In this document: one piece after another, positions 1 through 32,000 of the stretch
Numbering within the stretch: position 1 is the first letter of the stretch
How the letters are laid out: the number at the start of each line of letters is the position of its first letter
Assembly: GCF_022701215.1 (NCBI RefSeq)
Contig: NZ_CP089976.1
Coordinates: forward strand, 660,001-692,000
Source: Moraxella nasovis
Lineage (GTDB): Bacteria > Pseudomonadota > Gammaproteobacteria > Pseudomonadales > Moraxellaceae
Direction: 5' to 3'
DNA: 32,000 nt
Program-made: the position numbers and the translations under genes
Notes under the pieces: generated by a model
The model's input: only the letters and a program-made list of their open reading frames with translations
Database searches by the model: none
What the model was told of the DNA's origin: nothing

Positions 1-788
1 AAAACAACCCCATCGCCCACCAGCCCCCGAACAGTTGTCTGAATTTTATCATCTAAATGGCTAGCATAAAAAATCAAATCGCTCATCTGCTGTGTTTGAT
101 GGTCAAGTGATAATTCCACCAATAAATCACAAACTCGATTTGCCACCGCCTCCCCAGAATCCACAAGCTCCATCTGTAAACGACGTGCAGCGATTTCTTC
201 TGCTAAAAAAGCCTTAAAAAACGGATAATGCGTACAGCCAAGCACAATGGTGTCCACGCCATCATCCGCCCATGCTTTGACTTGCTTAACCAAAAGCTTT
301 GCCACAGGGCTATCAATCGGCTTACCTGCCTCCACCCACGGCACAAGGCTTGGCTCAAAATGCTTATGAACAGTGATGTTGCTTGGCATGGCGACATCAC
401 AGATGACCTGTTGTAGCAGTTTACCATCAAGCGTGGCTCTCGTAGCAAGCACAGCCACTTGCTTGGTTTTGGTCAAAAAACAAGCAGGCTTTAGTGCAGG
501 AACAAGCCCCACGATTGGGATTAAAAACTGCTGCCTTAATACTTCAAGTGCGTGAGCAGAAGCACTATTACAGGCGATGACAATAAGCTTACAGCCTGCT
601 TGGCATAATTTTTCCACCGCTTGGCAGGTTAGCCTTAAAATCTGCTCTGCAGATTTATCGCCATAAGGTATGTTTTTAGTGTCAGCATAATAGATAAATT
701 GCTCATTTGGCAAAGTTCGTCTTAAATGCAAGAACACCGACAGACCGCCTACTCCGCTATCAAACACCCCGATTGGTGCATTATTCAT
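1..788 (-). CDS. murI: glutamate racemase (3' end runs off the window start)
   Basis: Minus-strand frame is open from the ATG at 788 to position 1. Translation MNNAPIGVFDSGVGGLSV...LIVIACNSASA...TIVLGCTHYPF carries both conserved racemase Cys motifs. It is absent from the ORF track because it has no stop inside the window. Confidence 0.85.
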   Translation of the reverse strand, partial: MNNAPIGVFDSGVGGLSVFLHLRRTLPNEQFIYYADTKNIPYGDKSAEQILRLTCQAVEKLCQAGCKLIVIACNSASAHALEVLRQQFLIPIVGLVPALKPACFLTKTKQVAVLATRATLDGKLLQQVICDVAMPSNITVHKHFEPSLVPWVEAGKPIDSPVAKLLVKQVKAWADDGVDTIVLGCTHYPFFKAFLAEEIAARRLQMELVDSGEAVANRVCDLLVELSLDHQTQQMSDLIFYASHLDDKIQTTVRGLVGDGVV

Positions 789-793
789 CGCAT

Positions 794-1399
794 TCACCGC
801 TTATCTTGCTTAATCTCAAACGTCTGATTGCCACTTGTTAGGCTTAGCACCGTGCCTGTCCCCTTATCTGTCAGCTGACCCATCTCCACCAAGTGATACA
901 GCACATTGCGATTCACACGTGCTGTAAGATTAAAGCGAGTATCAATATGCAGGCGCTCATCAAGCACGCCATCATTCATCACCGTCTTAAAATAAGGTAT
1001 ATGCTGTTCATCTAAGAAAATTTCATCGCCATGTGTTGTTGTAAATTTAATCAATGTCATGCCATCTATCGCCACCTCTTCCACTTGATTGATAAACAAT
1101 GGCACATCCGCCACACAGATTTCGTATTGATGGCTTGGTGTTTTTAAAAAATGGCGTTTTTTATCGCCTTCAATCTGTGCCCACAGCACGCTGGCAAATA
1201 AATCCACCAATGATTGGCGGGTTATTTTCACCCCTTCGTGATACCAGTCGCCATTATCGGCAATCCTAATATCAAACGGTGTGATAATCTTAGGCGACCA
1301 CAGCTCAAGCGGTGGTATAGGGCGCTCACTGGGTATCGCTTGAATCAGATGGTCAAGTGCGTTTTGTTGCGTTGGGTGTTTATGGTGATTGGCATTCAT
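794..1399 (-). CDS. DUF1285-family protein
   Basis: ORF 794..1435. The preferred start is the internal ATG at 1399 (MNANHHKH...), preceded by an AAGGA RBS. WSPKIITPFDIRIADNGDWYHEGVKITRQSLVDLF resembles DUF1285 proteins. The stop lies 6 nt before the murI start, so the two are probably an operon. Confidence 0.65.
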   Translation of the reverse strand: MNANHHKHPTQQNALDHLIQAIPSERPIPPLELWSPKIITPFDIRIADNGDWYHEGVKITRQSLVDLFASVLWAQIEGDKKRHFLKTPSHQYEICVADVPLFINQVEEVAIDGMTLIKFTTTHGDEIFLDEQHIPYFKTVMNDGVLDERLHIDTRFNLTARVNRNVLYHLVEMGQLTDKGTGTVLSLTSGNQTFEIKQDKR

Positions 1400-1638
1400 G
1401 GTTATCCTTAAATTATGGCGTGCCGAACACACCATCGCAAACAGCGTTATTATTAAATTTAGACACTCATTGTGCCTAAAAACACCTAAAAAAGCAAATA
1501 GATTGCACCAAAATCCCCAAAAGACGTCCTGTTAAATCTGTTATACACGCATTCGCTAATTGTCAATCTGCCCAATGCTTGGTAAAATGACTATCTCACC
1601 CACTAAAAGGCATTAGATAAATAGCCAAAGGAAACCCA

Positions 1639-3312
1639 ATGCAAGAACCAATTCAAAGAGAATCCATGGAATTTGATGTCGTCATCGTAGGCGGCGGCGT
1701 TGCAGGATTGTCCACCGCCATTCGTCTAAAACAGCTTGCCAATGACGCAGGCATGGATGAATTTATGGTGTGTGTTTTGGAAAAAGGATCAGAATTTGGA
1801 GCACACACGTTAAGTGGAGCGGTCATCGAGCCACGTGCATTAAGCGAACTTTTCCCAAACTGGCAAGAGATGGGAGCACCATTAAATGTAAGCGTCAAAG
1901 AAGATCGTGTGTATACGCTAAGCAGTGCCACAAAATCTGTCAAGCTACCAAGCTCAGTTGTGCCTATGAGTATGCATAACGAAGGCAATTACATCGTCTC
2001 GCTGGGCAATGTCGTCAGATGGCTTGCCGAGCAAGCAGAAAGCATGGAAATTATGCTATTTCCAGGCTTTGCTGCCAGTGAGATTCTCTATAATCATGAT
2101 GGATCTGTACGTGGCGTCCAAACAGGCGATATGGGCTTGGATGCTCATGGTCAAGCCAAACCCAGTTTTGAGGCAGGTTATGAGCTTTTGGCCAAATACA
2201 CCGTATTCGCCGAAGGATGTCGGGGGCACTTAGGCAAGCAGCTTGTCAGTCGCTTTTACCTTGATGAAGGTAAAGACCCGCAACATTATGGCATTGGTCT
2301 AAAAGAATTATGGGAGATTGACGCGGATAAACACGAAGAAGGTGTGGTATTACATGGCTCTGGCTGGCCATTAAGTGATACAGGCACATCAGGGGGGTGG
2401 TGGCTGTATTTTGCCGAAAATAATCAAGTCAGCTTTGGCATCGTAGTTGATTTATCCTACCATAATCCTTACGTTTCACCCTTTGATGAGTTGCAACGCT
2501 TAAAACTACACCCACTGATTCGCCCAATCTTAGAAGGGGGCAAACGACTATCCTATGGAGCAAGAGCCTTAACCAAGGGCGGATTAAACAGCCTGCCAAA
2601 ACTTAGCTTCGCTGGCGGTGTCTTAGTAGGCGATGATGCAGGCTTTTTAAACCCTGCCAAAATCAAAGGCACTCATACCGCCATGAAATCAGGTATGCTT
2701 GCTGCTGAGAGTATCTTTAAAGCGATCGTTGATGGACGCAGCCACGATGAAGTGACAGAATATCAGACCGCATTTGAAGACTCGTGGCTATTTACTGACG
2801 CTTATGAAGCACGCAACTTCTCGCCTGCTATGCATCGCATGGGTCTATGGATGGGCGGTGCTTTTACCTTTGTGGAACAAAATTTACTCAGCAGTAAAGT
2901 ACCATTTACCATTCATGATAACAGCTTTGATTACCATCAGCTTGATAAAGCCGATCACGCTTATCAGCCTGATTATCCCAAAGCAGATGGTAAACTTATC
3001 TTTGATAAACTGTCTAGCGTATTCATCTCGAACACCAACCACGCCGAAGATCAGCCTTGCCATCTAAAGCTCACCGACCCTACTGTACCTATTGAGCAAA
3101 ATCTACCAATTTATGCAGAGCCTGCTCGACTGTACTGCCCAGCAGGCGTATATGAAGTGGTAGCAGACGAGACCACCAAGCATGGTGCTAGGTTTGTCAT
3201 TAATAGTCAAAACTGCGTTCACTGTAAGACATGCGACATCAAAGACCCTGCTCAGAATATCACTTGGGTAACTCCTGAAGGTGGTGGCGGACCAAATTAT
3301 CCAAATATGTAA
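1639..3312 (+). CDS. electron transfer flavoprotein-ubiquinone oxidoreductase (ETF-QO)
   Basis: 557 aa. N-terminal FAD fold DVVIVGGGVAGLS. C-terminal ferredoxin-like NCVHCKTCDIKDP cluster and GGGGPNYPNM end, both typical of ETF-QO. Confidence 0.93.
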   Translation: MQEPIQRESMEFDVVIVGGGVAGLSTAIRLKQLANDAGMDEFMVCVLEKGSEFGAHTLSGAVIEPRALSELFPNWQEMGAPLNVSVKEDRVYTLSSATKSVKLPSSVVPMSMHNEGNYIVSLGNVVRWLAEQAESMEIMLFPGFAASEILYNHDGSVRGVQTGDMGLDAHGQAKPSFEAGYELLAKYTVFAEGCRGHLGKQLVSRFYLDEGKDPQHYGIGLKELWEIDADKHEEGVVLHGSGWPLSDTGTSGGWWLYFAENNQVSFGIVVDLSYHNPYVSPFDELQRLKLHPLIRPILEGGKRLSYGARALTKGGLNSLPKLSFAGGVLVGDDAGFLNPAKIKGTHTAMKSGMLAAESIFKAIVDGRSHDEVTEYQTAFEDSWLFTDAYEARNFSPAMHRMGLWMGGAFTFVEQNLLSSKVPFTIHDNSFDYHQLDKADHAYQPDYPKADGKLIFDKLSSVFISNTNHAEDQPCHLKLTDPTVPIEQNLPIYAEPARLYCPAGVYEVVADETTKHGARFVINSQNCVHCKTCDIKDPAQNITWVTPEGGGGPNYPNM

Positions 3313-3319
3313 TTAAAAA

Positions 3320-3350
3320 AGCCTATCAGTCATTGATAGGCTTTTATTTT
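3320..3350 (+). terminator. rho-independent terminator after ETF-QO
   Basis: Stem AGCCTATCA / TGATAGGCT followed by a T-run, directly after the stop codon. Confidence 0.7.
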
Positions 3351-3377
3351 AAGAGCTAAGCTTATATCATTAAGTAT

Positions 3378-3800
3378 TCAAATATTTTGTTTAATAACAA
3401 CTTTATCAATTAGCACGTGATCTGCCTGTAAGCTGTCACCAAACTCAAGTAAGATCACATCTTGCACAATACCTACCAAATTAAGTGCCGCTTCTACACC
3501 CAAATTAACGCTACCGACGACTGCCACTGGGCTTTTCTTTAAAAATAGCCCATCACAGTGTAGTTAATACGCCACGCCACCACCAATATTCTCATCTTTA
3601 CCTGATATGCCAAGCTTGCGCCATTTGGCTCCTGCCACGATGATGCTACGGCTCAGATACAAGCCCTGTATTTAACGTGATGCGATAGCCATCATCCACT
3701 TTCTCAATGTTAGACATGCTGATATGTTCTTTTGCCGTGATGGCATAGGTCTTTATATGTTAAGTAAGATTGACCGATAGCTGACTACCAGTCGTTAAAG
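3378..3800 (-). pseudogene. ahpF: alkyl hydroperoxide reductase subunit F relic (internal fragment)
   Basis: Minus-strand translation SIIVAGAKWRKLGISGKDENIGGGVAY*LHCDGLFLKKSPVAVVGSVNLGVEAALNLVGIVQDVILLEFGDSLQADHVLIDKVV. It parallels E. coli AhpF [64 protein letters not shown]. An in-frame TAA (3564-3566) replaces the first redox Cys. There is an upstream frameshift and both ends are missing. No ORF of 60 aa or more lies here. Confidence 0.7.
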
Positions 3801-4177
3801 GCATAAAAAATTAGGCTCTCAATGTCTTAGGCATCTTTTTCCCATCACAAAAGTTATAGGTTGGATAATTTTTCGCTATATACTCATACAGCATCTAATA
3901 AAGCCTAAACCTAATATTGCCATATTTTGTTGCTTACTTCACTTAGATTATGATTGAAAGCTGGCACCATTACCAATTTACCTAGACATTAATACCCAAA
4001 AGCCTAGAAAAAAAAGAATTTAGAATGTAAAATATTATGATGATAAAAACTGCACACATTTATATATTTTATAAATTTTACCAATCGTTATAAAATTACT
4101 CAAATCAGCTTGCTAAGCTGTGTCATTCTTGTTAATATAACCCTACATAAAATTTTAACCACCAAAAGGAGAATGTT

Positions 4178-4399
4178 ATGTTTCCAGAATACCGTGAACT
4201 AATGACAAAGCTAAAAGCAGAAAATGACTTGCACTTCACTAAGCTGTTTGATGAACACAATCAGCTTGATGAAGAAATTACTAACATCGAAAACGATCCT
4301 GTGCAAGCTGTTAGCCGTGAAAGCGAAATCGAATCTTTAAAGCGTAAAAAGCTTGCACTAAAAGACGAACTTGGTCGATATCTAGCAACTAAAGCCTAA
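4178..4399 (+). CDS. ydcH: YdcH-like DUF465 small protein
   Basis: 73 aa. MFPEYRELMTKLKAENDLHFTKLFDEHNQLDEEI is close to E. coli YdcH MFPEYRDLISRLKNENPRF..LFDKHNKLDHEI. GGAG RBS upstream. Confidence 0.8.
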   Translation: MFPEYRELMTKLKAENDLHFTKLFDEHNQLDEEITNIENDPVQAVSRESEIESLKRKKLALKDELGRYLATKA

Positions 4400-4418
4400 T
4401 TCTTAGCTAAATAATGTA

Positions 4419-4449
4419 ACAAGCCCCACCTGCTGGGGTTTGTTTTTTT
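4419..4449 (+). terminator. rho-independent terminator after ydcH-like gene
   Basis: AAGCCCCA-CCTGC-TGGGGTTT hairpin followed by TTTTTTT. Confidence 0.6.
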
Positions 4450-4963
4450 CTAAACTTATTAGCGGATAACTTCACGCCTGCCATTAGTCAAATAACATCT
4501 AAATCAAAATAAAAAACTTTGGCAAATATTAGGGCTTTTATCATCTTAAATTTAATACCGATTAGATTTTACCGACCAAATCAAGACTTGGTTTAGCGTT
4601 TTAACCTACTTTTCACGTATAAAATCTATAATTTTTATCCAGTTAAAAATTTTAAATATTTTGTTTTGTTTTATTAAACTTAAGTGTAAAATATCCCAAT
4701 AATGGGCGTGGTAACTTTTCGTCTTTGATAATAAAACACGCTATTTTTAGACCGATTTTAGATTGGCACAAAATCAGTTTTTTTTAAAAGCCTACAAAAA
4801 TATCTCACCACACCCACGGGCTTTAAAAAAACGACAAAAACTTAGCCGTTTTTACCCAAAAACGAATAATTTATTTATTTGAAAATTAAAAACCAACACA
4901 CCCTATTTTTATAAGTCTTTGCGTGATGAATTATCAACACGCCCTAATGATAATAGCCATACC

Positions 4964-5863
4964 ATGATTACTCTTCGTCAATTAGAATTTGCCCTTGCGG
5001 TTGCTAAGCATAAACACTTTAAGCGTGCTGCTGAAGAATGTAATATCTCTCAGTCAGCACTCAGCTTAGGCATTGCCGAGCTTGAAAGACAGCTTGATAC
5101 TCAGATTTTTGAACGTAATAACAAACAAGTCTTAATCACGCCTATCGGTGAAGAGCTTATTGAACGTGCCTTAAGAGTACTTAGCGAAGTTAATGACCTA
5201 ACAACAAGAGCTCATAGCCACCAGATCGCACTTGCCTATCCAATGGCAATCGGCATTATCCCCACCATCGCTCCTTATTTACTACCGAAAGTTCTTCCTG
5301 TCTTAAAGGCAAGATACCCAAGCTTTAAGCTGTCGATTATCGAAAAACAAACGGAGCGGCTCATCGAACAGGTTCGTTATGGGCATATTGATACCGCCAT
5401 CATCGCCCTGCCTTATGCTGTAGATGGGCTACACAGTTTTGAGTTTTGGGCAGAAGATTTTTTTGCGATTTTTCCAAATAACGACCCAAAAGCCAACCTG
5501 CCCCACATTACCAGTAGTGAATTGGCAAGGTCAAATCTTTTGTTACTTGGCGAAGGACATTGTCTGACAGATCAGGCACTGTCTGTGTGTGCTATGGATC
5601 AGCATGAAGTTAAATCAAACTTTTTTGATGCCAGTTTAAACACCATCATTCAGATGGCGATTGCAGGCATGGGGACGACACTTGTGCCTAAGATGGCTCT
5701 TGACCAGATCAGTAATCTTGACACCATTTCCGCTGTGCCATTAGCAGAGCGTGGGCCACACCGTAAGCTTGCTTTTATTACACGGCTAAACTACGCTCGA
5801 GTAAATGATGTTAAGCTACTTAGTCAGATTTTTAGCAAAGCCCTAGCAGATCATGACGCTTAG
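4964..5863 (+). CDS. oxyR: LysR-family hydrogen peroxide-responsive regulator, OxyR-like
   Basis: The track ORF starts at a TTG at 4919. The ATG at 4964 gives MITLRQLEFALAVAKHKHFKRAAEECNISQSALS (LysR wHTH). GEGHCLTDQALSVC aligns with E. coli OxyR EDGHCLRDQAMGFC, so both redox Cys positions are conserved. Confidence 0.78.
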   Translation: MITLRQLEFALAVAKHKHFKRAAEECNISQSALSLGIAELERQLDTQIFERNNKQVLITPIGEELIERALRVLSEVNDLTTRAHSHQIALAYPMAIGIIPTIAPYLLPKVLPVLKARYPSFKLSIIEKQTERLIEQVRYGHIDTAIIALPYAVDGLHSFEFWAEDFFAIFPNNDPKANLPHITSSELARSNLLLLGEGHCLTDQALSVCAMDQHEVKSNFFDASLNTIIQMAIAGMGTTLVPKMALDQISNLDTISAVPLAERGPHRKLAFITRLNYARVNDVKLLSQIFSKALADHDA

Positions 5864-6510
5864 ATACTACGCTGCCTTAAGATATTATGCCACTTGCGAT
5901 AGTCTGGCATCGCCTGCTCAACCGACTGCCAAAACGCCTTGCTGTGATTGGCATGGTGCAAGTGGCATAATTCATGCACAAAGACATATTCTGTGCATTC
6001 ATAAGGATAAGCTGCCAGATATATCGATAGCCAAACTCTAGCCGAATGGGTATTACAGCCCCCCCACCGTGTCGTCATTTTCTTTAGGCGAATTTCACTT
6101 GCACAACGCCCCACGATAGGCTGCCACGTCTGTGCCAATATGGGTAATTTTCCCTGCAATGCCTGCCGATAGATTACCATCAAAAGATTTTGTTTGTGGG
6201 TATTGCTAAGCTTAATATCATCAGTCTTTATGCCATTTTTATCACAATAAGCTTGGATGTCAAGTGGCCGACCCCACAGTATGGGTGATGTTTGGGCGGT
6301 GTTTTGCTGTATTAGCTTAGCATTAACATCAATCGCCCAAGCCAATCGGCTCTCAATCAAGCTTATCGCTTGGTTAGGATTAAGCAGATGCGGTATACTC
6401 ACATACAGCTTATTTGGCTTCATGCGAAAATTGATATTTTTAACAGATTTTTTGGTGATAATAAGCCAGATGCCATGATGGGCAAACTGCGCCTTAAGTG
6501 TAGTGTACAT
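5860..6510 (-). CDS. YgjP-like (DUF45/M48-related) metal-dependent hydrolase
   Basis: 216 aa. TTRWGGCN...YVFVHELCHLHHANHSKAFW (HExxH plus NHS..FW) is typical of the YgjP family. It converges on oxyR with a 4-nt overlap. Confidence 0.85.
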   Translation of the reverse strand: MYTTLKAQFAHHGIWLIITKKSVKNINFRMKPNKLYVSIPHLLNPNQAISLIESRLAWAIDVNAKLIQQNTAQTSPILWGRPLDIQAYCDKNGIKTDDIKLSNTHKQNLLMVIYRQALQGKLPILAQTWQPIVGRCASEIRLKKMTTRWGGCNTHSARVWLSIYLAAYPYECTEYVFVHELCHLHHANHSKAFWQSVEQAMPDYRKWHNILRQRSI

Positions 6511-6550
6511 TAAAATGAATTTAAAAGAGCATCATCAGTAAAATAACACA

Positions 6551-6577
6551 AAAAACCCCTTAACTAAGGGGTTTTTT
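6551..6577 (-). terminator. rho-independent terminator after the OmpA-family gene
   Basis: Perfect hairpin AAAAACCCCTTA-AC-TAAGGGGTTTTT with A/T runs on both sides. Confidence 0.7.
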
Positions 6578-6594
6578 ATTGCACAGCATGATAA

Positions 6595-7242
6595 TTATCT
6601 GATATCATTTGGTGCTAAAATAGTAATCTCAACACGGCGATTGTCTTCATAAGATGGTCCAAACTGACTTGTCTCGCCACGTCCATAAGCACTGATACGG
6701 TGCGATGACACGCCTTGACGTTGTAGATAATTTGCTACTGCTTGAGCACGGTTTTGTGATAGACGATAGTTAAAGTCGCTGTCGCCTTCCACAGAAGCAT
6801 AGCCATTAATTTGGATATTAGTTTGGTCGTACTGTGCCAACGTATTCGCCACTTGGTTTAGCGTGCGGTATGACTGTGATTTGATGTCATAACGAGCCAC
6901 ATCAAATGTGATGGCTTCTGGAATAGCAAGGCTGATGTTATTGGTGTTTGGATCACGAGCAACTTCAATGCCTGTGCCAGCAGTTTGTTGCTTAAGCTGG
7001 GCTTCTTGGCGGCTCATATACGCACCCACACTTGCACCTAGTGCCGCACCAATAGCAGCGTCACGACCTGTGTTATCGCCACCTGTACTTTTTGAGATAA
7101 CCGCACCTAGCACTGCACCGCCTAACGCACCTAGACCTGCATTCTTAGCAGTACTGCCGTTTGTGCCATTGCCAGTTGCACAGCCTGTTAGAACCATAGT
7201 GGAGGCTAGGGCTGATACTGCAAATAATTTAACGCTTTTCAT
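6595..7242 (-). CDS. OmpA-family lipoprotein (Gly-zipper N-terminal part plus OmpA C-terminal peptidoglycan-binding domain)
   Basis: Preferred start is the ATG at 7242 with an AAGGAG RBS. MKSVKLFAVSALASTMVLTGC has a lipobox. A GLGALGGAVLGAV glycine zipper is present. The C-terminal NGYASVEGDSDFNYRLSQNRAQAVANYL...RRVEI is OmpA-like. Confidence 0.85.
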   Translation of the reverse strand: MKSVKLFAVSALASTMVLTGCATGNGTNGSTAKNAGLGALGGAVLGAVISKSTGGDNTGRDAAIGAALGASVGAYMSRQEAQLKQQTAGTGIEVARDPNTNNISLAIPEAITFDVARYDIKSQSYRTLNQVANTLAQYDQTNIQINGYASVEGDSDFNYRLSQNRAQAVANYLQRQGVSSHRISAYGRGETSQFGPSYEDNRRVEITILAPNDIR

Positions 7243-7415
7243 GATAAGCTCCTTATGCTTATACTTATGGGTATTTATCATCAGTATACCTATAAAAAAT
7301 AAATATTGTGTTGTAACTATGTATCTAATTGTGTATATTTTATAAATAAAATCGCCAAAATCGGCGATATTTTGTTAGAATGTGGTAAATTTTATCGCCT
7401 TTTGTTGGAACTTGC

Positions 7416-8381
7416 ATGACACATCACTCCCAAAAACCCGCTAGAAGCCCTTTTAAGCTCACCCAAAAGCTACATCACTCATTCCCAAAGCTTGCCCAAA
7501 AGCTGTCTTTAGCTGCAGGCTCAGGGACAATAGCCCTAAACAGCTTGGCAGTAGGGCTGCCCATCTATGCTGCTGGACTTGCCAAAACGCTTGGCAATTC
7601 TAAGCGTGCTGATGATGCGGTGATTGGCATTACCAAGCATTGGATTACAACGAATAATTTATTGATTGATAAAATCTTGCCAAATAAAGATTGGCGTATC
7701 ACTCTGCCTGATAACCTAAACCCAAATGGCAAATATCTGCTTATCTGCAATCACCAATCATGGGTAGATACCAGTATCATTCAATACATCAGCGAAAACC
7801 GTCTGCCTATCACACGCTTTTTTACCAAGCATGAGCTCATTTATATCCCTATTGTCGGTCAGACCTTTTATTTTCTTGACTTTCCGATGATGAAACGCCA
7901 CTCTAAAGAGCAAATTGCCAAAAACCCAAGCCTTGCTGGTCGAGATATCCAAGAGGCAAAACGAGCCTGCCAACTGCTCAAAGACAAGCCTTTTGTTTTA
8001 TTGAACTATCTTGAAGGCACTCGCTTTACACAAGCCAAGCATGCCAAACAAAACTCACCTTATCGCCATCTACTAAAGCCCAAGGCAGGCGGTTTTGCTC
8101 TAGCGGTTCATAGCCTAGGTGATAAGATTGATGGCATTTTAGACATGACGCTCGTCTATCCTGATGGCATACCCACTTACACAGACCTATGGCAAGGTAA
8201 AATCACTCGCTTGGCGGTGGATATTCGCCCTGTTAAGATGGACGATACGTTATTTAGCAGCCTTGTACAGGGCAAATACGACAGCGATGATACGACAAAA
8301 TCAGCCTTATTTGATTGGCTTGACCAAATATGGCAAGCCAAAGATGCACGTATCGATGAGATGCTAGCACAGTTTGACTAA
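7416..8381 (+). CDS. yihG: PlsC-superfamily acyltransferase, YihG-like
   Basis: 321 aa. YLLICNHQSWVDT (Hx4D box) and NYLEGTRFTQAKHAKQNSPYRHLLKPKAGG parallel E. coli YihG WYLLICNHRSWADI / [30 protein letters not shown]. Confidence 0.8.
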   Translation: MTHHSQKPARSPFKLTQKLHHSFPKLAQKLSLAAGSGTIALNSLAVGLPIYAAGLAKTLGNSKRADDAVIGITKHWITTNNLLIDKILPNKDWRITLPDNLNPNGKYLLICNHQSWVDTSIIQYISENRLPITRFFTKHELIYIPIVGQTFYFLDFPMMKRHSKEQIAKNPSLAGRDIQEAKRACQLLKDKPFVLLNYLEGTRFTQAKHAKQNSPYRHLLKPKAGGFALAVHSLGDKIDGILDMTLVYPDGIPTYTDLWQGKITRLAVDIRPVKMDDTLFSSLVQGKYDSDDTTKSALFDWLDQIWQAKDARIDEMLAQFD

Positions 8382-8423
8382 ATAAAAAGCGTAACGCTGA
8401 GTTAGCTTGTAACGATAATCAAT

Positions 8424-8453
8424 AAAAAAACCTTGCTCATTGGCAAGGTTTTT
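8424..8453. terminator. bidirectional rho-independent terminator
   Basis: CCTTGC-TCATTG-GCAAGG hairpin flanked by an A-run and a T-run, between convergent genes. Confidence 0.7.
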
Positions 8454-8464
8454 ATCTGACTGCC

Positions 8465-8647
8465 TTACTTGGCAACTGTTTCTACCGCTGTCTCAGCAGT
8501 CTGTAATGGTTCACTGTGGTGCTCGCCTGCTGGACGCAAGAAAGCAAAAACGCCAATCCCCACAACCATCGCTAAAAATAAAGTGATGCCAATTAAAGAG
8601 GTTAAAAGTTCTTTAACTGGGCTGTTTTCTGATGCATCATGTGCCAT
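8465..8647 (-). CDS. small single-pass membrane protein, hypothetical
   Basis: 60 aa with one hydrophobic helix (LIGITLFLAMVVGIGVFAFL). AGGTG RBS 6 nt upstream of the ATG and a terminator just downstream. Confidence 0.45.
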   Translation of the reverse strand: MAHDASENSPVKELLTSLIGITLFLAMVVGIGVFAFLRPAGEHHSEPLQTAETAVETVAK

Positions 8648-8796
8648 AATTCACCTACCATCTAAAAGTTATGCACATACAGCCTGCGACTGCTTGGCTT
8701 AGTGCTTTATAAATAACCCTATTATATACCAAATTTTACTTTTTTGTACAATAGTTTAATATATTGTAAGTACTTTTCATGCAGTAGGCGATGATT

Positions 8797-10383
8797 TTAG
8801 TCTCGGACGCCTTGCCCTGTGTAGTATTTTTGAGTGCGTCCGCTTTGACCTGATTGACGCTTCACCACAAAACTTAGTAAAATCAGCAACAAACTTAACC
8901 CTAAAATCGGATAATGCCCAAATATAACAAACGGCGTCTGTCCTGTAAATGTCGCCACATCACCTCGCAGCACCACACGTTTAAATTGTGGTGCGGTACT
9001 GACAATCTGTCCTTTTTCATTAATAAAAGCTGTCACGCCCGTATTCGTCGCTCGGACAAAGGGGCGTGCCGTCTCAAGGCTACGCATCTGCACCATCTGT
9101 AAGTGCTGCCAAGGTCCTGCACTCATGCCGAACCACGCATCATTTGACACAGTCAATAAAAAGCCTGCATGGCGAGCGTTCTGGCGAGTCGTCTCAGGAT
9201 ATGCCACTTCATAGCAAATCGCCACTCCCATATCATGCCCTTTTACCTTAAGCGGGGCTTGGTTGGATAATCCACGGCTAAAACCTGCCATGTTCTGCAT
9301 ACCTGCTAAGTCTGGCAAGACATTTAGCAACCCCTGAAAAGGAATATACTCCCCAAAAGGCACAAGATTTTGTTTTTGGTAAACCCCTTCGCTATCGCCT
9401 AAGGCAAGAACACTATTATAAAACTGCGATTGCCCCCCATCATCTTTAGTATGGTAAGGTATGCCTGTTAGCCATGTACTGCCCGCTTGTTTTGCCTGCA
9501 AAGATAGTGCATGCGTAAATGGCTCGATTTCGTCTTGGAACATCGGCACAGCAGCTTCTGGCCACACCACCAGATCACGCCCCCATTCATCTTTTGATAA
9601 AGACTCATAGATTTCAAGTGTCTTTAAGCGGTAGTCTGTCAGCCACTTTATATCCTGCGAAATATTACCCTGCACAAGCGACACCGACATCGTCTGACCT
9701 GTCGGCACAGCCCACGTTACGCCACTAAAATGCAATAAAACAGCAAGTATAATAAGGCTAAAGCTGATGATAAGGTAGCCGACTTTTCTACGAAAAAGCT
9801 CCACAAGACTTGCTGATAAAAGCACAACAACAAAGCTGACACCAAGCACACCAAGCACTGGGGCTAGCTGATTAATCCAGACCTGTTCTGTAAATGCATA
9901 ACCCACAAATAGCCAAGGAAAGCCTGTGAAAAGCCACGTTTTTAGCCACTCTTGAGCTACCCATAAGGATGCAAAAGCAAGTGGCTGCCTACCCAAAAAT
10001 CGCACAAAAGCCCAAGACATCACGCCATGAAACAATCCCATCACGATTGCTACAATAGCCACCATTACGACCGCAAGCCAAGACGGTATCCCACCATACA
10101 GATGAATCGAAGTATAAAGCCAAAACGCTCCCACCATCCATACCCCAAAACCGTAGAACTGACCTGTCCAAAATGCTCGCTTGGTAGAAATATCCCCCGA
10201 CAGCAAAACATAAAGCACTAAAGGCGATAAGATGGCAATCCCCCAAATGTAATAAGGTGCTAATGACAAGCTAAAAATCATACCAGCGCATAATGCGATG
10301 ATTAGTGCAGCCCCTGTGGGAATACGTAAGATGGATTGGGTTTTAGTAGGTTTAGTGGTGTAGCGGCGTAATGTCTGAGTCAT
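8797..10383 (-). CDS. lnt: apolipoprotein N-acyltransferase
   Basis: 528 aa. Multi-TM N-terminal part plus a CN-hydrolase domain with VVWPEAAVP (Glu), KQNLVPFGEYIP (Lys) and VAICYEVAYP (Cys). It lies downstream of corC, as in the E. coli ybeZYX-lnt cluster. Confidence 0.93.
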   Translation of the reverse strand: MTQTLRRYTTKPTKTQSILRIPTGAALIIALCAGMIFSLSLAPYYIWGIAILSPLVLYVLLSGDISTKRAFWTGQFYGFGVWMVGAFWLYTSIHLYGGIPSWLAVVMVAIVAIVMGLFHGVMSWAFVRFLGRQPLAFASLWVAQEWLKTWLFTGFPWLFVGYAFTEQVWINQLAPVLGVLGVSFVVVLLSASLVELFRRKVGYLIISFSLIILAVLLHFSGVTWAVPTGQTMSVSLVQGNISQDIKWLTDYRLKTLEIYESLSKDEWGRDLVVWPEAAVPMFQDEIEPFTHALSLQAKQAGSTWLTGIPYHTKDDGGQSQFYNSVLALGDSEGVYQKQNLVPFGEYIPFQGLLNVLPDLAGMQNMAGFSRGLSNQAPLKVKGHDMGVAICYEVAYPETTRQNARHAGFLLTVSNDAWFGMSAGPWQHLQMVQMRSLETARPFVRATNTGVTAFINEKGQIVSTAPQFKRVVLRGDVATFTGQTPFVIFGHYPILGLSLLLILLSFVVKRQSGQSGRTQKYYTGQGVRD

Positions 10384-10487
10384 GATATGTATCGTTTTAA
10401 CAAATTAGCTAATTTTAACAAACTTTATCAATCTTTGTTTAGCAAATTTAAACAAAATACGATTTTGTATAAAAAACAAATATCAAT

Positions 10488-10516
10488 AAAAAAAAGCACA
10501 GCGATCAACTGTGCTC
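10488..10516 (-). terminator. possible terminator/attenuator between corC and lnt
   Basis: On the minus strand, an AGCACAG-TTGATCG-CTGTGCT hairpin followed by TTTTTTTT. Confidence 0.5.
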
Positions 10517-10532
10517 TCTAGTAGAAAAAAGA

Positions 10533-11396
10533 TTAATCTTGCCGTTGTGGCACAAGCGTCAACTCAAGTAAGTGAATAAAGCGACCTTCTACATCAATGA
10601 CGGTGATTTGCCAATCATCAATCTGCACAACCTCGCCTGCCAAATCACTCACCGAACCTAATGCCTGCATAACCAGGCCGCCCATAGTATCTACTTCGGT
10701 ATCATCAAAATCTGTGCCAAGCTTCTCATTACAGCTGCTGATAGGTGTTGAAGCTTGTACCAGCCACACGCCTGGCTTATCTGGATGAGGAATAATGTTA
10801 TTAATATCACTGTCTTCATTAAGATCATCATGCTCATCAACGATGTCGCCAACAATCTCCTCAAGTAAATCCTCCATCGTTACCACGCCTGACACTGAAC
10901 CAAACTCATCAATGACGATCGCCATATGTACTTGGGCACGCTGTAACGATCGTAGTAACGTATCAGATCGTGCCGTCTCGCTGATAAATAAAGGCTTACG
11001 CACAATATCGGTCAGCCTTAAGGTTGCTTCTGCCCCTTCTAGGCGAGCCTTTAGAATGGGGATAAGGTCTTTTGCTAATAAAATACCAAGCACTGCATCA
11101 TTATCACGGCTATCAGTTACAGGATAGCGAGAATGCTCTGTCTCAAGCACAGTAGATAATATATCCGAAAAATCGCCATCACTACTGATGGTAACGACTT
11201 GTGGGCGTGGCGTCATGATTTCTCGCACTTGGGTGGCAGGCAGATCAAGCACACCTTCGAGCATATCAACCGTATCAGGCTCTAAGAATTGCCGAGAGTC
11301 TTGTACTAGTTTTAACAAATCGTCTCGGGTCTCAGGTGCGGTACTAAGCCAGCGTTTAAGCCCACGCATTGACCAACCAGAACTGTCATCTGACAT
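10533..11396 (-). CDS. corC: CBS-pair / CorC_HlyC-domain magnesium-cobalt efflux protein CorC
   Basis: 287 aa. VREIMTPRPQVV and VVTMEDLLEEIVGDIVDEHD are CBS-pair hallmarks. The C-terminal transporter-associated domain is present. Confidence 0.9.
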   Translation of the reverse strand: MSDDSSGWSMRGLKRWLSTAPETRDDLLKLVQDSRQFLEPDTVDMLEGVLDLPATQVREIMTPRPQVVTISSDGDFSDILSTVLETEHSRYPVTDSRDNDAVLGILLAKDLIPILKARLEGAEATLRLTDIVRKPLFISETARSDTLLRSLQRAQVHMAIVIDEFGSVSGVVTMEDLLEEIVGDIVDEHDDLNEDSDINNIIPHPDKPGVWLVQASTPISSCNEKLGTDFDDTEVDTMGGLVMQALGSVSDLAGEVVQIDDWQITVIDVEGRFIHLLELTLVPQRQD

Positions 11397-11500
11397 GATG
11401 GCGTTTTAACCTCGTTTAAAATAAGAATAAAGTAAGCTATGTTGCAGTTGCTAAATTTAGCCCAATTTTTGTGTTTTGGCAAGCAATCTATTAAAAAATG

Positions 11501-11992
11501 TTAAATTTTCACCCAGCGAATGACGCGTTCTTCTATCTGTTCATCATTAAAATTGCGTTCACTCACACAGCGACGAGCCACGCCTACTCGGGCTAGACCC
11601 TGCTGGTGTGTCTTTTCATCACCAATCAGCCGATGCCACTTGGGTAAGTTTTGACCTAGATATAGCCGCTTATAGGCACAATGCCTTGGTAGCCACATCA
11701 TATCTGGCAGCATGTCAGGTGTTAAACGAATGCAGTCTGGCACATAATTTTGGCGGTGTTCATAGTTACTGCACAGTCCAGACTGACAGTCGAGAAGTTG
11801 GCACGCCACGTCCGTATATTCAGTAAAGTGGACATCATCTTCATCCAAAAACTTCACCAAACAGCATACACCGCAGCCGTCACACAAGGCTTCCCATTCA
11901 CGATGAGTCATCTCATCTAAAGCACATCTTTCCCAAAACCTTGGGCGTATGTCTGATAAAATCTGCTTATCAACCGTCACAGGTAGCCACAC
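11501..11992 (-). CDS. ycgN: YcgN-family (UPF0260) cysteine-cluster protein
   Basis: FWERCALDEMTHREWEALCDGCGVCCLVKF matches E. coli YcgN [30 protein letters not shown]. The GTG start directly abuts the pepD stop. Confidence 0.85.
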   Translation of the reverse strand: MWLPVTVDKQILSDIRPRFWERCALDEMTHREWEALCDGCGVCCLVKFLDEDDVHFTEYTDVACQLLDCQSGLCSNYEHRQNYVPDCIRLTPDMLPDMMWLPRHCAYKRLYLGQNLPKWHRLIGDEKTHQQGLARVGVARRCVSERNFNDEQIEERVIRWVKI

Positions 11993-13501
11993 CTAAGCCT
12001 TTGGAGCATTTGCTAGGATTTTTATTAACAACTGCCAATAAGTCTCAACCGTACTTATCTGAACTTTCTCATCAGGAGAATGGGCGTTTTTAATGGTCGG
12101 ACCAATAGATACGATGTCTAAATCTGGGTGGCTTTGCTTAATTAGACCACATTCTAGCCCTGCATGAATGACTTTTACTTGGGGTTTTTCACCTAAAATC
12201 TGCTCATAAAGCTCAACGGTTAAGGGGGTAATGTTTGACTCTAGATCAGGATTCCAGCCGACATAGTCACCATCAAACACCGCCTGTGCTCCTGCTAAGG
12301 CAGCCAAGCTTGATAAGGTCTGCATAACAGACGTCTTGCCACTTTCTAGTAATGAGCGTATCAGCAGTACCGCCTCAAGTTTATCTCCCAATGACAGCAT
12401 GCCAAACGATAGCGACGTCTCCACTGTATCTTCCGCGACGTCACTAAATCGCACCACACCACTTGGCAATACATTAATAAAATCAATCACCTTAGCAGTA
12501 GAAGTTAAGCTAAGAGCACAACTTGGCAAGTCTGTCTTTGCAGTAATCATTTTGGCGTTTTTCTCAGCGTGGCAAATTTCAGTAAAAATGGCCTCAAATG
12601 ACTGCTGAACAGTCGTCAAAATTTCCTGCTCATCAGCCGCATCTAGCACAATGACCGCATTTGACTCTCTGGCAATGGCGTTTCTTAGTGTGCCACCCAA
12701 AATGCTTGCGATGGCAAATTTATCACCATGCTTGCTATGCACATCTTTTAGCAATCTAGCCAAAACCTTAATGGCATTACTGCGATTTTGATCAATGTCA
12801 AGTCCAGAATGTCCACCCTTTAACCCTTTAATGGTCAAGTCAATCGCCAAATTAAAGCTGTGATCTTCCCAGTCAACAGGCAGACTTAGGTCAGCATCAA
12901 TCCCGCCTGCACAGCCGATGTACACCTCACCAATCTCTTCGGTATCTGTGTTAATCATGATAGGTGCAGTAAGTGTGCCTGCTTGCAAGCCCTTCACGCC
13001 AACCATGCCCGTTTCTTCGGTCATAGTCAGTAGCACCTCAAGACGTGGGTGTGGCAGATCATCACTTGCCAAGACTGCAAGACAGCTTGCCATGCCGATA
13101 CCGTTATCAGCCCCAAGTGTCGTGCCTGTCGCCATCAGCCAATCGCCATCTAGGCGTAGCTTAATGGGATCGACACTAAAATCATGTGGCGTGTCTGCGT
13201 TTGCCTGTGGCACCATATCCAAATGGGCTTGCAAAGCAATCGGCGTGCGATTCTCATAACCTTTGGTTGCACACTTTTTAATGATGACATTGCCGACGCT
13301 ATCTCGGTATACTTCTAAGTTTTGAGATTTTGCCCACGCTACAATCATTTGTGCCAAGGTCTCTTCATGGTAGCTTGGGTGTGGTGTGGCACAAATGCGG
13401 GCAAACCACGACCATAAACTGGCTAAATTTTTATCTTCGGTGAAATGCTTAACAAGCTCTAAATTATGCGTTAAAACAGCATCACAGTTGGTATTAGTCA
13501 T
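11993..13501 (-). CDS. pepD: aminoacyl-histidine dipeptidase (M20 family)
   Basis: 502 aa. ATPHPSYHEE, LQAHLDMVPQ, GTTLGADNGIGMA and MTEETGM are typical PepD motifs. AAAGGA RBS upstream. Confidence 0.93.
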   Translation of the reverse strand: MTNTNCDAVLTHNLELVKHFTEDKNLASLWSWFARICATPHPSYHEETLAQMIVAWAKSQNLEVYRDSVGNVIIKKCATKGYENRTPIALQAHLDMVPQANADTPHDFSVDPIKLRLDGDWLMATGTTLGADNGIGMASCLAVLASDDLPHPRLEVLLTMTEETGMVGVKGLQAGTLTAPIMINTDTEEIGEVYIGCAGGIDADLSLPVDWEDHSFNLAIDLTIKGLKGGHSGLDIDQNRSNAIKVLARLLKDVHSKHGDKFAIASILGGTLRNAIARESNAVIVLDAADEQEILTTVQQSFEAIFTEICHAEKNAKMITAKTDLPSCALSLTSTAKVIDFINVLPSGVVRFSDVAEDTVETSLSFGMLSLGDKLEAVLLIRSLLESGKTSVMQTLSSLAALAGAQAVFDGDYVGWNPDLESNITPLTVELYEQILGEKPQVKVIHAGLECGLIKQSHPDLDIVSIGPTIKNAHSPDEKVQISTVETYWQLLIKILANAPKA

Positions 13502-13632
13502 ATTTTTCCTTTGTTATTTAACGTGTTAATTTAACGTGTTATTTGGCGTACATTGTAGCATATTTTTGACAATAACGACATTTAGCACGCAGCTGCATTT
13601 CACAAAAGGCGGCTTGCTTAAACAATTTTTTT

Positions 13633-13661
13633 ATGACAAAGCATAAAAACTTGTGTATAAT
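13633..13661 (+). promoter_or_regulatory. candidate sigma70 promoter for tRNA-Ser
   Basis: ATGACA (13633-13638), a 17-nt spacer, then TATAAT (13656-13661). The tRNA begins 11 nt downstream. Confidence 0.4.
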
Positions 13662-13671
13662 ACGCTGTCAT

Positions 13672-13762
13672 GGTGACGTGGCTGAGTGGTTGAAAGCGCA
13701 CGCCTGGAAAGTGTGTATAGGTTAATAGCCTATCGAGAGTTCGAATCTCTCCGTCACCGCCA
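13672..13762 (+). tRNA. tRNA-Ser (anticodon GGA)
   Basis: GGTGACG...CGTCACC acceptor stem, anticodon loop CTGGAAA, long variable arm, GTTCGAATC T-loop and encoded CCA. Confidence 0.93.
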
Positions 13763-13785
13763 CATCAAACAGCCCCCATTTGATG

Positions 13786-13814
13786 CCCTAAATTATTTTT
13801 TTAGGGTTTTTTTG
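13786..13814 (+). terminator. rho-independent terminator after tRNA-Ser
   Basis: CCCTAAA-loop-TTTAGGG hairpin followed by TTTTTTT. Confidence 0.6.
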
Positions 13815-13885
13815 TTTTTAGGTTGGAAGCTTTAGCGGTCGTGTAAGAAAAATGTCATGAAAGTTCTAACCGTGTCATGCCTGTG

Positions 13886-14170
13886 CTAAACCGTGAGAAG
13901 ATTTGTAAAGTTGGCAGCTTCACCCGCTTTTACCAGATTGTTAATGCTTTGTACTTGGTCAACTAGGCTGTTTGACACACCCATCGTTAAACCTGTGGTT
14001 TTTTGGTGTTGGTGATTGTAGGTTTCTGTGGTGGCATTCATATTTTGGATGCTCGCTGATTTGGCGTTAATCACCACCGTGCCATGGGTTAGGTCATGCA
14101 CGTTGTCATTGCTTTGGTTACCTGCTGACACCACACTGCCTTTGATGAAGCCTGATTTTGTTTGGTGGTG
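13886..14170 (-). pseudogene. filamentous-hemagglutinin/CdiA repeat-region fragment (both ends missing)
   Basis: Open frame ...KSGFIKGSVVSAGNQSNDNVHDLTHGTVVINAKSASIQNMNATTETYNHQHQKTTGLTMGVSNSLVDQVQSINNLVKAGE. This is FHA-2-type repeat sequence with no credible start and only about 95 aa. Confidence 0.6.
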
Positions 14171-14326
14171 GTTTTTAAATCACAATTATAATAGGTGTCA
14201 TAATCTTCTTCTGATAAGAAGTAGAGTAAATCATCTTCTTACACTGTACAAATAAGGAAGAAAATCTCTTAATGTGTACATACTTGGTCATTACTATCTC
14301 CAATTTTTTTGATACATTTTAATAAA

Positions 14327-14719
14327 TTACTGTCTTGTTTTTTTGCCTTGATTTATGTTGAGATAAGTTCTACGACACTTACTTGCTTGAGACCAACCAA
14401 TTGAAATCATCACATCATTGGTAATGGCTTCTTCGTATATTACTAAATGATATTGGTTGTGGCAATAATTCATTCCATCTTTATTGTTATCAAGAAAAAC
14501 CCACTTTCTTTGACTTTCTATGTTTTTTATTAACTTTTCTTTTTGTTTATTATCTAAATTAATATATGTTATATAAACAGATACCACCTCTGGCTTTACT
14601 CTGTGATAGATTTTATCTGGACTTGGCAAATCTTTTATTACTTGATCTGTTAAGCCATATATATCATTTATTGATGGCATATCTTCTCTATCATCATAAT
14701 TTTTAAGACTAAACTTCAT
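14327..14719 (-). CDS. hypothetical protein, possible orphan immunity protein
   Basis: Track ORF 14327..14737. Preferred start is MKFSLKNYDD at 14719 with an AGGA RBS. It is very AT-rich and in the same orientation as the toxin array. It abuts the IS1016-like element, so its cognate toxin may have been displaced. No recognisable motif. Confidence 0.4.
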   Translation of the reverse strand: MKFSLKNYDDREDMPSINDIYGLTDQVIKDLPSPDKIYHRVKPEVVSVYITYINLDNKQKEKLIKNIESQRKWVFLDNNKDGMNYCHNQYHLVIYEEAITNDVMISIGWSQASKCRRTYLNINQGKKTRQ

Positions 14720-14737
14720 ATTTCCTGTTACGTACAT

Positions 14738-15477
14738 TAAAACAAAAGGGGCTGTACTAGATTAACTTTAAATTCCACACCATTTCCTAAGCACTTTAAG
14801 CTGATGAGAGGCGATCCATAGTTAAATCTAAACTTCCGTCTTTGATAAAAAGATGAATGTTTTTCTTGTCAATACCGTTGTATTTGCGTAGCACACGTTT
14901 GACTTGCGACCAGAAATTTTCAATGCCGTTAATGTGATTGTAAGCATTTTCTTGGTTAACAAACTCTTTTGAATGATTTATCCGAAAGTGTTTGAAGTCT
15001 GATACATCAAGAGCATTGTAACTTCGGTAGCTGTCTGTGTAAACTATGCTGTCAGGCTCGACTTTGCTTGTAATGATAGGCATGAGTGTGTCTGTTTTGG
15101 TGTCTTTAACAACAACAGTATAAACTTTACCATTTGCCTTAAAAGATCAAAGACAGCGGTTTTGCCACCTGCTCTGTGTCCACGTTTACCTTTAGAACAC
15201 CACCGAAATAACTTTCATCAAGCTCAACTTCTCCATCAAAGAGTGTTTGAGCTTCTAGGCTAAGATGGTATTGTATCACAGTTAAGATTTTATGATAAAA
15301 TAACGCTGCTTAAATTATGCTTAAATGCCTAACAAATTACTGGCTGTTCTAGCAGTAACTTGGGCGATGAAAAATTCAAGTAGTTTTAACTGAACTTTTT
15401 TAGTTAGTTTACAACGAGTTATCTTCATTTTTGTCGTATACCACATTGTGTAATCTACTACAGCCCCTATTGTTTTT
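14738..15477 (-). mobile_element. IS1016-like element (IS1595 family) with a decayed transposase gene
   Basis: Terminal inverted repeats AAAACAAAAGGGGCTGTACTAGATTA (left) versus AAAACAATAGGGGCTGTAGTAGATTA (reverse complement of the right end). The C-terminal transposase ORF 14796..15083 reads EPDSIVYTDSYRSYNALDVSDFKHFRINHS...HINGIENFWSQVKR. The N-terminal part (MKITRCKLTKKVQLKLLEFFIAQVTARTA...) is broken by stops and frameshifts. Ends are uncertain by about 10 bp. Confidence 0.8.
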
Positions 15478-15509
15478 CCAACGTACCCAATGATAGTTTG
15501 TATGGATTG

Positions 15510-16025
15510 TCATTTGGTAAATTTTCTGCTCTCTGCACTACCATCGTTCCCAATCTTTTGATACATACTCAAAATTTTAATCAATTCATCTTTGTATTCT
15601 TCGTTGTATGGAATAAAATATTTTTTATTGTTGCTTGATATGGATATTGCATCATAAGCATAATGCGAAATTATTTTGCTTAATAGTGTCATTTTTTTAA
15701 CTTCAATTACTTCAATATTGTTTAAATATTCATATTGAAATTTTGAAAATTTCAATGCCATTTTGCCATCAAGAAAAAATATTCCCACAACAGTTCTTTT
15801 TAAGAAAAATTTATATAAAATATTCTGCAAAATAAATAGAAATCCAACAACACAAAGAAATAAAGAAAAATATGTGTGAGAATTTGGCATGAGTTTAAAA
15901 AAAATATAAGATAAGCAAAGAAAAGCGAAAATTGTTGGCACCATTTCAAAATTCTTTTCATCTAAATATTTTTGATTAATGTATTTATTATATCTATCAT
16001 AATCTAAATTTTTAATTATATTCAT
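15510..16025 (-). CDS. two-TM membrane protein, putative (orphan) immunity protein
   Basis: 171 aa. Two hydrophobic helices (VPTIFAFLCLSYIFF, FSLFLCVVGFLFILQNIL) followed by a soluble tail. GAGGGAGG RBS. Same layout as the 16191..16691 product, including KYFIPYNEEYKDELIKILS versus IFFIPHSKADKNFISHLES. Confidence 0.55.
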   Translation of the reverse strand: MNIIKNLDYDRYNKYINQKYLDEKNFEMVPTIFAFLCLSYIFFKLMPNSHTYFSLFLCVVGFLFILQNILYKFFLKRTVVGIFFLDGKMALKFSKFQYEYLNNIEVIEVKKMTLLSKIISHYAYDAISISSNNKKYFIPYNEEYKDELIKILSMYQKIGNDGSAESRKFTK

Positions 16026-16190
16026 TCAATCCTCCCTCATTGGTAAGAAACACATATTCCATTCACTGTTTTTTTTGCAAGTTATTAATGGCGTAGTACG
16101 TTTTATGGTTGGTTTTTGTTGCCTTATATCATGTAGAATTGCCTGTTGTTGGGTCAATTTTAACAGTAACAACATTTGTATGATATTTTA

Positions 16191-16691
16191 TTATTTCGCA
16201 ACACTTTCCAAATGACTGATAAAATTCTTATCGGCTTTACTGTGTGGTATAAAAAAAATGCTATGTCCATTAGTTAATTTAATAAAGCTGACGGATAAAA
16301 TTGGATCTTTTTTGGTGATAATCCAATTCTTTTTTATAGAGTAATCCCAATCCAAGATGATGGGATTATCAATCATGATTTTTTGATTTAAAAAACCTTT
16401 TCCTTTTATCGTACTATCGACAATACTGATGGTTTTAAAAGACTTTCTGCCATAGTTTATAAGTAGCGCAATCTCTTCGATTGATACCACTGCCAACGAT
16501 ATTATTGGTGGCAGATAGTATGTTGAAATTTTTACTCCGAAAATTTGAACAGCCCATGCATTAGAAGTAAACACATAATAAGAAAAAAATAACATAAAAG
16601 CCAAACATAAGAATAATATAATGAAAGCTCTATTAACCCTATTTATAAAATTACTATCTATGACAAAATAATAAATATTACTTCGATTCAT
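16191..16691 (-). CDS. two-TM membrane protein, putative immunity protein for the VEDN orphan toxin
   Basis: 166 aa. The start lies 2 nt after the stop of the upstream toxin ORF. Two TM helices are followed by a soluble C-terminal domain. Very AT-rich. Confidence 0.65.
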   Translation of the reverse strand: MNRSNIYYFVIDSNFINRVNRAFIILFLCLAFMLFFSYYVFTSNAWAVQIFGVKISTYYLPPIISLAVVSIEEIALLINYGRKSFKTISIVDSTIKGKGFLNQKIMIDNPIILDWDYSIKKNWIITKKDPILSVSFIKLTNGHSIFFIPHSKADKNFISHLESVAK

Positions 16692-16693
16692 TT

Positions 16694-17687
16694 TTATTGT
16701 CCTTTTTTTTGTTTATCTATAGAAATGGTGTATTTTTTATATAGCTCATCCGAAATTTTTCCAAATGACGCATTAGGAGCCACAGTAATTGAGGTCTGAC
16801 ACAAATCACCACAATTGTAGTTACCAAGATACTTTCCTGCACCATAAGTAAACCCATTCACCACATGAGATGGCTTAACACTAAAATCATCGCCTTTGTT
16901 AGAAATAATTTGATTACTATATGCCGCTGCAACACCAACAGTAATTGCTTGTGTTGTATTTTTGGTCATATTTAACGCTCCCCCTCCAAGACCCCCTGTA
17001 ACAGTATTGGATATATAACCCAAAGCATTTCGTTCATTTTTAGGAGTGGTTGCATGGTAGCTTACAGCAGAAGTTGCAGAGCCTACTTTGACTGTTGTTG
17101 GAGTAACTGAAGCTGCTGCGAAGACATAAGGGGTATATCCAGCAGTAGTTGCAGCCAATCTATTGAACTTCATGATAGGCTTCATTGTTTCCGCTACTGA
17201 TTTCTGACTGCTACTCAAAAACGGAGTTATATGCTCAGGCATTACATAAAATAAAAATGGCAAATCCTTACTTTTAGCATTTGAATTTTTCTGTCTGGCA
17301 TCACTACAACCTTCTAAATTTGGGTTTCTTTGACAATGCTCAGCTTTAACAATTTGGTGATTGATGTCTGTTGTAGATATATTAAAGTTACTTGGTGTCC
17401 AACTAAATTGATTATCCTCCACCGCCACCTTAGCCACTTCACTTGCATTTACTGCTTCTGCCACATCACCTGTGGTGGTGTAGGTAGTAGCAACTGTACC
17501 TAGTCTTATGATGCTTGTGATGGTGTCTTTTTGTTCTTGAGTGAGCTTACTAGGTTGGTTTTTGTCATATAAGATTTTGGATAAGGCAGGGGCGACTTTT
17601 TCACTGGTTGCTCCACTGAATGCTCCTAGTGCTACATTATTACCTGTCGCATAGCTTGTGGTAGCTCCTAGTAGGGCATGGGATAAT
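16694..17687 (-). CDS. orphan CdiA-CT module (pretoxin homology, VEDN motif, unique 238-aa C-terminal domain)
   Basis: The frame opens at 17687 with LSHALLGATTSYATGNNV...LTQEQKDTITSI...GDVAEAVNASEVAKVAVEDN (VEDN at 17411-17422). The first ATG is at 17464, which is the track ORF 16694..17464. The pretoxin part is homologous to the 18236..19264 product. The tail is unrelated to it. Confidence 0.75.
17643..17686. repeat. 44-bp repeat copy (pretoxin homology block) with a sharp homology breakpoint at 17686/17687
   Basis: CCTGTCGCATAGCTTGTGG(T/C)AGCTCCTAGTAGGGCATGGGATAA is shared with 19056-19099 (1 mismatch). The flanks diverge immediately on the upstream (gene 5') side. Confidence 0.85.
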
Positions 17688-17732
17688 TAGTGCCTTGTAA
17701 AAATATATAATCACGTTGTGGTACGAGTTGAT

Positions 17733-18239
17733 TTATTCTAATGCTTTGGCGTAAGATGCCAAATCTTGCAAAGCTCGTGGATTTTTACCGCCCCACCAGT
17801 GTTTACGGCATTCACTTCTAGGACTCCAAAATACATGTATGCCAAAAAATTCTCGTTCATCTATCTTAAATTCAACATACATACCATCTTTCAAGCAAAA
17901 TATTTTTTTCTCATCCACTTCAAGCACAACAAATTTTTTGTCTGCAATGATTTTAATCATGACATTTTCAGATTTATCATAGGCAAAATATCTTGAAAAG
18001 TAATAATGGTCGGCTTTTCTAAAATAATCTTCATCTAAATAGGATCTGTCAAAATCTGTCAATTCATCAACAACTTGAGCCATTTTCTCTTTATTTGGCA
18101 AATCATAGTATTTCCATTGATACAAATAAGGATTCGCCTTTTCAAAACTTTTGTCGTACAATTTATAAAAATACAGCCCAAATAAAGCGGTGCTTATTAT
18201 ACCACCTACGATAAGTATGATTTTATTGAGTAGATTCAT
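17733..18239 (-). CDS. N-terminally membrane-anchored protein, putative immunity protein for the VENN orphan toxin
   Basis: Track ORF 17733..18350. The real start is most likely MNLLNKIILIVGGIISTALFGLYFY at 18239, whose ATG overlaps the toxin TGA stop (ATGA). One TM helix plus a soluble domain. Confidence 0.7.
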   Translation of the reverse strand: MNLLNKIILIVGGIISTALFGLYFYKLYDKSFEKANPYLYQWKYYDLPNKEKMAQVVDELTDFDRSYLDEDYFRKADHYYFSRYFAYDKSENVMIKIIADKKFVVLEVDEKKIFCLKDGMYVEFKIDEREFFGIHVFWSPRSECRKHWWGGKNPRALQDLASYAKALE

Positions 18240-19264
18240 TTTAAAACACCTAAGTCTTTTAAGATCTTCTTCTCGGTATCTGTCAGCTGTCGCATCACAG
18301 TGCCACCAACACCAACTTGGGTAGTACCTACACCTGTTGCCACAGTCCAATACCCTTCCTTCCCTTCACCTCTAGATACACTCAAACAAGCATAATGACA
18401 ACCTTGCAAACCAAGAGATCTACCTCCAATCGCCTGATCCACTTTTGCCTCGCTACTACCCGCACCAATAACTGTTCCAACCTGAACAGAAATCCCCAAA
18501 GAAACAGGTTTTTTGAAGCCTTTAGCTTTAATATCGTCTTGGATTCTATTTACATAATCTTTTGGATTTATGGTAATTCCATATCCAGCTTGGTATTCAT
18601 CTGATTTAGGCATTCCACCAATCCAAACATTGCCATTTCTATTGTTTACAACAATGGTATATGAAAACACACCAGCACTTACCGAATATATTGTTAAATC
18701 ATGATATTTATCAGCGTATTCCCCAAAGATGTCACCAAGGGTTCTTACCTCGCAAGCATTAACATCCCCATTCCTGCACGCACGAGCATTTAAGGCTCTA
18801 CCTTTTTGCATATAGTTTGCACCTCCATTATTCTCCACCGCCACTTTCCCAACTTCACTTGCATTCACCGCTTCTGCCACATCGCCAGTCGTCGCACCAA
18901 CTCCAAGTCCTGCAAGGCTTGCAATACTACTTACCGTCTGTTTTTGTTCTGTGGTTAGCTTACTTGTGTCAGAAGTGCCAAATAGATATTGAGATAAAGG
19001 TTTGGCAGTAGCCTCAGCACCCATCGCAGACAACGCTCCAGTCGTTGGGTCGTTGCCTGTCGCATAGCTTGTGGCAGCTCCTAGTAGGGCATGGGATAAA
19101 ATGTGTGGGGCAGTACCTTCGGTGTTGTTTTGTTTAAAGTGTTGTCCGATTTGATAGGAAAGTTCTGGGCTTAATACTCTGGATATGTCGCCTGTGATGC
19201 CGTTGCCGTTAGGTGCATATAGGGCGGATGTGATGCCATAAAATAGGCGTAGGTTGTTCATCAT
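18236..19264 (-). CDS. orphan CdiA-CT module (about 145-aa pretoxin region, VENN motif, unique 196-aa C-terminal domain)
   Basis: 342 aa. ...ELSYQIGQHFKQNNTEGTAPHILSHALLGAATSYATGN...LTTEQKQTVSSIASLAGLGVGATTGDVAEAVNASEVGKVAVENN (VENN at 18827-18838), then an unrelated tail GGANYMQKGRALNARACRNGD... Confidence 0.8.
   Translation of the reverse strand: MMNNLRLFYGITSALYAPNGNGITGDISRVLSPELSYQIGQHFKQNNTEGTAPHILSHALLGAATSYATGNDPTTGALSAMGAEATAKPLSQYLFGTSDTSKLTTEQKQTVSSIASLAGLGVGATTGDVAEAVNASEVGKVAVENNGGANYMQKGRALNARACRNGDVNACEVRTLGDIFGEYADKYHDLTIYSVSAGVFSYTIVVNNRNGNVWIGGMPKSDEYQAGYGITINPKDYVNRIQDDIKAKGFKKPVSLGISVQVGTVIGAGSSEAKVDQAIGGRSLGLQGCHYACLSVSRGEGKEGYWTVATGVGTTQVGVGGTVMRQLTDTEKKILKDLGVLK
19056..19099. 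repeat. 44-bp repeat copy (partner of 17643-17686)
   Basis: Same 44-bp block. Here the homology to cdiA-type sequence continues upstream. Confidence 0.85.
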
Positions 19265-19270
19265 AAAAAT

Positions 19271-19717
19271 TTAGCTTCTTTGATTCTTGGTTAAATAGAA
19301 CAGTAAAGCCATAAAAAGCAGAGTTGATGGTATTGATACCAAAAAATAATATAACATTTCATCCATAATATCATGAGAATTTGTATTGTAGAAATGAAAA
19401 CTGGGAAACTTTAAAATCATAAAACCATAAATTATTATCAATAAAAATGATATCAAATTTTTTAATGATTTATTCCTTACCCACCACTGAATAAAACATA
19501 CAAGCAACAAGACTGGGGAAAAAAATATAGTGGCAATAAAATCAAGGAAAAACGGTGCCATTGCTATTATCTTAATTGATTCAATAAAGCTAGGAGCGAT
19601 GCCATCTCCTCCAATCTCTATAGATATTACCAGTATCAAAAAAATAAAGTAAGATACAATATAAAATGATAAAAAAACCAAAAATAGTGTCTTAAAAAAT
19701 AAAGCCTCCGTTCTCAT
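19271..19717 (-). CDS. polytopic membrane protein, putative immunity protein for the truncated cdiA toxin
   Basis: 148 aa, almost entirely hydrophobic helices (4-5 predicted by eye). AAGGG RBS. Very AT-rich. It is the first sizeable ORF downstream of the 19956 toxin stop. Confidence 0.55.
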   Translation of the reverse strand: MRTEALFFKTLFLVFLSFYIVSYFIFLILVISIEIGGDGIAPSFIESIKIIAMAPFFLDFIATIFFSPVLLLVCFIQWWVRNKSLKNLISFLLIIIYGFMILKFPSFHFYNTNSHDIMDEMLYYFLVSIPSTLLFMALLFYLTKNQRS

Positions 19718-19754
19718 GGCTTATACCCTTGTTCTTAAATGCTAATCCGCCCCA

Positions 19755-19871
19755 TTATACACCCATACCCATCTTGAAAACTATGTATGCACCATATAGC
19801 AAATATAATATTAGGAAAACTAACGATGTAATTGTCATAAAGAATATCATGTTGTACAACTTTTTATCCAT
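19755..19871 (-). CDS. possible 38-aa hydrophobic peptide
   Basis: MDKKLYNMIFFMTITSLVFLILYLLYGAYIVFKMGMGV lies between the toxin stop and the 19717 start. The RBS is weak and the ORF is below the track cutoff. Confidence 0.2.
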   Translation of the reverse strand: MDKKLYNMIFFMTITSLVFLILYLLYGAYIVFKMGMGV

Positions 19872-19955
19872 CAATGATTTTTATACCTTTGCACAGCGAT
19901 GAATATTAATATATAAAAGAGAATATAGCTACGATAAAAAGTAGATAACTATTCA

Positions 19956-21842
19956 CTATTTCTTCTCCTTTTCAAAGCTATCTAATGCTTTATCAACTAT
20001 ATTTTGGGTCGCATTGTTAGCAATACTTCCTTTCACCTCTAGAATAGGTGGCAACTCTCCAAAAATAACTTTACTTGGCATTGAGCCAATCTGTCTAATT
20101 GGCACATTTCGTCTACTTTCTAATGAAGTTATATCTCCCTTTCCACTACCAAAGTCAATATAGGGATCTACGTCATAATCCTTATGTCCGATTTTTTCAG
20201 TTCTGGGAGCGTAATAATTGTAGCTACCGGCATTTGTTGGATTATTGACTATTCTGCTATAATCATCAGGACTTAATATTCCATCTTTAGTATCGATCAC
20301 TATTTCTAACCGTCCATTATTATGAACAAATTTCTTATAACGATAATGTCCATTAGGTAATTTATTTGGAATACCATTTGCATCAAAATTATGAAAAATA
20401 TTTTCTTCATCAAGCATTGGTTTCCAATTATTCATGTTGCCATTCGTATTATCTTGTAAAAATAAACTATTTGCCTCAGCATTCCATCGTTGTCTTTGAG
20501 TCACATGCAAATAATAGAATTGTTGACAACCTTTGCCAGCACGACAATTATCATACGCTGCATTAAAATCCTTATCTCTTTTTTCACCAAGATTGTCAAA
20601 CTCTTTTATTTGGTAATCAAGTCTATCAAGTTTTGACTTACAATCAGAGTCAATCAAACAACTAAGTCTAGTTGAATACCTGCTAAGAAGTCTTTGTTTT
20701 TCCTGTTGCAACTTAGCTAATTTGGCATTCTCAATATGATTCAAATAATTATTCTCCGTCTGATTAACGCTATTGGCCACACTTGCGGTGTTATCGCCAA
20801 TAGCACCACCAATACCTGCTGATAGTGTAAGTAAGACTGTATCTCGAGTTTGTTTATCATAACCTTGTTGTTCTAGGTATTTATCAACTTTTGGAATAAC
20901 AATCGCTGTTCCACCGCCTGCAACTGTCCCTTCAATTGAACCTGTGGCTAAAGCACTAGATAATGTATGAAGTGCGACACGGTAGATACCGCCCTCTGCC
21001 CATTTTTCGGCTTCATCAATATTACCTTTGTTGATTAGCTCAAGCTATTTATTACTTGCATAATCCCCAATCGCTTTTGGCATTTCTTTACCATATTCTT
21101 GGGTGATGGCTATCTGAGCATCAATCTCTTGATTGACCCTATCCTTATCAAAGTTATTGACCAGTGTTTCATTGAGTGTACTTACATTATTGGTGGTTAT
21201 CTCAAACTTACCTGCCATACCTGTTACTGCACCATAGGTGGTGGAAGTTTGGTTGTCGCCGTCTTTGCCATAACCTATGCCACTGATTTTAGGTTTTTGA
21301 CCTGCTTTGGTAGAAATACCGACATTAATGTCATCGGCTTTATAATTGCTGTGGTTTTGAATATCGCTGACTTGTAAACCACCATTAAACTGGGTTTGAT
21401 TATCTTTTTGGGTAGCTGTGGTAAAGTAAGCTCCTTTGAATGTGCTTTTACCATGGACAATAACATCAGACTTTTGGTAGGCAAATCCTGTTTGTTCGGT
21501 TACTGCTTTATAATCGGCATTTGCTTTGGTGCGACCACCATTGACTGCAATACTTGAGCCTGCACCTTGTTTGGCTAAATCGATATCCACATTAAAACCA
21601 GCACTGCTTTGTCTGCCCTCATAGGTTTTGGTATCTTGACGGCTGGTGGCATGAATACCTCCGCTGATATGCCCTGTCATGTGCTTGCCTTTTTCTATGG
21701 CACCATCTAGGATATAATCACCACCCACATTTTGATAAGTCGTTCCTGCTACTGTGATGTGGCTGTTAGTATTAGTGATGGTGGTGGTTCTTCCATGTCC
21801 TTTTGCCATAGATTTCAAAATGATGGAAATGGTAATTTTCAT
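19956..21842 (-). pseudogene. cdiA: 5'-truncated cdiA/FHA-family exoprotein 3' end with its own CT toxin, interrupted by an in-frame TAG
   Basis: ORFs 21045..21842 and 19956..20780 are in the same frame. The read-through is ...NNFDKDRVNQEIDAQIAITQEYGKEMPKAIGDYASNK*LELINKGNIDEAEKWAEGGIYRVALHTLSSALATGS...ASVANSVNQTENNYLN (TAG at 21045-21047, TENN at 20748-20759). The upstream part is FHA-2-like (TTTITNTNSHITVAGTTYQNVGGDYILDG...). FHA-like sequence stops near 21800-21812. Confidence 0.8.
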
Positions 21843-21929
21843 TGGAATGGCTCTACTAATGGAAAAACATCAAAAGGAGAATCAAGATCTATTAAAATCA
21901 CAGATGTCCCCAATGAATTAAAAAGGTAG
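21806..21929 (+). pseudogene. 3' tail of an unidentified toxin gene (remnant)
   Basis: The plus frame ...RFQNDGNGNFHWNGSTNGKTSKGESRSIKITDVPNELKR* ends 6 nt before the next ORF start. Sequence upstream of about 21806 is antisense to the cdiA fragment, so only a tail survives. Confidence 0.35.
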
Positions 21930-21935
21930 TTAAAT

Positions 21936-22397
21936 ATGAAGTTAATAGGAAATAAAGATATTTATCTTGAAGTAGATATTGTTACATATTGTAATAATAT
22001 GGCTCATCTTGTTCTGATAATAGGTAATACAAGAATTGGAACATTGGATTCTCCAACTTATATTCCTAGCTTTATCGCTTCATTAGAAAGTTTATTATTG
22101 GAAAATGTTTATTTTTATGAGAATATGAATATTGATGTATTTACCAAAATGGCATTGGGTGGTGAATTAGAAAATAAAAATGCGTTTACTTTAGAAGATA
22201 CATTCGATGATTTTATGAAGCGATGTATTAGAAGTAAAGACAATTTATATTTTTATTTTAAACTATACACAGATCATTTTTTTGAATATAAAAATATCGA
22301 TGTTAATGTGCCTATTATTAAAATAATTAGTGTAAAAAACTTTGATTTATTTTTAAGTGATATCAAATATTTTTTTAATAATATTAATATGTATTAA
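21936..22397 (+). CDS. hypothetical protein, putative immunity protein
   Basis: 153 aa, soluble and very AT-rich. It starts 6 nt after the toxin-tail stop. No recognisable motif. Confidence 0.5.
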   Translation: MKLIGNKDIYLEVDIVTYCNNMAHLVLIIGNTRIGTLDSPTYIPSFIASLESLLLENVYFYENMNIDVFTKMALGGELENKNAFTLEDTFDDFMKRCIRSKDNLYFYFKLYTDHFFEYKNIDVNVPIIKIISVKNFDLFLSDIKYFFNNINMY

Positions 22398-22810
22398 TCA
22401 ACACTACCTATAACTTTGAAGTACAAGACCTCCACACCTACCATATCGGTAAGTATGGAGTGTGGGTGCATAATGATTGTTGGAATAATCTCCCAAATGG
22501 TGCAGTAGCAACAGGAAAAACTACGATTGATGGACGAAAACTTTATACTTTTAAAGACGATAAAGACAAACAAGTTACAGTTTATCAGGGTTCTGATGGT
22601 CGTTAGTACGATCCCAAACTTCATTCCCCAACTCAGCCTACTGCTACTGGGGTTAAGGCTGTTGATTACATACCATCATTACATGAGTACAACCAAAAAG
22701 TTAATGGTCCTGGTTTGTCAAGAGATAAGAAAATTTCATATATCAAAGACACATTATCTAAGATCGCTCAACGAAATGGATGGATTAAGGATAATACTCT
22801 ATCCAAATAA
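22388..22810 (+). pseudogene. PT-HINT C-terminal remnant plus toxin domain, with an in-frame TAG
   Basis: Plus-strand frame with codons starting at 22388, 22391 and so on: YVLINTTYNFEVQDLHTYHIGKYGVWVHNDCWNNLPNG...VTVYQGSDGR*YDPKLHSPTQPTATG...IAQRNGWIKDNTLSK*. YNFEVxDxHTYxxGxxGVWVHN is the classic Hint/PT-HINT C-terminal block. TAG at 22604-22606. There is no start codon, and the 5' end overlaps the preceding stop. Confidence 0.7.
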
Positions 22811-22827
22811 ATGACTTTATACTAACA

Positions 22828-23250
22828 GTGGCCTGGAAAAGCCTTCCCTATCAGAAATATATACCCGGAATGGGGAATTATGATATTAAAGAAGCTCATG
22901 GAAATGGAACCACTTATGCGGATGGGACTAGAAAGGCTTATGATGGATATTTATTTCATGGGAAATATGTAACTTTAAGAGAAGGTGGAAATATTCTAGC
23001 AGGGATGAATGCTGCTACTTTAGGTATACCTTATGAGGATTTTCAAAAGGCTAGTGGTGCATTGCATGTTGGTGGTATAGCTGGATTAATGAATCATTTA
23101 ACTACAGGTAAAGTTTATGGTAATTACCCCAGATATGGCGAAATAGATTACCAATACCTAAGAAGTAGGTATGGATATAATTTAGGAATAAAAAGGATAG
23201 AATGCAATATTGATAATGCAAAACTTGGTTCTGATTGCCAAACAAAATAA
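22828..23250 (+). CDS. stand-alone toxin domain, toxin-44 (Ntox44)-like
   Basis: 140 aa from a GTG. LREGGNILAGMNAATLGIPYEDFQKASGALH...YGEIDYQYLRSRYGYNLG resembles my recollection of the GN..AG..AA..G / GE..YQ...GY..G pattern of polymorphic toxin type 44. No delivery or pretoxin region. The family assignment needs an HMM search. Confidence 0.45.
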   Translation: MAWKSLPYQKYIPGMGNYDIKEAHGNGTTYADGTRKAYDGYLFHGKYVTLREGGNILAGMNAATLGIPYEDFQKASGALHVGGIAGLMNHLTTGKVYGNYPRYGEIDYQYLRSRYGYNLGIKRIECNIDNAKLGSDCQTK

Positions 23251-23260
23251 GGAGCTATTA

Positions 23261-23671
23261 ATGAGTTTTTTTAGATATATAATAATATTTTATTTTAAAA
23301 TAATTATTTTATTGTTGTCTTTAATTATTTTATTATATCTATTTATAGCAAAAGAAAAAGCATATTATTATTGTGATGATATTTGTATAACTATAATACA
23401 ACATAATGCAGGTAGAGATACTTTTTTTAGAGTGTATGATGGTATTTTGTTGAGTAGGTACGCTTATCTTATTTATTCTTATGCTGAATATCCAAATGAA
23501 ACATACATATATATAAAAAACAAGAAAATTGATGGAAAGATAATTGTAGAAAACTTTACCATGCCAGTTAAATATAAAGGAAAACTAAATAACGCAAACT
23601 TTTATTTATCATCTTATGAGAGTAGCGAAATAAAATTCACAGAGTTAAAATATTTATATTTATTCTTCTAA
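23261..23671 (+). CDS. membrane-anchored protein, putative immunity protein
   Basis: The ATG at 23261 lies 6 nt after an AAGGAG that overlaps the toxin stop. MSFFRYIIIFYFKIIILLLSLIILLYLFIA is a TM anchor, followed by a soluble domain. Extremely AT-rich. Confidence 0.6.
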   Translation: MSFFRYIIIFYFKIIILLLSLIILLYLFIAKEKAYYYCDDICITIIQHNAGRDTFFRVYDGILLSRYAYLIYSYAEYPNETYIYIKNKKIDGKIIVENFTMPVKYKGKLNNANFYLSSYESSEIKFTELKYLYLFF

Positions 23672-23701
23672 TACCTCATTCTCAACTTGTATGATAGATA
23701 A

Positions 23702-24261
23702 GCCTCAAAGCATGATGGTAGGGGTATTTTTTTATCAAACAGTCTTGCTCAAACGTCGTTGCCAACTCAATGGCACACTGCCTTTTCTTCTCTTGTGTCT
23801 AAGGCTGGTGTCACACTCATCGCCAACATCGCCCATAAGCTTAGTGCAGGATTAACAGGCTGTCTGTCTGCCAAAGTCAAAGATAGTTCTTGCAAAGCTG
23901 GGGCAGTTGGCTCTATCATAGGAGAGATGGTAGGCGATTGGATGACCAATGGACATAAGATCACCCTGCCTAATGGCGGTGGTTAATAATGCTGTCAATA
24001 AAGAATTGGTTGGGATGGCAGAAGATTTTGAAGGCTTGCTAAACAGCTCTATACGTAAAGTTGGATTACTTCGTGGTGATGACGCACATGCCTACCTTTT
24101 ATCCTTGAATGAAAAAAATTTGATGTTGGAGCCAACGCAAACGGGCTACTTCAATAATAAAAAATCTAGATATATTTACACAGAACAGGGTGGATGGATA
24201 GATATGGTTCATTTCTTGTTTTACGCTAGTGAAGCATATAACTATAAAATGCAAATGATAA
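23702..24261 (+). pseudogene. orphan toxin module, 5' part (pretoxin fragment, frameshift, toxin domain) cut by IS982
   Basis: The frame opening at 23702 reads ...NSLAQTSLPTQWHTAFSSLVSKAGVTLIANIAHKLSAGLTGCLSAKVKDSSCKAGAVGSIIGEMVGDWM, the Cys-x-Cys / GxxVGExVG pretoxin pattern of CdiA/MafB-type proteins. It shifts frame near 23975 into VVNNAVNKELVGMAEDF...GGWIDMVHFLFYASEAYNYKMQMI. Confidence 0.6.
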
Positions 24262-25241
24262 ACCCCACTCTCAACTTAAAATCATCTCAAATTGTAGTGG
24301 CGGATTACCAAGTTGTTTATTAATCTGCACACAAAAAGTATGAGCAAGTAGCTTTCTAACAAAACGACAAGACAAGTGGTATATGTCTTTTGCTTTTACC
24401 TTTTGTATGTTAAACCTATCTGACAGTTGAGAGATGGTAGTCTCTATGGTCTTTTTTTTCTTTTTAAGGTAAGACAAAAAGCCCTTATCTTTATCATCTG
24501 TCATATTATCCCTAAGGGGAGTTTGCAAATCAATGGCATATCTTTTTAACCCATCTTGTCAATCTTTGGATAAACAACCCTTATCACCAAACACCTGACC
24601 TTGTAGGTTATCTGTTAGCTCAAATACCACTTGTCTGTCATCTACGTTTGCCCCTGTTAGCGTGTAGCTTATCACTTGTCCTTGTGTGTTGGTCAGTAGA
24701 TGTGCCTTAAAGCCAAAGTAATGCTCATCTTGACTGGCACAGTAGCCAAAAGCAACCATGCCATTAAAGTTCTTGTGTCGTCTTGCTCTACCATAGCGAC
24801 ATACAGATATAGGAAAGCTATCTATCAAATCAGGCGATGAGTTTTGACTGGCTTTATTTTGTATGGCAAGTGCATTCATCATCTTGTTTGTTACCCAATA
24901 CAAATTGGCACAGTGTTTGGCAAAGTTGGGGTATGAGCCAATTTTGGGAAAGTGGTGTGTGTAGTGGTTTTTAAAGTAAGACCACATTTGCCTGTCTGTA
25001 TCTACACCTAAACACTCTGCCACAATCTGCATAGTAATCACTTCACTATCAGACAAGGCAGGGGGAAAGCCACGAGTTCTGATAGGAGTTGTTACAATAC
25101 TTTTATATAAAACATCTACCATAAGGCACACGGTAATGATAAAATCATCATAAGACATAACTTGCTCCGTTTTTGTGCTAAAAATAGGATTGGGTTATGT
25201 CTTTTTTATTTTAAGGTTGTTGGGAAAGTTGAGATTGGGGT
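24262..25241 (-). mobile_element. IS982-family insertion sequence (980 bp)
   Basis: Inverted repeats ACCCCACTCTCAACTT (24262-24277) and ACCCCAATCTCAACTT (reverse complement of 25226-25241). They are flanked by a 3-bp direct repeat TAA (24259-24261 and 25242-25244). Confidence 0.85.
24271..25158 (-). pseudogene. IS982-family transposase with an in-frame TGA
   Basis: ORFs 24559..25158 and 24271..24528 share one frame: ...QVFGDKGCLSKD*QDGLKRYAIDLQTPLRDNMTDDKDKG...IETTISQL... TGA at 24559-24561. The family is recognised from the GDKGY-like, DLxTPxR and IETxxSQL motifs. Confidence 0.8.
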
Positions 25242-25244
25242 TAA

Positions 25245-25555
25245 AACAAGATTTTAGCTACTGCCCATCTTGGCTTAATCCCAAACAAACCCACAAAACC
25301 AAACATCATCACAGTATCTATTTAGGAATGGATGCTGGCTTTGTGAAAAACAAAAATCACGAACAAGATAAACTACTACTTGGTCATAGCCTAGTTGGCG
25401 CTGCTATAGGCATTAAAGGACAAATCACCCCAACTACCAATCATCCTTACGCCAGTTTCAACTATGGCCTGTTCACCGCCAAAGCCATTCATGAGCCAAA
25501 TCATTTCTCAGATAAAGATTGGGTGAGTGGATTTAGTGTTGGTATGGGGTTTTAG
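25245..25555 (+). pseudogene. orphan toxin module, 3' part downstream of the IS982 insertion
   Basis: Deleting the IS and one TAA copy joins ...YNYKMQMI to KQDFSYCPSWLNPKQTH...SGFSVGMGF* in frame. Track ORF 25175..25555 starts artificially inside the IS. Confidence 0.55.
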
Positions 25556-25694
25556 GGAATAAGCAAAGATTGAAAATCAAAGCAAGATGTATGGGCTTAG
25601 TTTGTTATTGTGGGTTGAAAAGACTATAAAAATGGCTTATTAGCCAAAGCTTGATTTATCTTAGCTTGACTATTTAGATTAACCGTCAATAAAC

Positions 25695-27068
25695 TTACAA
25701 CCAAATCTTATCAGGGTTCATGATGTTATTAGGGTCAATGGCGTGCTTAATGCTTTTCATGAATGCTAACGCTCCGCCATGCTCATCGTTCATATATTGA
25801 CGCTTACCCTGCCCTACGCCATGTTCGCCCGTACAAGTACCGTCCATGTCAATGGCACGCCGAGCAAGTCTCTCCAAGATTTCTTTGGCGTGGGCAACCT
25901 CAGTATCATTATCTGTATCCACAAGTAACATGACATGAAAATTACCATCGCCCACATGACCCACCACAGGACCTATCATCTGACGAGCTTCTATGTCTTT
26001 TATGGTGTCGGTAACACACTCGGCAAGTCGTGAGATTGGCACGCAGGCATCGGTAGATAAACCACTGGCATGTGGGCGTAAGGCACGGCTGGCGTGATAG
26101 GCATTATGCCGTGCTGCCCACAGCTGTTTACGCTTGGCTTCATCGGTATCCCATACAAAATCTGTACCACCAAAATCTGCAATAATCTCACCAAACAAAG
26201 TCGCCTGTTCAACAACGCCTGTATCCGTGCCATGAAACTCTACCAACAATGTCGCTGTTTCGCTCAAATTAAGCTTAGAATAAGCATTACACGCCTTTAC
26301 CTGCATCGCATCTAGTAGCTCAATGCGAGCAATTGGCAATCCAAATTGAATGGTCGTCATGACCGCTTGGCAAGCCATATCCACATTGGGGAAATGACAA
26401 ATACCACTACCAATACATTCAGGCACGCCAAAAAGCTTGACAGTAATCTCGGTAACTATCCCAAGCGTCCCCTCAGAGCCGATGATAAGCCGTGTCAAAT
26501 CATAGCCTGCCGATGATTTTTTGGCACGACTGGCGGTCTTGATGATCTCGCCATTTGGCATGGCAACCTCCAAAGACAGCACCACATCTTTCATCGTGCC
26601 ATAACGTACCGCATTCGTACCACTCGCCCTTGTCGCCACCATACCGCCAAGCGTGGCATTCGCACCTGGGTCTATTGGAAAAAACAGCCCTGTGTCCCTA
26701 AGATACTGATTTAATGCTTCACGAGTAACGCCTGCTTGCACTGTGGCGGTCAAATCCTCATTATTTACCTGCACAATCGCATTCATCTGGCTCATGTCAA
26801 TACACAGTCCACCTCGTGGGGCATTTAATTGCCCTTCTAGCGATGACCCCATGCCAAAGGCAATGACAGGCATGCCGTATTCTTGGCAAATCTTGATGGC
26901 ATCGCTGACCTCATATTTATCCATGACACTAAGCACAGCATCACTTGGCTCATTATCAAGCCATGTCATCGTATGGGCGTGCTGTACTCGCACCGTCATA
27001 TTCGTAGAGAGCTTGTCACCAAACCGCTGTGTTAATTTATCAATCGCTTCTATAAACCGATGAGACAT
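25695..27068 (-). CDS. FAD-linked oxidase, D-lactate dehydrogenase (cytochrome)/GlcD-like
   Basis: 457 aa. The FAD-binding PCMH-type N-terminal part has PVIAFGMGSSLEG. The C-terminal part has GTCTGEHGVGQGKRQYM and IKHAIDPNNIMNPDKI, typical of GlcD/DLD enzymes. Confidence 0.85.
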   Translation of the reverse strand: MSHRFIEAIDKLTQRFGDKLSTNMTVRVQHAHTMTWLDNEPSDAVLSVMDKYEVSDAIKICQEYGMPVIAFGMGSSLEGQLNAPRGGLCIDMSQMNAIVQVNNEDLTATVQAGVTREALNQYLRDTGLFFPIDPGANATLGGMVATRASGTNAVRYGTMKDVVLSLEVAMPNGEIIKTASRAKKSSAGYDLTRLIIGSEGTLGIVTEITVKLFGVPECIGSGICHFPNVDMACQAVMTTIQFGLPIARIELLDAMQVKACNAYSKLNLSETATLLVEFHGTDTGVVEQATLFGEIIADFGGTDFVWDTDEAKRKQLWAARHNAYHASRALRPHASGLSTDACVPISRLAECVTDTIKDIEARQMIGPVVGHVGDGNFHVMLLVDTDNDTEVAHAKEILERLARRAIDMDGTCTGEHGVGQGKRQYMNDEHGGALAFMKSIKHAIDPNNIMNPDKIWL

Positions 27069-27425
27069 CTTGCTTCCTTAGCTTGATTGGTTGTGTGTTG
27101 TTCGTTTGTCAAAATCTTGATGGGTTTGCTTTGTCGGCATTATTTCATTATCTGCTATTTTTTTAGCTTTTGCAAGGCGTGCTTTTGTGGTATATATTTT
27201 GTAGGATATATCAAGTACATAAAGACAAAAAGACATGATTGGACATCAGTAACCTTTTACAAAAATCCATAAATATGAATAACTTATAGTTATGATTTAT
27301 TACTAAAGTGATTGAAAATTTTATTAATAGTATTTCTTGCACCTTTGTTTTAATATGTGTTAATGTTGCTTTAATATATGGATATGTAATTTACATCTTA
27401 TTTTTTTATTCTACAAAGGTGGATT

Positions 27426-28679
27426 ATGACAGACTCATCACAAGTCGGCACGGGCAAGGAGCTAAATTGGCGTGCTTTTGGGCCTGGTATTTTGATGGCA
27501 TCGGCAGCAATCGGTGGTTCACACTTAATTTCATCAACCCAAGCTGGGGCGTTATATGGTTGGCAACTTGCCATCATGATTATTCTTGCCAACCTGTTCA
27601 AATATCCTTTTTATCGTTTCGGCACACAATACGCTTATAGCACAGGCAATAGTCTCGTGGTCGGCTATGCCAAAAAATCTCGTGCCTACCTATGGGTGTT
27701 TTTTGTTCTTTGTATCATCTCTGGTGTCATCAGCACAGGGGCAGTCGCCCTACTGTGTGCTGTCATCTTGGGGCATATGCTACCATTTGAACTTGGTACT
27801 TTGACATTGTCTGCCATTGTGATGGTTTCGTCATGGGTGCTATTGGTGGCAGGACATTACAAACTGCTTGATAATGTTACCAAATGGATCATCGTAGCTT
27901 TGACGGTTGCGACATTGGCAGCAGTTGCAGTGGCGGTAGGCAAGCCTTCTGTCATGCAACCTGACTTTATTGAAACATCGCCTTGGAATCTAGCAGCACT
28001 TGGGTTTATCATCGCATTGATGGGTTGGATGCCAGCACCGCTTGAATTTTCAGCGATTACCTCGGTTTGGACCGCCAAGAAAATTCACACCGATCATACC
28101 AGTCGTTATCAAGGCATGGTGGATTTTAATGTGGGTTATATGACTTCGGCGATTTTGGCGTTGTTTTTCTTGGCACTTGGGGTGTTGGTTCAATATGGGT
28201 CGGGTAAAGAAATTGCCATGCAAGGCGGTGCTTATGTAGGACAGCTCATACAGATGTATACCCAAACCATTGGCGAATGGTCTAGATTGCTTGTTACTTT
28301 CATCGCTTTTTTGTGTATGTATGGCACGGTGATTACCTGTATTGATGGCTATGGGCGTACCAACGCAGAGAGTTTGTCGCTCATCAAGACAGGCGATACC
28401 AGCATGACCGAAAACTATGTCAAAATATGGACGACCTTAACTGCCATCGCAGGCTATGTTCTAATCGCCTTTTTCTTGGGGCAAATGGCGGCATTGCTAA
28501 AATTTGCCATGATCAGTGCTTTTGTAACCGCACCGATTTTCGCCTATTTAAACTATTCACTCATCAAGAGCGAGAATCAATTATCTGCTTTCATGAAATG
28601 GTTTGCGATTGTCGGTATTGCATTTTTGAGTGGATTTACATTATTGTTTTTATTGCAATTTTTTGGATTGATTACTTAG
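27426..28679 (+). CDS. NRAMP-related membrane transporter (non-canonical metal-site motifs)
   Basis: 417 aa, about 11 TM. FGPGILMASAAIGGSHLISSTQAGALYGWQL aligns with E. coli MntH [31 protein letters not shown], but GGSH replaces DPGN. MGWMPAPLE sits where MPHN is expected. Confidence 0.8.
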   Translation: MTDSSQVGTGKELNWRAFGPGILMASAAIGGSHLISSTQAGALYGWQLAIMIILANLFKYPFYRFGTQYAYSTGNSLVVGYAKKSRAYLWVFFVLCIISGVISTGAVALLCAVILGHMLPFELGTLTLSAIVMVSSWVLLVAGHYKLLDNVTKWIIVALTVATLAAVAVAVGKPSVMQPDFIETSPWNLAALGFIIALMGWMPAPLEFSAITSVWTAKKIHTDHTSRYQGMVDFNVGYMTSAILALFFLALGVLVQYGSGKEIAMQGGAYVGQLIQMYTQTIGEWSRLLVTFIAFLCMYGTVITCIDGYGRTNAESLSLIKTGDTSMTENYVKIWTTLTAIAGYVLIAFFLGQMAALLKFAMISAFVTAPIFAYLNYSLIKSENQLSAFMKWFAIVGIAFLSGFTLLFLLQFFGLIT

Positions 28680-28710
28680 GCGTATTAAGCCTGATTTTAT
28701 AAAAATATAA

Positions 28711-28741
28711 AAAAGACCTGCCAACTGTGATAGGTCTTTTT
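28711..28741 (+). terminator. rho-independent terminator after the NRAMP-related gene
   Basis: AAAAGACCT-loop-AGGTCTTTT hairpin followed by Ts. Confidence 0.7.
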
Positions 28742-28756
28742 ACTATGGTTAAGGTT

Positions 28757-29245
28757 GGATTGGTAGTAGATTACACCATGTGATATACTATAAATTCAAA
28801 CTAACTATTTGTAAAATAAGAAAAATTTTAGTTAAGCCTACTTGAATTTTTATGCTCTAAGCAGTCACCAAAAGTACAACGATTTACTTTAGATGTTCCC
28901 AAATTTAGCAGCCGTTATTTTGTTGTAGATCCGCCTTGTAATAAGAATGCCCAGCCTTTAAAGCTAAAACATGCTTTGATAAAAAAAATAAAACTTAATG
29001 AAAGCTATCTTAGTAAAGAGTTTGTTCATCAAAAAAAAGCTTACAATCATACCAATAGTATTGAGAGTTTTGGTCGCAAGCTAAGCGTACACTACGCAAA
29101 TATAACAACATTGATAAGAAAAACATTCATCTTTTTATCAAAGACTTAATTTAGATTTAACTATGGCTCGCCTCTCATCAGCTTAAAGTGCTTAGGAAAT
29201 GGTGTGGAGTTTAAGGTTAATCTAGTACAGCCCCCATTTTTTTTG
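28757..29245 (+). mobile_element. decayed, internally deleted IS1016-like relic (inverted relative to 14738-15477)
   Basis: The left end GGATTGGTAGTAGATTACACCATGTG resembles the GGGGCTGTAGTAGATTACACAATGTG end of the other copy. The last roughly 200 bp (AAAGAGTTTGTT...CATCTTTTTATCAAAGAC...CTCTCATCAGCTTAAAGTGCTTAGGAAATGGTGTGGA...TTAATCTAGTACAGCCCC) align well. The middle is missing and no ORF survives. Confidence 0.7.
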
Positions 29246-29392
29246 TTGATAAACAGAAATTTAGCTTTGGATAAATATCCATCACTCAAACTGAGCTTTC
29301 TTTCAATATAGGCTAAATCTCCACCTGATTCCCTTAGGAGTCTATCTAACTCTTTTTTTGGAGAACCTATTTTATCTTTGATTTAATGCAGA

Positions 29393-29807
29393 CTATAAGC
29401 AAGAATTCAACACCAAACGCAAGCTTTTTCCAACTTCATGGGATATGCCATCCAAAGGTAAGGTAACTGTCTTATCATCATCCAAGCCTTCCCAAGCATC
29501 AAATCCAACATGGCGATTAGGATAAATATTTATCATACCATCAAACAAGTATACATCACAAAGCATCATATTTTTTTAAATAATGTTTTTTTTGATTTGT
29601 AGCCCAAAAACTGACATAACTGATCTATCTAAGCTTTCATAGCTACTCTTAGCTTTGGTCAAATCAAAAAAAAATTACAATTTCTTTACTGCCCACAATA
29701 AATGTTCTGCTATTATATAAAGATTTCAACAATATTTCACCAAGCATATTATCATCAATATCTAAGGGTAAAATATAAGGCTGATACATATAATCTAACC
29801 CCATCAT
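29393..29807 (-). pseudogene. immunity-like gene disrupted by two homopolymer frameshifts
   Basis: Three frame segments on the minus strand: MMGLDYMYQPYILPLDIDDNMLGEILLKSLYNSRTFIVGSKEIVIFF / FDLTKAKSSYESLDRSVMSVFGLQIKK / YLKKYDALCDVYLFDGMINIYPNRHVGFDAWEGLDDDKTVTLPLDGISHEVGKSLRLVLNSCL*. The shifts coincide with the A9 (29666-29674) and T8 (29586-29593) runs. Confidence 0.45.
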
Positions 29808-29811
29808 ACCA

Positions 29812-30108
29812 TTACCAGATTGAGTTTGAACAATAATTACCTTTTATTCTAAAATGAGCAGACTCTCTTTCCCCATTAGGACTTTGGCCAGCAAAAGTAC
29901 CAAATATAACTTTGTCGGGATTATTGCTTATATCATAAATTTTTTCAATGACCATTTTTCTATCTTGTGGATTTGAAGGATTTCCACCAAAATCACTAAC
30001 ATACTTTCCTAATTTTTTCCCTAATTGTTTATTGTCTATTTTGAGAGCTGGAACATTGGTGATATTAATTGGTAAGTTTTTTACTGCTTTTGCAGTGTTT
30101 TCACTGCC
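29812..30108 (-). pseudogene. toxin C-terminal fragment, colicin-D-like (tRNase family) by motif resemblance
   Basis: A frame without a start: GSENTAKAVKNLPINITNVPALKIDNKQLGKKLGKYVSDFGGNPSNPQDRKMVIEKIYDISNNPDKVIFGTFAGQSPNGERESAHFRIKG... The pattern (FG.....N...........I......P..v..GtfrGq....hf) recalls colicin D/CdiA-CT tRNase domains. It is shifted near its end. Confidence 0.4.
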
Positions 30109-30163
30109 TTATTTTTACTATTATGTAAATATTTTTATCACAAAAAGGTAATTTTTATAATTT

Positions 30164-30375
30164 TTAAATAGATTTGCTGTCATTTTGGCAGAAAAAAAAT
30201 CAGAGTTGCCGATGTGGTAAGAGCGACGGGTATGAGCAAGACGACTTTTCATAAGCTTTATAATGACGAGTCATCAAGAATTGATTTAGAGACCTTGGGT
30301 AAGCTTTGTGAATTTTTAGAGATACAGGTGGGGAATATTTTTAAATATGCACCAAATGAATTACTAGATAAATAA
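30164..30375 (+). pseudogene. XRE-family HTH regulator, frameshifted in an A8 run and lacking a start codon
   Basis: The N-terminal piece (F)LNRFAVILAEKK is in one frame. After the A8 run at 30192-30199 the piece IRVADVVRATGMSKTTFHKLYNDESSRIDLETLGKLCEFLEIQVGNIFKYAPNELLDK* is in the next frame. Joined, they read like a typical short Cro/CI-type HTH protein. Confidence 0.6.
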
Positions 30376-30589
30376 GGTAAAATTTAACTTTTAATAGCAA
30401 TGTGCCTAAATTAAAGTCGTGGTCATTTTAGCCATTCTTAAAACTCGCTAAAATTCATCTTAGGCACGTTTTAGGCACAAAAAAAAGGTACAAAGATTTT
30501 TATGTTTAAACCTGTGTGCCTTAAAAAGGCTATGTGTATTGCTTGATAAGTATTTTATGCACTCTAAGTTACTAATGTTACACACAACA

Positions 30590-30620
30590 AAAAAGCCACT
30601 TTCATTAAAAGTGGCTTTTT
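30590..30620 (-). terminator. rho-independent terminator downstream of tRNA-Gly
   Basis: AAAAAGCCACTT-loop-AAGTGGCTTTTT, a symmetric hairpin with flanking A/T runs. Confidence 0.6.
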
Positions 30621-30627
30621 AAATATT

Positions 30628-30703
30628 TGGAGCGGGAAACGAGATTCGAACTCGCGACCCCAACCTTGGCAAGGTTGTGCTCTACCAACTGAGCTATTCC
30701 CGC
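30628..30703 (-). tRNA. tRNA-Gly (anticodon GCC)
   Basis: The reverse complement GCGGGAATAGCTCAGTTGGTAGAGCACAACCTTGCCAAGGTTGGGGTCGCGAGTTCGAATCTCGTTTCCCGCTCCA is a canonical cloverleaf with anticodon loop CTTGCCAAG and encoded CCA. Confidence 0.95.
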
Positions 30704-30792
30704 TTATCAGCATTTGCTGTATGGGTGCGTATTATACCCACTTTTTAGGGTGTGTCAATAGTTTTTTTAAGAAAATTTGATAATTATCCCGA

Positions 30793-32000
30793 TTATATAA
30801 TTAGCCCCACCTCAAAACCTTCTTTAATCGCACGCTTAGCATCTAGCCGTTCGGCATTTTTAGCGCCGCCGATGATATGATACTGTGCCTTTGGTGTAGA
30901 TCCAAGCTCAGGCATAAGCTTATTTACCGACTCTTGACCTGCACAAATCACGATACTATCCACACGCAAAAGCTGACTTTGACCCTCTGTTATGACCCAT
31001 ATCCCCTCTTCGGTGATTTTATCATAGCATACGCCCTTCATTTGCACGACATTCGCCTGCCGTATAACAGCTTTATGCACCCAGCCTGTGGTCTTATTAA
31101 GGCTTTTGCCCAGACGGCTTTTACTGCGTTGTAATAGATAAACTTGGCGATTTGACTTGGGCGGATTTGGCGTGGTTAACGCACCTTTAGTCTGATAATC
31201 ACCTTGTAAGTCCACGCCCCACTGCCGACAAAACTCCTGCCGAGTCTGGGCTTTTGGGGTAAATGTCGCCTCGTGAACATCAATAGGTATAACGTTGCCA
31301 TACACCAAAAATTGTGCCACATCAAAACCGATACCGCCTGCTCCAAGCACTGCCACTCGCTCGCCTGCTATCTTTTGTCCAGACAGCAGCTCAGCATAGC
31401 TCATCACCTGTGGCAGGCTTATACCTGCCACCTGAACCGTGCGTGGGATAACTCCAGTTGCTACAACGACATCATCAAAATCACCAGTTTCTAAAAGCTT
31501 TCTGTCCACCGTTATATTAACCCGAACATCAACCTTAAGCCTTATCAGCTCTTCACGAAAATAACGAATCGTCTCAAAGAACTCTTCTTTACCGGGAATG
31601 ACTTTGGCATAATTAAACTGTCCGCCAATCACCGCTTCTTGCTCAAAAACCACCACATCATGCCCACGCTTAGCCAAGGTGATTGCTGCCGACAAGCCTG
31701 CAACGCCAGCACCCACCACGGCAACTTTCTTGGCACGCTTAGCTGGCTTTAGCTGATATTGCGTCTCGTGGCACGCCATCGGATTGACCAAGCAAGACAC
31801 ACGCTTATTCTCAAATACATGATCAAGACACGCTTGGTTACAGCCGATACAGGTGTTGATAAGCTTAGCATTGCCTTGTTTTGCCTTTTTTGCCCACTGA
31901 CTGTCCGCCAAAAAAGGGCGCGCCATTTGTATAAGATCTGCTCGACCCTGTGCCAAAATTGTCTCCGCCGTGTCTGGCATATTAATACGGTTGGCAGCGA
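30793..32000 (-). CDS. fadH: NADPH-dependent 2,4-dienoyl-CoA reductase (N-terminal part beyond the window end)
   Basis: The frame stays open past the listed ATG at 31980 to the window edge. NTCIGCNQACLDHVF..SCLVNPMACHE and VAVVGAGVAGLSAAITLAKRGHDVVVFE...IGGQFNYAKVIPGKEEF match E. coli FadH closely. Confidence 0.9.
   Translation of the reverse strand, partial: AANRINMPDTAETILAQGRADLIQMARPFLADSQWAKKAKQGNAKLINTCIGCNQACLDHVFENKRVSCLVNPMACHETQYQLKPAKRAKKVAVVGAGVAGLSAAITLAKRGHDVVVFEQEAVIGGQFNYAKVIPGKEEFFETIRYFREELIRLKVDVRVNITVDRKLLETGDFDDVVVATGVIPRTVQVAGISLPQVMSYAELLSGQKIAGERVAVLGAGGIGFDVAQFLVYGNVIPIDVHEATFTPKAQTRQEFCRQWGVDLQGDYQTKGALTTPNPPKSNRQVYLLQRSKSRLGKSLNKTTGWVHKAVIRQANVVQMKGVCYDKITEEGIWVITEGQSQLLRVDSIVICAGQESVNKLMPELGSTPKAQYHIIGGAKNAERLDAKRAIKEGFEVGLII

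Follow-up and report, generated by a model that had tools for sequence, protein, structure and literature searches.

The 32,000-nucleotide stretch of Moraxella nasovis DNA analysed here (the window) very probably contains a decayed CDI (CdiB/CdiA) locus that would have grown by displacement, with immunity genes that probably still protect the cell and toxins that would be silent. A sequence-only reading of the window had proposed that a cdiA truncated to its 3' end precedes orphan cdiA-CT/immunity cassettes; domain matches confirm this, and comparative context does so more strongly. The arrangement itself is well known; in M. nasovis it stands without delivery machinery. Neither a TPS domain nor a signal peptide nor a usable CdiB is present in the window, and the locus is thus unable to export or deliver its toxins alone.

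The system spans about 13.8-25.6 kb of the window, or about 11.8 kb, between tRNA-Ser/pepD on one side and a glcD-like gene on the other. The limits first given, 15510-21842, are too narrow: the array runs on at both sides, and also on the opposite strand. The tRNA-Ser(GGA) and the terminator-like hairpin beside it, at 13785-13807, are the left edge of an AT-rich toxin island, whose GC content is 0.27-0.39 inside versus about 0.45 outside. The features are as follows, each with its basis in brackets.

13672..13762, plus strand: tRNA-Ser(GGA) (Rfam, 59.9 bits; ARAGORN)
13886..14134, minus: internal cdiA FHA-2 fragment, about 75 aa, both ends cut (tblastn, blastx)
14327..14737, minus: 136-aa soluble ORF, no TM segment (ORF list, hydropathy)
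14796..15470, minus: IS1595-family transposase fragment (Pfam DDE_Tnp_IS1595, E 1e-13)
15510..16025, minus: 171-aa ORF, two TM segments (hydropathy)
16191..16691, minus: I3, 166 aa, 2 TM segments (hydropathy, comparison with relatives)
16694..17686, minus: U3, orphan cdiA-CT (homology to U2; borderline PT-VENN)
17733..18239, minus: I2, 168 aa, one N-terminal TM segment (ATG at 18239; hydropathy)
18236..19264, minus: U2, orphan cdiA-CT, intact 342-aa ORF with ATG (Pfam PT-VENN)
19271..19717, minus: I1, 148 aa, 4-5 TM segments (Kyte-Doolittle hydropathy)
19755..19874, minus: 38/39-aa single-TM ORF, MMDKKLYNMIFFMTITSLVFLILYLLYGAYIVFKMGMGV (hydropathy, comparison with relatives)
19956..21842, minus: U1, 5'-truncated, nonsense-interrupted cdiA 3' end (Pfam, tblastn)
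21936..22397, plus: 153-aa soluble ORF with an SD-like motif (ORF list, hydropathy)
22397..22810, plus: C-terminal end of a PT-HINT pretoxin (HTYHIGKYGVWVHN before C) and toxin fragment with an in-frame stop (blastx)
22810..23250, plus: toxin tail without pretoxin, 140-aa ORF (homology)
23261..23671, plus: assigned immunity gene of the preceding tail, 136 aa, 1 TM segment (ATG at 23261; AAGGAG Shine-Dalgarno)
23759..24260, plus: composite pseudogene (homology; 3' end cut by an IS)
24261..25242, minus: 982-bp IS (Pfam DDE_Tnp_1_3, E 3e-21)
25310..25555, plus: cdiB/tpsB 3' remnant, last ~80 codons (Pfam ShlB C-terminus, E 4e-4)

Marks of decay are the TAG in U1, stops before U3, a frameshift and an in-frame stop on the plus strand, IS elements and the cdiB stump.

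The three minus-strand units

All three units lie where they were first placed, and the coordinates of their TENN, VENN and VEDN motifs agree with the translations. U1 is made of about 250 aa of FHA-2 repeats, a class-A pretoxin that ends in NQTENN before YLNH (TENN at 20748-20759), and a 263-aa tail; its N-terminal part matches Fil_haemagg_2 in Pfam, with 41.8 bits against a cut-off of 22. It had been read as one ORF from 21842, but a TAG stands in frame at 21045-21047, where relatives have Gln, and the homology to cdiA starts near 21809, downstream of the ATG (21842). U1 is the 3' part of a cdiA whose 5' part is gone and which has acquired a nonsense codon. Its identity to F. mancuniensis is 74%, and that to an M. 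osloensis cdiA (3734 aa) and an orphan 45-50%. Its tail belongs to a family common to P0073-P0091, and relatives with the same backbone bear other tails according to Pfam: toxin-deaminase (PF14424), Tox-REase-3, Ntox47 and Endonuclea_NS_2.

The second unit, U2, joins 146 aa of PT-VENN pretoxin (39.8 bits, cut-off 20.3; VENN at 18827-18838) to a 196-aa tail. It is 100% identical to the M. nasovis protein P0001, and full-length homologues, 53-57% identical, are found in four other Moraxella species. No convincing ribosome-binding site was found for it; since its ORF is intact and has an ATG, U2 is not obviously dead. U3 has 92 aa of PT-VENN-type pretoxin and a 238-aa Gly/Ala-rich tail (VEDN at 17411-17422). 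It scores 20.2 bits for PT-VENN, just below the same cut-off, and these 92 aa are 59% identical to U2 (BLASTP, E 2e-23). The unit opens abruptly at LSHALLGA, right after stop codons; its 5' end lacks a start codon, the first being a GTG at 17464. A 47-nt block at this edge is 96% identical to U2 (17640-17686 versus 19053-19099), and a second block, at the VENN motif, is 85% identical. Homologues of U3 are 53-58% identical, and its tail family counts only 7 members in 1.84 billion representative proteins.

The profile matches anticipated from the sequence were thus obtained for U1 and U2, U3 falling just short. The pretoxin of U1 has no PT-VENN match in Pfam and no significant similarity to that of U2 or U3: U2 and U3 are homologous, and U1 is of another class. 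With a different pretoxin class and a nonsense codon, U1 cannot be the driver of U2 and U3, the role it had been given. The tails, as supposed, are mutually unrelated: all-against-all BLASTP finds no significant similarity among them, and none has a sequence match in Pfam, NCBIfam or PDB.

The small ORFs downstream of the units (I1, I2, I3, and the ORF at 15510-16025) are hydrophobic on the Kyte-Doolittle scale. Each unit was said to be tightly coupled to its membrane-protein gene, and this is so for U2, whose stop overlaps the ATG of I2 (ATGA), and for U3, with I3 starting 2 nt past its stop, but not for U1, which is separated from the 19271-19717 gene by 238 nt. Homologues of I2, 38-39% identical, come directly after U2 homologues in M. 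bovoculi (L020) and in the metagenomic locus L027; those of I3, 45-55% identical, directly after U3 homologues in L027, L028 and L029. By position and conservation, I2 is assigned as the immunity gene of U2, and I3 as that of U3. U2 and U3 are PT-VENN-class orphan cdiA-CT cassettes, each with a conserved cognate membrane immunity gene.

The pairing of U1 with I1, by comparison, is probably wrong. A homologue of I1, 67% identical, lies in L027 (18128-18571) after a different class-A toxin; I1, the intergenic segment and the 5' end of U2 are collinear with this locus, at 74% nucleotide identity over 717 nt. In four other loci no I1 homologue adjoins the homologues of U1-CT. I1 is probably the kept immunity gene of a displaced toxin, rather than the partner of U1. 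A likelier candidate for the cognate immunity peptide of U1-CT may be the ORF at 19755..19874, judging from what follows the tail in relatives. The closest U1-CT homologue (L024/L025) is followed by a 36-aa ORF ending in FQIGMGV, hydrophobic ORFs of 42-43 aa overlap the toxin stop in L024 and L026, and in M. cuniculi and M. bovoculi the homologues are followed by membrane proteins of 89-90 aa ending in LLYGASVL or LLYGASIL. There is also a 16-codon hydrophobic stub just 3' of the U1 stop.

Fragments beyond the three units

At the other end, the fragment at 13886..14134 is 69% identical to F. mancuniensis (L001, 9269-9493) and 65% to the M. osloensis cdiA (L006, 9299-9520) by tblastn, and matches aa 120-194 of P0083 by blastx; it is likely what remains of another long orphan, at the far end of the array. 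The neighbouring 14327..14737 ORF, with no Pfam match and no homologue in the comparator loci, might possibly be a stranded immunity gene. The IS1595-family fragment also matches F. mancuniensis (L001/L002, tblastx). The 15510..16025 ORF has a strong Shine-Dalgarno, GAGGGAGGA; no homologue was found among the comparator loci, and it is a candidate stand-alone immunity gene.

On the plus strand, an open tail of about 39 codons (21811-21929) lies upstream of the 21936..22397 ORF, which has no homologue in the comparator loci and could encode immunity to a toxin of which the body has gone. The segment 22397..22810 is 46% identical, by blastx, to aa 358-465 of P0128, a protein bearing PT-HINT (PF07591). 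The tail at 22810..23250 has 73% identity with the C-terminus of P0040, a PT-VENN protein, and 63% with L028 (5118-5492); a 67% identical homologue of its immunity gene comes directly after the toxin homologue in L028/L029. The composite pseudogene has a fragment of a Cys-type pretoxin at 23759-23986 and then, in another frame, a VENN-like junction (AVVNN before AVNKE) and a toxin fragment; it is 74% identical to M. bovoculi L020 (76-237) and 50% to aa 156-265 of the 367 of P0043, with a weak match to the DUF637 C-terminus in Pfam. The IS that cuts it has 17-nt terminal inverted repeats, 94% complementary, and transposase ORFs at 24559-25158 and 24271-24528.

The window had been described as lacking both cdiB and a full cdiA. 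There is indeed no full cdiA, but 25310-25555 (plus strand) is a cdiB 3' remnant: it reaches the terminal Phe but lacks the first ~85% of the gene, and is 54-56% identical (E 1e-21 to 1e-23) to the C-terminus of an M. osloensis cdiB that directly precedes cdiA.

Related arrays and the history of the locus

The comparators are M. osloensis L006, M. bovoculi L020, M. cuniculi L023 and the metagenomic Moraxellaceae L024 and L027. In them, homologues of U1-CT, U2+I2, U3+I3 and I1 belong to orphan arrays that directly follow full-length cdiA genes, which are intact (2511-3734 aa) and carry ESPR, TPS and Fil_haemagg_2 domains; the toxin-immunity pairings are conserved. In M. bovoculi, a cdiA of 2631 aa (TPS/ESPR) and a cdiI precede orphans that include homologues of U2+I2 and U1-CT; M. 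cuniculi has a cdiA of 2804 aa with at least 9 modules; in L027, a cdiA of 2554 aa is followed by homologues of U2-CT+I2, U3+I3 and I1. Homologues of U3+I3 and of the plus-strand pair 22810-23671 are found in L028/29. The five comparator arrays share with M. nasovis the two pretoxin classes, the FHA-2 backbone and, among them, the plus-strand pair, and differ in being attached to an intact cdiA; their cdiB lies upstream in M. osloensis, and downstream of the array on the same strand in M. bovoculi.

The array would have grown by the usual displacement, incoming toxin/immunity pairs recombining in the conserved pretoxin region and pushing older cassettes downstream. I1 would have been stranded when the U1 tail, with a small immunity ORF, took the place of its toxin. 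The collinearity of the I1-to-U2 junction with L027, where the upstream toxin is a different one, argues for this. The delivery genes would have been destroyed later, through an IS-associated deletion or rearrangement.

The reference orphan arrays of E. coli EC93/EC869, Yersinia pseudotuberculosis and Neisseria meningitidis, downstream of cdiBAI (Poole et al. 2011, PMC3150448), are alike in that cdiA fragments keep variable lengths before VENN, tails are mutually unrelated with homologues in other bacteria, a small immunity gene follows each, and IS elements interrupt cassettes. M. nasovis differs in that its head cdiA is beheaded, its cdiB is down to ~80 codons and its array stands alone; cassette fragments occupy both strands, one island mixes two to four pretoxin types, and the assigned immunity proteins are all membrane proteins. 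Closer in family, the type-II cdi orphan regions of Acinetobacter, also Moraxellaceae (De Gregorio et al. 2019, PMC6336857), likewise have remnants shifted downstream by incoming CT/immunity pairs, a predominance of immunity genes, and non-VENN pretoxin modules (PT-LPEN). However, the class-A junction (NQTxNN before YLxH) is neither PT-VENN nor, by motif, PT-LPEN, and Moraxella orphans often keep several hundred FHA-2 residues, e.g. 741-930 aa. The orphan immunity genes of the Vibrio cholerae T6SS, discussed in PMC6336857, offer a parallel to I1, an old immunity gene that would have outlasted its replaced toxin, although secretion is of type Vb in M. nasovis rather than type VI.

What the locus may still do

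It is possible, if doubtful, that the cassettes are a silent reservoir, kept for pretoxin recombination with a functional cdiBAI elsewhere in the chromosome that would switch toxin/immunity type. The intact U2 ORF, the pretoxin retained in U2 and U3, and the mosaic of their two shared blocks, as recombination would give, are consistent with this, and fusion of an orphan to the upstream cdiA is documented in Yersinia (PMC3150448). However, the window has no full cdiA, the local cdiB is a stump, U1 is of the wrong class and interrupted, and in 5/5 comparators the array is directly behind its own cdiA, whereas here a partner would have to act from afar.

Since comparator arrays all stand behind a full-length cdiA, an array standing alone is unusual and could be recent debris without function. 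That the whole island is dead, immunity genes included, and heading for deletion is a reading we consider unlikely. Nonsense and frameshift mutations, truncated genes, the two IS elements, fragments on both strands and three small ORFs without detectable homologues (14327-14737, 15510-16025, 21936-22397) agree with it. However, SD-like motifs selectively precede immunity genes: they are found before I1, I3 and the ORFs at 15510-16025, 21936 and 23261, and none before U1, U2 or U3, the pattern of initiation signals reported for orphan modules (Poole et al. 2011, PMC3150448). Moreover, every assigned immunity ORF is full length compared with homologues only 38-67% identical, while the adjoining toxin parts are broken.

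Delivery by Rhs/T6SS, MafB-type or another polymorphic-toxin system is largely refuted and scarcely credible: the plus-strand Cys-type pretoxin and HINT fragments are not CdiA-specific, PT-VENN and PT-HINT pretoxins being found also in toxins outside the CdiA family, but Pfam scans of the window yield no Rhs/YD, PAAR, VgrG or Maf domain, U1 has FHA-2 repeats, a cdiB stump is present, PT-HINT is joined to Fil_haemagg_2 in relatives (e.g. P0125), and homologous cassettes are linked to TPS-domain cdiA genes in five loci, in agreement with a CDI identity.

The decayed CDI locus, probably grown by displacement, is the reading we favour. The three tails probably target the envelope, at the membrane or in the periplasm, and are less likely to be nucleases; what points to this is that each assigned immunity protein is a membrane protein, together with one medium-confidence model. 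The toxin parts, lacking start signals, would be silent spare parts or pseudogenes, and the immunity genes probably still guard the cell against cognate CdiA toxins from Moraxella neighbours.

Three units and two pretoxin classes

The sequence-only reading described three consecutive minus-strand units, each made of a pretoxin region, a C-terminal tail (CT) and a small membrane-protein gene. Translation reproduces the three units and the coordinates of their motifs, the three tails are indeed mutually unrelated, and the ORFs downstream of the units are membrane proteins by hydropathy. The genes concerned are the following.

16191-16691, minus strand: I3, small membrane-protein gene
16694-17686, minus strand: U3, cdiA-derived
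17733-18239, minus strand: I2, small membrane-protein gene
18236-19264, minus strand: U2, cdiA-derived
19271-19717, minus strand: I1, membrane-protein gene (148 aa)
19755-19874, minus strand: 38/39-aa one-helix ORF (..LLYGAYIVFKMGMGV), between U1 and the 148-aa gene
19956-21842, minus strand: U1, cdiA-derived

Pretoxin and hemagglutinin models were expected to match this array, and they do so in part. Fil_haemagg_2 is found at 41.8 bits (Pfam cut-off 22) in U1, which is 45-74% identical to the cdiA genes of relatives, and U2 matches the PT-VENN model PF04829 at 39.8 bits, for a Pfam gathering threshold of 20.3. With 20.2 bits, U3 falls 0.1 below that threshold; over its 92 pretoxin residues, however, identity with U2 reaches 59% (E 2e-23), a clear sign of homology. 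The expectation fails for PT-VENN in U1: the model is undetectable in a pretoxin region whose end had been read as a VENN-type motif. Further departures from the first description concern the integrity and coupling of U1: at 21045-21047 a Gln codon of relatives is replaced by TAG, in frame, and the 148-aa gene, far from being tightly coupled, lies 238 nt away. Its homology to cdiA begins near position 21809, inside the FHA-2 region.

Longer relatives display two alternative pretoxin classes behind one common FHA-2 backbone. Class A, the class of U1, has the form ..ITQEFGKEAPKAVGDYAS..KWAEGG.YRVALHTL..NQTxNN, followed across the junction by YLxH; class B, the class of U2 and U3, has the form ..coiled coil..LFDSITGAIYGPN..SYQIGQYFK..HILAHG..VAVE/DDN, and the junction comes directly after the last residue. 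Homology of class A to PT-VENN is not supported: U1 yields no Pfam match, and a profile-profile comparison with class B gives a probability of 2.3% and an E-value of 0.02. Sequence conservation between U2 and U3 ends at VENN/VEDN, and conservation between U1 and three related proteins (P0079, P0101 and P0107) ends at NNYLxH. The locus flags a pretoxin junction, ..NN-YLxH, that is missed by the PT-VENN model. In the DNA, the start of U3 is the exact start of a 47-nt block that is 96% identical to U2, and a second block shared by the two units, 85% identical, spans the VENN codons.

An orphan array and its relatives

Protein searches with U1, U2 and U3 return matches only in Moraxellaceae, Neisseriaceae and metagenomic proteins annotated as "hemagglutinin repeat" or "VENN pre-toxin". 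These proteins share the N-terminal parts, and their tails are many and different, with Pfam matches to toxin-deaminase, Tox-REase-3, Ntox47 and Endonuclea_NS_2. Full-length CdiA is absent from the protein-search matches although fetched loci do carry full-length cdiA genes; consequently, the absence of a M. nasovis CdiA from these matches is uninformative.

The fetched loci place homologues of the units behind complete cdiA genes. In M. osloensis, the end of a cdiB is followed by a 3734-aa cdiA, a 143-aa cdiI and three orphans. In M. bovoculi, a 2631-aa cdiA (with TPS, ESPR and Fil_haemagg_2) and its cdiI precede an orphan 57% identical to U2, then a gene 38% identical to I2, then an orphan with a U1-type tail. 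In M. cuniculi, a cdiA of 2804 aa is accompanied by nine or more modules, one of them with a U1-type tail; in the metagenomic contig L027, homologues of U2-CT and I2, of U3 and I3, and of I1 come after a cdiA of 2554 aa. Two further loci, L028 and L029, contain homologues of U3 and I3 together with a homologue of the plus-strand pair at 22810-23671. The linkage of toxin and immunity gene is conserved in other genomes.

Some features of these loci deserve separate mention. In the M. bovoculi locus (L020, CP011374.1), no cdiB precedes cdiA: one is found at 19839-21038, on the same strand, 3' of the cdiA-cdiI-orphans series, which means either that loci are in tandem or that cdiB comes last, behind cdiA and the orphans. 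On the plus strand of the window, the cassettes, the IS and the cdiB stump follow one another in a matching order. A contig labelled Streptomyces cinereus JCM 3040 (L008, BMPS01000028.1) carries a Moraxella-type cdiA, and its cdiB and the one in M. osloensis (L006) are about 99% identical; contamination of the Streptomyces assembly is almost certainly the explanation. In Faucicola mancuniensis (NZ_CP171363.1, L001-L005), five FHA-2-bearing fragments lie in two near-duplicate regions, each a convergent pair about 14 kb apart, with ORFs of about 1100 aa and no upstream cdiB on the same strand. Given this layout, rearranged and truncated cdiA genes seem common in Moraxellaceae.

What the window retains of a CDI locus is a variable C-terminal toxin, a conserved pretoxin motif at its boundary, an immunity gene behind it and, in U1, filamentous-haemagglutinin repeats. 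Pfam finds TPS or ESPR in none of the window ORFs, the longest of which has 557 aa; of the Omp85-type CdiB only the last ~80 residues remain, without POTRA and abutted by an IS. [quoted passage not shown] Such modules are expected downstream of a complete cdiBAI, which the comparator loci do supply in the form of complete cdiA genes; here U1, the head gene, has been truncated and only a stump of cdiB is left. A toxin of the Rhs, MafB or T6SS-delivered kind was largely dismissed, as YD/Rhs, PAAR/VgrG and Maf (DUF1020) are absent from Pfam scans of the tested window ORFs.

The array shares the architecture of the orphan cdiA-CT/cdiI modules, as defined in PMC3150448, and of the arrays also described for Acinetobacter (PMC6336857). 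The comparator contexts support the view of a truncated cdiA 3' end followed by orphan cdiA-CT/immunity cassettes; they do so for a window that, contrary to the sequence-only reading, does hold a piece of cdiB, its 3' remnant at 25310-25555. Orphan cdiA-CT/cdiI arrays are a familiar type of system; this one comes from a new host, and it is decayed and stands alone.

The AT-rich island

Moraxella nasovis is an unstudied species of the sheep nose. Its protein annotated "VENN motif pre-toxin domain-containing protein" is 100% identical to U2, and "hypothetical protein LU293_03390" is 100% identical to U3 read from GTG. Between tRNA-Ser(GGA) and a glcD-like gene, the GC content drops from about 0.45 to 0.27-0.39, and this interval contains all the CDI-related parts. 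Outside it the window is housekeeping by Pfam: ETF-QO, LysR, Lnt, CorC, pepD, the glcD-like FAD oxidase and others. Besides the three units and their partners, the island and its borders comprise the following features.

13672-13762, plus strand: tRNA-Ser(GGA), left border of the AT-rich island, with a terminator-like hairpin
13886-14134: internal FHA-2 fragment, 75 aa, left of the region first noted
Left of the same region: IS1595 fragment
21936-22397, plus strand: soluble ORF
22397-22810, plus strand: end of a PT-HINT domain and toxin fragment with a stop
22810-23250, plus strand: toxin tail, conserved as a pair with the next gene in L028/L029
23261-23671, plus strand: membrane immunity gene of this tail, conserved
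23759-24260, plus strand: composite pseudogene, a Cys-type pretoxin joined out of frame to a VENN-like AVVNN-AVNKE junction and tail
24261-25242: 982-bp IS with 17-nt inverted repeats, cutting the tail of 23759-24260
25310-25555, plus strand (opposite to U1-U3): last ~80 codons of cdiB/tpsB, immediately behind the IS, with 140 nt between it and the glcD-like gene
25695-27068: glcD-like gene, right border of the AT-rich interval

No att-like repeat of the 3' end of tRNA-Ser was found elsewhere in the window. The cdiB remnant shares 54-56% identity with its counterpart in M. osloensis, the gene in front of cdiA. The flanks of the IS at 24261-25242 were never contiguous, which implies that an IS-associated deletion removed the bulk of cdiB along with anything that stood in front of it. 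The plus-strand cassette pieces at 21936-24260 diverge from U1, giving back-to-back minus and plus arrays; a single inversion was rejected as their origin, every scenario requiring at least one extra deletion.

Other observations concern the window to the right of the island. A 417-aa polytopic membrane protein is encoded at 27426-28679 (plus strand), with no Pfam match at E<=1e-3. A second low-GC islet (0.30-0.33), at 28700-30703, adjoins tRNA-Gly(GCC) at 30628-30703 and contains an IS1595-like scrap (28976-29149) and several ORFs of 47-58 aa; the product of a small ORF at 30214-30375 looks HTH-like, judged by eye.

Tails, partners and present function

The tails of U1, U2 and U3 have no sequence match in Pfam, NCBIfam or PDB. 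In the alignment of the U1-CT family, residues H81, H119, H142, E148, D152, H188 and D192 are invariant, and these His, Glu and Asp suggest that U1-CT may be an enzyme; its AF2 model (pLDDT 71) has no fold match in the PDB. U3-CT (16697-17410, minus strand) is Gly/Ala-rich and belongs to an extremely rare family: 1.84 billion representative proteins include 7 members at E<=1e-3.

The AlphaFold model of U2-CT (18239-18826, minus strand; pLDDT 68) ends in a C-terminal beta-barrel, which Foldseek relates to VapG, VapB and VapD of Rhodococcus equi with E 7.7e-4, probability 1.0 and a TM of 0.61 on the target. The Vap fold of Rhodococcus equi is a poorly understood virulence-protein fold. U2-CT and Vap have no similarity at the sequence level, so that the resemblance is only a lead.

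The partner of the U1 tail is probably to be sought elsewhere than in the 148-aa gene. In the comparator loci, homologues of the U1 tail never precede a homologue of I1. Those of M. cuniculi and M. bovoculi are followed by membrane proteins of 89-90 aa ending in LLYGASVL or LLYGASIL, those of L024/L025 by hydrophobic ORFs of 42 and 36 aa, the shorter of which ends in FQIGMGV, and that of L026 by a hydrophobic ORF of 43 aa. In four other loci, then, the homologous toxin is succeeded by a hydrophobic ORF of 36-43 aa or a fused version of 89-90 aa. The matching ORF at 19755-19874 is proposed as a candidate partner of U1-CT, a choice guided by conserved position and not by a statistical result. 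As the true partner, it would be exceptionally small for a CDI immunity protein. A 16-codon stub lies directly 3' of the U1 stop. Aligned as DNA with the genes for the 89/90-aa immunity proteins in M. cuniculi and M. bovoculi, the AT-rich U1-I1 gap gives an ambiguous result.

In L027, a homologue of I1, 67% identical, sits after a different class-A toxin. The segment 19035-19733, which runs from I1 through the intergenic DNA into the 5' part of U2, is collinear with positions 18112-18826 of L027; over 717 nt, 74% of the nucleotides are identical. Judged by this collinearity, a block I1-U2 that has a different upstream toxin in L027 is a clear footprint of toxin replacement. The simplest reading is a displacement: a new tail and its small immunity gene would have replaced the old tail, stranding the immunity gene I1. 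For the cdi loci of Acinetobacter and the T6SS loci of V. cholerae, displacement that leaves the old immunity gene in place has already been put forward (PMC6336857). The locus would offer one clean example of toxin displacement with retention of the old immunity gene.

All assigned partners are membrane proteins, which points to the envelope, our best guess for the target of the tails. A more daring conjecture, which we judge to be rather unlikely, is that the U2 tail is a Vap-like eight-stranded beta-barrel membrane toxin with a membrane-anchored immunity partner, and that the U1 tail is likewise neutralised by the 38-residue single-helix peptide. If true, it would link the Vap virulence-protein fold to interbacterial CDI toxins, and the peptide would rank as an unusually small CdiI.

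U1 has lost its head and is interrupted by a nonsense codon, U3 lacks a start at the 5' end, and convincing ribosome-binding sites are absent before U1, U2 and U3. SD-like motifs precede I1, I3 and the ORFs at 15510-16025, 21936 and 23261, and U2 and I2 overlap by ATGA. A TPS domain, a signal peptide and a functional CdiB are all absent from the window. We infer that the locus itself would be unable to intoxicate neighbours and that its toxin parts are silent; its immunity genes probably continue to be expressed and to protect against the matching CdiA tails of other Moraxella. The toxin parts might in addition be used as substrates for recombination, provided that a partner cdiA exists outside this locus.

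The understanding of CDI is unchanged by this locus. It draws attention to three toxin families, so far uncharacterised, each with a membrane protein as immunity partner, and it documents the state of a CDI system after loss of the delivery genes: toxin parts decay, while immunity genes stay intact, with their ribosome-binding sites. This pattern of decay supports the view that orphan arrays are retained mainly as a repertoire of immunity.

Follow-up and report, generated by a model that had tools for sequence, protein, structure and literature searches.

An orphan cdiA-CT/cdiI module of Moraxella nasovis, very probably a new toxin-immunity family, and a tentative membrane-depolarising mechanism for its toxin

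Type 10 alpha-helical CDI ionophores are the CdiA-CT EC93 family described by Halvorsen et al. 2024 (PMC11630599). The only element common to this ionophore family is a glycine zipper, G-x3-G-x3-G, and a five-helix bundle is predicted for it by AlphaFold2 (PMC11630599). The cognate CdiI of a CDI ionophore is a two-helix membrane hairpin of 72-100 residues with cytoplasmic N- and C-termini, and it is for ionophores that integral-membrane CdiI proteins were described in the E. coli CdiA-CT survey (PMC11630599). Orphan cdiA-CT/cdiI modules are a known reservoir that recombination can reactivate (Poole et al. 2011, PMC3150448).

The locus analysed here lies in a 32-kb window, by which is meant the whole stretch of M. 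nasovis DNA under analysis. In it, the original prediction placed a 238-aa toxin tail after a VEDN motif and, 2 nt on, an ORF with two transmembrane (TM) segments. The features of the locus are as follows, with the basis of each assignment in parentheses.

17411..17686, minus strand: PT-VENN pretoxin remnant, opening the orphan module and ending in VEDN (translation, Pfam and DNA repeats)
16694..17464, minus strand: toxin ORF, 256 aa with a GTG start (ORF translation)
17411..17422, minus strand: VEDN codons (codon check)
17264..17410, minus strand: first 49 residues of the tail, variable in sequence (QFSWTPSN...NAKSKD), putative linker or entry segment (alignment)
16697..17263, minus strand: conserved toxin core, 189 aa, LPFLFYVMPEH to the C-terminus (invariant columns from L50)
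16694..16696, minus strand: stop codon TAA of the toxin ORF (codon check)
16191..16691, minus strand: cognate immunity candidate, 166 aa, LU293_03385, subfamily A (hydropathy and homologues)
15510..16025, minus strand: orphan immunity gene, 171 aa (ORF171), LU293_03380, two TM segments, subfamily B (immunity profile and tblastn)

A codon check and hydropathy analysis found the predicted coordinates and sequences of tail and ORF to be right. Codon 1 of the tail is CAA (Q) at 17408..17410 and the tail coding span is 16697-17410, so that the positions of VEDN, CAA and TAA give a tail length of 238 aa; the toxin stop is separated from the start of the 166-aa ORF by 2 nt (junction ACAATAAAAATGAATC). 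The reading frame extends 5' beyond the annotated GTG, up to 17686, through a remnant (LSHALLGATTSYATGNN...VAVEDN) whose pretoxin motif is VEDN, not VENN, and the frame stays open for 330 codons, pretoxin remnant and whole tail included. In-frame stop codons precede the remnant, and the tail is therefore part of an orphan module, not of a full-length CdiA; a start codon belonging to the module itself is missing upstream of the remnant. Against Pfam PT-VENN, the extended frame scored 20.2 bits (E 6.6e-4), 0.1 bit short of the cutoff of 20.3; the homologues P0002 and M. oculi L014 scored 32-33 bits. Two direct DNA repeats are shared with the upstream module, one at 85% (17411-17476 and 18827-18892) and one at 96% (17640-17686 and 19053-19099). 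The decayed array of CDI cassettes in which the tail lies also includes a Fil_haemagg_2 fragment (21045..21842) and, upstream, two further VENN/TENN modules. With pretoxin remnant, VEDN, toxin tail and immunity gene in succession, the region is very probably an orphan cdiA-CT/cdiI module that encodes a genuine CDI toxin-immunity pair of a new family.

Homologues of the tail were found at 58-65% identity (E 1e-80 to 1e-90), together with a distant subfamily at about 36%, so the tail ORF is a real coding sequence and not a chance ORF. The tail had been described as carrying no recognised toxin signature, and database comparison agreed: no Pfam match was obtained at E<=10 for the tail and its relatives (five family members), no NCBIfam or PADLOC match at E<=1 for the tail, and no match to PDB sequences at E<=10 for the toxin and immunity profiles. 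The suggestion of a possibly undescribed family also held, as the tail matched no annotated family and the toxin profile gave 7 matches among 1.84 billion representative proteins, all of them short ORFs, either orphan or fragmentary. No full-length CdiA bearing this tail turned up in a search of 5.8 billion proteins, in the exhaustive search of 1.84 billion or in a scan of 185,579 species genomes; a JGI metagenome scan returned three degraded copies of the tail and no full-length CdiA with it, and the 10 kb upstream of P0003 contain further orphan modules only. Every family member bearing a source name is from Moraxella. Several toxin copies are frameshifted, and the intact frame is kept in three to four divergent lineages; intact frames at 36-65% identity imply purifying selection on the family. 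Judged by these sequence comparisons, the toxin belongs to a new, unannotated family of very few members, in a system of an already known type.

The 166-aa protein contains hydrophobic segments at about residues 23-45 (KD19 2.53) and 58-80 (KD19 1.99), the TM hairpin being placed at about residues 23-45 and 51-80, with positive charges near the N-terminus (R3, R18, R21) and after the second segment (RKSFK...KGKG), and both ends of this hairpin are predicted by the positive-inside rule to face the cytoplasm. The predicted periplasmic loop measures from a few residues to about 12. Beyond the second hydrophobic segment lie about 85-95 residues that are predicted to be cytoplasmic, and this part is conserved at 0.58 identity versus 0.54-0.57 for the hairpin. 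The immunity family comprises 14 proteins of 159-177 aa, and all those with a source name are from Moraxella. Pfam searches with 12 members gave noise-level hits only (DUF6585 at 0.014, PH_BEACH at 0.056). One UniRef record labels a subfamily-B member 'YcxB-like', a label that was not reproduced. Two points were missing from the original prediction, namely the orphan status of the module within a decayed locus and the fact that its immunity protein is not the 72-100-aa hairpin of EC93 type.

An immunity homologue lies behind every toxin homologue found (immunity 38-55% identity, toxin 45-65%), and toxin and immunity identities fall in parallel (65/55, 58/50 and 45/38%). Subfamily-A immunity homologues, at 50-55% identity, stand directly downstream of toxin homologues and follow the toxin in L001-L006, L010-L012 and the M. 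bovis plasmids. Toxin subfamily B is paired with immunity subfamily B, which follows the toxin in L007 and in M. oculi L014; the subfamily-B protein P0038 comes after the M. oculi toxin of P0006 type. In 25 M. bovis plasmids the toxin is truncated and the immunity gene intact, and an immunity gene without its toxin occurs in M. nasibovis and, as ORF171, in the window, from which the cognate P0006-type toxin is absent. ORF171 was recovered by the immunity profile as P0033 at E 3.9e-51, a circular result in that its sequence was in the query alignment; independent support comes from a tblastn match of its N-terminus to the gene that follows P0006 (39% over 44 aa, E 1.3e-5). The adjacent gene had been proposed as a membrane immunity candidate, and this was borne out by the two hydrophobic segments, by the homologue behind each toxin homologue and by retention of the gene alone in loci with a truncated toxin or none. 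On this sequence evidence, the 166-aa predicted inner-membrane hairpin is very probably the specific immunity protein of the toxin.

The tail is Gly/Ala/Thr-rich, as first noted, with a composition of T 10.1%, S 9.7%, A 9.2% and G 7.6%. Its N-terminal segment holds a Cys pair (HCQRNPNLEGC), for which P0003, P0006 and the M. oculi protein have another version (YCANQ.G.F..C), and is poorly conserved, the 10 residues just before the core having a mean identity of 0.27 in the alignment. The core begins with LPFLFYVMPEH, the most conserved toxin motif (0.96 identity), and contains the motifs TGGLGGG, NGFTYGAGKYLGN and CGDLC; other invariant polar residues are E, H, K, R and D, and these residues and LPFLFYVMPEH might just as well make up a catalytic site. 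A CxxxC Cys pair lies within the core, with one more pair in subfamily B, and short-spaced Cys pairs of this kind would suit an extracytoplasmic protein. Charge content of the core is only 14%, with three charge-free stretches of 21-23 residues each. In subfamily A, GxxxG occurs above the level of shuffled sequences (p 0.004-0.045), and the glycines of TGGLGGG and of G-x3-G-x-G-x3-G (NGFTYGAGKYLGN) are invariant in both subfamilies. No tail segment resembles a classical TM helix by hydropathy, the most hydrophobic 19-residue window reaching KD 0.93 versus 1.76 in the EC93 ionophore domain and the summed Hessa apparent free energy being +6.4 versus +3.5 for EC93. A beta-barrel or beta-pore reading, prompted by the T/S/V/Y-rich tail, is not favoured, the hydrophobic-moment periodicity of the tail being helical rather than beta.

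AlphaFold2 models were generated for the full tail (4 sequences, pLDDT 31.0) and for the core (5 sequences, the distant P0006 among them; pLDDT 37.8). Both were mixed helix/strand and too low in confidence to be usable, and no helical bundle was present in either, at this low confidence and with alignments only 4-5 sequences deep. Foldseek, a check proposed with the original prediction, gave no match against the PDB below E 3.9 with the better, still poor, model (pLDDT 38), as would be expected of a model of this quality. AlphaFold and profile methods fail here because the family is so rare.

By analogy with EC93, a membrane-attacking mode of the tail is plausible. The delivery route, membrane insertion and depolarisation that we infer would run as follows. 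A full-length CdiA would gain the tail by recombination at shared pretoxin sequence, and the tail would then be cut loose after VEDN into the target periplasm. Its N-terminal part (the Cys-pair segment, LPFLFYVMPEH and an amphipathic helix) would engage an inner-membrane component, and the low-charge, small-residue-rich core with its glycine zipper would enter the cytoplasmic membrane and collapse the ion gradients across it, an action that the immunity hairpin would block inside the membrane. In this strain the module, set in a decayed, IS-ridden locus with no intact cdiA or cdiB, would probably go undeployed, and the cassette, with no secretion partner in the 32 kb, is probably silent; the immunity genes may still guard M. 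nasovis against neighbours. Taken whole, this statement of an orphan CDI module of a new family with a membrane-depolarising mechanism is a tentative one, with a chance that falls slightly short of even. The ionophore analogy with EC93 offered in the original prediction remains an analogy. It is supported indirectly by the membrane hairpin of the immunity protein, by the low charge and the three charge-free stretches of the core, by the conserved glycine-zipper-like motifs, the helical periodicity and the paired cysteines, and it is weakened by the lack of a detectable EC93 or Ntox25 relationship, by the lower hydrophobicity of the tail and by the long part of the immunity protein beyond the hairpin.

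That the tail is instead a cytosolic enzyme toxin of unrecognised fold, its N-terminal part a cytoplasm-entry domain and its activity neutralised by the cytoplasmic C-terminal part of a membrane-tethered immunity protein, is unlikely. Most CdiA-CTs begin with a cytoplasm-entry domain, and such domains reportedly have a Cys pair just after VENN, a feature that the Cys pair soon after VEDN in this tail resembles. The 85-95 or so predicted cytoplasmic residues after the hairpin, which are as conserved as the hairpin, leave room for a cytosolic toxin to be neutralised there, an active site could be built from the invariant PEH and the conserved E/R/D/K/Q residues, and nothing in the toxin looks like a classical TM segment. 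However, an enzyme of this kind was matched neither in Pfam or PDB sequences (E<=10) nor in NCBIfam or PADLOC (E<=1), and the low charge, the charge-free small-residue stretches and the invariant glycine-zipper-like motifs are unusual for a soluble enzyme. The CxxxC in the toxin core and the further pair in subfamily B also speak against it, as do the description of membrane CdiI for ionophores (PMC11630599) and the membrane-like partner of the pCP127 Ntox25.

Also improbable is a reading of this copy as a non-functional relic that looks intact by accident, its toxin neither produced nor delivered at any time in this strain. In its favour, the 32-kb window contains neither an intact cdiA nor an intact cdiB, the largest FHA piece being 265 aa, the ShlB C-terminal remnant weak and two IS elements present. 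A promoter and terminator scan found sites no more often than expected by chance, which adds to the missing start codon upstream of the pretoxin remnant, the frameshifted or truncated related copies and the failure of the searches above to find a full-length CdiA with this tail. Against the relic reading, the 330-codon frame is unbroken and is kept intact by three to four divergent lineages, orphan modules are a reservoir open to reactivation (PMC3150448), and silence in this strain is uninformative on how the protein acts once deployed.

It is very unlikely that the tail works periplasmically or attacks an envelope precursor (e.g. lipid II, peptidoglycan or phospholipid) instead of forming an ion leak, with the membrane immunity protein intercepting it at the membrane surface. 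In favour of this are the paired cysteines, suggestive of an oxidising compartment, the membrane location of the immunity protein and the absence of a cytosolic-enzyme signature. Against it, the very short predicted hairpin loop would leave little exposed to bind a periplasmic enzyme, and no hydrolase, lipase or colicin-M-like Pfam match was found at E<=10.

The family would extend the CDI repertoire by a new toxin fold that lacks annotation and by a new immunity architecture of hairpin plus cytoplasmic domain. No long-standing question is opened by it, unannotated new CdiA-CT families being common. Among Moraxella species, several of which come from cattle and sheep, strains carry toxin and immunity, immunity only, or neither, and strains that differ in this way constitute a natural experiment. 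The immunity gene is found on pMBO-type plasmids of M. bovis, the pinkeye agent. It is possible, if rather doubtful, that the tail is the founding member of a third structural class among membrane-depolarising CDI toxins, unrelated to the alpha-helical type 10 and to the beta-barrel Ntox25 type, in which immunity consists of an in-membrane hairpin and an obligatory cytoplasmic domain, that the family circulates in ruminant-associated Moraxella, and that the lone immunity genes of M. bovis plasmids serve as defence.

For comparison with known systems, the EC93 CdiA-CT and CdiI were taken from pCP127, and profile A6 consisted of 12 sequences, close EC93 relatives only (45-78% identity). Membership of the EC93 ionophore family found no support in BLASTP (nothing better than E 0.75) or in hhalign of A4 against A6 (probability 0.2%), a rejection that is incomplete, as A6 covers close EC93 relatives only; both profiles are also shallow. 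Membership of Ntox25 (PF15530) was rejected, with no Pfam match at E<=10 among five members and an hhalign probability of 0.3%; as positive control, the EC93 Ntox25 scored 294.6 bits (E 2.7e-88). The Ntox25 or Tse4-like beta-barrel depolarising toxins resemble the present pair in being Gly-rich CDI toxins, and the pCP127 Ntox25 partner (L009:20150-20506) reads as a hydrophobic multi-TM membrane protein, whereas the periodicity of the Moraxella tail is helical rather than beta.

Gly/Ala-rich depolarising microcins (such as microcin V) and pore-forming colicins combine a low-charge, small-residue toxin, sometimes with a C-terminal disulfide, with a small inner-membrane immunity protein. This background is covered in part by the discussion of PMC11630599. 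The general logic of a low-charge toxin with an inner-membrane immunity protein is common to both, but there is no sequence relationship, the route would be CdiA and not T1SS or Tol/Ton, and the 189-aa core is much larger than a microcin; the tail and its relatives had no Pfam match at E<=10 to the colicin pore domain, bacteriocin, Gly-zipper_Omp/YMGG/OmpA or Rick_17kDa_Anti families. The orphan modules of PMC3150448 differ from the present array in that its parent cdiA and cdiB are degraded and it includes a lone immunity gene, ORF171. As in those modules, a pretoxin fragment with no 5' cdiA is followed here by tail and immunity gene, the layout is tandem downstream of a cdiA remnant, and the modules share pretoxin homology.

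From the EC93 system, the present family differs in that the tail is less hydrophobic, in that the immunity protein, at 166 aa versus 72-100 aa, runs on for about 85-95 residues beyond the hairpin, and in that all its named members are from Moraxella. Neither family is in Pfam, where the EC93 CT, a proven ionophore used as control, reaches only E 0.039, on Gly-zipper_Omp. Both tails stand C-terminal to a VENN-type motif in CdiA, both toxins are G/A/T/S-rich with few charges, and a motif resembling a glycine zipper lies near the C-terminal third of each (GFTYGAGKYLGN in Moraxella, VGNAIGTALGNKAG in EC93), the Moraxella tail having G-x3-G-x-G-x3-G and not the exact G-x3-G-x3-G register; in each system, the downstream immunity gene encodes a two-helix inner-membrane hairpin, both ends of which are predicted to be cytoplasmic.

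The window is part of the Moraxella nasovis chromosome. The original prediction was correct in the coordinates, sequence and description that it gave: the ORF, its VEDN motif, the tail that follows, the 2-nt gap and the two hydrophobic segments encoded by the next gene were all confirmed.

Features of the toxin-immunity module
16694..17464, minus strand: toxin ORF of 256 aa from a GTG, product identical to LU293_03390
17411-17422, minus strand: VEDN, codons checked, with the 238-aa tail next
16694-16696, minus strand: TAA stop of the tail, from the sequence
16191..16691, minus strand: partner ORF of 166 aa, beginning 2 nt past the toxin stop

The reading frame is open upstream as far as 17686 and encodes what is left of a pretoxin region (LSHALLGATTSYATGNN...VAVEDN), with stop codons ahead of it. 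The extended frame scored 20.2 bits for PT-VENN (cutoff 20.3), and the pretoxin DNA recurs in the neighbouring module (18827-19099, 85-96% identity). The tail was therefore assigned to an orphan cdiA-CT module rather than a complete CdiA, and we consider it very likely that the pair forms a real orphan CDI toxin-immunity module.

Neither the tail nor its family (five members) matched Pfam, even at E≤10, and the tail had no match at E≤1 in NCBIfam or PADLOC and no PDB sequence match at E≤10; the claim of an undescribed toxin family held through these searches. As a control on the meaning of a Pfam null, CT-EC93 (the CdiA-CT of the EC93 ionophore family) was found to be itself without a Pfam family. 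Two AlphaFold2 models, from alignments of only 4-5 sequences, had pLDDT values of 31.0 and 37.8, too low for the structural comparison that the original prediction called for, and Foldseek with the better model (37.8) returned a best E not below 3.9. Comparison of the tail with 5.8 billion clustered proteins found four, window protein included, and seven came from an exhaustive HMMER profile search across 1.84 billion representatives. A scan of 185,579 species genomes (one per species) gave no tail homologue, and a JGI metagenome scan gave three further loci, each with frameshifts or stop codons. Intact homologues were P0002 (337 aa, 58% identity), P0003 (385 aa, 65% identity) and, from the more distant subfamily B, P0006 (260 aa, ~36% identity) and a M. 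oculi protein (405 aa). The longer of these, namely P0002, P0003 and the protein from M. oculi, start within the pretoxin region as orphan modules, and the protein, species-genome and JGI metagenome searches yielded no full-length CdiA bearing the tail. Conservation runs from residue 50 of the tail (LPFLFYVMPEH) through the C-terminus (hereafter the core), the first 49 residues being variable. We are confident that the toxin family was previously unannotated and that its named members are all from Moraxella. CDI systems of this kind are well known, and because unannotated CdiA-CT families are common its interest is moderate. On metagenome contigs L001/L016 (L016 ~6238-9992), a tandem run of six paralogous genes (204-209 aa, without a Pfam family) sits directly 5' of the P0003 module and looks like an amplified immunity-gene array.

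Directly 3' of every toxin homologue lies a relative of the 166-aa protein, 50-55% identical to it; the figure falls to 38% in the most divergent copy, a degraded one whose toxin is 45% identical. Hydropathy analysis of the 166-aa protein gave two strongly hydrophobic segments, and, with such a partner downstream of each toxin homologue, the proposal of a membrane immunity protein stands. The partner profile search found 14 proteins, and all those with a source name were from Moraxella (M. nasovis, M. bovis plasmids, M. nasibovis and M. oculi). They divide into subfamily A (the 166-aa type) and subfamily B, whose members sit after subfamily B toxins on a metagenome contig (L007) and in M. oculi. 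The subfamily A partner is intact in 25 M. bovis pMBO-type plasmids, where the toxin is cut to its C-terminal 77 residues; on pMBO-1 (NC_010893.1, 196-1033) a 5'-truncated toxin remnant (core residues 111-187) precedes the immunity gene, and both come after the large FHA-like genes of the plasmid. M. nasibovis has a solitary subfamily B gene, next to an IS110 element amid housekeeping genes. A gene that adjoins the toxin, co-varies with it and is kept once the toxin is lost bears, on these three counts together, the signature expected of a cognate immunity gene; the pattern also suggests that the toxin circulates among these bacteria.

We tentatively favour a toxin that would depolarise the cytoplasmic membrane and be neutralised there, within the membrane, by the hairpin of the immunity protein. 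The core is only 14% charged, and charges are absent from four stretches, three of 21-23 residues and one of 15. GxxxG motifs exceed shuffles in subfamily A (p 0.004-0.045), and the glycines of TGGLGGG and NGFTYGAGKYLGN (G-x3-G-x-G-x3-G) are invariant in both subfamilies. Averaged over the alignment, hydrophobic moments point to helical more than beta periodicity; core residues 25-45 show as a strong amphipathic helix, and the segments between helices have low moments and are mildly apolar. These features, the immunity hairpin and the cysteine pairs described below lean towards the membrane, whereas the low hydrophobicity of the tail, the conserved residues past the immunity hairpin and LPFLFYVMPEH lean the other way. 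The residues past the hairpin (~85-95, predicted cytoplasmic) are as well conserved as the hairpin itself. No part of the toxin is better conserved than LPFLFYVMPEH, which could form an active site or bind a receptor. Among the main rivals, a cytosolic enzyme countered by the C-terminal portion of the immunity protein is, all considered, unlikely.

The surroundings bear on use of the window copy. A minus-strand array of cdiA-CT-type modules spans ~14000 to ~21850, in the order FHA fragment, TENN module, VENN module, VEDN module, two-TM ORF and IS1595 fragments.

Features of the array
21045..21842, minus strand: FHA-repeat fragment, Fil_haemagg_2 match
19956..20780, minus strand: 'TENN' tail by motif, without a family match
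19271..19717, minus strand: multi-TM ORF of 148 aa, after a 238-nt gap from the 'TENN' tail
18236..19264, minus strand: VENN tail, Gly-rich, unrecognised, without a Pfam family
ATG at 18239 (module 17733-19264), minus strand: single-TM ORF of 168 aa, ATGA overlap with the VENN-tail stop
15510..16025, minus strand: two-TM ORF of 171 aa (LU293_03380), subfamily B, no adjoining toxin; an orphan immunity gene
14796..15446, minus strand: several short ORFs, IS1595 (ISXO2-like) transposase fragments, downstream boundary of the array
13886-14134, minus strand: 82-aa ORF resembling an FHA-type repeat by eye, no Pfam match

All three array tails thus have membrane-protein partners, and the 82-aa ORF beyond the IS fragments is possibly a further remnant of cdiA. 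ORFs in the window reach at most 557 aa, so no intact cdiA is present. The sole cdiB trace is a sub-threshold ShlB/FhaC C-terminal match (25175..25555, plus strand; E 3.9e-4, 20.4 bits, cutoff 22.7) adjoining a DDE_Tnp_1_3 transposase (24559-25158, minus strand), which may be a cdiB remnant broken by the IS element. GC content falls from ~44% to 24-40% through the array, and promoter-like sites near the module were not above chance frequency. The stretch from the FHA fragment to the IS element holds several ORFs on the plus strand (21936-24323; 124-153 aa, no Pfam match). One of them (23210..23671) looks membrane-embedded, and the group could be additional, opposite-orientation toxin-immunity remnants. 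The cassette is probably not deployed in the M. nasovis strain. That the window copy is an inert relic appears quite improbable; such a reading overlaps the others and concerns use of this copy, not the protein's action. The earlier interpretation is thus supported in part: it was right about novelty and the membrane immunity protein, its ionophore function is still an analogy, and it overlooked the orphan, decayed context and the additional part of the immunity protein.

Short-spaced cysteine pairs (HC-x8-C and C-x3-C in the tail, three pairs in subfamily B) suit a protein acting outside the cytoplasm. A periplasmic or envelope-directed activity, another of the rivals, is very doubtful.

Two types of depolarising CDI toxin are known, alpha-helical type 10 (EC93) and Ntox25 (Halvorsen et al. 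2024, PMC11630599); the tail was compared with both, and would be an ionophore by analogy. CT-EC93 and its CdiI were taken from pCP127. BLASTP against EC93 found nothing, hhalign gave probabilities of 0.2% against a 12-sequence EC93 profile and 0.3% against Ntox25, and Pfam gave no Ntox25 match (EC93 Ntox25 control, E 2.7e-88); membership of the tail in either type was therefore not detectable. The type 10 ionophore domain is a predicted five-helix bundle, and its CdiI is a two-helix hairpin of 72-100 aa with both ends cytoplasmic (PMC11630599). The best 19-residue Kyte-Doolittle window of EC93 is 1.76, whereas that of the tail is only 0.93, and the ~85-95 residues that follow the hairpin of the immunity protein are without a counterpart in EC93-type CdiI.

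Follow-up and report, generated by a model that had tools for sequence, protein, structure and literature searches.

The toxin tips of contact-dependent inhibition (CDI) systems form a large reservoir of unexplored antibacterial activities, and to our knowledge nearly all of those characterised are cytoplasmic nucleases or helical ionophores. Vap proteins, which are secreted or surface proteins of the actinomycete Rhodococcus equi acting on host membranes, share a fold in which eight antiparallel strands form a barrel from two Greek keys and a single helix lies between the fourth strand and the fifth. These barrels carry a glycine-rich 'bald' face that binds lipid or detergent, together with a cluster of Asn/Gln amides (PMC4118825), and VapA binds to liposomes, makes them permeable and causes proton gradients to collapse (PMC10100859). 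During CDI, the CdiA-CT is released in the target periplasm, and an N-terminal entry domain is needed by toxins that act in the cytoplasm (PMC9424206). The CDI ionophores are predicted five-helix bundles whose N-terminal entry domains hijack AcrB, SecY, YciB, PuuP or DtpA, and they are neutralised by membrane-embedded, polymorphic CdiI proteins (PMC11630599).

The window analysed here is the whole 32,000-nucleotide stretch of the Moraxella nasovis contig. The locus studied within it is an orphan cdiA-CT/cdiI module, which lies beside a tRNA-Ser in a CDI island that is decayed and low in GC. The toxin part of the module comprises the following features:

18236..19264, minus strand: orphan cdiA-CT ORF of 342 aa (pre-toxin homology region, VENN and 196-aa tail)
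18827..18964, minus strand: PT-VENN pre-toxin domain, ORF aa 101-146 (E 5.2e-10 against Pfam PF04829, scoring higher than the gathering cutoff)
18827-18838, minus strand: VENN codons (VAVENN in the ORF translation)
18725..18826, minus strand: VENN-proximal linker, tail aa 1-34, with the Cys-loop CRNGDVNAC, outside the family core
18239..18724, minus strand: toxin core, tail aa 35-196, a predicted eight-stranded Gly-rich beta-barrel plus C-terminal helix (family alignment and AlphaFold2)
18386..18400, minus strand: invariant CxxxC, tail C143-H-Y-A-C147 (codons tgt cat tat gct tgt; 28 of 28 members)

The first-pass annotation described a 196-aa tail after VENN, and the sequence bears this out: the tail (GGANYMQ...GVLK) consists of 196 codons plus the stop and occupies exactly 18236..18826, directly behind the PT-VENN domain and its VAVENN. 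Over its entire length the ORF aligns, at 59% identity, with residues 2152-2494 of the 2494-aa CdiA P0011, and the Pfam scan found no TPS or ESPR domain in it. At just 342 aa it is an orphan C-terminal fragment and not the end of an intact CdiA, a point absent from the first-pass annotation.

The toxin is followed by an overlapping gene for its candidate immunity protein:

17733..18239, minus strand: immunity gene of 168 aa, ATGA overlap with the toxin (overlap read directly; homologues lie behind the toxin elsewhere)
18165..18221, minus strand: N-terminal transmembrane helix of the immunity protein, aa 7-25 (Kyte-Doolittle)
17808..17897, minus strand: soluble immunity region between invariant Cys115 (17895-17897) and Cys144 (17808-17810), including Trp138
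18247..18251, minus strand: SD-like AGGTG, 7 nt 5′ of the immunity ATG and within the 3′ end of the toxin gene (sequence read)

The overlap is read as aaATGAat, with the toxin TGA at 18236-18238 and the immunity ATG at 18237-18239, as had been noted before, and translation of the immunity gene is predicted to be coupled to that of the toxin through it. The immunity protein was also said to have one N-terminal transmembrane helix and a soluble domain, which agrees with its Kyte-Doolittle profile: aa 7-25 form the one hydrophobic 19-mer (mean 2.12), and no other segment exceeds the threshold. No Pfam, NCBIfam or PDB match was found for this protein, and a word-indexed homologue search with it returned the query alone; its homologues were located by synteny with the toxin. 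All seven intact homologues have exactly one N-terminal hydrophobic helix by Kyte-Doolittle, and the alignment leaves M1, T61, C115, W138 and C144 invariant, so that cysteines make up two of the four fixed positions in the soluble domain. The single helix in seven of seven homologues and the two invariant soluble-domain cysteines give indirect support to the earlier placing of immunity at the membrane or periplasmic face. The charge bias flanking the helix is ambiguous as to topology.

A profile search of 1.84 billion representatives assigned 38 clusters to the toxin family, with Moraxella and Psychrobacter as the named sources. Homologues of the tail reach E 1e-73. Together with the 38 profile matches and a homologous downstream ORF in nine loci, these show that the tail homology is beyond chance; the family is rare and uncharacterised, and belongs to the Moraxella group (Moraxellaceae). 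PT-VENN is present in the members whose length allows a judgement. A scan of ten more gave a family match for eight, in each case PT-VENN and in two also DUF637, while P0042 and P0040 gave none. The toxin core forms the C-terminus of three full-length CdiA proteins, each with a ShlB neighbour: L005 (2279 aa; ESPR, TPS and DUF637), L013 (2494 aa) and L014 (2238 aa; a weak Fil_haemagg_2 match only). TPS/ESPR matches and a divergent cdiB are recorded for L005 and L013.

Immunity homologues lie directly behind the toxin in nine further loci, with an overlap of 4 nt or 1 nt. They are intact in seven (L001, L003, L005, L006, L011, L012 and L013; identity 17-45%) and broken in two, L004 retaining just 42 aa and L014 a split gene. 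When a narrower toxin alignment served as the query of the locus search, three loci only were returned. The two proteins co-vary, as toxins at 59% identity are paired with immunity proteins at 40-45% and toxins at about 30-36% with immunity proteins at 17-23%. The PT-VENN boundary, the three full-length CdiA proteins with the same tail and the conserved, co-varying, overlapping ORF are consistent with the toxin/immunity assignment made at first pass, and we regard the two genes as very probably a CDI pair. Homology to a characterised toxin/immunity pair, the counter-evidence that the first-pass annotation had named, was looked for and none was found. PDB sequence searches with the tail and the immunity protein, as single sequences and as profiles, gave noise only (E 0.02 or worse). 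The toxin family has no Pfam or NCBIfam entry and no solved relative.

The Pfam/NCBIfam scan, which took in the tail, the immunity protein and seven neighbouring ORFs, and the comparisons with full-length CdiA give the surroundings of the module as follows:

21045..21842, minus strand: truncated piece of a CdiA body with which the orphan array begins (Fil_haemagg_2, E 1.6e-10, Pfam; tblastn 41% identity to about aa 1862-2120 of P0011)
13925-14095: second CdiA fragment
25175-25555: weak ShlB remnant

IS fragments are present in the window as well. No TPS domain or long cdiA ORF occurs anywhere in the window, nor does an intact cdiA or cdiB, only the CdiA fragments and the weak ShlB remnant, and within the window the module is not positioned 3′ of an intact cdiBAI locus. 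The toxin ATG at 19264, which lies 6 nt past the upstream stop, has no visible SD ahead of it. An Rfam scan gave two tRNAs only, and a promoter/terminator scan did not exceed shuffled expectation. Because the locus is degraded and the toxin fragment an orphan, with neither the TPS/FHA delivery region nor a clear RBS, the toxin from this copy is probably not deployed.

The missing cdiA and cdiB, the fragments around the module, the lack of an SD and the promoter-like scan at shuffled expectation could also mean that the local module is an inert relic, with both genes unexpressed or non-functional and their intact frames reflecting only the recent decay of the island; the broken immunity copies in L004 and L014 would fit such decay. 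However, neither ORF is shortened or frameshifted when compared with the L013 pair, which looks functional, all family-invariant residues are kept, and the overlap and the SD-like site of the immunity gene are intact. Orphan immunity genes are also known to stay useful (PMC3150448). The local copy may be inert in its decayed island, and a module in which neither gene works seems unlikely to us.

The earlier statement that no catalytic motif can be assigned holds for the family as a whole. Neither single-sequence nor profile searches gave the 196-aa tail a sequence match in Pfam, NCBIfam or the PDB, and no His, Lys, Arg or Glu is conserved in the 28 aligned members. Invariant are I133, C143, C147, G165 and G167, and we would expect C143 and C147 to form a disulfide that staples a hairpin turn. 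The invariant cysteine pairs in the toxin and in the immunity protein suggest disulfides, and hence an oxidising compartment.

An AlphaFold2 model of the tail, calculated from the alignment of 28 sequences, has a mean pLDDT of 76, with the core at about 90; an earlier run on a five-sequence alignment gave a pLDDT of 47 and was discarded. The model core is made of beta-strands, with three short helices ahead of it and a C-terminal helix at tail aa 183-191, and its order is four strands, a helix and four strands if two long segments are read as hairpins. The model core being beta-rich and free of hydrophobic helices, a five-helix-bundle CDI ionophore was rejected as a candidate. In a Foldseek search of the PDB with this one predicted model, from which the whole resemblance comes, R. 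equi Vap proteins take the top five places (E 2.6e-4 to 3.5e-3), with a target-normalised TM of 0.55-0.66 and a query-normalised TM of just 0.37-0.41. The credible matches are VapG, VapD and VapB only, among the matches listed, and nothing credible was found among viral structures. Vap sequence homology was considered and rejected, as hhalign of the toxin family against a six-Vap alignment (built from pVAPA1037) gave a probability of 0.1% and Pfam gave no match above chance level for any of the 28 family members. The predicted resemblance is thus at the fold level only. In the literature searched, no paper ties the Vap fold to polymorphic toxins.

The evidence for the envelope would serve equally for a toxin that acts in the periplasm without being directed at the bilayer. 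Such a toxin would be an enzyme or a tight binder of an envelope component (lipid II or undecaprenyl carriers, peptidoglycan, phospholipid head groups or an envelope assembly machine) that is blocked by an anchored immunity protein, as colicin M is by Cmi. A GxSxG-like G135-x-S137-x-G139, with the conserved D43, D130, N61, N62 and N64, could in principle provide an unconventional active site, but S137 is Ala in two of the 28 aligned members, D130 is Asn in four, G139 is variable and no His is conserved. A weak Pfam Colicin_M match (E 0.024) was obtained for one family member, although a lone match of this kind is at chance level for 28 scans, and neither Pfam nor NCBIfam gave an enzyme match. 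Furthermore, hhalign of the family against colicin M, with a colicin M sequence that matches PDB 2xmx over its full length (E 7.8e-184), gave a probability of 0.1%, and no lysozyme, amidase, lipase or ColM-type structure, including pectocin and PaeM, is among the 50 Foldseek matches listed. We consider a periplasmic toxin of this kind rather unlikely. Two specific candidates were rejected: a colicin M-like lipid II phosphatase, from the hhalign and Foldseek results just given, and a GxSxG serine lipase/esterase (Tle-like), from the unconserved S137 and G139, the missing His and the absence of a hydrolase Pfam match.

The position of the core relative to VENN bears on the compartment. By its alignment boundaries, the linker (tail aa 1-34) is a module separate from the family core, because profile matches of distant members begin at about position 30-40 and because P0040 has this linker ahead of an unrelated tail. 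The spacing from VENN to the core is about 27-65 residues and differs between members. One could instead propose an enzyme that acts in the cytoplasm, for example a novel nuclease or tRNase, which crosses the inner membrane and meets an immunity protein that is merely tethered there with its domain in the cytoplasm. Several characterised CdiA-CT toxins are indeed cytoplasm-acting nucleases (PMC3585180), the ambiguous charge distribution around the immunity helix would permit this topology, and the three short helices ahead of the modelled core could be a minimal entry element. On the other hand, the short and variable VENN-to-core spacing, the absence of conserved acid/base or metal-binding residues, the lack of a nuclease-like fold among the Foldseek matches listed and the invariant cysteine pairs of both proteins argue against a cytoplasmic target, and we hold this reading to be improbable.

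The absence of catalytic residues, the conserved putative disulfide motifs, the predicted bitopic immunity protein and the Vap-like predicted fold point instead to an envelope-directed killing mode. The envelope is probably where the toxin acts, while permeabilisation of the membrane is a tentative and somewhat doubtful proposal. Our best explanation as a whole, that of a toxin which acts in the envelope, probably by perturbing membranes, and is neutralised on the periplasmic side, involves a mechanism that we infer and falls a little short of an even chance. In strains that carry the tail on a full-length CdiA, CdiB would export CdiA, and contact with a target cell would lead to delivery of the post-VENN region into the target periplasm, a step that is established for E. 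coli CDI and that we infer here. The core of about 160 aa would be a non-enzymatic, glycine-rich, Vap-like beta-barrel stabilised by the CxxxC disulfide. Having no large cytoplasm-entry domain, the toxin would most likely remain in the envelope and may damage the inner membrane from the periplasmic side, through permeabilisation and collapse of the proton gradient. The immunity protein would be a bitopic inner-membrane protein (N-in/C-out); its periplasmic domain, containing a disulfide, would bind the toxin at the surface of the membrane. Without a TPS/FHA part or a clear RBS, the local toxin fragment would not be exportable; the local module may therefore serve as a recombination reservoir, in which 146 aa of CdiA homology form the arm, and may by itself protect the cell from neighbours with the same toxin.

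If this envelope-acting mechanism is confirmed, it would widen the range of contact-dependent competition mechanisms in the Moraxella/Psychrobacter group, some of whose members are commensals or pathogens of the respiratory tract and the eye. A broader idea, which we regard as speculative, is that the Vap-type glycine-rich barrel is a general proton-leak or membrane-perturbing module also used between bacteria, and that this family is the first beta-barrel, non-enzymatic CDI membrane toxin with a membrane-anchored periplasmic inhibitor. If true, the pair would offer a genetically tractable toxin and antidote for studying membrane disturbance by Vap-fold proteins, including the R. equi virulence factor VapA, and might help to explain how Vap virulence proteins act on membranes, which is poorly understood. 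Should the mechanism prove conventional, the result is one more polymorphic toxin/immunity family, with the local copy as a non-deployed orphan.

Compared with known systems, the module most resembles in its genetics the orphan cdiA-CT/cdiI modules found 3′ of cdiBAI (Poole et al. 2011, PMC3150448). It shares with them a CdiA C-terminal fragment with pre-toxin homology and VENN, a small cognate immunity gene behind it, several different modules in tandem and no delivery region. It differs in that the 'parent' cdiA is itself fragmented, with no intact cdiB in the window, and in that the toxin and immunity families are uncharacterised. The colicin M immunity protein Cmi (PMC4661593) has the same architecture of an N-terminal membrane anchor and a periplasmic domain, and periplasmic toxin action is proposed here as well. 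In contrast, the toxin has no sequence similarity to colicin M and no fold similarity among the matches listed, and the immunity profile found no Cmi structure in the PDB. The Vap proteins (VapA, B, D and G; PDB 4csb, 4cv7, 5aeo and 7b1z) are the sole credible structural neighbours of the predicted core among the matches listed. The predicted core would be a small barrel like theirs, with a helix after strand 4, if the long strands of the model are hairpins. In both families glycine dominates the conserved positions, Asn/Gln residues are conserved as well, and catalytic residues are missing. Only the toxin family has the invariant CxxxC, a variable insert and the C-terminal helix, which lacks a conserved Trp, whereas the Gly-run followed by Trp at the Vap C-terminus is absent from it; the toxin also forms part of CdiA in a Gram-negative bacterium and has an immunity gene as its partner. 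With the EC93-type CDI ionophores, groups 1-6 (Halvorsen et al. 2024, PMC11630599), our proposal shares an attack on the inner membrane from the periplasm and the physiological outcome that would follow. Unlike them, the toxin here is predicted to be beta-rich with a short linker, and its immunity protein to consist of one N-terminal helix and a 140-aa soluble domain. Set against the known CDI membrane toxins, a beta-barrel toxin with a short linker would be an unprecedented type, and this weighs against our proposal.

The toxin tail forms the C-terminus of a carrier ORF and runs directly into the immunity gene.

Toxin gene features at the junction
18236..19264, minus: carrier ORF, 342 aa, from the ORF listing
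18236..18826, minus: toxin tail GGANYMQ...GVLK, 196 codons plus stop, beginning right after VENN, from sequence reading
7 nt 5' of the immunity ATG, minus: SD-like AGGTG, within the 3' end of the toxin gene

Residues 101-146 of the carrier match Pfam PT-VENN (E 5.2e-10; motif sequence VAVENN), and this match and the exact codon count agree with the first-pass annotation, which had placed a 196-aa tail after VENN at 18236-18826. The overlap that it described can be read directly in the sequence: the toxin stop TGA (18236-18238) shares bases with the ATG (18237-18239) of the 168-aa immunity ORF 17733..18239 (ATGA). An alternative, longer TTG start at 18350 was rejected; all immunity homologues start MN(L/R)L at the overlap, and ATG 18239 is therefore the real start. 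The single N-terminal helix proposed for this product corresponds to its sole hydrophobic 19-mer (aa 7-25; Kyte-Doolittle mean 2.12). A 95-aa TTG-start ORF that runs antisense to the core of the toxin (18317-18604, plus strand) is rich in Cys, Ser and Thr, of low complexity and most probably spurious, a shadow ORF.

The carrier aligns end to end, at 59% identity, with residues 2152-2494 of P0011, a 2494-aa protein that carries TPS, ESPR and haemagglutinin repeats and is adjoined by a ShlB/POTRA (CdiB) gene. Its start, ATG 19264, lies 6 nt past the stop of the upstream gene and has no clear SD, and neither a TPS domain nor a long cdiA ORF was found within the window. The surrounding island has a GC content of 32-39% over about 14-25.6 kb (13672-25600) versus 42-44% in the flanks, and on its minus strand (about 16.2-20.8 kb) carries three toxin-like tails in an array, with a small membrane-protein gene behind each.

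Landmarks and relics of the island
13672-13762: tRNA-Ser(GGA); the island begins just past it
13925-14095: further CdiA relic
14796-15083: transposase fragment, IS1595-type
21045-21842, minus: CdiA body fragment, 265 aa, Fil_haemagg_2, 41% identity to P0011 at about aa 1862-2120
24559-25158: transposase fragment, DDE_Tnp_1_3
25175-25555, plus: weak ShlB/CdiB C-terminal remnant, from the family scan

Because the carrier corresponds to a CdiA C-terminus only, starts without a clear SD, and sits in a decayed island in a window that lacks TPS or a long cdiA, the locus is an orphan cdiA-CT/cdiI module such as Poole et al. described (PMC3150448), a system type already well known. The toxin/immunity interpretation is retained and corrected in one respect: no working CdiA has this module as its tip here. 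The decay of the island could also mean that the local copy is inert, which we consider improbable given that neither ORF is broken and every invariant residue is kept.

The array contains two other modules. Upstream, a 274-aa ORF with a 'TENN' variant motif (19956-20780, minus), whose tail has no Pfam or NCBIfam match, lies ahead of a gene for a 148-aa polytopic membrane protein (19271-19717, minus); the two are probably another uncharacterised toxin/immunity pair. Downstream, a 256-aa ORF with a 'VEDN' motif (16694-17464, minus) precedes a 166-aa membrane protein (16191-16691, minus), with a family match for neither. Pre-toxin homology of the 'VEDN' ORF continues upstream past its called start to 17695, so this toxin ORF is probably interrupted. 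Two more small minus-strand ORFs at the array end, 15510-16025 (171 aa, hydrophobic segments) and 14327-14737 (136 aa), matched no family; they are possible stand-alone immunity genes. Small ORFs clustered on the plus strand (21936-22397, 22828-23250, 23210-23671 and 23949-24323) may represent toxin/immunity debris in reversed orientation; none has a convincing family match, with 22828-23250 matching Tox-REase-2 weakly (E 0.053) and 23210-23671 having a hydrophobic N-terminus.

A word-indexed search with the tail returned only eight relatives, six of them full-tail at 58-59% identity and two truncated fragments, with named sources all in Moraxella (catarrhalis, nonliquefaciens, bovoculi and cuniculi). 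Searching all 1.84 billion representatives by HMMER with a five-sequence profile brought the family to 38 clusters (E of 1e-3 or lower) and added two full-length CdiA proteins: P0018 (2279 aa; ESPR, TPS, DUF637 and PT-VENN; cdiB neighbour) and P0022 (2238 aa; from a genome of the Moraxella group). The GTDB representative-genome scan contributed Psychrobacter sp. and Moraxella oculi. When ten further members were scanned against Pfam, PT-VENN was present in all eight with any match, with DUF637 also in two, while P0042 and P0040 matched none. Given this and the full-length CdiA hosts, the toxin domain appears specific to CDI.

The word-indexed search with the immunity protein returned the query alone, and homologues were found by synteny. 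Those 40-45% identical share the exact 10-residue string WWGGKNPRAL and were still missed, so the null from that search is no evidence that the protein is unique. At the loci listed below, the toxin homologue is followed by a 157-183-aa ORF whose overlap with the toxin stop is either 4 nt or 1 nt.

Loci with an immunity homologue
L001 and L002: M. nonliquefaciens
L003: M. cuniculi
L005: metagenome, full-length CdiA
L006 and L007: M. lacunata
L011: Psychrobacter sp.
L012: M. oculi
L013: metagenome, full-length CdiA

Identity to the window immunity protein is 40-45% where the toxins share 59%, and 17-23% where they share about 30-36%, a parallel drop that is the usual pattern of toxin/immunity co-divergence. 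Every intact member has one N-terminal hydrophobic helix, the sole invariant residues are M1, T61, C115, W138 and C144, and no member matches Pfam or the PDB. Two copies are broken. At M. catarrhalis locus L004 (NXCW01000016; locus positions 10001-11308) only 42 aa of the immunity gene are left where it meets plasmid-type genes, the first of them KfrA-like, so that the toxin fragment lacks an intact antidote; that toxin copy lies among conjugation-type genes (VirB8, CagX, TrbI and KfrA). At locus L014 (CP011376; locus positions 10714-11168), behind a full-length 2238-aa CdiA of this toxin family, it is split into 78-aa and 63-aa ORFs, which may reflect a frameshift or sequencing error; if the split is real, the strain would have to escape self-intoxication somehow.

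The conserved toxin core begins at about tail residue 35, and tail aa 1-34 form a separate Cys-loop linker (GGAN..CRNGDVNAC.., 18725-18826, minus). This linker is portable: in P0040 the C-terminal domain behind it is unrelated, and in P0031 it is a divergent member of the family. The linker may act as a processing site, a disulfide loop in the periplasm or a mini entry element. Across 28 aligned members, I133, C143, C147, G165 and G167 are invariant, and most positions with at least 75% conservation hold Gly, Asn, Gln, Ser or Thr. The family's recurrent motifs are YxD[ML]TI, NNKNG, SxNFGS, IDxxIxGSSxGxQxCxxxCxG and TYGxGTxQxG. Conserved His, Lys, Arg and Glu are all absent; four members have Asn in place of D130, and two have Ala in place of S137. 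With Pfam, NCBIfam and PDB sequence searches also giving no match for any member, the initial view of a tail with no assignable catalytic motif holds for the family, and both families are unannotated and rare.

A five-sequence alignment gave an unusable AlphaFold2 model (pLDDT 47), and a 28-sequence alignment gave a mean pLDDT of 76, with values of about 90 for residues 41-70 and 111-190, dropping to low ones across a variable insert (71-110) that several members lack. If each of two long strand segments is taken as a hairpin, the predicted order is four strands, the conserved helix (126-133), four strands and a C-terminal helix; C143 and C147 would then flank the turn of the first post-helix hairpin, possibly stapled by a disulfide. 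The top five Foldseek matches in the PDB were R. equi VapG, VapD and VapB (E 2.6e-4 to 3.5e-3; probability 1.0; target-normalised TM 0.55-0.66), later ones being noise (TM about 0.15), and no credible match came from a viral structure library. The Vap fold is an eight-stranded barrel in which one helix separates strands 4 and 5; detergent tails bind to its glycine-rich 'bald' face, and it has a conserved Asn/Gln cluster (PMC4118825). Since the family shows no sequence relationship to an alignment of six Vaps by hhalign and lacks their C-terminal Gly-run-Trp, the modelled resemblance would be one of fold only, not membership. No paper in the literature library searched connects the Vap fold with polymorphic toxins.

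A CDI-type toxin domain is coupled in translation to a conserved membrane protein with a single helix, and a toxin/immunity pair is very probable. The invariant cysteine pairs in both partners would form disulfides, which would place both domains in an oxidising compartment. A helix at the extreme N-terminus takes N-in/C-out as its default orientation, and the immunity domain would thus face the periplasm. CDI toxin is delivered to the target periplasm (PMC9424206), as this one would be too, and the barrel may remain in the envelope after reaching it. We consider the envelope a fairly likely site of action; a cytoplasmic enzyme is disfavoured by the short linker after VENN and the cysteine pairs. 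An envelope enzyme or binder would suit the ColM/Cmi-like immunity architecture (PMC4661593) but seems rather unlikely, as the ColM test was negative and a GxSxG active site was rejected because S137 and G139 vary among members. Membrane permeabilisation is our tentative proposal, made by analogy with VapA, which binds liposomes, makes them permeable and collapses proton gradients (PMC10100859); the toxin might likewise perturb the inner membrane. If real, a Vap-like membrane mechanism would add a mechanistic class to the CDI toxins and open a way into Vap biology. The CDI membrane toxins known so far are bundles of five helices that carry entry domains (PMC11630599), a build that the window toxin does not share.
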